64,000 bases of DNA. Origin: Mesotaenium endlicherianum. Taxonomy: Eukaryota. Both the position numbers and the translations under genes were made by a program. Of the stretch, positions 1 through 64,000 are shown piece by piece. The stretch lies in the NCBI GenBank assembly GCA_009602735.1, contig WELA01002483.1:41003-105002 (forward strand), written 5' to 3'. Under the pieces are notes generated by a model. It saw only the letters and a list, made by a program, of their open reading frames with translations. It made no database searches and had not been told where the DNA came from. Numbering within the stretch: position 1 is the first letter of the stretch; every line of letters begins with the position of its first letter.

Positions 1-20
1 GGGGGGGGGTGCGTGTGCAG

Positions 21-1242
21 CTGCAAGGCGCGGGGCGTTGGACAGATGCAGCCACTCTGGCCGCATCCCACCTGTCGGGACCCCACCACACCAGGTGCTC
101 TCTCTCCCCTCAATGTCATGCACAGTGCTGTTGGATATCATTCAGTGCGTGGGCACCGGCAGTAGCAGACCAGCTGCTGCTGCATTGGATATTGACGCGG
201 ATGTGGCGCGCGTGCAGGGTCCTGGAACGCTGGGCTAGCCACTGCCTGCACACAGAGCACAACTTGTGGAAGTACGTATCCTGTTCTGTCCTCTCCTGTC
301 ATCGGCTCATTCTCTTGCTGCCTCATCCCCCTTGGATAACAGCAGAAGAGAGGCAGTGGGCGACGTCACCTGCATATCAGAACACGGGGCTGGTACCTTC
401 ATGTTCTCAGAGTTGAACAAGTGATGCGTGACTACGCGGGCGGTCACTCGTATCAAGTATCAGCATTCACTGTACACCAGATTGTTTGTAGCAGGTTTTG
501 GATCGGGTTGCAGTGAACATATCAAGCATTTACAACGCACACATCTTGTGGTATTGCTCATGGGCATGTGTGCCATTAATAAGCTTTAAAATTATGTGTC
601 TTCAGGTTTGCAGAAAAATGTGAAGGGGTGCATTTATCGATACTCATTGCCCTGGTATTGAGAAAGATATAATGATTTAAGTTTGAAGGATTCTTTGGTT
701 TTTGGTATGTTGAATGACTTCACGTGTTTGTCCAATTTGTGCACATCCAGCTTTTCTTGCTTATAATAGCTATGAGTATACTCGTGTGCCAATCTCAGTG
801 CTTGATACTCGTTTAGCGGCAGGATAGCTTGAAGTGATGATGTGTCTGATGCCCTTAGTCACCAATCCAATTTATTGTACTGTATTTGTACTTGGCATGT
901 CATGGCAGGGCCATGAAGTTGTATGTGGCGGCAGGATCCTTGGGGAAGGTTCTTGTGGCTCTCCGGAGTGCAAGACAACCCGACTCTGCAGCTATGTTCC
1001 TCCTTGCTTGCCACCAAGCCAACCAGTTGTCACGGAAAAAGGCGTCTTCCATTGGACCATCTGCTGACGCGCCATTTAAGAGCGATGAGACTGCCACACC
1101 AAGTGGACGTGCCCTTGCTGACCTAGACTTGCCATATGAGCTGCAAAATTTACCGGAAGAAGTTGTCGTCGTATGCGATTACATCACCCAGTACCAACAT
1201 TGGCTAGCGCATTTATGTGCTACATCACAAGTGACGACATAA
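21..1242 (+). CDS. WDR11: 3' end of WDR11-like WD40 protein gene (exons ~21-94, 218-271, 909-1242)
   Basis: The spliced peptide LQGAGRWTDAATLAASHLSG..RVLERWASHCLHTEHNLWKAMKLYVAAGSL..ALRSARQPDSAAMFLLAC..VCDYITQYQHWLAHLC matches the C-terminus of plant WDR11-type proteins as recalled. GT..AG introns 95-217 and 272-908 join in phase. Confidence 0.8.
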
Positions 1243-4200
1243 ACGTACCATTTACCGCTTCACGGGACAGCTGCCGGCTCTTGCCATTAATATTTCTCTT
1301 TGACTTGTCTTCGACACAAAAAGCTTCCACTATTTTTTGGCTACGTGGCTGAAGGAAAGAGCTTACAGGCTTGTGACTTGTTAGCATGTCTTCCCCAGTA
1401 GCTTTGGGCTCTTTCCTTTCCTTCTTCTTGTTCGTGATAAATTATTTTCTCACTCCTGTGACTAGTGAAAGTTCAACAGAACTATCTCTTTGAAAAAAGT
1501 TGGTACCTGAAAAAATTGAGTGTGTGTATGGTCGGCAAAAGGGCGTGAATAACGGTCTTGAAGGCCTACATTGGAGGAAGAGCAAAAGTAGAAGTGGCGA
1601 TACATCGCAGCACCGCCAACTCCGTAAGCAAAGTGAGACAACTTACAAGACCCTACCGACCTAGGTATGAAACCCAAATATGTGACAGTTGTGCGGCATG
1701 TACATGGTTATTTACGTCTGTGCTGCATACGAGCACGACATGTTGATCGGCGGACTTTCAGCTCCTTGGAGATGTTTGTTGACTTGATCCCATGTTAGAT
1801 TCGTGATCATCTGCAAACCATAACAAATGTAACCTTCATTCAAGAAGGCTAGGGACAACATAACTCTCAAAATATTCACAAATCGTACATTTCTTGTACA
1901 TGAGGCCATTCAATTGAGTCTTTTGAATGGATTTGATATTGTTTTGACGTATTTTCGGATGGTCGGGGTCTGATAAGCACTTACTTCTTAAGTAAACCCC
2001 ATGCACTTTTACGTGGTGCACGAGGTGATCAGATCCCAATCCATGATAGGTGATGAGTCACGACAAACAACAGTGACTGGATTGTTCGCATGGACTTTTA
2101 GATTTGGAGGCCCTTCGGCACATCTTATGAAAGTTGCCAATCGACGTTAATTGTTCTCATATCATATTTAAATGAAAGCTCAATTCACAACTTCAGCATG
2201 TCAATGATAAAAAATGCCACGTTTGTGCTTTACTATGTACCAAATCACGCGTACATACGTAAGGGAAAGAATCAGTTGAAGGGCACGTGTGGGTTAGCTA
2301 GGTAGCGTGTGAAATTTCTAAAAACTTGTCATCTTGTTTTTGTTGTTGTGAATATTTTTAACAAAGTTCTAAGTGGATCTGATGGGCTACATTGGCGACC
2401 GTGATTAATTTGGATACTCAAAGTTTATGTAGAAGACTGGCGTATATACGTCGTTTAGCACGCGTTCCACGGGTACTCTAAACTTGTTACACATTACTAC
2501 GCTAAGCACTGGGTAGCGACAACAATGCAAAAATACACCTCATTCTGATATTCTCAACGATCCATGAGAGATAAAAATGTATTGCGTTGTAGGGAGACTT
2601 GTCTTTGTGTGTCTCATAGCAGATATAAAGGTTTCATCTAAAATCTTGTATTTATTCAAGCTCAAAGTGTGCCCTTTATAATGATGGTGGTCACGAGATC
2701 AAATAAGCTTCGATGACTTTTTGCATTAGCATGTAACAGTTCACCAAATAAATGTTCTTCAATTATTCATTGATTCATACTACTCAGAACTCAACATTGT
2801 AATATACTGTATAAAATCCGTCCCAATCCTTTTGCAATAGCTAATGACTAGAGAGAACTAGCTATAAGACCAATCGATGGCCGGTTTCAATGCTAATTCT
2901 TCAACACTTACATCATACAAGTATAAAACGTGTTTTCTTAGAATTCAATTCAATCTCAGTTGTAGATATCTCTAACGGATCTATGGTCAAATGTGTAGCA
3001 ATGTGCTAAAGTGCCCCCAAGTTTGTTAAAATACGAACTTGGAATTCTTAGGCCCTCCCTAGTGAACAACTCCTCACATTCGCATCATGGTTATGGTTTG
3101 CCCCCACAAGCATGTCTAGTTCTCCATAATTAATCTTAAATTTCATAAAGTTCCAGCTTACAAGACTTTGAATCTACAGCAGCTATGTCGGGCTGGCTTG
3201 AGCCTTTCGCTCTTAGCGGCGCCTAACAGTTCTTCACCGTTGGCTAGGCTCACTCAATTCTTCACCAAGGGCTTTCTTGCTAAATCTGCTCTTGCTTTCA
3301 GCAATTCAACGATTGAGACTTCTGAGATCACTTAGAAATCAACACAGATCTCACCATTTTATGTTCTCTTTGCATGTTTGTGGTGATTGGTCCGAATTGC
3401 TATAGAATTTCCTAGCAAATTCTATCTGCAAACTCTATGCTTTCACATGGAATTCTCTTCTTGGAAACTCCTAGCTCCTAACTTTTCTTATGACACAAAG
3501 TGTGGGATAGAGGCAAAGATCTTCAGCGTTTTCAAAAGCGTGTTGCCTTGAATCCTCGGGGCCTTGTTAGCTCCTTTCTCCTTCTCCTTTGTGCTTTTCT
3601 TCCTTCTCCCTTCTTCTCCCTCTTGCCTTCAAATTTTCGCTCTTCTGGCACAGGTGTACAAGGAAAGACTGAGGACAGTGTGTGAGGCTTGTGCCTATCA
3701 CAGTCACCACGCATGCTTCTCTCTGTCTTGATTGCCGTGACTTGGTCACAAGTTAGCATGCATGCATAGCTCATTGTCGTCACTCTTGGAAACTTAACTT
3801 ATGTCACGTCACTTAGCATGCATGTAGGCCTCGTGACAATTGCCCGCACTCACCTCACCTTTCGGTTGGCTTGCACGCCTAGGTGGCCTTTGAGCTCTCC
3901 CGACGTGGCGGCCTTGTCGTGGCGACTCTGTCGAGGACCCATGGCTTAGTTAGCATGCCTTCTCAGTGTGGCCTGACTTGGCGATTGCTAAGATGGCTGC
4001 TTTGCTTTGTCAGCTTCCCTAGCTTGACAACTGCTGACCTGGGGGGCCATTTGCACTCCTAGTGGGGTCAGCCTTGCAGATGACTTAACTGTCAAAAGCG
4101 CACCCATCACTTGGTGTTGCAGTTGACCCGTCGCAGTTACACTCACGTTTGACTTGACTTAGACTTTCAACCTTGACTTGCATACATAAGCAATTTGATA

Positions 4201-4430
4201 GGCGAATCAATGTTGACTTTCCGTACCTGGGGCAGCCGTAATTTGTGCCGTGCGCGCTGCGCCGTCCAACTCGTAGCAGTCGCGACAAAGAGTCCAATTC
4301 AATATGTACGGAACATCAAAATAGTTACTCTTTCCGCATAAAGCAAAGTGCTGCTCTAACGAATCTTTTCGCCTTTTTGGTGAAGTCACAAACTTTTCAC
4401 ACGAGTGCTTTTCACGTGTGCTGTTCACAA

Positions 4431-4833
4431 CATGGGGTGCTAACTGTCGCAACAATCTCCAAAATATTGATTGTTTTCGCCAAACTTGCAAGTCGGTCCG
4501 CCGAAATCCTTGTCTCATTGATTTTATGTTAAATTCCGACGCAGGGTACTCCAGACGATTGAGTTTTTGCGCAATGGCACTTGACGAAGGCGCCAAAATT
4601 TGCAATTGATATATATAATATCCATCATATGTGGCCGGATATGTCGCAAGGAAACCTATTAAATTGATTCGTTTCGTAAATTATCTGGTCGTTTTGATAA
4701 AAGTCACCAACATATGTCAAGATTGATTTTTTTCGCACAAGAGCAAGAATTATTGAAAAAAATCGCAAACCAAAAACACTTTGATTGTTTTCGCCAAGAA
4801 GCCCCTTCAGATGAAAAGAGTTAGCACCCCATG
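4431..4833. mobile_element. hAT-type MITE
   Basis: TIRs CATGGGGTGCTAACT / AGTTAGCACCCCATG; 8-bp TSD gttcacaa (4423-4430) / gttcacga (4834-4841); no coding capacity. Confidence 0.75.
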
Positions 4834-5155
4834 GTTCACGAGGGTGCTTGAGCACACTTGAGCACGCTGGGTTGGTTGATACCAGTTGATACCGGTTAAT
4901 ACCTATTTTTGGTCCCAGAAGACTTTCAAAGAGCACACGCTTTGTTTGCTTGCTCGAGGGTGCTTTTAGGATGAGTTTTTAAACGCGTGCTGGAGCCTGC
5001 TTAACGCTACACGATCTCTACGCGATATCCTTTTAAATTTGCCTTATTGTTTGGCTAGGAAGCTCTGGACTGATCTGGACATGAATGCTGGAAGTCAGAT
5101 TCGGACTGGCCACTGATGATGGGCCCTGAGAATGATGTAAACCAATGTAAACGCG

Positions 5156-6098
5156 TTGACTTCATTTGGATATTTGACATTTGACCCGATTCTAAATCCG
5201 GACTCGAACTGACTCGAACGGTCTCCAGTGGCCTGTGGCCCTGTAGCCTGTGTACCTGCTGTGTCATGGGGTGCTAACTGGCTGCGACTTTTTTGATTTA
5301 TTGAAAGTTTTCGCAAGAATTGCAAGTCGGGCGCAAAGGATTCCGTTCCATTGATTGAATCGCAACCACTAGGGCTAAATTGGGCTGAATTAATCGAAAA
5401 GTTTTGAAATCATGCCGCAAGTGAAAAAGTGTCGCAATGAACGCCCGAATTTTGGAGGGAGTTATCACCCCATGTGCGTGTACACTTCCATGCAGCTTCT
5501 ATGCAGACAGTCCTGCATGAGCCCCATGTGGTCCCATGTGCACTCGGGAGTCGGGAGTCGGGACTCGGGAGTGCTCGGGAGTGCTCGGGAGTTGGTACTC
5601 AAATGCCTTGAAAGGCGGGATTGGATTGCAGCATTGACCAGACTGACGAGTCACCGTGACCAACGGTCCTCGAGCCAGCTCAAGGAGAGCAATTGGGTGC
5701 AACCAGGGTGCAACCCAGTGCAACCCAGTAAAGGATTGGAAAGTTGACTTGCAGGTACAAATACATTGCAATCTATGCGACGATTTCCTGGTTTCCTCAT
5801 CGAAGAAGTCAACTTGGCATGATTTGCATGTCCTTACAGCGATTGCAACGAAATTCCTGACTGATGAAGCCAGCTGCAAAACTGCAGCACATGTTCGTCG
5901 ATGGCACGACTCTCGAGTCTCGTGCACTTGGTGTTCAACTCTCGACTGCACTTGACCAAGGTTGTATTGCCGCCCATGGAAGTGCGCCCAAACCCGAAAC
6001 TCGAGTGGCCAAGACAAACTCTAGCCAACAACACATACTTCAGGAAAGCAGATGCTTCAAGAATCATGCAAGTCAAAGTCCGGGCATAGTGTGGTCAA
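5156..6098. promoter_or_regulatory. W-box (TTGACY) cluster upstream of the WRKY gene
   Basis: W-boxes at 5156, 5181, 5634, 5744, 5952 (+) and 5807, 6071, 6093 (-). Confidence 0.5.
5265..5474. mobile_element. Second, shorter MITE of the same family
   Basis: TIRs CATGGGGTGCTAACT / AGTTATCACCCCATG; shares subterminal sequence (gttttcgc..ttgcaagtcgg) with the 4431 copy; degenerate TSD tgctgtgt / tgcgtgta. Confidence 0.65.
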
Positions 6099-6474
6099 AA
6101 GCGCGGATTATTGTCATGAACAGTCGTGAATATTTTCAACTCGGTACTCTTGGTACCAAATGGACTGTATTGCTCCACAATTGCTCCACGTAGTATACTT
6201 GTCATGCTTGGTCTCGCCAAGTTCCTGCCATGCCCGTTGCGCAGTGACAATCAGTGACAATAGGCCAACAGCGTACCCGTTTCCGAAAGAGCTAGTATAA
6301 AGCACTTCGTTCAAACCAAGAAGGATATATTTATTAGCACTCCGAACTCCACGAAGATCGTCACTCAGGAGCAACTGGCCTATATTTCACTTCAGACGTT
6401 AATGCATTAAGTGAGATTTTCGAAAAACGATTGAACATTTCAACGCTTATCGGGCTTACTTAGCCAGGTCGAAG

Positions 6475-8034
6475 ATGGTGACGAGTAATTTACTTGCCGA
6501 CTCACTTTGGGATTATGACACCACTTCTACAATAAGTGTATTTGAGCTGGAAGATGTGACGGACTTGAATGAGCTCTTGTCCCTAAGTTCTTGCAGTGGC
6601 GAAAATGATATGGGCCAAAGCTCCAGTTTTACGGCCATGATGTCTGATGGGCGGGCCTCGGATTGCTCTGCGGGGTGTGTCTCCGAATGGAAGGCCCAGG
6701 AACTACAGCTCGAGGAAGCCGTGTCCAGTGGTCCCAAAACATCACACAGATGTCCAAGGAGTGATATTACGCACCAAGTAGTACATGACAGTCCAGGAGG
6801 TGCTTTTCCTACACTCCACCGAGTCAACTTATCAGAAGCTCCGGTTAATGCAACTATACCCGAGCGGCCAACTCTGGCAACCTCACTTGAAGTGTCTGTC
6901 CCTCAGCCTCAAGAAGTATCTGACCCTCTGGCAGACGGCTACAGCTGGCGAAAGTACGGGATGAAGACAGCTAAAGGCGCCCGCTACCCTCGAAGCTACT
7001 TCAAGTGCTCTCTGCAATTTTGCCCAGCATTGAAGACAGTTGAACGCTCAAAAGACGGAATTACAACACAGATCATCTACAAGCACGAACACAATCATGA
7101 GCAGCATCAGGGTGTGCGAAGATTGTGCATTAGAGAAACTGATGTACGTGGTCCATGCGGAAGTGAAGAGAGCTCAGACGATAATGGAGGACACCAGAAG
7201 AAGTCACGGCCCACTAGCTCTGCCAGCGAAGGAAATTGGCAGCGTGTGGCTACTGATGAAGTCGCCACCTTTAAACTTGAAACTCCCCACGGCGACATGA
7301 AGGCATTGGCTACGCTGGTGGAGGAGCAGACATCATCCACCCCTGCAGGCGACTTATTCAACTGTGTTAAGACTCACACTTCACGGCTTGGAAGACGGTC
7401 GCAGAGTCTGCCTTGCACAGGACACACGGATGGTCAAGCAGTTCTTGTAGAAAGTCCATCTCTGAGCCTGCCGACGTTCCAAGGAGAGGATGAGCTGAGC
7501 ACTATGTGGTTGCGCAAGAACCCCCCATTAAATGCGATTGCATTTTTGAGGCCCATGCAGACTGCCCAGCCTCCAGAAGTGTCAAGTGAAGATTTCCGGA
7601 ACTCTCCGGCTGACAGTCCACAGAAGAACAGAAAGAGGAAATCAGACAAAGTTGCAGTAGAAGAGACGCAGACAGCAGGAGTGCCTTCCCACAACAACGA
7701 GAACCCCGCGAGGGCCTCAGAGCTTTGGGATGAGCTCCCTGGGGATGGTTATAGATGGAAAAAGTACGGCCAGAAGCCAGTGAAGGGAAGTGAGCACCCG
7801 AGGAGCTACTTCAGATGCTCTCTCGTGGGGTGTCCGGCGCAGAAGAGGTTGCAGAGGTCCGACGCTGAGCCAGCGGTCTTACTCAGCACATACGTGGGAG
7901 AGCACAACCATAGCGCCCCATTTACAGTTAGCACTCTGGTCACAGGGTCTGCGGCAGGAGCGGCTAGCCAACCGCATGATTTTCAGTACTTATTCGAATC
8001 GTGGCCAGACGTGCTGAATTCGCTAGATTGCTAG
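6475..8034 (+). CDS. WRKY: Group I-type WRKY transcription factor, two WRKY domains, intronless
   Basis: 519-aa ORF with DGYSWRKYGMK..CSLQFC..HEHNH and DGYRWKKYGQK..CSLVGC..GEHNH (C2H2 fingers), and a basic NLS-like RKRK between the domains. Confidence 0.93.
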   Translation: MVTSNLLADSLWDYDTTSTISVFELEDVTDLNELLSLSSCSGENDMGQSSSFTAMMSDGRASDCSAGCVSEWKAQELQLEEAVSSGPKTSHRCPRSDITHQVVHDSPGGAFPTLHRVNLSEAPVNATIPERPTLATSLEVSVPQPQEVSDPLADGYSWRKYGMKTAKGARYPRSYFKCSLQFCPALKTVERSKDGITTQIIYKHEHNHEQHQGVRRLCIRETDVRGPCGSEESSDDNGGHQKKSRPTSSASEGNWQRVATDEVATFKLETPHGDMKALATLVEEQTSSTPAGDLFNCVKTHTSRLGRRSQSLPCTGHTDGQAVLVESPSLSLPTFQGEDELSTMWLRKNPPLNAIAFLRPMQTAQPPEVSSEDFRNSPADSPQKNRKRKSDKVAVEETQTAGVPSHNNENPARASELWDELPGDGYRWKKYGQKPVKGSEHPRSYFRCSLVGCPAQKRLQRSDAEPAVLLSTYVGEHNHSAPFTVSTLVTGSAAGAASQPHDFQYLFESWPDVLNSLDC

Positions 8035-8749
8035 ATATAACTCATACGTGCCTCTGTAAATAGTTTAAAATAATCATAGTTGGCTGGCAAGTCAAGCTTA
8101 CGTCCCCTATTCACAGTCAAGACGGGTGCTTTCAGCATGATTTAGATACAGTAGCTTAATGAATGTACTCCACCAGCAACAAAGGCGTTAGCACGCTTCT
8201 GACTACGCTCATTTGATACACAAGAACAGTGTTATATGTAATTTGTCCACGCTGCGGACCGATGTTTCCGACATTAAATTGAAATTGGCGATGTATTGAG
8301 TTAATGATTAATTTCTCCTCAGAGCACTTTCAGATGGTTGTGTTCACCGACAAATAGGTGCTCACAGGCCACACCATAAGTCTGGGATGCTAATTCCTGG
8401 GGTTATACACCCTCGATCATTACATCTTTCCGCAAGGGTCATTGCACCACGCTCCTTGTCTTACAATTCCATGTATCCTGTTTTTTTACAGCCCTCATGC
8501 TTAAATTACAACCTGTAATTACTTGTGCAATTTCATTTGCCACTTATCAATGCACTTCTGAAGTTACTGCATACACTCCATAAGAGATGGAAAGTGATGT
8601 TCATAAATTACAAGTCGGAAAAGGGAACAGGGACAATATCGAGCAAGGCACAGGTTTGAGAACTACCAACTTCACTATATGCCTGGCACAATGCCTGCGC
8701 AAGTGCATAAAGGAGATGTCTGCAACTATTTAGGTAGCGCTGGTTGTCC

Positions 8750-11700
8750 CTATTCTCTGGGTGACAGTTGGCGCCCTACAAGATCTGCTGGAGGGGGACT
8801 GCTTGCAGGCTCGTCAGGATGTAAGGGTAAGCCATCGAGCCCGAGCTGACCAGACATCTCTCGGCCCTCCCTGCCTAGGTGCTGCAGGGATCCAGCGGAG
8901 GGCCGTCTGGGCAGAGGAGGAAGCTCTACCAGTGCTGCACTTGACCTGCTAGTGGGTAGGTGGGCCCTAGCTGGCAGCCTGGGCGCAACATCAGGACCAC
9001 CAGAAGCTTGATCATGAAGTTGGCTCGACAGGCTGCGCTGCACAGGCAGGTTAACGGGAATGGCAGGCTGGCCAGACATGCGGTGGGGGCTGACAAGCTG
9101 CCCGGAGAAACTGCGGGGGCTCGGAATGCTGATAGAAGGTGGCGCCGTTGGGGTGGATGGGCCCGACACTCGCCCTTCCATCTGACTTGTGGGTGGCGTG
9201 GCAACAGTCAGCTGCTGCGGGTGGGCCCCGGGTGTGCGCGGTTGCCTGCTGCTGCTGCCGCTGCCGCCCTGCTGGGCATACACATCCAGCTGGTCAAATG
9301 AGCCAGGCCGGGGCAGCTGGCCGCCTGGCGACAGCTGTCCAGATCGGTTGCCTGGCCTCGGGTACTTGAGACTCTGTTGCCACGCCACACAGTCACCCCC
9401 TTCCAAGAACCAGTCAGTCATCAGTAGATGGTCAGTGGCATGCAGATGAGAGATGGAGTGCAACAGTGTCAGAGAGCCACTGTCAGCTCTAAGAAGCGTG
9501 TGTGGCTTCCGGCGAGCAATTCCTTTGTCACCAAGTTCAGTGGTGAAGCACACGCCCGTGCAAAGAAACACAGAAGCAGCAACCAGCTTGGACCCTTTAG
9601 GTTCTGGCCAATGAGGAATGACTGGGCAATGGAGAAGAGGCATGAAGGGGCAGCCCTGTTTTTCCGTGCTCAGCCAGATTAACACTACAACTCTTTCAGA
9701 TTGGAACCCTTCCCTTAGCCTGCCATGATGGAAAACCATGAAGCCCCAGCAGTCTTGCCCAACAAGGCATGGCTGGACAACTAGGCTAAGGCCGGAGGAG
9801 GAGAGGGAGGACAACCAACCCACCTTGGAGGCTTGGTATGCGTTGAGGGGCCCTGAAAAGTCCCCCCCGTAAAAGTCTGCTGGATCTACTCCAGCTGAGC
9901 CGGCTGGTGGCATTGTGTTGCTTCTGCCTCTCCGCAGCGGAGGTGGCGGGTATGGGTACCCTGCACACCCACACACAATTCCAGGCAAGCCCGTCAGGAG
10001 CAGTCCAAGCATCATCGAGCCTTTCCAAGCAGAAAGGCAGCTGGTTACTAGGGGCTCCCAGGTGTCCTGCTCAGCTTCCAGCCAAGGTGCTCACCGTTAG
10101 GCCCCAGCTGGCCGGAATTGGCGCGGGACGCGGAGCGGCTGCCCGTGGGACTGGGCGTGCCCATCATGTGCGGCGCGGTGTGGGGGTCGGATGGGCCCCC
10201 TTCCATGGCTGCAACATTGACAGTCAAAGATTGCGAGCGGCCTACTCGTCCCGGCCCCATCCCCATCCCCAACTCCCTGCTGTGCCGGGCCTGCCACCCC
10301 CCCAAGCACAAGAGAACGTCAGTAGTTGCACACGCGCGCTGCAATCTGGAGGTGGCATGCAGCCTGATCCCCTCCTTCACAGTTCGGACATGGGCGGGGG
10401 AGAAAGAGCAGCAAAACAGGGGTTGGGAATGCACGCTGGGGACAGAAGTGCGCATCGGCATGGTTTCTCGATTGTCAAAGGATTGACCACCAGGTGTATT
10501 GGACTCAGCCAGATACTTGCTCTGCCACCACCAGTACCTCGTAGGAGCTCCTTACGCTGACCAGCTGTTCCTCTGAATGAAATCCGCTTCCCAGGCTTGG
10601 AAGGAAGAGGGGAACCTAGGGTCGAATATTGAGGGGGCTTCCTTCAAATGCTCAAATGTTTCGAGTGCGCAGGGCTCGTTTATAGATCAGAACATCTTCC
10701 TCAGCCGAAGTTTCCCTGAAAAGAAGAGGGCACAGAGCGTGCAACAGTACCTGCAGAAAGTCTTGATGAAGAAGCCCGCTATGTGTCGGCCTCCCTGTGC
10801 ACGCACACACATACGAGAGACCACGTAAACTTACAGCATGCGCTAGGCAGCACACAGAGCTGCTCCTTGCGAGGGAGCGCATGAGATGGGAATAACGATG
10901 ATCGGGCACGAGGGTGACTTACTGGAATGTCCTCCCCCTGGAGGAGGGGGACCACCCATGGGGCCGGACAGAATCCCGGAGCTCATGCTCCTGGGCCCAA
11001 ACAGGCGGCCCGACACGAATCCAAGCAGGCCCGACCACCGCCCCGACTGCTGCCGACTAGCGTTCCGATCTTGCCGGGGAGTGCCCGCCCACACCACCTG
11101 CAGGCATACGCGCGTGCGGGCAAGACATCCATGAGAGGAGCAACAAGGAGCAACAATCCACCACTATGCGTGTGTGCTCGAGTGTGCCTCTTCCCCTTGG
11201 AGAGTAGGGCAGGAGGAAACAAGGTGAAGAACGCACTTTGACGGGGCCAGAGAGCGACCGCACGGGACGGTTGGAGCCGCCAGGGCCACCCCCTCCTGCA
11301 ACCGCCCCCCCAGGCCCCGCTGCCGCTGTCGCTGCTGCTGCAGCTGCTGCTTGTGAAAGGGGCCCCGAGTCCATCCTAGGACCACTGCACACATGCACAG
11401 GAGAACGAGGGGACACATTACTGCTGGGCTCTCGTCACCACCACCAGAGCTAACCGTCTGACAAGTACAGAGTGTAATAAGTTCCTGGGGGCTGTAGGTG
11501 TATCCACCTACCTGGTAAACATGACGGGGCCAGAAGCGGCCCTCTGGAGGAACCCGTTGGGCCTGTTGTTACCAGCCCCCTTCTGAGGGAAGCGCCCCGA
11601 GCTGTTGACATGCGTCAGCCCCCTGAGGTGGGGAGAGTCGGGAATAGCTGGAATGGAGACGCGTTCAGAATCGCCCTCTCGCTGGGAATTGGGATCCGGA

Positions 11701-13316
11701 TGATCCTGCTCGTACGTCTGCGCCTCCGCCACCAACTGCGATCCGCACAAACCCACCCTCAGGCGTTACGCTTGTCTCCCCTCCTCCACCCGCAGAAGAA
11801 ACAACAATGCTGCGGGCAGTACGTGGCCCCCACACCCTGCAGGCCTTACTGCCACAACCAAAACAATCCAGCCAGTGTAACAGATGACGCAGTTCCCTGC
11901 CGCAAAGTAGATGCTGCATCACTAACCCAGACAGGACGTGGGGTTGCTGCCTTCTGAGACATGATGATAAAGCACATATACAACAGCCCCAACAGCCACA
12001 ATGCTTTTTACCACGTCAAGCGCGTCAATGCTGCCATTGCGTAACACACGTCACTCACTCCTCGCAGTCAACCACAGGGAGAGAGACAACGTGCGGCAAA
12101 CCTGGGCGTAGTCGTCGTAGGGGTCGTAGTCGGCATCCAGTTCGTACTGCTCGTACTCTTCTTGCTCCGCCCTGCGATGAGCACCAGTGAGAGTGATGCC
12201 GACCAGGACAAGCCATGTAAGTCTCACCCACCCTTGCTATGACCTAACCTGGTATTTGTGAGGGTACTGAACTGACCACCATCAACAAACCACAACATCA
12301 AGAAACAACGAGTAAGAACGTTCAATGAGAAGCTTGGGCGGCAAAGTCCAAAACCCAGAGTCTTTATTACAAGGAGAGGCACTCCACATGCTTAGAGACA
12401 ATCAAATAGCACGTACATGTGCACACGCACACGAAGATAGTTATGCACGACGAAACATACCGGTAAGCAGCCCATTCAGCCTTCCTCCTCTCTGAAGCTG
12501 CACACACAGAGGTTGCCACCTGTATGAGGAAGAGCAGTGGAACTGCAGCACAACTTTGTAAACTACCAGACTTCATGGTGGTTATGCCTGACCTATACAG
12601 AGCACGTGCAGGGGAACCTGAAGAGGAGAGGGTGGTGGAGGTAGGTGGGAGCAGTGCCAATACATCAACAACATGACGGGACTGCGTGCCTGCTCTGACT
12701 CCCCCTAAACATGCTGCATTTATGATGCAGGGCGGCAGCAATCTGACAGCACACAGGCAGGCATGAGGCGAGTGATGCGCAGCGGCCCTTTGCAGGGCTC
12801 AACGAGTCCCCTTGACATCCATCCAGCCATGCCCCACCCGACTTCACCAGATTAATATGGAAGTCTTACCCCGGCGTAATAAGATGACGGCGCCGATGAG
12901 CACGGCACATCCCAGGAGGACAGCGAGGACGACCCACAGGACAACCGGCAGCCCCAGCACCTTCTTGGACTTGCCCTTGGGGGCTGTGTTGGTGGAGGGA
13001 GCAGGGGTCACGTCCACGTTGGACGCCGTGATCTGGCCAGAGGGCAGGGCCAGAAAGTATCCGCTGCTGGCAAACACCACCGTGGGGTTGGACCTGCCGG
13101 AGGAGACACGAGCACGCACACACAGACACACACGTGTGAGCGACCACTGAATGGATCGACAGATGCACACGCAAATATGCCAGCCCAAACTGAACATGGT
13201 GAAGTGGTGGAGGTGAAAGTCGGCCCATTGCACCCAAGCGTGCTCTGCCACCAGCTTATAGCCCAACAGAAAAGAGCAGGCTGTCAAGATTAACAGACCG
13301 TGCTATGTGTGTGTGT

Positions 13317-13351
<35 letters not shown>

Positions 13352-15860
13352 TGAGGAGTACAGTAAATGCCCAGCAAAGTTGTCAGGGTCGACATATGTG
13401 GTGGACTTGTAGAAGTTGACAGTGGCGTAGACGATGATGCTGCCGGACACCAGCTTGTCCACCGTCACCTGCAGCATACCCCGCCACCGCCCTTTCGTGC
13501 TCAGCGGGCACAGCGGTCGCATGTGTGCTCATGCGTGTGGTGCCCACTCGTCATCGTCAGAAGATGTAGCATGCGCTTTCTGCTGCTGCTGCTGCTGCAA
13601 TCAGATGATCAGACGAGAGGGAGGGAAGGGGACAGCGAGCACCTCAAGAGGCCCCTCGTAGCCCGTCTGCCGCGCGGCATTCATCATCTGCTGCCGGAAG
13701 TTCTTCTGCGCTGGCAAAACGTATCATGGGTGAGCACATGCCAACGAGCTGATGAGGCGAGAAGCTGGCAGAGGAGCTGGCATTGACAGTATGGTTGAGA
13801 GCGAAGGAGGTGATACCTGGAAGTCCGAGTACGCGCCTGGATCTATCACGCGGCTGTAGTTGGCACCTGAAAACCGGATCCTAGCTGTTACCAAAACCCC
13901 TGCTGTGATCTGAGGCACGCCAGGTGGTGGTGGTTGACTGGTAGGCGAGTACGCGGGGGGGGTAAAAGGAGGAGGTGGCGGAGAGGGAGGAGCAGGTGGC
14001 AGAGGAGGAGGATAAGGAGGAGCATATGCAGGAGCTATGCCCGCTAGGGCACCCGTGGCAGTGACGCACAGCCCACTCGTCACTTCGCAGGTACTTGCCG
14101 CAGGACAGCTGGAAACATTGGAGCCTGCCAATGGGCTGCAAGCCACCTGCATATCAAAGCACCCTTCCCCCGGTTCAGCCAGATCCTGGTCCCCAGGGGG
14201 CCTTTCCACCACATGCAATGTCAGGAGGAGGGGGAGGAGGGGNNNNNNNNNNNNNNNNNNNNNNNNNNNNNNNNNNNNNNNNNNNNNNNNNNNNNNNNNN
14301 NNNNNNNNNNNNNNNNNNNNNNNNNNNNNNNNNNNNNNNNNNNNNNNNNNNNNNNNNNNNNNNNNNNNNNNNNNNNNNNNNNNNNNNNNNNNNNNNNNNN
14401 NNNNNNNNNNNNNNNNNNNNNNNNNNNNNNNNNNNNNNNNNNNNNNNNNNNNNNNNNNNNNNNNNNNNNNNNNNNNNNNNNNNNNNNNNNNNNNNNNNNN
14501 NNNNNNNNNNNNNNNNNNNNNNNNNNNNNNNNNNNNNNNNNNNNNNNNNNNNNNNNNNNNNNNNNNNNNNNNNNNNNNNNNNNNNNNNNNNNNNNNNNNN
14601 NNNNNNNNNNNNNNNNNNNNNNNNNNNNNNNNNNNNNNNNNNNNNNNNNNNNNNNNNNNNNNNNNNNNNNNNNNNNNNNNNNNNNNNNNNNNNNNNNNNN
14701 NNNNNNNNNNNNNNNNNNNNNNNNNNNNNNNNNNNNNNNNNNNNNNNNNNNNNNNNNNNNNNNNNNNNNNNNNNNNNNNNNNNNNNNNNNNNNNNNNNNN
14801 NNNNNNNNNNNNNNNNNNNNNNNNNNNNNNNNNNNNNNNNNNNNNNNNNNNNNNNNNNNNNNNNNNNNNNNNNNNNNNNNNNNNNNNNNNNNNNNNNNNN
14901 NNNNNNNNNNNNNNNNNNNNNNNNGGGGGGGGGAGTAGCAGGCAGCACCTGGCTACAGGCTGGGCCCCCGTAGGCAGCAGAGCAGTGGCACTTGCCCATG
15001 TAGCATTGCCCTGCTCACTCCATCCCACGTACACCAGCAGCTCAGCCAGTTCAGAGCCATGGTAAGTGAGTGCTGCAGACGACCTGCTGGCATACATGCA
15101 TCATGCAACGCCCCAGCTACGAATGAACCAATTGCACATGCACCCAGGGGAGGCAACGTGTCTGGGCGCAAGCAGTGGGGGAACTTCTTTATTTTTTGCT
15201 CCACACAGAGGCATAAAGCGTACACACCTCTGGCGCTGCAGTCGTTGGGACACATGGCGGAAGCGCACACGTCTGCAGCCACTGGACAGGGCCCCAGCTG
15301 GCCGGCGGCAAAAGTGGTTTCCGTCAGCTCCAGATACTTGCCGTCAGTGCAGTTGAGCCACACGCCCGCCACGTTGACGCTCAGAGTGGGTGCGCCACCT
15401 GGCGGCCAGCTGCACTGGGTCTTGTAGCAGCCTGCGCCGGGAGGTGCGCCGGCAGCCGCGGCTGTGTTGGACACCCAATACAAGGTGCCCTGCAGGAAAC
15501 ACCTGCCCTCACGCGCTCCACCATCATTGTCATGTTACTGCTTCTCCTCGCACCACGATACCAGGATGGGCGAGCAGACGTATTGGTCATCCACACACCT
15601 CAGCATACGAATGTGTGTATATATGTATATACGCATACATGTATATTTATATGTATGTACACATGTGTGGCAATTATTAGTAGAGCAGGAGAGGGCGTCC
15701 ATTTGCCAGAAAGAGGAGACCAGCAATGGCTGGCCATAGAACCAACACTTCTCTAAGAGGGCAAGGGAGAATTTGCTGCAAAATGAGCTCAAGAAGTTGC
15801 GGCTTCTGAACTAGGATCAAGTACAATATGACAACTGATATATGTTTGTAAGTACATGCA

Positions 15861-15944
<84 letters not shown>

Positions 15945-16253
15945 TGAGTGTGTGTTTGCGCGCGCGCGTAAAAATGTTATGCAAGTGTGTTGGTGTGTGT
16001 ATGAGAAGGAAAGGCATTTAAATGTCATGAATATGGTGTAGCAGGTGTCAGTGTAGTACACCTCTTGCACCTTGTTTCCTCGATAAATAAGTGCTGTGGT
16101 ACCCGCGTCTAACCCTCCAAGCAGCTCCAGCACCACTTTCCCGCTTTCTCGACGTAAGTGTGCTATTGGCCGTTGGATGATGAGTGGTGCACCATCTAGC
16201 AAATTTACAGTGGATATGGCGTGGGCAAGCAAGCTTTGGCCGCCCAGCTTTCC

Positions 16254-16333
<80 letters not shown>

Positions 16334-19300
16334 NGAGAGAGAGAGAGAGAGAGAACCCTTCGGCAACAGCACCAGCCACTGGCCACCAGATTAAGAAAGC
16401 CCATCTTCTGTACATTGGCAGAGGGGGAATACCTGGACTGGAGCCCAAAGGATTCACCGAACTGATTGTCCTTGTTTGTCTGGTCGCCCGGCACTTGACA
16501 GCGGTGCCCCTGATCCCTGTGACACGTCGCGCTCCCCACTAGAATGAGACGAAGCAGCAGCAAGCAGCAAGCAGCAAGTAGGCGGAAGAAGCAAGCCTCT
16601 CAAAAGTAGCAACTTGAGTCCATGAGCCCAAGCCCGCCCCTCTTGTGCCCGGCTCACCGGAAGGAGGCGGACTGAGAAAGATCACAAGTTCACCTCTGCT
16701 TGGGGATACAGCCGTCATAAGGGCACTCAGTCGAGCAATTTGTGCGACACGTAGCAGTCGCTAAGTGGTCGGAGGAGCACAGAGAGTCCTGCAACAGGAG
16801 GGCCCACACAAAAAACACAAATTTGGTTTCATTGTGAATGGATGCATGACACCCACAGCACCCCTTTGGGGCATCACCCCGGCTGCTGCGGCTCCTAACG
16901 AAGAAGTAGAGAGCAGAAGAAACCAGGGCAGGAGGAGAATGTGAGAACGCCACAGGCTTCAAGAGAATCGTGTGATGTGCACAGGTATGCACAGCTATTT
17001 AACATCGGCCGCACACAAAGGATTGGCCACGAGGGTCAGCCAGGCACACCACCCGTCAGGGCATAAATCAATGAGAAAAACTGCTTTGGCCTGCTTTCAA
17101 GTTGCACGGACAAGGAAGGAGGGACGAGCTGACCATGGGGGTGGACTGCTGGCTCCCGGAGTAGGTGACCAAGGTGGCGTTGCGGGCGAGATCCGACGCA
17201 GCACAATAGCCGTCCCTGAAGACCGCCTTCAGTGCTGCATCAAGCGTTCACCAACTTCGTAGACGGGTCGGTCAGTCAGTCAGTCAGGATGCGGGTGCAG
17301 CATCAAGCAGCCAGTCCCAGGAAAGGAGGTGGCACAAGAGCAGAGCAGCATGGGTGGCCGGTGGTAGGTGTGCCCCTCTTGCGCACACACTCAGCACAGT
17401 CAGCCCTTCTTCTCCCCCAGCAACTCTCAGGCAGTGGACAGCGTACCCAAAAGAGTGTCAGTATAAATAACGTTGAGAGCAAAGTGCGTTGTTATGAATG
17501 CCAGGTTATGGCAATACCAGAGAATGAGAGGCCGTAAATGCTACGAACAAGGAGAGGCAGCAGGAGCAGCACAGAGAGGGGCAGGGACTGACTGCTAGGG
17601 TCAGTGCAGGGCTGCAGGGCGTAATCGCAGCCAGCATGGAAGCCCGCCGCCAGGAAGCCCGCCAGCCCGTAGTTGACCTCGTACCTGCCGCAGGAGCAGG
17701 AGCAGCAGCAGCAGCAGCAGCAGCCCAGGCTCTCAATTACATATCCCCAATCAGCCCGTGCTTGCCACAGGGATATACCGGTGCTCGTCAGGCAGCTCCA
17801 CAGTTGCTGGAAAGGGCGCCGTGTGACATAAAGCAAGAGCGGGTATAGCACCCACCCACCCCCGCAAACTCATGAGGCGGCAGGTGAGGAACGGGACATG
17901 CCCTCTCTGCGGCTAGGCATGCAACATGTGTCCTCGAGGTGGTGCCCATTTACCAGCCTGTATCTTGAAGCAGGGCCAGGGTGAGATTGGACACCACCTG
18001 CGGTCCGCCCGCTTCGCTTGTCTGACCACCCACCCACAAAGCCCCGCCCCTTGAAGAGGCAGCGTCAGGCAGAGCCGGGACTTGGAGTTCCGGGATGGAA
18101 CTGGGTACCACCAGGGTACCAGGGATTTTCCTGCCGTTCAGCTGGATAGCTCTCTCATGGGACTGCTCAAAAACAAAAGGATGAGGGCAGAAAGAGGCAA
18201 ACCACCCTCTGTGTGCCGGCACAGTCTTGATGATGCATGCGCTCCTCAAGGTGAGTGGAAGGCAGAGGAAGGGGCGGGGGCCAGACATACCATGACCTCG
18301 CCCTCAAACACGCGCGCACTCCAGTGGCTGCTGTTGGACCCGTCCGCTGCAGCCACTTGTAGCTCTCCTCCAATTAAGGTGGGACAGCTGGTCTGTCGCC
18401 TCGCCATAGCCGTGACCTGCACGCATGCGTGCATGCCAAGCGGGCAGGCTGTCAGGCGTTTGCAAACTGTGAGAGCAAATCACAAACACCATGGAATGGC
18501 GTGAAGGGGGGTGTAGCTGCAGCCCCAATCTGAGGATAGGCCACTCACCGTGGGAGTGACTACAAATGGAGCTGACGGGCTGCCACCACTTGGCGCATTG
18601 CTGACCACTGAAGTGTAAGCTGTCCCTGCATGTTGGAGAAAGAACGCAGCACACAAGTTAGCCTGACATGCAGTCACTCAGTCTTCTACTCTACCCCCGC
18701 GCCCACTTGAAGGACCAAAAAGAACAAAAAAAGAAAGACAAGCTTACGTTCCCTCCGTCTATTCCCATGAACTTTGAAGTAAACTCTTGGGCCTTGCAGA
18801 ACAGAGACAAGACATGCCAACAGTGTGGCACTTAACAGCACCCCCACTTTCTAAGAAATTGGCTGCTGAGCAGGAATGTGTCCCCCCAATGCTCTCGAGC
18901 TCACTTCCTGTCAGCGCGAGCACAGAACCTACCCGTGGTGCTGTCCAGAAAGGACGGGAAGAGCTGGGAGTTGAACCCGAGCACGTGTATGATCCCGTGC
19001 AGCACCCCACCCAGCTGCGCACACGCCAGTCATTGCATCACAGCCTGCTGCCAGTCGTCAGCATGTGTAACAGCAAGCCGATTACGTAACGAAAGCCATG
19101 CACACTTTATGCGCTATTTCTGAAAACTTCTGCTGGAGTTGGCAGATACCTGCACCAAGTACCATACACAAGCCACCAAACTTCTGGCGATCACAAGGGA
19201 TATGCGCCCCTCACCACAACAGAACCACAATGCATGCTCCAGTCGGACTTGACCAAGAACCGTCATCACACCATGCCTGCCCAGCCTCCCACTGTTCTGA

Positions 19301-21575
19301 TGATCCAAAGAGCAGAAGGGACACGTTACTCACCATCTCGTCAAATTCAGGACTATGGAACAGGCTGTACGTCAGCTTCTGGGGGCAGAGGTTGAGGTAG
19401 CCTGCGATGGGGCGATTGCTGGCTGCATCCTGGTAGCAGTGGGACGCATGCACTGCCTGTGTGCCACTCGCACACAGCGCCGTTGCCTGCATTGCATCCA
19501 CACAGGCAACTTAGTGACATACGCTGCCAAGTGCTCTTCCTTCTCCTGCCTGCAAGTGACACTGACAGCTCCAGGGGTTTGTGTATCACGCTACTGGACC
19601 CCCCACGTGTAAAGCCATGCCCCTTCTGGTTCTGCTGCTGCTGCTCGTGCTGCTGCAGGCATGCACCAATGGACGCTAAGGTGAGGAGGAGGTACACGGT
19701 ACAACCCGTTCCGGGTTGGCAGAGGAGGCACCAGAGACAGCATGCCAGCTGCCTGCAATGTGACGACTTTCTGAGCCGGAGTCTGGTACATCAGAAAGTG
19801 GGTGCAGCGGGTGCCAGCGAAGTGCAGGATTACACGGGTCAGGCTGGTGATAGTCCTCCAGTGCATGATAAGCTATCCCCATGGATGAAGTCCCATGTAC
19901 AAAGCATAACCATGAAAAATTAAAAATGACAAGAAGTTTTTGCATGATCACAGACCCCCTTCAACCCCCGTAGTAAGACAGCCGCAACCCCCACGAAAAT
20001 CACCCAAAATGTGGAAAAAGAAAGCGTCCTGACCTGGGCAGTGACAAACAGAATGAGATCAGCCTGCTGCACTCCAGCGCCTGCAGGCGATGTGCTGCAG
20101 CTGGCAGAGTCCGTGTTGTTGCACACGCTGTATTCGCTCAGCAGGCTCGCAGGAATGACGACGTTGACGTCCGCCTGCCCACGCAAGCCCGGGACACACA
20201 CAGAGCTGAGCGAGACGGGCAAATAGCCTCTAGTGTGTCTGCCAGCCCCAAGGCTTGCACATATGAAGGTGGCCATCATATGCAGTAAACGCGACACAGA
20301 AATGCCAAGGGGGAGAGAACGCTTGCACGAGTTTGAGGGCTGAGTTGGGACGGGAGGAGTGACACGCGTACAGTGCAGGAGAGGTCGGGCGTGAGGCACG
20401 CGTCTGTCCCGTTCACCAGCTTCAGGTACGTTGAGCACTGGGGAGTGATGTGCAACGCTCCAGCTGGCGGCACTCTCACCTTCAGCAGCCGAGCAAAGTA
20501 ACTGCGAACAGCACATCACGTAGGCAGTGATAATAAGTCTAACAACACATCATTGAGTTGAGACCTCGAAGAAGAGCAAGGAAGGAGCAGCACCCGATAG
20601 TGTCGGTCTTAGCAGGCAAGCGTTCATATTAGCTGCACCTAACGGCCTGTCGATTACCCACTAGAAACTGCGTTGCGCAACCTGCACTCTGCTTCCTCAT
20701 TTGAACAATGAAATACTTGCAGGCTGTATATAGTGAAAGATCCTCCAGCTAAAATTTATCCCGGCAAAGGTTCTGGTTTTATGAGGGTTCAAGACGCGTG
20801 GAGACGACCGGAATCAGTACCTGACAGCAGTGGGAATGAGGAATGTTTCAATCATACTGCTTCTTGCAGTGTCTCCGGCCAAGTCCCCTTTGACCGTGTA
20901 CACCTTCAGTACCCCAGCAGAGACAAAGCAAGCATATTGGAGGAGTAAGAAGCAGGTCAGAGTGATCGTTTGCAACTTCAGTAAACCCCCCCTAAAATTT
21001 TGCTAGTATGTTGTCCCTCAAGGCAGCCTGTACACATACATAGTGATAGCCAATAATCTGCCCCTGCTATTCTTCGGCATACGAAGAGACAGCGTCTCAG
21101 ACCAGCAGACAATGGATGAGCACAAGTCGGCATGACACAAGAGAGCAAGCAGCAACTCAATGACTGACAAGGCTCATCGTCCAGTCATACCCTTTCACTT
21201 CAGCAGGCACACCCAGTTGCAGGGCCTCCTGAGGAACACTCTCCGGAAGCGCACAGGCCCCAGACCATGATGTCATGAAGCAACTGCAGGCAGTGCGCTT
21301 CCATGGCAGAGATACAGGTCCCGCAACACAAAAAGGTGAGAGCGACATTTTGGTGGGTCCATGTGCATGGATCAAAGTTTATGCGCTCATGATGAACTTC
21401 CATGAGCGTGCAACCTCAAGACAAGTGCACCTACCGGAAAAATTCGCAGGGGAGCCAGCTTGTCAAGGGCAGACCGCCGATTGCTGCTGCTGCTGTTGTT
21501 GCTGGAGGTGGTCGCGCCATTGCTAGTCACAGCTTCCAAATCCCCCTCCCTGTACATGATCGTGCGCAGCAACAA
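8750..21575 (-). CDS. Multi-exon leishmanolysin/GP63 (peptidase M8)-like type-I membrane protein; 5' end unresolved (may extend to ~22.6 kb)
   Basis: Exons give APLRIFP|VYTV, ADLILFVTAQ, CYQDAASNRPIAGYLNLCP, LHGIIHVLGF (18933-19014), SSHWSARVFEGEVM, VVSNLTLALLQDTGW, YEVNY..GC, EGF-like CPNDCSARGQCYMGKCHC..GPAC, a Pro-rich linker, SEA-like ..VSGSIIVYATVNF, TM VLGLPVVLWVVLAVLLGCAVLIGAVILL, then low-complexity exons to the stop at 8750. Most junctions checked are in phase; the link between ~10290 and ~10920 is unresolved. Confidence 0.8.
13317..13351. repeat. (GA)n microsatellite, intronic
   Basis: Direct reading. Confidence 0.9.
14243..14924. other. Assembly gap (N run) flanked by G-rich sequence
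   Basis: N characters. Confidence 1.
15873..15942. repeat. (TG)n microsatellite, intronic
   Basis: Direct reading. Confidence 0.95.
16256..16354. repeat. (GA)n microsatellite, intronic
   Basis: Direct reading. Confidence 0.95.
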
Positions 21576-23902
21576 CAGGGTAACCTCCTACTAAGCTTTC
21601 ACACAAACTTGCATTTGCCTTTCACATAGCTTTCTGCTCATGTCCTCGTGCAACCGGTATAGGCCCCTATATTGGCTCCCCACGATATATCCAGTATGCT
21701 TGCACTGACCCACCATATGCTGCGAGTCTGAGAAGGTGTCTGCAATTGCTCTACACATTATTTGTGCGGCTTATACACCACCTGACTCATCCCAAACCCT
21801 TCAAACTCACTTCACCCTCTCTTAATGGGCCAGGATCAAAAGAACCCATGCTGCAGACTATGCCTACTGGTACCATCTGAAGCACCTGCACACGCGATTG
21901 TGTGTGAGCTCTTCCGCTTCCTTTCTCAGCATACCAACGGACGTTGACAACCAGTAAAAAAAATAATTCTTCTCTGAATATGCTACGCCGTTCCTTGTGT
22001 ACTTGGTGATGCCACTCAGTCCACATTGTGTTATGTATTCTCATGGTATTCAACATATAGTACCTCCCTTCCCAAAATGCTCATGAGATGTTTGAGGAGA
22101 GAGAGCCCTGATGTCTTTGTCTTCCCTGGCCTATTGCATATTTTCAAACTGCTCAGGCTTTGGGCAAAAACGAAAGAGGGTCATGATGCCTGATATGCCT
22201 AAGGTGTAACATCCTTTGCAGTTGACATGCATCGCTTGAAGCAAACAGCAGGTGTCAAATCCTCAAAATAAATTTTCCCATGCTAGGAGGCGAAATCTTA
22301 TAGGCCCTTCACCATCTGACAGCTGTACAACATCTCATAGGTGCCCACAGTTACAGCACAGGGATCAAGGTGCATGAAACTCAAACGATTTTGCAAAGTC
22401 AACTGATGAGCTAGTAAGATTTTTACCAAGGAAAATGGGATGATGTATTATGGTGCAATTCCATGCTTCTCTCCATCAGTTCCGGCCTCGACACATGTGT
22501 ACCTGCTCACAGTACATGGAGCACTAGGTTTATACCAGTGACTGCCCACAACAAGAGGTGATACAAACCATCCAGGAGCCTTTTGGCAATCTGCCAACCA
22601 GACAACACTGTCACTAGTCCACAAACGCCAGCTAAGAGACCAATCATAAGGACATTTTCTCACGCCCGCAGGATTGGGTTATATAAGACGTCACCCGTAA
22701 TACCAAAAAATAAAGGTTAAAAAAAAAGAGCACAATGAAGCTACTGTCACCACATTCAGGTGCCTCTTTCCGCATGGGTAAAGTCATGATGGAATATGCT
22801 TGTGATCAGCGCTCCACCATCACTCAAATTGCAGCACGTCGAGCATACCTTGAACATAATGCAGCCCCATAAGGATAAGAAGCAGAAGAGCCGACATCCC
22901 AGTCTGTCCGTGTAGCTTCATGCTAACTAACGCAAGGCACCCGGTCGAGGACACGCTTCCTTCATCTGGTGCGGATAAGCATCAGCGATCCTCGAGGCGA
23001 ACTCGAGAAAAGAACACATATAACAGTAGCCAAGGGGCTTAAATGCATATCAGCCGTAAGTGATAACTGGCTAAGATCAGCTTCGTAGGCAACATTCATG
23101 CCTGAGGTGTACAGTCAGCTGAGTTATCCTGATTACATGAAAGATGCAGGACTCATCCAAGACTTGAGTGTAGTAACTGTAGACACTTCTGTCTCCCACA
23201 GACCCTTCTTCTAAGGAGGAATCGTGATATTCACTTCACGACACACATCTTTTCTCCGGGGCGCTTTTCCCAGCTTGTGACTACTTTTCCCCTGCTCTCA
23301 TGAGGTGCGTAAAGCTGCGTGGTGGTTCGTAGGGGAGCGGAAGTAAGCGTGTCCTCTGATGTCCTCCGTGACTGAAGCTGTGAGAGACAGTGGGACTGAG
23401 CTTGACGGTTCATTCTTTTCGATCGACGCTCTTTCATGATTCCTAAATTTTAAATTTCTCGAGTTGCATTGAAGTTGCATAAAAGGCTCCACACCACTCC
23501 ACTGCACAGTGCGACTCCGACCAGTTCACTACAGATACCGACAGGGTCCGACTGGGTCCGATTTTGCCCGACTTTTCCCACCCCAAGAGAAGCCATTTGC
23601 AGCCCCTGACAATGCACCGGCTGGGAGTGTTTGGGAATCAGTTCGGACTGGTGGGGACCGGTTGACGGTCGAGTCTGGTTGAGAGCCTGGGACCAGTTGG
23701 ACATGGTCGGGACTGTCATCTCAATCTACCGTCCAAATCATCGACCAACATTTTATTGGTCACTGTCGGCACTCTTTTGGAACTTGGAAGTGGCGCTCTA
23801 CACAATCCATGCTCGCGAGTCGCCAACCATGCTCGAGAGGGAGGGTGGGTAAATCGAGAAAAATGCGACTTGGAGGGGTTACCCATGGCTACATTGCCCT
23901 AC

Positions 23903-26900
23903 AAAAAAAAAAGAAGAAAAGAAGGCGTATGAATTAATTAAATGGGAGCGAGCTCTGAAATAACATGAAGGTCCATACTCATCTACTGAAAATCGCAAGG
24001 ACCGAGAACTGCTAAGGCGTCAACAAGGGAAAATGAAACGAGAGGAACTGGGGGTCGATGCACAGTCTTAGATAGGGCACTAGCTGCACGCTCGTGAATG
24101 GTAGAAGCCTGAGCTCTCTGTAGACTACAACCGACTAGCTGGCGGTACTCTCGCTTGATCGCGTTGACCAAGTCCCTGTAACCGGCATTGTCACTAGAGA
24201 CACCGAAGCTGAGGGAGACTGTGCGCTCAGCGCAAAGGTTGAGGAAGCCGTGGAACTTGGTGCCTAATGTCCCAAAAACCTCCAGCGCTAGTGGGACAAA
24301 GGTGTCGCCGACTGGAGTGTCGCTGTACTTGAGAGTCTTGGCCTTCTCCTTGATCGCCACCGCCACCCCTACTGTCGATGAAGCCAACTCCATGATACCC
24401 CCCTCGAGAGGATTGGCCACAACCACATCCAGCAATGTGCGCGCCGCCGACTCTCTCGCCATGCAGACAATATCCACACGGCGGCCCTTGGTCTGGGAGG
24501 GAAGAAGAGGGAGTAGGCCTCCCTTCTCCAAGGCCACCGCAAAATGTGACCTCCTCGCGATCATGGCGACGCTATCTCGGACAACGTCATGGGTCGCTGT
24601 GCGCTGCTTCTCTCGTGCACACCTCAAGACATGTGTAGTAGATGCCTCATCCCCACACGCACAAACTAGGTCAGCAAGGCACGGGTGTGTAATGCCTAGT
24701 CGTATACGGAGGGAAGTGCAAAAGTCTGAGTCTTGGAATGTCAAAGCTGGGCGAGTGGTAAGGGCCTGCACCCATGCACCTGCGCTAGGTCCGCCGCAGG
24801 AACGAATGCGGGCGCGGTCAGCCGAGGTGCTCTGTGCTAACAGGCCGTGCATGCGAGAACCCCACAGGACTCGAGCGAGAATGGCCTGCAAGCCCCTGTT
24901 CCCCTGCTCCACCATCGAAGAAAAGTCCAATTCTGGAGGCTCGTCCCCCAAGCAATCCGCTACCAAGCTGGACTTAGCCTCCACAAGTGCTGCTTGAAAA
25001 GAGAACGTCTTCGTCTCCACTTTCCCTATGGCAGCCGCAAGGATCTGGACGTCGTCGGCAGCAAAGCGGGTCGCAAGAAGGTGCGCAATGAGCCCCCAAG
25101 ACCCCAAGAAAGCTGCCGACGAGGTGAAGGCAAGATCTCCCAAGCCTACACCTCCCATGGAGCACGGGTGCACGGCCTGGGCAGCCCAAGACTGGCTAGG
25201 GTCAGATGGGCCAAGGCCAAGCAACTCGGAGAGAGCCATAATGAGGGACTGCCTAAAAGAGGCAAACTCTGAAAGAACGGAGGGGGTAGGGACTAAGGTA
25301 CGAGAGAGGTAAATTGGTCGAGCCGCTAGATAAAGAGTGAGGGGGGCAAGCAAGATCTGCGCGTTCCCCAGGGCTACAACCTGGGGGAGCTCCAATACCA
25401 CACTCTGGAAAAAGCGCTGTGTCTGATCTAGGATAAAGGCGGGACTGCCTACCCGGGTACCAAGGACACGGATACCCTCCGGTGAGCGACCAAAAGAGGG
25501 AAGAAAGTCAGCTGGGGTCGCAATGCCCTGCGGAGGGAAGATGGAACACTTGGCCTGCTGAACCCGAAGGCCCATGGAGCCAAGGTGAACCTTGAGAGAG
25601 GAAAAGGCAGCGCCCAACTGGTCCATGTGACCTACCAAGTGCGTATCATCTGCATACGATGGGACATGTACTGCAGGGAAAGCCTGACGGGTCAAGCGGA
25701 GAGCATGCAGGTGTCCAAAAGCAAACAAGGTCCCTGCTAAGGGGTCGCCCTGACGGGTCCCAGTAGCGGATGACAAAGTCGTCAAACTCCCACCCACATG
25801 CGCATAGTAGAGGGGAGACGAGGACCCGTAGAATGCCCGCATGAAAGGGACAAGGCTGGAACAGGTGCAATCACGAAGCTCGTCGAAGATGACTCCACGG
25901 TCGATGGTGTTGAAGGCGTTGGCCACGTCCACCTGGAGAACCCATAGGGATGGATCCACCTCCCGCGACGTCCGGATGAACGCGGCAATGGTCTCACACC
26001 CCCCCTGGAGAGCCACTCCGAACTGGTCCGGAGCAAAGTGAGCCTCAAAGGGCTCGCGAAGTTGCGAGGCTATGGCTCGGGCTGTAAGACGATACAGCAC
26101 CTCCTCCACCGCAATGGGGCAAACGCCTGCATCCCCCTTGGCTATAGCCACGAGCCTGGATGATGCCAATAGATGTGCTGCTCCAGGTGGAATCCGACCC
26201 TGAGCAATTAGGCCGCACACGGTGAAGAGGGCGCGGAATGCAATAGAACCAGCATCCATGCATGTGTCCTTAAAAAGCTCAAAGACTGTGCCTGAAGGTC
26301 CGCCCCCCGATCTGTTAGGTGCCGATCGTAGGGCGCGACTAAGAGCACCCTCCTCCAACTCTAGAGGTGCTGTAGGTGAGTAAGTAGTGAGCCAATCGGG
26401 CAAAGGGGAAGAGGAGGCTGGGTGGAGTGCTTGCAGACGCTCAATGGTGGCTGAAGTGTCAGGTGTTGGCGCATTGGGGAGGAGAGTTTCACGGGCCTTC
26501 CCTAACTCCCCAACCTTAGCTAACCTAACAGCACGTCAAGCTCTATACCTGTCGTCACCCACTACGTCATTAGTGGGAGGCGGAAGGGAATGCAAAGCCG
26601 CCAAAAACTCCTCAGCCAATTCCCTCCACTCGCCCCTAAGAAATCTCTGAATACGTGGGCGTATGTAGCGATGGCCCTTCACTAACGCATTAGGGGGGGT
26701 CCACAATAGGAGGCGATGGAAACTAAGGAGCAAGAACCAACCCCCCATATCATCAGGCTCTTTAGAAACTTGTCGCAAGGGGATACAGAATGCTTGGGAG
26801 AACAGAGGTCTGAGCTCATAAGGAAGTCGTCGCCTACAGCTAAGTCTACATGGCTGAAATATCTCAATAGGAAAGGAAATACGAGCCCACCTCCGTTGCT

Positions 26901-27243
26901 CAGGCGTAGGCCCAAAATCGGATGGGCCACCGTTGCTCAGAACAAGAGCAAACCTAGCAGATTTAAAAGGCATGACTTACGGTGACCACCTAAACCACGC
27001 AGATCCTTGAACTTACGGTGGCAATTAGGACAAGACACGTGTAAGGGAGGAGGGTGTGTCGTATCTAGGGTTGCAATTCCTAAACGCGGGTGTGCCGTAG
27101 CCAAAACTACAGAAGCGGATGCCAATGCTAGGACCTAGGCTACTAGCGACCGGAAGCTAGATCCGGACGAGCGTGCACGTGATCTAGATTACGTATTAGC
27201 ATCTCCTAGGACTTAGCGAACGCCATCGCTAGAGGCCGCCATG
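23903..27243 (-). mobile_element. CRE-clade-like non-LTR retrotransposon (RT plus restriction-like endonuclease), decayed
   Basis: N-terminal zinc finger CPNCHRKFKDLRGLGGHRKSC (~27000). RT motifs GPSG, RLVAIAK..PIAV, QFGV, VDVANAFN, GTRQGDPL, YADD. CCHC CACG..HVLRC, then RLE HD..RVD..LD..KEKAKTLKY..FVPLALEVFG. Stop at 26536, frameshift near 26970, several 5' stops. Confidence 0.85.
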
Positions 27244-28704
27244 GCAGCCGAATCGCTACTACTTCACTATATCACTAAGGGCCAGTTTAAAGTGGCCAAA
27301 ATGAAAGCGACTTAATTGATAGAAAAGTATGAAGCTATACCTAGAAGTACATTGGCAAATTTGAGAGCGAGAAAATTGTGGTTTGTGGTCCCTAGGTGCT
27401 ACGTATTTGAGGGCCAATTTAAAGTGGCCTGATGTAGTGAAACAGATAGATAAAGTACTTGGTAAAACAGAATACTTTATCTATTCAAGATAAGGATCTT
27501 TGAACACAAGTGGTAGCTTCTTGAAAGAAATATGACTTCTTGAAAGTTAATATATTTCTGGATTTTGGCAAGTACAAGAGTGATTCTCCCCTGTCTTTCT
27601 ATGTTCTAGCTCTTGTTTATATACTTGCTACATAAGTAATTTCTAGGAAGGTGTATGTTGATGTGTTGGCACCCAACACATCCCAAAACTTGCCACCTCT
27701 TTCTAGAATAATGTACACATGTCCTTTTGACCTAAAAATGGCACATCTGACTTTTGCCACATGGAGTTCTTCTAGGTCTTTCCTCTAACTTCGAAAATGC
27801 CTTGGAAGGTTCAAAGGACATGAACCAAGTTACTAGAGTACCTATTCACACTTGACTCCACACAATACTACTCCAAATATATTTGAAAACATTAAAATAT
27901 ATGCAAACTAATATATAATAACTCAAATCACTACATCACCCCCCCGATAGAAAAAGCGACGTCTCGGCGCGTCAAGTCAGGTCTTACACATGTGGAGCAA
28001 ACTAGTCAACAGTTTCAAGTCAGATGCCACACATGTGAAGAGGACTAGTCAAAGGCGCCAAGTCAGGTGCTACACATGTAAGGTAGACTAGGCAAGGTCG
28101 TAGGTGGTGTGACCTTATTGGCTAGCCTACTCCTTAATGATAAAGAAAATTGTACAAGTTGGCCCAGAATCTGCCACGAACTCAAAAATTCATAGCGGCC
28201 ACAGAACTGCTCCAAATCTGAAAATTCGAGTGCCAGACGGACCGCGTCGGAGAACTCTACCGGGTCACCAAATTTGAGAGCATTCTCATTTCTGGAGTGT
28301 CGTTGAGAGCTGAGAGAGTAGGCACTCCTCCAAATCTGTGCAGAAACTTCTGAAAATCATAAGTCCTTCTATACTTCTCCAAATTCTGCAAACTAAGTCT
28401 CAAACTGGGCGCTGTAAGATGTTCTACCAGAGTCTTGAGTTTCAGAGCATTCCAAGTTCAGGGGAGGGCACAATGTCAGAAGGCATATTCTGCCCTAACA
28501 ATGCCAGCAGCCTGACCCCCTTCTACTTAGAGCATCATATCTCTCTCACCAGTGCTCCAAATTGAGCAAACTTGGACTCTAAATGACCGGCTACTCATGG
28601 ACTACAGCCAGGTAAATTTTCAGAATTTATTATGCAGAGACCTATCACCAGTAGCAGTTTTAGTTTTCTGTCCAGAAACTGCGAGAAGAGAAGAGTGTCT
28701 AATG

Positions 28705-31700
28705 TCAATTTTTCCTCTTTCTTGTTCTTGCAGGCTGCCTCCAAGGGGTCTTCTGCTGCTTCTTGATGGTGGCAGGCTGCCTCCCTGAAGTCTTCGGGCT
28801 TCTAGTAGAGAGACTTGGGGCTGGTCCAAGATGGGGGTTGGCGGCATGGAAGCGCTTCAACTTTCTCTGAACTTTGTCAAGGTAGTGCGCCGCCACCCAA
28901 CTATTCTCCGAATCTGGATATCCTTTCCACTTGATCAAGTATTGCTGCTGTCTCCTGAAATTTCTCATAGCCACTATGTCTTCCACTTCGTACTCCAAAT
29001 GATCATCCACTATTGTTGGGGCTGGTGGGGTTGTCACACGTCCTGGGAACTTGTTGTCGGGTTGCACATATGGCTTGAAGAGGGAAGCGTGGAATACGGG
29101 GTCGATGTGCATAGTCTGGGGAAGTTCTAGCTTGAAAGCAACGGGGTTGACTTGCTGGATAATCTTGAAGGGTCCCAAATACTTGGGAGAGAACTTGCTG
29201 CCGGCAGGCCTGTTGTTCAGGGAAATGTTCTTGGATGATAGTAACACGTTGTCACCCACTCTGTACGTAATTTCTCTTCTGGATCTGTTCGCCACTCTTG
29301 CTTGAGCATCTTGCGCGTGTTGTAGAGCTTTCTTCGCTGCTGTAAGGGCTGCTTCTAATGTCTCCATAAAATCTGTGGCTGCAGGTACTTCATCATGGCC
29401 AGCCGTGAAGCTCAGTGGCGTGGTCGGATGGAAGCCATAGTTGAGGAAGAATGGGGACTCTTGGGTAGAGGCCTGCGTAGTGTTGTTGTAGGCAAACTCG
29501 AGGGGGGTCAAGTACATGTCCCAGTCTTGCTCGAGGGTAGACACGTAGGCCTTTAGAGAGGTCTTTAGGGTACGATTCATACGCTCGGTTTGCCCATCTG
29601 ATTGTGGGTGGTAGGCAGTAGACATATCCAGCGATGTACCCAAGTTCTTGAAGAGATTTTTCCAGAAATGGCTTGTGAATCTTGGATCTCTATCTGACAC
29701 AATTCTTGATGGTAGTCCATGGAGTCGGAAGATGTTGTCAAAGATGAGTCTTGCAAGTTGTGGTGCTGTAGCCTTAGTCGTCGTGGGAATAAAATGAGCC
29801 ATCTTGGTAAGTCTGTCCACCGCCGTGAGTATTGCATTATGGCCTCGAGGTGTCACGGGCAAGTCCACGATAAGGTCCATTGAGATGTCCGTCCATTGTC
29901 TTTCGGGGATTGGTAGTGGTTGGAGGAGTCCTCCCGCCTTTTGCGATGATGGCTTGATTCTTTGGCATGTGTCACAGCTCCTGCAGTACTCCTTGACTTG
30001 CTTAGACATGCCTGGCCAACAATAAGTCCTAGCTAGAACGCCCGTGGTCCTTAGGATTCCAAAGTGTCCTCCAAGAGGGTTGTCGTGTGCTTCTCGTAGA
30101 AGCAAGAGCCGGAGGTCTAAGTCATTAGGAACACATCTCTGGCCCGTATCTTGCCTCACCCAATAATTGCCTTCTTGCTTCTTGCATGGGTCCAAGGCTG
30201 CTTCTCCGTTCTTGTAGTAAGGGTCTCTTTCATAGGCGGCTGAAAATCGAGCTTCCAGATCTGTCTTCAGGGATACCATCACTGCATTTAATTGCAGTCT
30301 TGAGAGGGGGTCAGCCGGGTTTGTCTTGCCGGGCTGGTACTGAATCGTGATGTTGTATTGTTGCAAGTATCCGCTCCATCTTGCTTGTCTCCTTGAGAGA
30401 TACGGCTGCGTTTGGAGGTGCTTTAACGCCTCGTGGTCCGTGGTGACCAGTACTTTGCGTCCTTCAACGTAGCAGCGCCAAACCTTCAAGGCATGTACAA
30501 TCGCCAATGCCTCTCGCTCCGTGGTTGTATAATTTTGCTCGGCTGGATTTAGCTTCCTTGACTCGTAGGCGATGGGCTGCAGTCCCTTGCCTTGGTCTTG
30601 AAGCAGGATTGCTCCTATTGCATAGGAAGATGCATCGGTGATGACGTGGAAGGGCCAATCTGGGTTTGGACTTGGGAGTGTGAGCACCGGGGATGTGGTC
30701 AATCTTCGCTTTAACTCTTGAAATGCCTCTTCCTCTTTCTCGGTCCATGTATATAGCCTGTCCTTCTTGAGTAGATCTGTCAGGGGGGCTGCTATGTGCG
30801 AGAAGCCTTGGATGAATTTTCTGTACCAATTGGCAAATCCCAAGAATGACTGGAGTTCTTTCTTGGTCGTGGGGGTTGGCCATTCCTCCACCACCGTGGT
30901 CTTCTTGGGGTCCATCTTGATGCCATCAGCAGTCACGTGGAGACCTAGGAACTCCACTTCTTGTTTGGCAAACTCGCACTTTGACTCCTTCGCAAATAGC
31001 TTGTTTTGCTTCAATACTTCAAGGACTTCTTTCAAGTGTCTCGCATGCTCTTCAAGGGTCTTGCTGTAGATAAGGATGTCATCGATGAATACCACCACAA
31101 ATCTGTCCAACATGGGCTGAAATATGGTGTTCATCATAGTCATGAAAGTTGCTGGCGCGTTGGTGAGTCCAAATGGCAGGACCATGAACTCAAAATGTCC
31201 ATATCTTGTCCTGAATGCCGTCTTCTCTATGTCCGGTTCTGCGATGCGAATCTGGTGGTAGCCGCTCCGTAAGTCAATCTTCGTGAAGTACTTGGCTCCA
31301 ACCAGCCGGTCCATGAGCTCATCCATGCGCGGCAGCGGGTATCGATTCTTGATGGTGATCTTGTTGAGGGCGCGATAGTCCACACACATCCTCAAGGTAC
31401 CATCTTTCTTCTTGACAAATAGCACCGGGGCTCCAAATGGCGACTTGCTAGGTCGAATGAAGCCATGCTCCAGTAGCTCCTTGATTTGCTTCTTGACTTC
31501 GTCTAGCTCCGTGTATGACATTTTGAACGTAGGCCGAGAGATGGGCTTGCTTCCGGGCTCCAACTCTATCTTGTGGTCTACGAATCTTTTGGGGGGTAGG
31601 CCCTTGGGCAATTCCGGGGAGAACACTTCTTTGTAGTCCTCTAAGACTTCTTGTATCTCCTTGGGAACGGGGCTGCCTTCTTGACTCTCGATGTCTTTCT

Positions 31701-32313
31701 TGATGTCTTTTGGCGTGATCAAGGCCAAAAGAAGCTCGTGTCCCTTCCTCACAAGTCTCTTGAGTTGGAGGGCGGACAATAGTATCTCGTGTGCCGGCTT
31801 CTGGATGTCTTGGGTCTGGATATTCTGGATTGCGCGCAAAATACAGATTCTTGAAGTGATGTCATTCTTGATCTTGATAGTACCGGTCCTCCAATCAACT
31901 TGGGGGTTGTGCTTGGTCAACCAAGGCGTCCCTAGGATGACGTCGTACTTGCCCAATTGCATGGGGGAGAACACTACTCTATCCTTGAAGGACTTGATAG
32001 AGAGTGCCAAGGGGTACGTCTTCTTGGAAGGGGTAGTATAGGAGAATCCATCGGGCATCATAATCTCCTCGTCGTGGTCAAGAGTTCGCATAGTAATACC
32101 GTGCTTGGTGGCAAAATCTGCAGCAATGAAGTTGCCTTGAGCTCCGCTATCCACCAAGATGTGGACCTTCTCTCCTCCAAGGTAACCTCTCAAACTCATT
32201 GGGGCTGGAACGTCGTCTTCAACGGGGGTCTCCACCTCACTTGGCGTGTTGCCTTCTCGTGAAGTGGGTCTTGGGGTGGTAGGCTCCTGGCCTACCGGCG
32301 CTGTCCGTTTTTT
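28705..32313 (-). CDS. pol: Element D pol (protease-RT-RNase H-integrase-chromodomain)
   Basis: LVDSGA, FIDD, TDAS, HHCC, DD35E core, [19 protein letters not shown]; uninterrupted. Confidence 0.95.
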
Positions 32314-33572
32314 GACAACTTTTTGGGGCATGAAAGTGCACGATGGCCCTTTTCCTTGCAATAAAAGCATAGTCCAGCCGTCATGAGAGCTTCTTTTTCA
32401 GCCGGGGAGAGTCTTGCTTTCACTCCTTGCTGGTTTCTTGCATCATAAGTGTCATTGGAGGGTCTTCCACTCTTCCGGGCAGCCGCGGGGTCCCTTTTAA
32501 TAACTCCGATTTCCATGGGTGTGGGTCCAGATTCGGATGTGGAAGGGGCTGCGTACACCCGCGTCGTCGGTACCCGTGAAGATGAAGGCACGGAGTGCTT
32601 GAAATCCAAGGTATCCACCTTTTGGGCCACTTCAATGATCTTTGAGAAGTCCGTCAAGTCGCGTAACTCCACTTCCTTTGCCACCTTGGGTTTGAGGCCA
32701 AAGATGTAGCGGTCAATCTTCTCCTCGAGAGACATGTTGGGGATCTCAAGAGTGAGGGCGTGAAATCTGGATGTATACTCTTGAACGGACGTCGTTTGCT
32801 TGAGATGGTGGAGCTTTCCTCGGGCAATCTTCTCCGCATTGATGGGCATGAATTGCTTCTTGAGGGCCTCACGAAAATCTGCCCATCTTGCATATGATGG
32901 TGGGGGCTCTTGGCCGAGCATGGGGTGCGCCATAGCTTGATATATAGCCGCTTGATAGTTACGCCACCATGATGTTGCTGCTCCTCTAAGTAAGGTAACG
33001 GCAAAGGGAACGTAGTCCTCCTCGGGTACTTCAAGGAATGCGAGGTACGTCTCCACTTGGTAGAGCCATAAATTCAGGTTGGCACCTTTCCCGGGGTTGA
33101 AAGTGTCGGGTTTGCCGGGCTTGATGAGTTTCCTTGCTCTCGTTGGCTCTTGTGGAGGCGCTTGAGCCGGGGCTGGATTTTGAGCATTGCTCGCAATAGG
33201 GGCAACCATGGCAGCCATAGCTTCTCTTGACGCTTGCACGGTTGCTTCATAGGTGGCCAAGCCCACTTGGTTGTGGACGGTCATTAGGAAGGCTGCCCAC
33301 TCATTTGCGGGAACTCCTTGTGGTGGGGTCAACTTTGCTATAGCGGCTGCCACGGGATTTGACGGTGCTCCTCCTTGTGGTGCTTCTTGTTGTTGGAGAT
33401 TTCCTTGAGTAGGCTCTCCCATCGACGCTGGAGGAGGGTGTGCTCCTCCTTGTGGTGCTTCTTGTTGTTGCAGATTTTCTTGAGTGGGCTCTCCCATCGG
33501 CGCTGGAGGAGGGTGTCTTGGAGAGGAAGGGCTTCCTTCGAAAGCTTGCTGTTGGTCTTGAGGATCGGCCAT
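32292..33572 (-). CDS. gag: Element D gag
   Basis: [45 protein letters not shown]; 75-bp internal tandem duplication near the N-terminus. Confidence 0.93.
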
Positions 33573-35204
33573 CTTCTTGTGCTACCAAAGTGCCTAGCTC
33601 CGATACCACTGTAGTGAAACAGATAGATAAAGTACTTAGTAAAACAGAATACTTTATCTATTCAAGACAAGGATCTTTGAACACAAGTGGTAGCTTCTTG
33701 AAAGAGAGATGGCTTCTTGAAAGTTAATATATTTCTGGATTTTGGCAAGTACAAGAGTGATTCTGGAATGTCTTTCTATGTTCTAGCTCTTGTTTATATA
33801 CTTGCTACATAAGTAATTTCTAGGAAGGTGTATGTTGATGTGTTGGCACCCAACACATCCCAAAACTTGCCACCTCTTTCTAGAATAATGTACACATGTC
33901 CTTTTGACCTAAAAATGGCACATCTGACTTTTGCCACATGGAGTTCTTCTAGGTCTTTCCTCTAACTTCGAAAATGCCTTGGAAGGTTCAAAGGACATGA
34001 ACCAAGTTACTAGAGTACCTATTCACACTTGACTCCACACAATACTACTCCAAATATATTTGAAAACATTAAAATATATGCATACTAATATATAATAACT
34101 CAAATCACTACACCTGATACAATAAAACTGATAAGTGCCGATTGCAAGAATGGAATTTACTTGATTGTATGCGACTAAGTTTGATTCATTCAAAATTTAG
34201 CTTGAACAAAATTGAATAGAAAAAGCTAGTTTACAGTGGATCAGGATGCTTTACAATGAAATAATCCAACCATGTTGATGCTGACAACAAATGACGTAAT
34301 TTTTGGCACTTTGTGACATGAGGGCACAAAAAGACAACACGTTCGAGCACGTTCGAGGGTTAAAACGCACTCGATGAGTTCATGTATGCTCGAAAGCAAA
34401 CTTGAAAATTTTAAATTGATATATTGAACCTCGATCTTCAACTTAATTTTTCAACATTCCAATCAAATACCTCGCGCTCGAAACCCACTCTAAAGCACCC
34501 TCTTTTCGCCTTCAATCGGCCAATGTGCTTCAAGGTACAGTATTATGGATTTCAGTCAATCAATTGAGTCTTGATTTGCTCATTGTAAACTAGGATTGAG
34601 TCAAGTTGGTAAAGAAGTTGATTTAACTTCAAGGTTTCAATCAATGTAGCTGGACTTTTCAAGTCTGCTCTCGAGCAGACTTTCAATCTTGGAATGTATT
34701 TGAGCCCTCATATGACACCTTCTTGTCGACCACTCCGTAGACAAGGACTGTCGATATTAGGTCAGGAATGCAAATATCACCCTACCATGCTGTACCCATT
34801 GTGTACTTCAAACGATCTTCGATGTAAATACGCCTTCTTAGGTCTGATTGAAATCAAAAATCCACGGAGAGGATGTGCGGCACTGTATGGCGAGTACGGA
34901 CCACTTTCTTCTATCAACTAAATGCGTGTGCATTGTGAACCAAATTTTGTATCCCTGTGTGCACATGTACTTTAATTTTTTCTTTGTCGCTTCGATTGAG
35001 TGAATTTTGAATATGTCGTGCGGTAGGAAGTCGGGTGCGTACTTCCGACATAAGCAATGCATAATAAGCAAGCAGGCTTTGGTGCAATGAAGTCTATAAT
35101 ACATGTGGCTTTATAGCCAGAAAGATAGTTAAGCGTCAAATGTTTTTATTCCCCCCCCAGCTCTCAGCTGCCAGCTGATGGGCTGTGATCGCTGCCTAAG
35201 GCTA

Positions 35205-35350
35205 AAGCTGTACAGTCATTACAAAGCCAGTCTCCAGCTGGCACCCGGGCCAGCGGCGGGTCAAGAAAGCCGATGTGGAAGCCGAGGTTGCAACTGTCGT
35301 AGAGCAGCATCCTGGCTTCCTGGCCGGGGCTGTGGCAGATCTGGCACGCC
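35205..35350 (-). pseudogene. PHD finger at the integrase C-terminus (two Cys lost)
   Basis: CQICHSPGQEARMLLYDSCNLGFHIGFLDPPLARVPAGDWLCNDC. Confidence 0.85.
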
Positions 35351-38300
35351 CAGTCCTTGGGCGACCTCGCATCGCGGGGATGAACCTGCATGTCAAGGTT
35401 AGGAAGGTGGCATGGTCCACAATTCTTCGTGTGGTCCTTGTGAAGACGGCCCTCTGCACCTTCCAGCTCCAGAACTCCTGACGCCAAGACACGCCTGACG
35501 CGCAGGATGGCGGGCGAGCTGCTGGTGTCGAGGGTGTTCTTCGTCTGGCTTCACAGGTACACAAAGTCACCTGCAGAAAAATGCAATACCCGCGGACGGT
35601 AGGCTCCTCCACGAGTCATGGCATACCTCAGTGTGTCGCGGTGCTGAGCAAGACTGAGGTTGTCCATGGCCATGGGCATCAGGCGCTGAAAGAGCTGTGC
35701 TCGCTGCCTGATAAGAGCGCTCCACGTCTCGGGACTCTCCAAGTCCAAGACGTTCTCGGCCATGGTCCTGGCTGCTGCAGGCAGGACTGGCTGTCGGCCG
35801 TAGAGAAGGAAGTAGGGAATGCGAGGCCAAGGAGGCCTGCCTACTGAACCTGTACCCCAAAGCCAACCATGGGAGGTCGTCGTCCCAGTGGGTGCTGTCG
35901 TGGGCCAGGCAGTACTTCCGCAGCCCAAGCTTGACGGTCTGCACCATGCGCTCTGCAAGATCGTCAGCCTGGGAATGATCACAGGATGTGGTGCGGTGGA
36001 TGATCATCGAGCGCTCCAGCAGCTTTTGAAAGCTGCCCTGGAACTTCTTGCCTTGGGCGGTTAGGACCTCAGCGCAGCCGCCAAAGTGGCTAAGAACTTG
36101 GTCGAGGAAAGCTTGGGCAATCCCCTCACTGGCCTTGCTGGGCAAAGGCACAAGCTCGATCCACTTGGACATGTGCTCAATCATCACCAAGACGTAAAGA
36201 TTGCCTCGGCGAGACTTGGGCAGCTCTCCAGCCAAATCGAGCGACCACCTGTAGAACAACCCCTGAATAAGAAGAGGGCTGAGAGCAACGATGCGGGCTG
36301 TGAAGCTCGAGCGCACCCGGTCGCAAAGAAGGCAGCTGTTGACAACGTCGGCGACGACCTTAGTCATGCCGTGCCATCACTATACGGCTTGGAGGAGGCT
36401 GAGAGTGCGCTTAATACCAAAGTGTCCAAGTGTCTCGTGCACACGCCGTACCAGCTGGCTGCGTATAGCAGGCTCAGGAACCACCAGGGCGGAGCTGTCC
36501 GCCATCACTCGTCGCATGCGCCCCTCCACGAAGACAAAATCCCGGCTGCGCTTTAGGATGCGATTGCGCTTGCGCGCACTGATGCCTGGGGCCAACTCCT
36601 TGGCCGTGACGTATTGTAGTACTGGAGCGTGGTCCCATACGTCCTCAGGCCCGCGCTGCCAACTACCTGCTCCTCAGCTGCTGCCAGCGCCAGTCGCCGA
36701 GTGGTGCCAGCGCCAGTCGCCGAGTGGTGACGGTCACCATGTCTAGGCTAGTGAGCCCGGCGGGCTGCACGTCGCCGTCCACGGTGAAGGCCAGGAACGC
36801 CGCTGCGTGCCAAACCACTGGCTCATCCTCATCGTGGCGGGCCACCGTGAGGTCCCTCGAGGAGGACAAGGGGTTGCGGCTGAGGCCGTTGGCGTCCAGG
36901 TTCGTGGATCCTGGACGATGATGCACGTCGAAGGTGAACACCTGTAAGATGAGCGCCCACCGTGCGTACTTGCCTGTCGGGCGCTCCGACGTCATGAGCC
37001 ACTTGAGTGGTTAATGGTCAGTGACCAAGCAGAAGTGGGTGCCGTAGAGATAGTGCCTGAAGTGCACAATTGCCCACACAGCTGCCAAGCACTCCCCCTC
37101 ATAAGAGCCGTAGTTGCCCTCAGAACGGTTGTTGCTGCGGCTGGCGTACGTCACCACATGCTCAAAGACGTCATGCTCCTGCACCAACACTGCTCCAAGC
37201 CCCGCCTGCGACCAGTCGGTGTGGAGGAGAAGGGCTTCTGATAGTCAGGCCGCCGTAGTATTGGGGCGCTCACCAACAGCTCCTTGAGCTTGTCAAACGC
37301 CGCCTGCTGCTCTGGTCCCCATACGTAGGCAACGCCCTTGCGTAGCAAGTCGTTGAGCGGCTTGGCTAGCTCGCAGAACCCAGGCACAAAGCGGCAATAG
37401 TAGTTGGCGATGCAAAGGAAGGCCCTCAGCTGTGAAAGGTCGGTCGGCGGCGGGATGCCAGTGATGGCTAAGATCTTGGCCAGTTGAGGGGCCAGGCTAC
37501 TGGAAGACAGGAGATGCCCAAGGTACTCCACCTCTCGGGTCCCAAAGGTGCACTTGCCTGGATGGCACTTGAGCCCAACGGCCTCCAAGCGGTCCAAGAG
37601 CGCAGTGATGTGCGCCACGTGCTCCTCAAACGTCTCACTGAAGACGAGCACGTCATTGATGTAGCACCAGGCAAAGAAGAGCCCTGCCAACTCCTTATCC
37701 ATGACCCGCTGGAAGGTGGCAGGTGCGTTCTTCAAGCCAAAGGGCATAATCCTCCACTTGTAGAGACGCTACAACCACCAAAAAGCCGTGTTGTGCTGCT
37801 CCTCCTCCGCGATGGGTATCTGGTTGAAGCCCTGCCTCAAGTCCAGCATCGAGAACCAAGAACAAGCCCCAATGTCGTCAAAGATCTCGTCAAGTGCCGG
37901 CATAGGATATTTGTCCTGCTCAGTGACCTCGTTCAGCTTACGATAGTCACCGCACATTCTCTTCTCAGACCAATTGCCTGAGGCGTCCTTCTTAGTTGGC
38001 ATGACTATGGGCGCAGCGTAGGTGGAGGCAGACTCACGAATGAGCTGACACTCCTCTAGCTTGCCTGTCTGCGTGCTAATCAGGTCGTCCTCAAATTGAC
38101 TGTAGCGATAGCGCTTCTGGAAGGTGGGTACGTTTGTCTGGAGGGGGATCCTCATGGGGTTGCCTGAGTAGCGCCCAAGATTGTGCATGCCGCTAGCAAA
38201 GCTGGCACTGCGGCGTGCATCCAGCAATGCCGTCAGCTGAGCAGCCTGTGCCTTAATGAGAGTCCCCCCAGCTTCCAAGTAGGGGCAGCTGGTGGTGGCT

Positions 38301-38715
38301 CCTGCGCTGCAGCTGGCGCCTCCTGCCCTGCTGCTGGCGTGATTTGTGGGACTGCAAGCGTCACCTGCCCTGCAGCGGGGTGCGCTCGGCCTGCCTCGGG
38401 TGCCTCCTCCTCAGCAACGGCTGCCAGCTGCCCTGCACGACCTGTCGAAGGCTGAGAGCATGGAAAAAGAAATGGGGAGCAAAACTCCCTGCGTCGCTGT
38501 GAGGGCTCCTGTCCCCTCTTGCCCCCTCCCAGCAAACAAGAACCAAGACCAGGACGCGGCGCAGACGGCTGCCGAGAAGTAGGACCCGCACGCTGGGAAT
38601 GCCAGGTCGTACCAGGCGGGGCGCTGAGGTCGTCGGAATCACGGTCCACGGCGTCGTAGGACTGGTCCATTTCAGGATGACGAGCCTGGGCGTAGAGGGG
38701 AGTCAGGGCTTGCGC

Positions 38716-39600
38716 CTATAATAGGATCCACGTCAAAACGTTGGCGTCAATAGCCTGGCCAAGGTGACGCACGCGGTTGACCTCAGTGATGCCGTCCACC
38801 TGTGTGAGGTGCGGAGGGAAGCCCATCGCCCGCTCCATCTTCACGATCATGCCGAGCTGGTCCCCCACGTAGGCCGCGCTGTTGTAGCGACTCACGAATG
38901 TAGGAAGCGCCCTTGTGATGTCATGGATTACCGCACACTGGGCCGAGAAGGATGCGGAAGGGCGACCACTTGCGGGGCCAGGCGCGCGACGTCGAGGATG
39001 GAGGCAACGCTGCGCGTGTGGCATGGATGTGCGGTCGACAACGCCTCTAGCGTGCCGGGCATGGGCAGGTTGGTGAAGTAAGCACGCACGCGGTGCGCGA
39101 AGGAACCAATCTGGGCAGCATCGATGACGGCCTCACGTCCGACGTAGCTGGTGCAGAGGGCAAATTTGGCGCTAACGTTGGGCCAAAAATTGTGGCGTAC
39201 AGCCACGTTCTCTAACACCCAGGCGAGCGTGTGAGGCGGCAGATGCCAAAACAGGGCCGTACGCGGGTCAGCGAGCGCGCCTCCTTGTCCCGCAATGGAG
39301 AAGCCCTGGCACTCCTAGCCAGCGATGATGAGGTCGATGGACCCCAGGCGTGTGATGTGCTCGGCGGTGATGTCACGGATGTCCATGGGCCAGTCCATCT
39401 GGGCGCGGTAGAAGGCGTGCTCAGGGAAGAGGTCCAAGAAACGCTCGTGGCACAAGGCCATCTTCCTGCGGGCCACCTGCTGCGCCTCGCCATCAGGGTC
39501 CACATAGACGTACCAACGTACTGGGATGCCAGCCTAAAGGGTGGCCAGCAGCCCTGTCGCAATGCCGGCAAAGAGCTCGACAAATACAATGCCGCCGGGA
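38716..39600 (-). pseudogene. C5 cytosine DNA methyltransferase domain within pol
   Basis: Motif I VELFAGIATG, YVD, DIRDI, motif IV IDLIIAG*ECQGFS, motif VI VLENV, motif VIII AHRVRAYFTN, motif IX MERAMGFP, motif X LGQAIDANV. Confidence 0.88.
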
Positions 39601-42218
39601 CGCTCGTCGAGCTGGGCGGTGTAGATAGGCGTAGGAAGGGGGCGATAACCCATGGCGGGATCGCCTGCCTGGGCTGGTGGAGGGTAGGAGCGCTAAAGAT
39701 TGTGCTGATGGGGCGCCATGCAAAGGGCTGCCACTGCGCGATCTGCGTAGTGACGGGCAAGCCGAGGAATGCGCTCGAGCAGCGCCTGCGGGCGAGCGGT
39801 GCGAGCATGCGCCTGGTATGTGCGCCAGCGCGCGCGTGCATCCTACAATGCCTCCTCAGGCACTGGGCGGGCCATAGCCTGCGCGTCGCGCACGCACTGC
39901 AGCTGCCACCCGTCTCTCGCCCTGTGGTCGGCGTGGTGTGACGCGCACTACAGCTGCCACCGGTCCCTTGCCCTGTGGTCGGCGTGGTGTGACGCGGCGT
40001 GGGCTAGCTGCTCTGTGGCTGTGCGTTGGTGCAACTGGGGACGCTCATCGAAGTACAAACACTGACGCTCGCAAAAATCCGTCTGGGTGGGCACTGTGCA
40101 GACGGAGCGCTCGTCCCTGGCTGCCGCCTGTCGAGGGCGAACAAGCTGACGTGGAGCGAGCTGGACTCGGAGACGCAGCGGAGAAAGACAGGCGAGCCGG
40201 ACGCGCTCCTGCTGGCGGCGCTGCATGATCTCTGCGCGTATGGCGGTAGTGTAGAGATAGCGGTCGCGGGGCCTGAGAGTGGTACGGGCCACCTTATGAG
40301 GAGGTGATCCAGACAGCCCGTCGCCGGCTATGTGGCTGCGCGGGACGGCGGCAGGCCAGCCGATCGGCGTCTGGTACAATACGTGAGCGGCAGTGGTGGA
40401 GGAAGACTGTGCGTCATCATCACCGGTGCGGAGATCGCACGGGCCGTTGTAAGGCGGTGTGACTGAGCGCGGGCGCGTCTCGCGCAAAGGAGTGATCTCC
40501 CTCTCCTCGCAAAGTGGAGTAATCTCTCGTGCGCTCCTGTGCATGTCGCGCAGAGGCGTGACCTCGCGAGCAACCCTGGCCTGCTCGCGGAGAGGGGTGA
40601 GCGCACGTGCGCGCCGGTCTGGCGACATAGTGCCGCGTGCAAGGCGCAGAGCCGGACTAACGTACGGAGAAAGACCTGTACGTCGAGGGCCAAGGATGCT
40701 GCTCCTGGGTCCTAGGTGCCGAGCATGTACGGCTTGCAGATCGGCGGCATGGAAAGGTGTCGTGGAGGCGGCGCTGGCTGAGGCGCGAGCTGCCCGGCCT
40801 GTGCCCAGGCTGTTGCCAGCAAACAAGTGCGTAATGTCACGGCACTCGTTGCTAGCCAAACAGTTGTGCTGTATCGGCCGACTGGGCCCGCCAGCACATC
40901 AATGGGCTCGACTGCCCGTAGTCTCGTGCGAGAGTGTGCTGAAGTTGGGAGGTCCTGTTGGCTGGCGTTGGACGCAGGCCGTAGGCATGGGCGGCGGTGG
41001 CTCCTCTAAAGGCTGGGCTGCGAGCTCCTCTGCGGCCTCTTGGGACCACTCGTGCCACTCCTCCTCCTCAAAGTTCTCCAACGACGCGTCGTCGGACCTG
41101 CCTGGATACGCCGCCTGCCTCATAGCCTCATCCTCAGATGTGGTAGTGCGCGGCTAGGAGTCACCCGTCCTGTGCGACGGTGCGGGCGAGGGCGTTTGGG
41201 AGGCCATGCGATACTGCATGGCGGCTCCCACAGGAACGTCATGTCGTACGCAAATGTCCGATCTCGCGGAGGATCCACTGGCCGCTGGAGGCTGCGACAG
41301 GGGGGGCGACCGCAGCGGCTGTCGCTGCGTCGTGGGCGTGCGCTGCAACAGTGATGACAACCGTGGCGATGGTGTGTGCCTCGACGGCGTCTGCCGCCAT
41401 CACACGCATTATGGCGTTATGAGCGGCGTAGATCCGTACTGTCTCCCTGGCTTGTGCAGCCAGAGTGTCAACCTGCTCCTGCGGCGTGAGGTGGAGCTCG
41501 GCGCCAGACAGCTCGGGCTCCTCTTCCAGCGTCTCAAGCAAGTCAGCGCCGACGGAGACCTCATCATCCTCGGCTCCCCCCTTATTGGTTTGAACCACGG
41601 GCCGGCCGTCGTCCAGCGCCATGAAGCCGTAGAGGGCGGACTCAGCTGAACAACGATCCACGTTGTCAAGCGGCACGGATGCAGTGCGGGTCCCCCCTGA
41701 CTGCCAGTCAGGTCGGTAGAAGACCCGCTCCACCCAGTTATCTACTGCGGCGCCGATGGGAGAGAGAACGTCTTGGCCAAGGAGCACGTCGAAGGTCTCA
41801 GAGCGGGTGACCAACGCGTGCCGGTGATTGGTCGTCTCATCCGAAGTGCCGGGCCAAAAGGTGAAGCAAAGGGCCAGCCGCGTGCGCCCGGTGACGGTCT
41901 CGTACGTGCTTGCTGCGGTGTTGATCCGCGTCGGCAAATCCTCTAGGTCGACTGGCGAGAGGCTCAGCTGGCGGAAGTAGCGCAGGCTGATAAGGACCGG
42001 CTAGGCGCCAGTGTTGAACATGATGCGCTGCGGGGCCTGCGTGTTGACGAGCACGATGCCCTGCAAATTATCCAAAAACGCAGCGTGAGGCGTGCTGATT
42101 ATGCTGCGCTCATGCGCAGGTCGCGCGGCTGCTGCGTCTGACGCTGACCTGCCGTCGGAGGCGCGTTGGCTGGCCCTACGTGACTGAAGCAATAGCTAAG
42201 TTGCCTGCCGTGTGGCCT

Positions 42219-43310
42219 TGAAATGAATCGACTTACCAAATAGGCGATTAATAATTAATAAAGATCTTTATATCAGGAAGTAATCTTTATGGTATTTTCC
42301 GACAACTGATTTAACAGCAAAGGACAACACACTAGCAGCGAAAAATACTCGTAAGTCAAAAGCAAGTAAACTAGCATCAATAATGCAATCAGTAAATTCA
42401 TACATAAGTAAGGTTGGACGACGGTGCGTATCAATGGCTTCTCGCCTTGGATTCAGATCTCTCTCAGTAAGCGGTACAGAGAGTTGGCCTTGTTTTCGAA
42501 TGCCGACCTCGAGAGCAATGCCTAGCATATGTACAGGGAATCAGTTTACTGTTCAACGGCCAGTGCGATGGCACCGCCTACCCGGGAGTTAACCACGTTG
42601 GTAGGACCTCGGTTAACCAAATCCACCGCCATCTCCTATCATCCCGAATCGCCATCCATCCTAGGGATGTCATCTGGCCATTCATCTAGCATACCACACT
42701 TAGATGCATATCGAGGCAGTTCGCTGCTACCGAGTACGGAAGTCAGTTGGCTGTCAAAGAATGTGTCAGCAAGCTGACTTAAGTTGTTTTCAGCTTGCTG
42801 CTTCCGGTTGAGTCCTTAACTGATAATTATATAAAGTCCAGCAGACTCAATACTACATAAAGTTCAGTAGGCTGAACTGAATTTACTATTATATTTAAAT
42901 GAATATCATATCTACTAATATACTGATTCATTATAATCCCTTTAACTTGTTGTCGCCTCGACAACATTAAATTGCAGAAGTCTCTGGTCAGGGAACTGAA
43001 CTTGACCAGCCTCCCACACTGACTGCCTCTTCAGCCTGTCACCTAGGGGGTTGTTCCTGGGGCTTCAGGATCAGGAGACTAAGATTTGGACCTAGATCTG
43101 GACAGCCCTCTAGGTCTGTCAACTGGCCTTCTAAAGAAACCCGTTTGTTCTAAAGTTGGACCTCGAGGAGAACGAAGGATGGTAGCCTGCTCTTCAACCA
43201 CTTGGGTGGTGATCACCACATAAACAGGCATTCCAGTAGGGTGCTGAAATTCATTGGCAAGAGGTACATGCTCCTGAGCGAAAGGAGAGGCCGGCGTACC
43301 TTTGGCCACC
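42219..43310 (-). mobile_element. Family F1 chromovirus, element A: 3' LTR (42219-42935), PPT and C-terminal end of the extra ORF; interrupted by element B
   Basis: Reverse copy of the 43311-44033 LTR; PPT ACAACAAGTTAAAGGGAT; ORF 43079-43309 matches the end of the ORF at 60310-60495. Confidence 0.88.
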
Positions 43311-44067
43311 TGTAATGAATCAGTATATTAGTAGATATAATATTCATTTAACTATAATAAATATTAAAGTTCAGGCTACTGAATCAGGCTAGTTGTTAAT
43401 CAGTCTGCTGGACTTTATATTTAATTATCAGTTTAATGACTCAGCCGGAAGCAGCAGGCTGAAGTCAACTTAAGTCAGCTTGCTGACACATTCTTTGACA
43501 GCCAGCTGACTTCCGTACTCGGTAGCAGCGAACTGCCTAGATATGCATCTAAGTGTGGTATGCTAGATGAATGGCCAGATGACATCCTTAGAATGGATGG
43601 CGATTCGAGATGATGGGAGACGGCGGTGGATTTGGTTAACCGAGGTCCTGCCAGCGTGGTTAACTCCCGGGTAGGCGGTGCCATCGCACTTGCCGTTGAA
43701 CAGTAAACTCATTCCATGTACATATGCTAGGATTGCTCTCGAGTTCGGCATTCGGAAACAAGGCCAACTCTCTTGTATTGTTGACTGAGAAAAATCTGAA
43801 TCCAAGGCGAGACGCCATTGATACGCACTGTATTCTAGCCTTGCTTATGTATGAGTTTACTGATTGCATTACTGATGCTAGTTTACTTGCATTTGACTTG
43901 TGAGTATTGTCCACTGCTAGTGTGGTTTCTTTTGCTGTTTAATCAATTAACAAAAAATACCATATAAATTACTTGCTGATATGAAGATCTTCATTAATTG
44001 TTAATCGCCTAATTGGTAAGTCGATTCATTTCAGTGGTATCAGGGCACTTATCACAGTTTTCTTTGT

Positions 44068-45475
44068 ATGGTAAGGACAAGGTCTCAAACTAGCAACTCC
44101 CGAGACATGGAGAACCAGGATGACGAGAATGTCAAAAACCAGGTGGAAAGCCATGTAGCGGGAACCCGTACCTATTCTAAAGCAGTGGCAGATACTGCAA
44201 CTAGAGAGGCTCCAGACGAGGCAGCTGCTATTGCTGCAGTCGCAGCACAGCAAGCTGAGGAGCAGAGAGCCAAATTAGCTAAACAATTAGCAAAGGCTGC
44301 TGTAGATACAGAAAGGGAGAAGGACAGCCTGTTGACGAGCGCACGGTTGAAGAACTTATGGCATCCAGGGCAAATTTTTTGAACCCACCGCAATGGGTCC
44401 AGCTGCTGCAGGAGTGAGAGGGACTGTTGAGGACACTACTCAGCGAGTAGATGCCAATGCTGCTGCTGCATTTGCTAGATTACCACCCCAGAGTGTAGAC
44501 TTGGGAGCATTGTTCGTTCAAATGCAGTCGCAAATGGCGACCATGTATCAATCCCAACAGGAGGACAAAAGAACCGTAATGTCTCTACTGCGGGACAGAG
44601 ACCAACTGGGGTCTCAAACCAGTGGTGGTGGTGGCAGAGGGCTTAGTAAGCCTAAGCCAAATCCTCCCCAGGACTATGATCCTGAGGGAAACAGAAAATA
44701 TTACCTGATCAAGTTTCTCGCGGATGTTGAGCAGTGGCTAGAAAAAAACTACCCGAAACTGCAAGATTACGAGATGGTCAGGCACACTGGTGCGCTACTG
44801 AAAGGCAGTGCCGCAGACTGGTGGCTATACTCGAAAGGAGAGCGTAAGGCTCAGCAACTCGGTGACCCTACGTGGGAAGAGTTTGTCGAGAAGTTGCATG
44901 AGAAGTTTGATGTCATCAAGCAGCAGGAGAAAGCTATCTATGCGATGATCTCCCTGACACTGAAGCAGACCACTTCAGTTGCTGAGTTTGCTCAAAAGTT
45001 TCAGGAGAACATGATAAAACAGCCAGACTTGCCAGAACGGTATAGAATAGCGTACTTCAGGTATGGCTTGAAATCCGAAGTCTTTGGTCATTTTGCTGAG
45101 AAGAAGTATGAGAAACTGGCTGACTTGATCCAGGACGCTGATGCCTGGGATCAGCAGCAGTTCAATCACAAGCGCCAGAGTAATGCTTGGGTGTCCAGGA
45201 TGGTCAATAAGCCCCACGGTGCCTACAATGCAATTGAAGGAGACCACGCTGAGGATGATCAGGGTGATGAATATGAGTATGAGTATAATGCTATACAGTC
45301 TAGAGGTAGAGGTGCTTTCTCTCAAGGCGGCTAAGGAAGAGGTGGTGGTAGGACATAGCCGAGACCAGCCTCATCAAAATCCACTTGCTACCATTGTCAG
45401 CAGTTGGGCCACTACAGAGAACAGTGTCCAGTCAAGCACCTTCCGAAGGTCGAGAGAAAAGACCAGCCTTTATAA
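44068..45475 (+). pseudogene. gag: Element B gag (one frameshift, premature stops)
   Basis: ORFs 44068-44382 and 44393-45334, plus a zinc knuckle after in-frame TAA/TAG stops. Confidence 0.85.
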
Positions 45476-47478
45476 GACAACAACAGCCAGTATTCCAGTC
45501 TACTGACTGTGAGGCTAGAGATAGTGAGTCGTCACTAGCTGCCCTCGTAGCACGTATTATGGGTCCTGCTGAAAAGGATTCACTATGCATGCCCGACAAC
45601 CAGATAAAGGAGACCATCAGCAATATAGACATCCGGGGAGTGCACACTCTGTACATACATTTATCCATGAGGACTTAGTTAAGCGGCTAAGGCTGCCTAC
45701 TGTCACCCAAGGGAATAGAGAAATATTCCTTGGAGATGCCTCAAGTATCCCGGGAGGAGTTATAACCAAGCCTCTTGAGGTCCAGTTAGGTTCTGGCATT
45801 GCAGTTCTAACTGAAACGCTTACATTTGAGGTACTCAACACTGGCTTTTTGATCTTGTGCTAGGCAGGTCCTGGCTTAATAGACTTCAAGCTGAAGTGTG
45901 TTGGAGCAGAGGTACACTTAAAGTGAGAGGAGCCAGTGATGGGCAGACTAACTTGGCACCCACCAGTGCTCTTCCTCTTGTCCTGTATGGATGGCAACTG
46001 AAGGAAAAGAAGAGGCTTCCAGAAGGATGCAAGTTGCTGAATGCAATGGAGTTCGTCAAAAGCTGGAACCAGAAGGAAGACACAATGTTCTGTCTGCTGC
46101 TAAGAGAGGTACCTCCTCAACCTGAAGAAGTGGTTGAGAAAAAGGTAAGCCCTCCGGAGCACCCTACTGCTGCGAAAATTGGTCCTCAGTACACGGATGT
46201 ATGTAATATGCCTCCAGGACTACCCCCTAAGAGGGAAGTAGATCGTAGGATTGATTTATTACCTGGAAGTCAACCACCCTGGCAACGCACTTATGGCTTG
46301 TCTTATGTGGAGAGCGAGGAGTTGAAAACACAGATTGCAGAGCTTGAGGAAAATGGTTATATTTCTCCCAGTTAATCACCTTACGGCATACCCATTCTAT
46401 TTGTTAAGAAAAAGGATGGCAGTTTGCGGATGTGTGTGGATTACAGAGCTCTGAACAGAATTATAGTAAAGAACAAGTATGCTTTACCCAGAATTGAGGA
46501 CTTGCTTGATACCCTGTCTGGTGCTAAGGTGTTCAGTAAGATAGATCTCAAGAGTGGTTATCATCAAATCAGAATTGCTGGGGGGGATGGACATAAGACT
46601 GCCTTTCGCACACGTTATGGACACTATGAGTTCAACGTGATGCCATTTGGACTGACAAATGCTCCTGCGACCTTCATGGGTGCTATGAGTGACATNGTGA
46701 CATTTTCAGATTTTATTTGGATAAGTTTGTGCGAGTTTTCCTGGATGATATTTTAATTTTCTCTAAAGATGAAGCTCAGCACGCTGAACACTTAAAGACA
46801 GTCATGGACACCCTGAGAGGAAATTACTTATATGCAAAAATGAGCAAGTGTGATTTCGTTAAGGAAAGTGTTGAATTCTTAGCCACGTTGTCAGTAAAGA
46901 AGGCATCAGTGTGGATCCTAAGAAAGTTCAGACCATAAAGGACTGGCCAGTACCACAGCCGTCTCTGAAGTTAGATCCTTCCTCGGGTTGGCTAACTACT
47001 ATAGAAGATTTATTGAGAATTATTCTACAAAGCCCAGTAAACTGACTGACCTTACTAAGAAAGACATAGGGTATGTGTGGGGGGAAGAGCAGCAGGCTGC
47101 CTTCCAGACCCTTAAAGATGCTCTTTGTTTTGCCCCAGTGCTAGCCGTGTGTGACCCCAGTAAACCGGTGCAGGTGGTCACTGATGCCTCTGACTTTGCC
47201 ATGGGTGCTATTTTGGTGCAGCCTGCTCACAAAACCACAAAGGATGGTAAGGTACGGCAGGAGTGGCATCCTGTGTTGTACGAGTCAATGAAATTTAATC
47301 CAGCGGAGATTAATCACTCAGTGCATGATAAAGAGCTGCTAACTATCATTCATGTACTCAAACAGTGGAGAGCATACTTACATGGTAAAGCTTTTAAGGT
47401 GATTACAGATCATCTAGCTCCGACTCACTTTCAGAAGAAGTCCAAGCTGTCAAGGAGGCAGAACCGCTGGAGCCAGAT

Positions 47479-50400
47479 TGAAAAGGGCAAGGTGCCCTAG
47501 TGGAAGCGTAGTGATTCACGAGGAAAGGAACTAGTTGCAATCATACTAGAGAGTGCAGCGGTATATCACTAACAAAGTTTAGGAAAAATACTCGACTTTT
47601 TGAGTAGCAAGAAACTGCTCACAAATGATGTAGGATGAAAGGCCTTGTCATTGTCTACCCTGAACCCTAATACTATTCAAGAGTCCCATAAATGTAGCAG
47701 GTGCATTAGTTAACCCAAAAGGCATGACTGTGAACTCGAACAAACCATAGCGAGTTCTGAAAGCAGTCTTCTGAACATCTCCTTCCGCAATTCGTACCTG
47801 GTAATAGCCACTCCTCAAATCGATCTTTGAGAAATACTTTGCCCCGACAAGCCTGTCAATCAACTCGTCCACTTGTGGAAGTGGGTACCTGTTCTTGATG
47901 GTGACCTTGTTGAGAGCCCGGTAGTTGATACACATCCTCATAGCCCCATCCTTCTTCTTCACAAATAAAACTGGCGCTACAAATGGAGACTCGCTGGGTG
48001 GGATGAATCCCTTCTCCAATAACTCCGTCAACTGCTTCTTCAACTCGTCCAACTCCGCAAACGATTGACGATAGGCGGGTCTCACGGGTGGCTTGCTCCC
48101 TGGTTCCAACTCGATCTTGTGCTCCATAGCTCTCTGTGGAGGTAATCCTGCAGGTAGTTCCTCAGGAAATACGCACTTGAACTCCTCCAACAGCGCCTTA
48201 ATTTGGGCAGGCATCTCAGCAGGCTTCTTCTCTTGAGCAGCTGGGCTCTGCTCCTTCTGAGCAAGGGGATCAGACACCACTACTTGCTCCTCCGGCGATG
48301 TACATTCGCCCAGGCTGTTAGGATTCACGCTTGCTCCATCTGATGACCTGGCCAGGGCCACCGAAACAAGGTGCATCTCCATCACCTGATTCGCCCTGCA
48401 TAGCTTCTTAACTTGCAGGCTCGACAGAAGACAGTTACTTGTGGTCGTATCTACCTCCACCTGTTTCGCTGTCTCCATTCGACCATCACGCCCTTGGACT
48501 TTCACTTGTCCTGTGCTCCAGTGCACTTGAGGGTTGGCTTTTTCTAGCCATGGTCGGCCCAATAACTTCAGTACTCTGGTGCCCCGCTACTTCCACATGA
48601 ATAGCTTCCGTAGGTGCACCTCACTTGAGTCTCTGCCCATTCGCCAAAATTGCCTCCTTAGGCTCATAATGCTTCTGCACAGGGATTCGCCACTCTTTCA
48701 CCAGCTTCTTGTGCACAAAGTTTGCACTTGCGCCACAGTCGACCATACACTTCGCCTTGTTGTCGTCGACTACTCCTTCCACGATGATAGGCTTGTCAAC
48801 ATCTCGTCCTTTGCTTCTCGACAGGCTCCTGGGGATAACCTCCTTGTGAGTTCTTGTCTTCACGCCAGTAGACACCCTAGAACGACTTATTGGCGTCCTC
48901 CTTTTTCCTGCTGTTGAGGTTGCTTCGTCTTCACGTCACAGTCTCGAGCCAGATGTCCAAGCTTGCCGCAATTATAGCAGGGTCCTCTCGGCTTCAGATT
49001 CTGCTGCAGGCGCTGGTACTGCACAAGTCCCAAATCCATAGGTACTGGGCCTTGTCCACTCGTGCTCGGCGCTTGAGATCCAAAGTGTCGATATCCTCCA
49101 AAGTTGTGGCTGCCCCACTGCCTCTGACTATACTCCACAGCGTCGACCCTTGTTGCCAATGCCATCATTTCTCCAAGACTGGTAGGGTCCTTGAGCGCCA
49201 CTTTCTTGGCCACAGTTGGCTTGAGTCCCCTCTTGAACTTGTCCATCATCTCCGACTCGTGCATGGATGGACATTGGAGCACCAGCTCGTTGAAGCGCGA
49301 TACATACTCTTGAACGCTTGCTCGTTGACGAAGGCGCACCAATAGATCTCGAGCAGTAGCCTCGGGTGCAATAGGTTGAAATTGCCTCTTCAAGCCTTCA
49401 AAGAGCTGATCAACAGTAGCAGAACTCCAGATAGCTGCTCTTCTCGTTCATACCAAGCTCCAGCACTCTTCTGCAGCAAAGTTATGACAAAGGCGACGTG
49501 CCTGTCGGGCGTGAGCGCAGAATACTCCATAAACTTCCTCACTCCAAAAATCCATTGATGAACAGGCGGCGATCCACGCTCTCCAGTATAAACTTCAGGC
49601 TTAGGCGCACGCACTCCTGATGCGGGTGGAATAACTGGTTGTACCACTGGCTTAACATGAATTGGTGGTACAACGGGTGCAGGTGCCAAACTCGTCGAAG
49701 CGGCGTTCCCCATAACAACTCGCACCATTCTCTCCACCTCCGCACGCATATTTTGTTGAAACTGGGTGTAGACTTCTCCTCCAATTGCATTTGCCATTTG
49801 CCTTAGCATCGCCTGCATCTCTTGTTGCTCTCTGGTCATTGTTGGTGCTGCCTGCTGCCCCGCGCGCTCAACATGCTCGACATGTTCGCCTCCTCCAGCT
49901 GCCGGCTGCGACTCCATAATATAATATGCAAACTAGCCCAGCTCCGATACCAGATGAAAAAGGCAAGGTGCCCTAGTGGAAGCGTAGTGATTCACGAGGA
50001 AAGGAACTAGTTGCAATCATACTAGAGAGTGCAGCGACATATCACTAACAAAGTTTAGGAAACTACTCGACTTTTTGAGTAGCAAGAAATTGCTCACAAA
50101 TGATGTAGGATGAAAGGCCTTGTCATTACAAACCCGTAGAAATTTGCAGAATTGAAAGTTGATAAGAAACAAAGAAGTTATGCCTATTTATAATTTTCTG
50201 CTTAAGTGCTCCTCCCTAGGAGGAAGCTACGGATTTTCCTAAGTGTTCGTCAAATTGTCCCTTCCAGAATATTCGTGAGTAAGCCAGATCAGTCTAATCT
50301 GACGTATCAAACCGAATTGACGTCCACATACATGCATCGACATTACTAAAATATTCAATCTTAGACGAGCTATGTAAGGTCATAGGTTTATAAAGTGCAT

Positions 50401-53400
50401 TTTTGAGTTTCATGAAAGTATGTTTTGATTGTATAGTAGTGTAGAGTACATTTTTGTGGTCATTTTGATATAAAGTTCATCAAATTTGGTCAAGTATTGA
50501 GAGAGTTACGGATTTCCGAAGTTTAATTAGTTTTGAGGTCGGTTGACGACTGTCCTTAATTCGCGATGAGCGCGACCGTCGGATAGACCGACAGCGTCGA
50601 GCGATCTGGCCCGTTAGAATGAACTCGAACCTTCACGTAAGTTCGGCTGACGCCGACTAGGTCGATTTACCTAGAAGTTTCGGTTTAGCCTAGCGCGTCT
50701 AAGATAGAATATTCTAGTAATGTCGATGCATGTATGTGGACGTCAATTCGGCCCGACACGTCAGATTAGACTGATCTGGCTTACTCACGAATATTCTGGA
50801 AGGGACGATTTGACGAACACTTAGGAAAATCCGTAGCTTCCTCCTAGGGAGGAGCACTTAGGCAGAAAATTATAAATAGGCATAACTTCTTTGTTTCTTA
50901 TCAGTCTTCACTTCTGTAAATTTCTACGGGTTTGTAATGACAAGGCCTTTCATCCGACATCGTTTGTGAGCAGGTTCTTGCTACTCAAAATGTTAAGTAA
51001 TTTTCCTAAGCTCTGTTAGTGATATGCCGCTGCACTCTCTAGTATGATGGCAACTAGTTCCTTTCCTCGTGAGTCACTACGCTTGCACTAGGGCACTTTG
51101 TCCCTTTCATCTGGTATCGAAGCTGGGCTAGTTTGCATATTATATTATGGAGTCGCAGTCGGCAGCTGGAGGAGGCGAACATGTCGAGCATGTTAAGCGC
51201 GCGGGGCAACAGGCAGCACCAACGATGACTAGAGAGCAACAAGAAATGCAGGCGATGCTAAGGCAAATGGCAAATGCAATTGGAGGAGAAGTCTACACAC
51301 AATTTCAACAAAATATGCGCGCGGAGGTGGAGAGAATGGTGCGAGTTGTTATGGGGAACGCCGCTTCGACGAGTTCGGCACCTGCACCCGTTGTACCACC
51401 AATTCATGTTAACCCAGTGGTGCAACCAGTTATTCCACCCGCATCAGGAGTGCGTGCGCCTAAGCCTGAAGTTTATACTGGAGAGCGTGGATCGCCGCCT
51501 CTTCATCAATGAATTTTTGGAGTGAAGAAATTTATGGAGTACTCTGCGCTCACGCCCGACAGGCAAGTCGCCTTTGTCATAACCTTGCTGCAGAAGAGTG
51601 CTGGAGCTTGGTATGAACGAGAAGAGCAGCTGTCTGGAGTCCCTGCTACTGTTGATGAGCTATTTGAAGGCTTGAAGAGGCAAGTTCAACCTATTGCGCC
51701 CGAGGCTACCGCTCGAGATCTATTGGTGCGCCTTCGTCAACGAGCAAGCGTTCAAGAGTATGTGTCGCTCTTCAACGAGCTGGTGCTTCAATGTCAATCC
51801 ATGCACGAGTCGGAGATGATGGACAAGTTCAAGAGGGGACTCAAGCCAACTGTGGCCAAGGAAGTGGCGCTCAAGGACCCTACCAGTCTTGGAGAAATGA
51901 TGGCATTGGCAACAAGGGTCGACGCTGTGGAGTATAGTCAGAGGCAGTGGGGCAGCCACAACTTTGGAGGATATCGACACTTTGGATCTCAAGCGCCCAG
52001 CACGAGTGTTCAAGGTCCAGCACCCATGGAGTTGGGACTTGTGCAGTACCAGCGAAGGCAGCAGAATTTCAAGCCGAGAGGACCCTGCTATAATTGCGGC
52101 AAGCTTGGACATCTGGCTCGAGACTGTGACGTGAAGACGAAGCAACCTCAACAGCAGGAAAAAGGAGGACGCCAATAAGTCGTTCTAGGGTGTCTACTGG
52201 CGTGAAGACGAGAACTCACAAGGAGGTTATCCCCAGGAGCCTGCCGAGAAGCAAAGGACGAGACGTTGACAAGCCTATCATCGTGGAAGGAGTGGTCGAC
52301 GGCAACAATGCGAAGTGTATGGTCGACAGTGGCGCAAGTGCAAACTTTGTGCACAAGAAGCTGGTGAAAGAGTGGCGAATCCCTGTGCAGAAGCATTATG
52401 AGCCTAAGGAGGCAATTTTGGCAAATGGGCAGAGACTCAAGTGTGGTGCACCTACGGAAGCTATTCACGTGGAAGTAGCGGGGCACCGGAGTAAGGAAGT
52501 TATGGAGCAGGCAGAGTTGGGTCACCATGAGGTGATATTGGGCCGACCATGGCTAAGGAAAGCCAACCCTCAAGTGCACTGGAGCACAGGACAAGTGAAA
52601 GTCCAAGGGCGTGATGGTCGAATGGAGACAGCGAAACAGGTGGAGGTAGATACGACCACAAGTAACTGTCTTCTGTCGAGCCTGCAAGTTAAGAAGCTAT
52701 GCAGGGCGAATCAGGTGAAGGAGATGTACCTTGTTTCGGTGGCCCTGGCCAGGTCATCAGATGGAGCAAGCGTGAATCCTAACAGCCTGGGCGAATGTAC
52801 ATCGCCGGAGGAGCAAGTAGTGGTGTCTGATCCCCTTGCTCAGAAGGAGCAGAGCCCAACTGCTCAAGAGAAGAAGCCTGCTGAGATGCCTGCCCAAATT
52901 AAGGCGCTGTTGGAGGAGTTCAAGTGCGTGTTTCCTGAGGAACTACCTACAGGATTACCTCCACAGAGAGCTATGGAGCACAAGATCGAGTTGGAACCAG
53001 GGAGCAAGCCACCAGTGAGATCCGCCTATCGACAATCGTTTGCGGAGTTGGATGAGTTGAAGAAGCAGCTGGCAGAGTTGTTGGAGAAGGGATTCATCCG
53101 ACCCAGCGAGTCTCCATTTGCAGCGCCAGTCTTATTTGTGAAGAAGAAGGATGGGACTATGAGGATGTGTGTCGACTACCGGGCACTCAACAAGGTGACC
53201 ATCAAGAACAGGTACCCACTTCCACGAGTGGACGAGTTGATTGACAGGCTTGTCGGGGCGAAGTATTTCTCGAAGATCAATTTGAGGAGTGGCTATCACT
53301 AGGTACGGATTGCGGAAGGAGACGTTTAGAAGACTGCTTTTAGAACTCGCTATGGTTTATTCGAGTTCACAGTCATGCCTTTTGGATTGACTAATGCACC

Positions 53401-56400
53401 TGCTACATTCATGGGACTCATGAATAGTATCTTCAGACCCTACTTGGACCAGTTTGTGGTTTTATTTTTGGACGACATACTGATCTATTCGAAGACCTTA
53501 GAGGAGCATGTGGGGCATCTGAGGAAGGTGTTGGAGGTCTTGAGAGATCAAAAGCTGTATGGGAAGATGAGCAAGTGCGACTTCTGTCTCAAGGAGGTCG
53601 AGTTTCTCGGACACATAGTGGGAGCTGAAGGAGTCAAGGTGGAGCAGAAGAAGGTGCAAGCAGTCAGAGATTGGCCGGTACCTGCTGATATTCATCAACC
53701 CAGGAGTTTCCTCGGCATGGCGAATCATTACCGACGTTTCATTGAAGGATTTGCCAAGGTGTGTGCACCGCTCACGGACATGTTGAAGAAACAGGAGAAG
53801 TGGCTATGGGGTGACAAGGAGCAACAAGCCTTCGAGAAGATTAAGGAGCTGATGACACAGGCACCTGTGTTGACAATTGCAAGTCCAGAGCTTCCTTTCA
53901 CCATCATCACGGACGCATCAAACTTTGCAGTGGGAGCCATTCTTCTCGAGGACCAGGGCAAAGGATTGCAGCCTGTGGCATATGAGAGCAGAAAGTTGAG
54001 TCCTGCGGAGCAGAACTTTGCAGCACACGAGCGAGAGATGTTGGCTATTATCCAGGCTTTGAGGATTTGGCGATATTATGTGGACGGCCGGAAGGTTTTC
54101 ATCAAGACCGACCACAAGAGCTTGGAGAAGTTTATGACGCTGCCAACGTTGACACCAAGACAGGCAAGGTGGATGGAGTTTCTGCAACAGTTCGACCACA
54201 AGATTGAGTACTTACCTGGGAAGATCAACCCTGCAGACGCTCTATCCAGGAGGTGTGACCTTGCAGCTGTTTCAGTCATCAAGGAGAATATGGACTTCAA
54301 GGAGAAGCTTCAAAAAGGTTATGAGGAGGACCCAGAGTTTGCTGATGGTGGAGGAGCTTAGTCCAACTCGAGTATGCAGAAGAAAGACGGCATATGGTAT
54401 TATGGTGATTCCAAGAGAGTGGTGGTACCTGACATCAAGGAGCTACGAGACTTACTACTTGCGGAGCATCATGACTGCTTATATGCTGGACACTTTGGAA
54501 GCGAGAAGACGGCAAGCGTGCTGAAGCGGGAATACTACTGGAGAAATATGGACAAGGGCATCGAGGAGTGGATCAGGAGTTGCGATGCGTGCCAGAGAAA
54601 CAAGACACCAAATCAAAAGAAGGGAGGTACATTGCGGCCCCTGCCTATTCCAGAGTACCCTTGGGAGCAGATTGCTATGGACTTCATCACATCCTTACCA
54701 GTCAGTGGTCAAGGGCACGATGCCGTATGGGTAGTGTCTGACAGACTCAGCAAGATGGCTCACTTCATTCCCATAAAGGAGACTTCTACGGCAGCAGATG
54801 TGGCACGGCTATTCTTTGATCATATTTTCAGGCTACATGGGTTGCCGAAGGTGATTGTTTCAGATCGGGATCCAAGGTTTACTAGCAACTTTTGGCGATC
54901 ATTGTTTACTTTGATGGGGACCAAGCTGAGTATGAGCACTTCCTATCACCCTCAGACATATGGGCAGAGTGAGAGGCTCAACAGAACTCTGCAAGAGGTG
55001 CTCAGGAGTTTCACTATGGAGGACCCTTCAGAGTGGGAGAAGAAGCTGCCAGGACTGGAATTTGCCTACAACAACAGCATGCAGGGATCGACCAAGCAGT
55101 CACCATTCGCTATGGTTTATGGGCGAGAAGTATATCATCCAAGGAACATCTTGTTGGAGAAGGCCAAGGAGACTCAAGTTCCTACTACACAAGCTTTTAT
55201 GGAGCAGGTGGCCAAGACTTGGGATATGGCGAAGACGTGTATTCAGAAGGCACAGGAAAAGCAGGTCAAGCATGCTAACAAGCACAGGAGGGAAGTGACA
55301 TTCCATGTGGGCGACAAAGTACTCTTGTCAACAGAGAACCTACCTTTCACAGGCAAGAGGAAACTGCGGGCACGGTTTACAGGTCCCTTTGTAGTGCTCA
55401 AGCAGGTGAATCCAGTGGCCTACAAGTTGGAACTTCCTTCAGGCTGGCGTATCCATGATGTGTTCCATGTCAGTTGTCTGCGGCCATACGTTGACCCGAA
55501 TGAAGGACATCCAGGACGACTACCTACACCGCCACCACCGGTCGAGATCGATGATGTATTGGAGTATGAAGTGGAGGCGATTGTCGGCGATCGACGAGTC
55601 AAGCGAGGTCAACGATTTGTCCAAGAGTATCTGGTCAAGTGGAAAGGCTACCATGCGGACGACAACACTTGGGAGCCAGAGGCCAACTTGACTCATTGTA
55701 AGAGTAAGTTGAGACGTTATCTGCAGAATGCGTCGAGGACGTCGCATCTTGAGGAGGGGGATGATGTAAGGTCATAGGTTTATAAAGTGCATTTTTGAGT
55801 TTCATGAAAGTATGTTTTGATTGTATAGTAGTGTAGAGTGCATTTTTGTGGTCATTTTGATATAAAGTTCATCGAATTTGGTCAAGTATTGAGAGAGTTA
55901 TGGATTTCCGAAGTTTAATTAGTTTTGAGGTCGGTTGACGACTGTCCTTAATTCGCGGTGAGCGCGACCGTCGGATTGACCGACAGCGTCGAGCGATCTG
56001 GCCCGTTAGAATGAACTCGAACCTTCACGTAAGTTCGGCTGACGCGGAGTGCCGACTAGGTCGATTTACCTAGAAGTTTCGGTTTAGCCTAGCGCGTCTA
56101 AGATAGAATATTCTAGTAATGTCGATGCATGTATGTGGACGTCAATTCGGCCCGACACGTCAGATTAGACTGATCTGGCTTACTCACGAATATTCTGGAA
56201 GGGACAATTTGACGAACACTTAGGAAAATCCGTAGCTTCCTCCTAGGGAGGAGCACTTAGGCAGAAAATTATAAATAGGCATAACTTCTTTGTTTCTTAT
56301 CAGTTTTCACTTCTGTAAATTTCTACGGGTTTGTAATGACAAGGCCTTTCATCCTACATCATTAGTGAGCAGTTTCTTGCTACTCAAAATGTTGAGTAAT

Positions 56401-56838
56401 TTTCCTAAGCTTTGTTAGTGATATGCCGCTGCACTCTCTAGTATGATGGCAACTAGTTCCTTTCCTCGTGAGTCACTACGCTTGCACTAGGGCACTTTGT
56501 CCCTTTCACGCTAGGCTACTTCGAAACATCTAGGTAAATCGACCTAGTCGGCAATCCGCGTCAGCCGAACTTACGTGAAGGTTCGAGTTCATTCTAACGG
56601 GCCAGATCGCTCGACGCTGTCGGTCAATCCGACGGGCGCGCTCACCGCAAATTAAGGACAGTCGTCAACCTACCTCAAAACTAATTAAATTTCGGAAATC
56701 CATAACTCTCTCAATACTTGACCAAATTCAATGAACTTTACATCAAAATGACCACCAAAATGCACTCTATACTACTACACAATCAAAACATACTTTTATG
56801 AAACTCAAAAATGCACTTTATAAACTTATGACCTTACA
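47479..56838 (-). mobile_element. Family F2 chromovirus, element C, internally deleted; its 5' LTR (49955-50372 + 56514-56838) is split by element E
   Basis: TSD cagat at 47474-47478 and 56839-56843; PBS next to 49955; gag 48887-49917; protease/RT 47670-48875; deletion from mid-RT to the distal part of the 3' LTR (47479-47652). Confidence 0.9.
50373..56508 (+). mobile_element. Family F2 chromovirus, element E, full length with point stops
   Basis: LTRs 50373-51109 and 55765-56508; TSD agcta/cgcta; PBS TGGTATCGAAGC; PPT GAGGAGGGGGATGA; gag 51147-52178 (stop at 51510); pol ~52150-55777 (stops ~53300, ~53327, ~54359) with chromodomain. Confidence 0.95.
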
Positions 56839-58908
56839 CAGATGCTGGAGCAATTTCAAGTCGAGATCGACTACAAACCAGGGAAGTTGAATCCTGCTGA
56901 TGCACTCTCTAGAAGACCTGACTTGCAAGAAAGGAACTTTAGTCAGCATGTTGTAGATAAAGTCCTGTGTGCACTCATTTTACCAAAGGTGAAAAAGTCC
57001 TTCCTTGAACAACTTAGGAAAGCCTACCTTTCTGACCCAACATTTGAGCCCAGCCCTACTGATGGTGTGTGTCCTGCTACGGCACTCGGGTATAAGCTTA
57101 AGGGAGGGGCCTGGGTGACTGAAACTACTTCAAGCAGGCTGAAGCTGGTCATTCCTAATAACTTGGAAATAAGGTCCCTTTTTTTGAGTCAAGCACATGA
57201 CAGTTTACTGGGTGGGCATTTGGGGCACGCCAAAACTGTTGGCAAACTGGCAAAACATTATCATTGGGAGGGATTACCTCGGGAGGTCTTGAAATATTTG
57301 AAGTCGTGTGACCAGTGTCAAAGAAATAAGTCTAGGCACAAACCACCGGGAGGTCTCTTGCAACCGCTGCCCATCTCAGCGGGACGCTGGGAAACTATAT
57401 CCATGGACTGGGTGGTCACACTGCCACGAACTGCCAATGGGCATGATTCGATACTGGTAGTCGTGGATAAATTGACAAAAATGGTCATCTTCATCCCCAC
57501 AACTGTCAAAGTAACTGCACTCAAAACAGCGAGACAGTTCTACAACCATGTAGTATGCCACCAAGGGCTACCCTCTAATATAATCTCAGACAGAGACTCA
57601 AAATTTACCTCTAAGTTATGGAGGGCTTTAATGGGGTTAATGGGAGTCAAACAGCTGCTCAGCACAGCAAACCACCATCAGACTGATGGCAGACTGAGAG
57701 AACTAACCGAGTAGTGCAAGAGGTACTAAGAGCCTATATTAACCGAAAACAAGATAATTGGGATGACCTGTTACCTCAAATCCAGTTTGCGGTCAACAGT
57801 GCGGTGCACGCGTCAACGGGCAAGACTCCTTTTGAACTAAGCCTGGGTAGAGTCCCTAAGTCTCCTTTAGATGTCCTAGGGGAGTCTTTAACTCACCCTG
57901 AAGGGATTGACAATCCGATCTCCCTCCAGTTAACTCAGGAGTTTGCTGACACCCTGTCAGAAGTCCAGCAGAACCTGCACAGAGCCCAAGAAAACCAACA
58001 AAAGTACGCTAATCAGCACCGTCGAGAACTGACCTTTTCTAAAGGCGATTTGGTCAAACTGCATTCTCAGCACCTGTACCTCCCTGGTGTGGTCAAGAAA
58101 AAGCTTGGTCCTGTCTGGGTCCGTCCATATTTGGTGGTGCGCCGTGTCGGTCAGAATGCTTACAAACTGAACATGTCAGCAGAATACAAGGGTCACCCGG
58201 TCTTTAATGTCTCCTTCCTGGAACCATATATCAAGGGGACACACTGTTCACAGGTCGGTTACCTGTCCAACCGAGACCGGTCCCCGCTGTTCGGGACGGC
58301 GACCCTGAGGAATATGAGGTTGAGGAGATTTTAGACGCGCGCTCGGTTGGTCGATCGTCTAAACATGTCATGAAGTACCTCATTCGATGGAAGGGTTACG
58401 ATGCCTCAGGGGACACTTGGGAATTTAAAGACCATTTGGAATGAAATAATGCCAAAGGGGTGTTGAAACGGTTCCACCTTCGGGCGGCTGGAGCACCTCC
58501 CTATTAGTCATTTCAATTGACACGGGAAGGTGACAGGAGGTCCTGTCTCCGTTTAAGTTGGAGGGGAAAATATATTATAGTTAGTGTGCGAGAGCGAGAA
58601 AGGGACAGTTAGGGACAATTATGTGAACCCTAAGTGTCAGCATAGTGCCAGAGGGGACAGCCTGGCCCACATAAACCACCTTTAGCTGAAGGAAAAAGGG
58701 CCTCGCACAGCCATACATCACTTAACACACCTGAAAATACATTCATATGTTTGTATCTAGCGCACCGCAACTACGTCAACTACTAGCAAGCACCCTGTAA
58801 GGTAAACAGGAACGAATACAGCATACTAATATGAACTTACTCCCTTCCTGCAACTTCTAGGACAAAGGTCGATATCCGACTAACTGGTGCCCTGGTTACA
58901 TGTGCAGA

Positions 58909-60495
58909 ATGGCTCCCACCACACAAAAGGAGGACAGAAAGCGCAAGGCAGAAGAAGCCAGGAGGACAATGGAGCAATACCAGAAGGAGCTGGCGGCCCT
59001 CACCAGGAGAGAACAAGAAAGGGTACGCAAATAGCAAGAGGCGGCAAAAGACGCACAGAGGAAGAAGGATTAGGAAGCGGAAAACCTCAGGAAAGCTGAG
59101 GAGGAGAGACAGAAGAAATAACAAGAAGGAGCGGCAGCGGCAGAGGAGGAGAGAAGGAAAAAGGTTGAAGCGGACAGGCAAAAGAGCTTGGCCACTTACA
59201 GGTACACTGTGGTGGGTGGCCAAAACTCTGATAACCTGAAGGAAGCATTGCTGGCAGCCCAGGAGATCAACAAGTTGGAACAGACAACACTGCTATGGAG
59301 GGAAGGAACTGCAGCACTGGATAGGTACATTGAGACACACACTGGTGTGGTCCTCTACGAGGATTATGCCAAGTTGGTGGGCTATACAGAAGAGCAGGCC
59401 CGGTACCTTGCAGATGATTCAGAGAACAAGCCAGTCCCCATACCGGGAATAGTGGAAGATCAGAGACTCATCAGGATGGTGAGCATGCGGCCCGATAGCG
59501 TTAAGGATACGGTATTCTACCTCACACTGCTGCCAGCTTACAATAAAGTTGAGAAAAGGAGCTGGGAGTACTTTGCCAGGGAAGCAGGACAGCAGATGTT
59601 CTCTCCCCACTGGTTCCCATGTAAACTGAGAAAGGCTGAGCATGGACCCCAGTACTACCAGCAGCCAACAGACTGGAGGTGGATGACCGTCACAAACAAA
59701 AAGCAGGAGTGTGACCGAGCCCAACCCGACGATTTCCACTATGGCCTAAACGGCTACCTCATCCTACCACCTCACATTGCCCCTTGGGATCCCAGGCTGA
59801 ATGGCTGCCTGAGCAATATGAATGCAGAGACCAAAGAGCTCAGGAGGAGGGGGAGAGACTACTTCTCTAAGGGAAAGCATGCCTTCGTCAAATGGGCGAA
59901 GAATGCAGGCCGGATAGATATTAGCAGGCTGAAGGCCAAGCAACCTCCAATGCGCCCTAAGAAAGGGAGATCAGTAGACTACTCCATATCTACCAAAGAG
60001 CAGGACGACTTAGTTGACGAGACTCCTACTCTCTTAGAGGAGGAGGATGAGGGGGATGAGGAAGAAGAACAAGGCAAAGGAGAAATGTCAGGAGCTGGCA
60101 CTCAGGATACCCAGGGGCAGGCAGGGGCACTTTCTAAGGAACCAAGATCAGGTATATGGAACGTGATCCCGATCATGGAGGCAATTGGATTCCGCACTCG
60201 CTCCCCAAGCCCACCTGCCCAAGCAGGGGAAGAAGCTGATCTGACTGTACTTGGCAGCAGACACAGGCAAAAATCCCCAGAGGACAGGGGTTTCAGAAGA
60301 GGGCCACGCGGGGTGGCCAGAGGTATGCCGGCCTCCCCCTTCGCTTAGGGACATGTACCTCTTGCCAATGTATTTCAGCATCCTACTGGAATGCCTGTCT
60401 ATGTGGGGATCAATACCCAAGTGGGTGAAGAGCAGGATACCATCCTTCGTTCTCCTCAAGGTCCAACTTTAGAACAAACGGGGTTCTTTAGAAGG
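58909..60495 (+). pseudogene. Extra ORF of family F1 (unknown protein, ~540 aa when reconstructed)
   Basis: Starts MAPTTQKEDRKRKAEE..; stops at ~59031, ~59071, ~59118 and 60346; homologous copies at 62613-63295 (-) and 43079-43309 (-). Confidence 0.8.
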
Positions 60496-61022
60496 TGTAA
60501 TGAATCAGTATACTGGTTGACATAATATTCATTTAAATAATATAGTTAAATAAGTTCAGCCTGCTGAACTCTAGTTAACAATTAGTCTGCTGGACTTTAT
60601 ACTTAATATCAGTTAAATGGCTCAAGTCGAAAGTAGCAGGCTGAGGTCGCCGTTAGTCAGCTTGCTGACACATTCTTTGACAGCCAACTGACTTCCGTAC
60701 TCGGTAGCAGCGAACTGCCTCGATATGCATCTAAGTGTGATATGCTAGATGAATGGCCAGATGACATCCCTATGATGGATGGCGATTCGGGATGATGGGA
60801 GATGGCGGTGGATTTGGTTAACCGAGGTCCTACGAACGTGGTTAACTCCCGGGTAGGCGGTACCATCGCATTGACCGTTGAACAGTAAACTCATTCCATG
60901 TACATATGCTAGGCATTGCTCTCGAGTTCGGTATTCGGAAACGAGGCCAATTCCCTTGTACAGCTTACTGAGAGCGATTTGAATCCAAGGCGAGAAGCCA
61001 TTAATACGCACTGTCTTCTACC
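60496..61022 (+). mobile_element. Family F1 LTR (element F) inserted in the extra ORF of B and split by G
   Basis: Begins TGTAATGAATCAG; visibly diverged from B's 5' LTR in the U3 part and not preceded by the PPT seen in A. Confidence 0.8.
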
Positions 61023-64000
61023 TGAAATGAATTGACTTACCAAATAAGCGATTAACAATCAATAAAGATCTTTATATCAGCAAGTAATCTTTATGGTATT
61101 TCCGTTATCTGTTTAAACGGCAAAGGACAATACACTAGCAGGGAAAAATACTCGTAAGTCAAATGCGAGTAAAGTAGCATCAATAATGCAAATCAGTATA
61201 CTCATACATAAGCAAGGTTAGAAGACAGTGCGTATCAATGGCTTCTTGCCTTGGATTCATATCGCTCTCAGTAAGCTGTACAAGGGAGTTGGCCTCGTTT
61301 CTGAATGCCAAACTCGAGAGCAATGCCTAGCATATGTACATGGAATGAGTTTACTGTTCAACGGTCAGTGCGATGGCACCGCCTACCCGGGAGTTAACCA
61401 CGTTGATAGGACCTCGGTTAACCAAATCCACCGCCATCTCCCATCATCCCGAATCGCCATCCATCATAGGGATGTCATCTGGCCATTCATCTAGCATACC
61501 ACACTTAGATGCATATCGAGGCAGTTCGCTGCTACCGAGTACGGAAGTCAGCTGGCTGTCAAAGAATGTGTCAGCAAGCTGACTTAAGCTGACTTCAGCC
61601 TGCTGCTTTCGGCTGAGTCATTAAACTGATAATTATGTAAAGTCCAGCAGACTGACTATTAACTAAAGTTCAGCAGGCTGAACTTAATTAACTATTATAT
61701 TTAAATGAATATTATATCCACTAATATACTGATTCATTACAANNNNNNNNNNNNNNNNNNNNNNNNNNNNNNNNNNNNNNNNNNNNNNNNNNNNNNNNNN
61801 NNNNNNNNNNNNNNNNNNNNNNNNNNNNNNNNNNNNNNNNNNNNNNNNNNNNNNNNNNNNNNNNNNNNNNNNNNNNNNNNNNNNNNNNNNNNNNNNNNNN
61901 NNNNNNNNNNNNNNNNNNNNNNNNNNNNNNNNNNNNNNNNNNNNNNNNNNNNNNNNNNNNNNNNNNNNNNNNNNNNNNNNNNNNNNNNNNNNNNNNNNNN
62001 NNNNNNNNNNNNNNNNNNNNNNNNNNNNNNNNNNNNNNNNNNNNNNNNNNNNNNNNNNNNNNNNNNNNNNNNNNNNNNNNNNNNNNNNNNNNNNNNNNNN
62101 NNNNNNNNNNNNNNNNNNNNNNNNNNNNNNNNNNNNNNNNNNNNNNNNNNNNNNNNNNNNNNNNNNNNNNNNNNNNNNNNNNNNNNNNNNNNNNNNNNNN
62201 NNNNNNNNNNNNNNNNNNNNNNNNNNNNNNNNNNNNNNNNNNNNNNNNNNNNNNNNNNNNNNNNNNNNNNNNNNNNNNNNNNNNNNNNNNNNNNNNNNNN
62301 NNNNNNNNNNNNNNNNNNNNNNNNNNNNNNNNNNNNNNNNNNNNNNNNNNNNNNNNNNNNNNNNNNNNNNNNNNNNNNNNNNNNNNNNNNNNNNNNNNNN
62401 NNNNNNNNNNNNNNNNNNNNNNNNNNNNNNNNNNNNNNNNNNNNNNNNNNNNNNNNNNNNNNNNNNNNNNNNNNNNNNNNNNNNNNNNNNNNNNNNNNNN
62501 NNNNNNNNNNNNNNNNNNNNNNNNNNNNNNNNNNNNNNNNNNNNNNNNNNNNNNNNNNNNNNNNNNNNNNNNNNNNNNNNNNNNNNNNNNNNNNNNNNNN
62601 NNNNNNNNNNNNGCTTCCCTGGCCAAGTACTCCCAGCTCCTTCTCTCAACTTCATTGTAAGCTGGCAGCAGTGTGAGGTAGAATTCCGTATCCTTAAAGC
62701 TATCGGGCCGCATGCTCACCATCCGGATGAGTCTTTGATCTCCCACTATTCCCGGTTTGGGGACCGGCTTGTCCTCTGAATCATCTGCAAGATACCGGGC
62801 CTGCTCTGCTGTATAGCCCACCATCTTGGCATAGTCTTCGTAGAGGACCACACCAGTGTGTGTCTCGATGTACCTATCCAGTGCTGCAGCTCCTTCCTTC
62901 TGTAGCAGTGTTGTCTGTTCCAGCCTGTTGATCTTCTGGGCTGCCAGCAATGCTTCCTTCAGGTTATCGAAGTTTTGGCCACCCACCACAGTATACCTGT
63001 AAGTGGCCAAGCTCTTCTGTCTGTCCGCTTCAACCTTTTTCCTTTTCTCCTCCTCTGCCGCTGCCGCTTCTTCTTGTTGTTTCTTCTGCCTCTCCTCCTC
63101 AGCTTTCCTGAGGTTATCCGCTTCCTGATCCTTCTTCCTCTGTGCCTCTTCTGCCGCCTCTTGTTGTCTGCGGACCCTTTCCTGTTCTCTCCTGGTGAGG
63201 GACGTCGCCGCCAGCTCCTTCTGGTATTGCTCCATTGTCCTCCTGGCTTCTTCTGCCTTGCGCTTTCTGTCCTCCTTTTGTGTGGTGGGCGCCATCCTGC
63301 ACATGTAACCAGGGCACAAGTTAGTAGGATATGGACCTTTGTCATAGGGATTGCAGGAAGTATGTTAGTATTAGTATAGTGGATTCGATGCTGTTTACCT
63401 TACAGGATGATTGCTAAAAGTTGACGTAGTTGCGATGCGCTAAACATAAACGTATGATTGTGTTGCAGGGTGACTTAAGTGATGTAGTGTTGTGCGAGGC
63501 CCTTTTTTCTTCAGCTCAAGGTGCTTTATGTGGGCTAGGCTGTCCCCTCTGTCGCTATGCTGACACTTATGATTCACGTAACTGTCCCTTTATCGCTCTC
63601 GCTCACTAACTGTCATATATTTCCCCCTCCAACTTAAATGGAGACAAGACCGCCTGTCACCTTCCCGTGTCAACTAAAATGACAGTTATGAAGGGACTCC
63701 AGCGGCCCGAAGGTGGAACTGTTTCAACGCCCCTTTGGCATTGGTCAAGTGGTCCTTCAATTCCCAAGTGTCCCCCGAGGCATCGTAACCCTTCCATCGA
63801 ATGAGGTATTTCATGACATATTTAGACGATCGACGGACCGAGCGAGCGTCTAAAATCTCATCGACCTCATATTCCTCAGGGTCGCCGTCCCGGACAGCGG
63901 GGACCGGTCCCGGTTGGACAGGGAACCGACCTGTGAACAGTGTATCACCTTTGATGTACGGTTCCAGGAAGGAGACATTAAAGACCGGGTGCCCCTTGTA
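61023..64000 (-). mobile_element. Family F1 chromovirus, element G: 3' LTR 61023-61741, gap, extra ORF (ATG 63295), chromodomain/integrase end
   Basis: Reverse F1 LTR; 62613-64000 is a reverse homologue of ~58185-59585. Confidence 0.88.
61743..62612. other. Assembly gap
   Basis: N characters. Confidence 1.

Follow-up and report, generated by a model that had tools for sequence, protein, structure and literature searches.

A decayed Ty3/Gypsy copy with a DNMT3-type methyltransferase domain and a PHD finger, from an old and widespread green-algal clade

In the alga Klebsormidium nitens, the Ty3/Gypsy element KnitGypsy-Dnmt3 carries an unpermuted, intronless Dnmt3-type domain within Pol, and the class was published from this one alga as a lineage-specific capture (PMC5890265). 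A DIRS-like arrangement of repeats and purifying selection are described there, both of which recur in the relatives studied here. When the Klebsormidium domain was put into yeast, no methylation was seen, a result that its authors call inconclusive; human DNMT3B likewise failed in the same test (PMC5890265). A second system in that paper, SymbioDIRS-Dnmt3, also has a Dnmt3-type domain in Pol, between A-coding-B-A-B repeats.

PHD fingers are known separately from green-algal Gypsy polyproteins. In Chlamydomonas, Gypsy-7a_cRei is described with a PHD finger as an accessory domain proposed to bias insertion (PMC9940879), and REM1 is another PHD-bearing Gypsy element, as cited in PMC9940879 and PMC6673714. 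Chromoviruses likewise place a chromatin reader at the integrase C-terminus (PMC6317226).

Here, we describe a locus in which both kinds of domain occur together. The window analysed, a stretch of 64,000 nucleotides from Mesotaenium endlicherianum, holds a dead Ty3/Gypsy copy of the KnitGypsy-Dnmt3 lineage that belongs to a multi-copy family, with the domain order protease, C5-methyltransferase, reverse transcriptase (RT), RNase H, integrase and PHD finger (Table 1). Relatives of this copy add split termini with internal TG/CA ends, 4-bp target duplications, a self-priming site, A|B junctions and, in a derived clade, a second position of the methyltransferase.

Identity and borders of the window copy

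The first-pass annotation had recognized this element and placed it at 35151..42218. The element is real, but its 3' end lies at 35014, where summed contig depth steps from 49–59 (single-copy) to over 13,000 and where other host copies run into diverse flanks; both observations rule out 35151 as the natural 3' end. Position 42218 is likewise no element end, as the copy is interrupted there by the reversed LTR of another family (42219–42936), and gag and the 5' repeat lie outside the window. Repeat B of this copy is followed by single-copy flank, with no A2-B2.

Table 1. Features of the element and its immediate surroundings in the window
Feature	Position	Strand	Basis
Decayed, 5'-interrupted DNMT3-bearing Ty3/Gypsy copy, in-window part	35014..42218	-	Domain order; multi-copy over whole length; end mapping
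LTR from an unrelated Gypsy family, foreign to the element; upstream of protease	42219..42936	-	89–91% identity to three other window copies
Aspartic protease; one stop, Asn at catalytic Asp position	41701..42120	-	PF13975, E 1e-5; 34% to L043 protease
GC-/CpG-rich spacer, ~2.1 kb	39597..41700	-	Multi-copy in host runs; CpG o/e 0.99
DNMT3-type C5 cytosine methyltransferase; motifs I to X unpermuted; motif IV Glu-Cys	38716..39596	-	Motifs, profiles, relatives
Reverse transcriptase; one stop; YxDD motif is YIND	37340..38260	-	PF00078; 47% to Closterium P0002; tree
RNase H; one stop and a frameshift	36816..37339	-	PF17919; 52% to P0003
DDE integrase: H2C2 zinc finger, rve core, C-terminal region	35347..36649	-	PF00665, E 2e-10; 44% and 41% to P0003
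PHD finger, predicted unmethylated-H3K4 type; two zinc ligands replaced	35212..35346	-	PF00628, E 3e-8; nearest solved PHDs; family residues
G-tract, polypurine tract	35151..35158	-	Sequence; same tract precedes repeat B in related loci
Terminal repeat B, 137 bp; last bases ...CACGACA, shared with relatives	35014..35150	-	Depth step, flanks, relatives

Several earlier readings of the coding region hold. All six C5-methyltransferase motifs that had been named are present on the minus strand in canonical order, between a PF13975 (protease) and a PF00078 (RT) match. When both TAG stops are translated as X, PF00145 matches at 37.8 bits (E 2e-9, cut-off 22), and PF00628 recognizes the PHD finger at 33.8 bits (E 3.4e-8). 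The latter lies C-terminal to the integrase, where two neighbouring window elements have a chromodomain. The PF13975 match (E 1e-5) falls below its curated cut-off; the intact protease of L043 aligns at E 1e-20. A WRKY gene was also recorded, with domain-level matches only, of 34–64%, to land plants; these would suit a streptophyte algal host but do not demonstrate one.

The copy is decayed, as had been proposed, with 11 in-frame stops and several frameshifts, and catalytic or zinc-binding residues have been lost in protease, RT, integrase and PHD finger. The methyltransferase has two TAG stops, one frameshift near 38940 and two short gaps, while the translated integrase has stops and one frameshift and lacks its second Asp. 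The spacer between protease and methyltransferase is five times longer than in most related loci (~350–420 nt) and has no match among the proteins of the comparison set; it is probably a decayed low-complexity linker.

In the host, the family is multi-copy along the whole element, according to summed contig depth, which is not a copy count, and read runs. The stretch was found in four of 24 run rows, all from one sample and none of them listed as RNA; a further 11 rows of the same species, nearly devoid of its words, were not used. Summed depth drops at the methyltransferase relative to RT and integrase, so derivatives without the domain may exist. RNA reads on 38376–41447 were absent from both of the two RNA runs, in the 6% and 13% of each that were read.

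Methyltransferase type, distribution and phylogeny

The methyltransferase is DNMT3-type by sequence and fold. The best solved relatives of the window domain are DNMT3C, 3A and 3B (E about 1e-6), and in profile comparison DNMT3A (E 5e-27) scores far better than the DRM-type chain 4onj (1e-12) and HhaI (3e-10). A model of the open Glu-Cys domain of the relative L011, built with a 60-row alignment, reached pLDDT 96 (a single-sequence model of the L043 domain reached 33), and all 30 of the fold matches listed were DNMT3A, B or C.

The catalytic Cys, the motif VI Glu and both motif VIII Arg residues have a frequency of 1.00 in 210 relatives and are present in the window copy; residues of the SAM-binding motif I and of motif X are also conserved among relatives. 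Motif IV reads Glu-Cys in the window copy, which the first-pass annotation had correctly noted and had treated as unusual. It is, however, the commonest state of the family (at least 127/210, with Pro-Cys in at least 69/210), and decay is ruled out as its origin. Among open-frame domains, those of L011 and Closterium P0002 are Glu-type and that of L043 is Pro-type. Glu and Pro have interchanged at least six times on the tree, which suggests that both types work.

The expectation that intact relatives exist was borne out. L043 has uninterrupted open reading frames, L035 and L042 are also open-frame copies, and in L011 and L043 the frame runs continuously across the unpermuted, intronless methyltransferase. 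Among L035, L042 and L043, dN/dS of the domain was 0.10–0.13 in all three pairs, and was higher among decayed copies (0.09–0.53); all of these sequences came from relatives. The methyltransferase is under purifying selection in the open-frame relatives.

The window layout recurs in 59 of 80 related loci, 26 of which are complete with the PHD finger. A single protein search returned 230 long proteins of the class from streptophyte and chlorophyte algae, with Mesostigma, Klebsormidium, Closterium and three chlorophyte genera among the named members; the entries from Tetradesmus and Enallax look like ORFs from transcriptomes. The class had been described as known but rare; the link to Klebsormidium stands, and the rarity does not, the class being an old, widespread clade. 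Neither of the two outcomes that the first-pass annotation had named as refuting its reading, a missing DNA_methylase match or a one-off insertion, was observed. In a derived clade, the methyltransferase occupies a second position, next to the integrase-PHD region (79/120 proteins). The two layouts split alike in the RT tree (support 99/100) and in the methyltransferase tree (94/93), and this congruence indicates that the domain is inherited with the element. We infer one capture and one likely relocation, in that order, from trees that include 35 of 117 derived-layout proteins, omit 8 near-identical loci and have no cellular DNMT3 outgroup.

The position of the window copy is less sharply defined. 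FastTree places its methyltransferase and the K. nitens domain in the same 21-tip group (0.87), whereas IQ-TREE does not resolve this grouping and places both only outside the derived clade. The window RT falls beside the derived clade in FastTree, and a later tree with more same-layout rows fixes no place for it among them. The two chromovirus-type RTs of the window form a long separate branch.

PHD finger and terminal structure of relatives

Among 133 PHD fingers of relatives, position -3 from the first Cys is Asp or Glu in 74, an acid lies within five residues of that Cys in 102, Leu, Phe, Val or Ile precedes the third Cys in at least 125, and Trp occupies what we take to be the cage position in one. 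Three features (no aromatic cage, an acid before the first Cys and a hydrophobic residue before the third) were scored following the criteria for the unmethylated-H3K4 class of PHD fingers in PMC3241642. The PHD features match this reader class, and H3 binding is predicted. L043 and P0003 are relatives with an intact PHD finger.

The first-pass annotation had paired a methylation writer with a histone reader. Both domains are indeed integral to the family, but the pairing is weaker than stated because RT and RNase H separate the two and each occurs without the other. Two Closterium-side relatives (P0154, P0258) have the methyltransferase and no PHD finger, and in one subfamily an in-frame stop also lies between them. 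Of the two enzymes, the integrase is the one that the PHD finger more likely guides.

The relatives' termini are arranged as A...B-A-B, with TG/CA ends inside the LTR. Target duplications are exact and 4 bp long in five of six distinct insertions with both ends, and the sixth has one mismatch. Of 23 loci, 15 have a self-complementary site of 11–15 nt, 31–34 nt after the TATA box, which none of 200 shuffles per locus reproduced; the remaining eight have a short match of 6–9 nt. At the A|B junctions, A and B join exactly at the base after the G-tract, with a few nucleotides of variation. In the host, B occurs in two upstream contexts (the second at 35150) and with diverse downstream flanks; the two contexts indirectly support split repeats in the host family, whose own A repeat and target duplication lie outside the window. 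This terminal evidence comes mostly from one subfamily, in which some loci repeat the same insertion, leaving about 16 distinct ones. ARAGORN found no tRNA genes in five of five loci, which says nothing on a tRNA primer site, and a short motif for the host A end had no match in the window.

Together, the terminal structure suggests insertion from circles by a DDE integrase. The alternative form A-B-A...B was found in none of the 23 loci with a 5' repeat, and this counts against circles because a free circle should open at either attachment site.

Proposed cycle, alternatives and known systems

In the cycle that we propose, the true LTR would be B-nn-A, transcription would start some 30 nt downstream of a TATA box within A, and the RNA 5' end would prime its own reverse transcription at the complementary site just after A1. 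The linear cDNA would begin at the base after the G-tract, finish at the end of A and lack TG/CA ends; end-joining would make it a circle, and the integrase would cut the CA-nn-TG site inside the LTR and insert with a 4-bp duplication. A two-LTR circle would yield A...B-A-B, and a one-LTR circle, or later recombination between B1 and B2, would yield a copy that stops after a single B, like the window copy. The methyltransferase would act in cis inside the particle, so that a new copy would arrive pre-methylated, and the PHD finger on the integrase would bind unmethylated H3K4 and steer insertion away from active promoters. Circles are usually regarded as dead ends for LTR elements.

We consider it fairly probable that working members package the DNMT3-type enzyme with RT and likely methylate their own new DNA, with the PHD finger on the integrase steering insertion; action in cis was also argued for by the authors of PMC5890265. 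More tentative, and in our judgement somewhat short of an even prospect, is the fuller picture of an ancient green-lineage Gypsy clade with attachment sites inside the LTR, in which circle integration by a DDE integrase converges on the DIRS strategy, an active Glu-Cys DNMT3-type enzyme methylates cDNA before insertion and the PHD finger directs the circle to chromatin unmethylated at H3K4. We conjecture from sequence that the enzyme is active, that the PHD finger binds histones and that circles integrate. The element is less CpG-depleted than three neighbours (o/e 0.69–1.12 against 0.38–0.61), which long-term CG self-methylation would not predict, with GC content as a confounder. A search of titles and abstract openings, in which subscription journals are thinly covered, found no report of a Gypsy element with both PHD finger and methyltransferase, or of circle integration in this clade.

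It is unlikely that an active enzyme acts chiefly in trans, with host chromatin, rival elements or the insertion site as its target in place of the element's own cDNA. The lack of CpG depletion would suit such a role, as would an in-frame TAG followed by CAR-YYA, presumably a readthrough motif, that separates Gag-PR-DNMT from RT in L001, L035, L042 and L043; with readthrough, enzyme levels would be close to those of Gag, and one cDNA needs far less. However, high levels fit the packaging of many copies in a particle too, the TAG-readthrough signal is missing from the window copy and from the L011 type, and the K. nitens methylome is described as ordinary and plant-like (PMC5890265).

Quite unlikely is a domain that keeps its fold and catalytic Cys without normal methyl transfer, and instead acts on cytosines by binding, flipping or covalent trapping, perhaps as a shield for cDNA or a decoy for host methylation readers. 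The prevalent Glu before the catalytic Cys and the negative yeast result (PMC5890265) would fit, but the conservation of SAM-binding motif I and of motifs VI, VIII and X and the repeated Glu/Pro interchange argue otherwise, and the one sequence seen here of the family of the yeast-negative enzyme (P0163) is Pro-type. Very unlikely, in turn, is a coupled PHD-methyltransferase module, analogous to ADD plus catalytic domain in animal DNMT3, that methylates beside unmethylated-H3K4 nucleosomes; the PHD features and the derived layout favour it, whereas in the window layout RT and RNase H intervene, the protease would likely cut the two domains apart, and each occurs alone. An isolated host-gene fragment, or an assembly chimera, within an ordinary Gypsy copy might be suggested as the source of the methyltransferase by the broken copy and long spacer; this reading is refuted by the layout counts among related loci, the L043 reading frames, the multi-copy state in host runs and the congruent trees.

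The clade supplies many intact natural enzymes, through which the activity of Gypsy-borne methyltransferases, left open by the 2018 test, can be addressed. Natural Glu-type enzymes also bear on the question of whether C5 catalysis can do without the Pro of motif IV. Provided that our reading of the termini holds, the clade would also offer a naturally occurring DDE integrase that works on circular DNA through attachment sites within the LTR, and under a true circle model, circles would be an obligate intermediate. The window copy itself is dead, and contributes a new host and a divergent branch.

Among known systems, animal DNMT3A/3B/3C are closest in solved sequence and fold (TM about 0.7 by query), at about 21% identity; here, the domain sits in a retroelement polyprotein, has a longer insert after motif I and lacks ADD and PWWP. 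Gypsy-7a_cRei, compared by description, has no methyltransferase in its listed domains (PMC9940879). The K. nitens protein GAQ93235.1 (P0163) has a zinc knuckle, a protease and then the methyltransferase, which is 35% identical to the window domain (pairwise E 1e-28) and has Pro-Cys in motif IV where the window copy has Glu-Cys. The word PHD is absent from the main text and three supplements of PMC5890265, and the main text does not mention target sites or circles for this element; the figures or main supplement may show a PHD finger or target duplications.

Self-priming is predicted here and in Tcn1, one of the chromoviruses, which also include the self-priming Tf1/Sushi (PMC6317226). Chromoviruses have a chromodomain and an ordinary LTR pair with outer TG...CA, whereas this clade has TG/CA inside the LTR, and its PHD finger in place of a chromodomain at the integrase C-terminus rules out chromovirus membership. 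SymbioDIRS-Dnmt3 shares the domain but uses a tyrosine recombinase, and its CG activity was shown in yeast (PMC5890265); DIRS membership is ruled out here by rve and H2C2 integrase domains, 4-bp duplications and the absence of a tyrosine recombinase in place of the DDE integrase.

Domain order, boundaries and state of the element

In six-frame translation, the minus strand carries, from position 42218 down to 35164, a protease, a 2.1-kb spacer, a C5-methyltransferase, reverse transcriptase (RT), RNase H, integrase and a PHD finger, and contains all the methyltransferase motifs quoted in the first-pass annotation. Pfam matched RT, the integrase core and PHD on open pieces, which backs the PHD finger proposed there, and the suggested profile check recovered the methyltransferase (E 2e-9, two stops read as X). 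The protease match is weak (E 1e-5; 34% to the protease of an intact relative). The copy is dead, in agreement with its earlier description as decayed: it has 11 in-frame stops and several frameshifts, and key residues are gone from the protease, RT, integrase and PHD finger. Eight of the 11 stops are TAG, which is compatible with deamination of methylated C.

In DNA runs containing the window sequence, summed contig depth (not a copy number) was 49-59 in the flank versus thousands to tens of thousands over the whole element, methyltransferase included; RT and integrase were covered more deeply than the methyltransferase. The drop to single copy comes at 35014; from there 9 contigs belonging to one run continue into dissimilar flanks. 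A reversed LTR from another family starts at 42219, which leaves gag and the 5' end out of the window. Host-run contigs skip 35465-38320 and 38844-39043, suggesting internally deleted derivatives of the family. In the portions of two RNA runs searched, no reads fell on 38376-41447, and few on the integrase, PHD finger and terminal repeat.

Features of the window
Feature	Position	Strand	Remarks
Methyltransferase-bearing Gypsy element	35014-42218	-	
Terminal repeat B of this element	35014-35150		
Spacer of this element	39597-41700		About five times as long as in most relatives; GC 65%; CpG o/e ~1.0; multi-copy, long open frames; protein match sought, none found
Apparently intact chromovirus	27433-34112	-	gag (429 aa) and pol (1230 aa, chromodomain included) both open; LTRs of 503 bp with 98% identity; duplication CCTGA (5 bp); RNA reads on LTR
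ORF with two WRKY domains	6415-8034	+	Uninterrupted; without close full-length relative
850-aa ORF with RT domain	23983-26535	-	Without LTR-type domains in Pfam; probably a non-LTR element
Extra ORF, function unassigned	59122-60348	+	Downstream of integrase in neighbouring Gypsy family; inverted partial copy near 62600-63364
Gypsy inside LTR of own-family copy (twice)	47479-56841; 42219-64000		Opposite orientation; 87-96% identical; result is inverted repeats of kilobase size with centres near 50370 and 61021; the family may target its own LTRs

The methyltransferase and the PHD finger

DNMT3A/3B/3C ranked top in sequence, profile and fold searches alike, and Atlas gave the same DNMT3 answer by structure, its two best feature matches being mostly phage methylase clusters. 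Among 210 near-full domains, the frequency is 1.00 for the catalytic Cys, for the Glu of motif VI and for the two Arg of motif VIII. At the position before the catalytic Cys, at least 127 have Glu and at least 69 have Pro, with at least six changes on a 50-row tree. The structure model of a Glu-type domain has a pLDDT of 96. The dN/dS of the methyltransferase is 0.10-0.13 among three open-frame copies (RT: 0.04) and 0.09-0.53 in pairs of decayed ones.

Between methyltransferase and RT, four metagenome loci (L001, L035, L042 and L043; 5083-5091 in L043) conserve an in-frame TAG followed by CAR-YYA, which we take to resemble a readthrough signal; so read, it would make the methyltransferase part of the abundant product on the Gag side. 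Related copies L005, L018, L020, L057, L059 and L061 have a stop then CAA at the matching position, and the TAG and CAR-YYA signal was not seen in the window copy.

KMT2D is first among the solved PHD fingers nearest to that of the window, and most of the nearest (KDM5 PHD1, CHD4, PHF21A, AIRE, BAZ2, UHRF1) bind unmodified H3 tails. The residues of the family's fingers agree with the criteria for the unmodified-H3-tail class in the available text of PMC3241642. PHD and methyltransferase are separable, since many retrotransposons have PHD fingers (available parts of PMC6673714 and PMC9940879) and two related proteins, P0154 and P0258, carry the methyltransferase without one.

Relatives and history of the domain

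With the methyltransferase domain of one relative as query, 230 long proteins were matched; of the 120 listed, 79 have the order RT-RH-DNMT-INT-PHD, 102 have a PHD finger and none has the methyltransferase ahead of RT. The window domain as query gave 879 clusters (E up to 0.001), the best 150 of which include window-order proteins. The best 80 of 349 confirmed metagenome matches, which come from few samples with some insertions represented repeatedly, comprise 59 loci with the window layout, one with the other layout and 20 too short; 26 are complete through the PHD finger. Intact relatives, anticipated in the first-pass annotation, do exist, as both ORFs of L043 are uninterrupted. Named sources of relatives are Klebsormidium nitens, Mesostigma viride, four Closterium strains, Tetradesmus, Enallax and Haematococcus. 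The host is probably a streptophyte alga, judging by the WRKY gene and by these relatives.

In the RT/RNase H tree (52 rows), the RT-RH-DNMT-INT-PHD layout forms a single clade (support 99/100), and the window copy groups among rows with the methyltransferase between protease and RT, nearest to L043 at 58%. The methyltransferase tree reproduces this split (94/93; 99/96 with more rows), and the larger version gives the window copy and K. nitens no resolved place. With the root set by two outgroups only, the simplest reading is a single capture, followed by a move of the methyltransferase next to the integrase.

Termini, with a proposed insertion route and role

The terminal order in relatives is A1, ORFs, G-tract, B1, two bases, A2, B2, the numerals denoting first and second copies of terminal repeats A, which begins TGTCA, and B, which terminates in GACA. 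B begins with the base directly following the G-tract; in 15 loci the A2|B2 junction lies at this point, give or take a few bases. In the window, too, B comes after a G-tract, and its last bases are CACGACA. Both contigs and reads from the host reveal a second upstream context of B at exactly 35150. A CGACA-nn-TGTCA junction with spaced direct repeats was also observed in L079 (9305-9327), an element of the derived layout, so the split termini are probably older than the domain relocation. Of six distinct insertions that retain both ends, five have exact 4-bp duplications, two A...B-only copies (L047, L068) among them. We read B-nn-A as the true LTR, with internal attachment sites and insertion from a circle; counting against circle insertion are the absence of the alternative opening A-B-A...B in 23 loci and recombination as another possible origin of B-only copies.

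A putative self-priming site follows A1: in 15 of 23 loci (about nine of 16 distinct insertions) it matches, by complementarity, 11-15 nt of a site located 31-34 nt past the TATA, a length attained by none of 200 shuffles; in eight loci the match is just 6-9 nt.

We modestly favour a joint proposal in which the methyltransferase would be packaged together with RT and would methylate new cDNA in cis, while the PHD finger would guide the integrase. Two observations count against cis methylation: the sole published assay of a Gypsy-borne methyltransferase domain was negative though inconclusive, according to the available text of PMC5890265, and CpG depletion is weaker in the window element than in its neighbours.

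The window element belongs to an already published class, and it is of interest for the breadth of its clade, for its Glu-Cys motif and for the structure of the termini. Self-priming has been described in Tf1/Sushi and predicted in Tcn1 (available part of PMC6317226), and the repeat arrangement reported for KnitGypsy-Dnmt3, the Gypsy element of K. nitens, is in the available text the same as that of the relatives' termini (PMC5890265).
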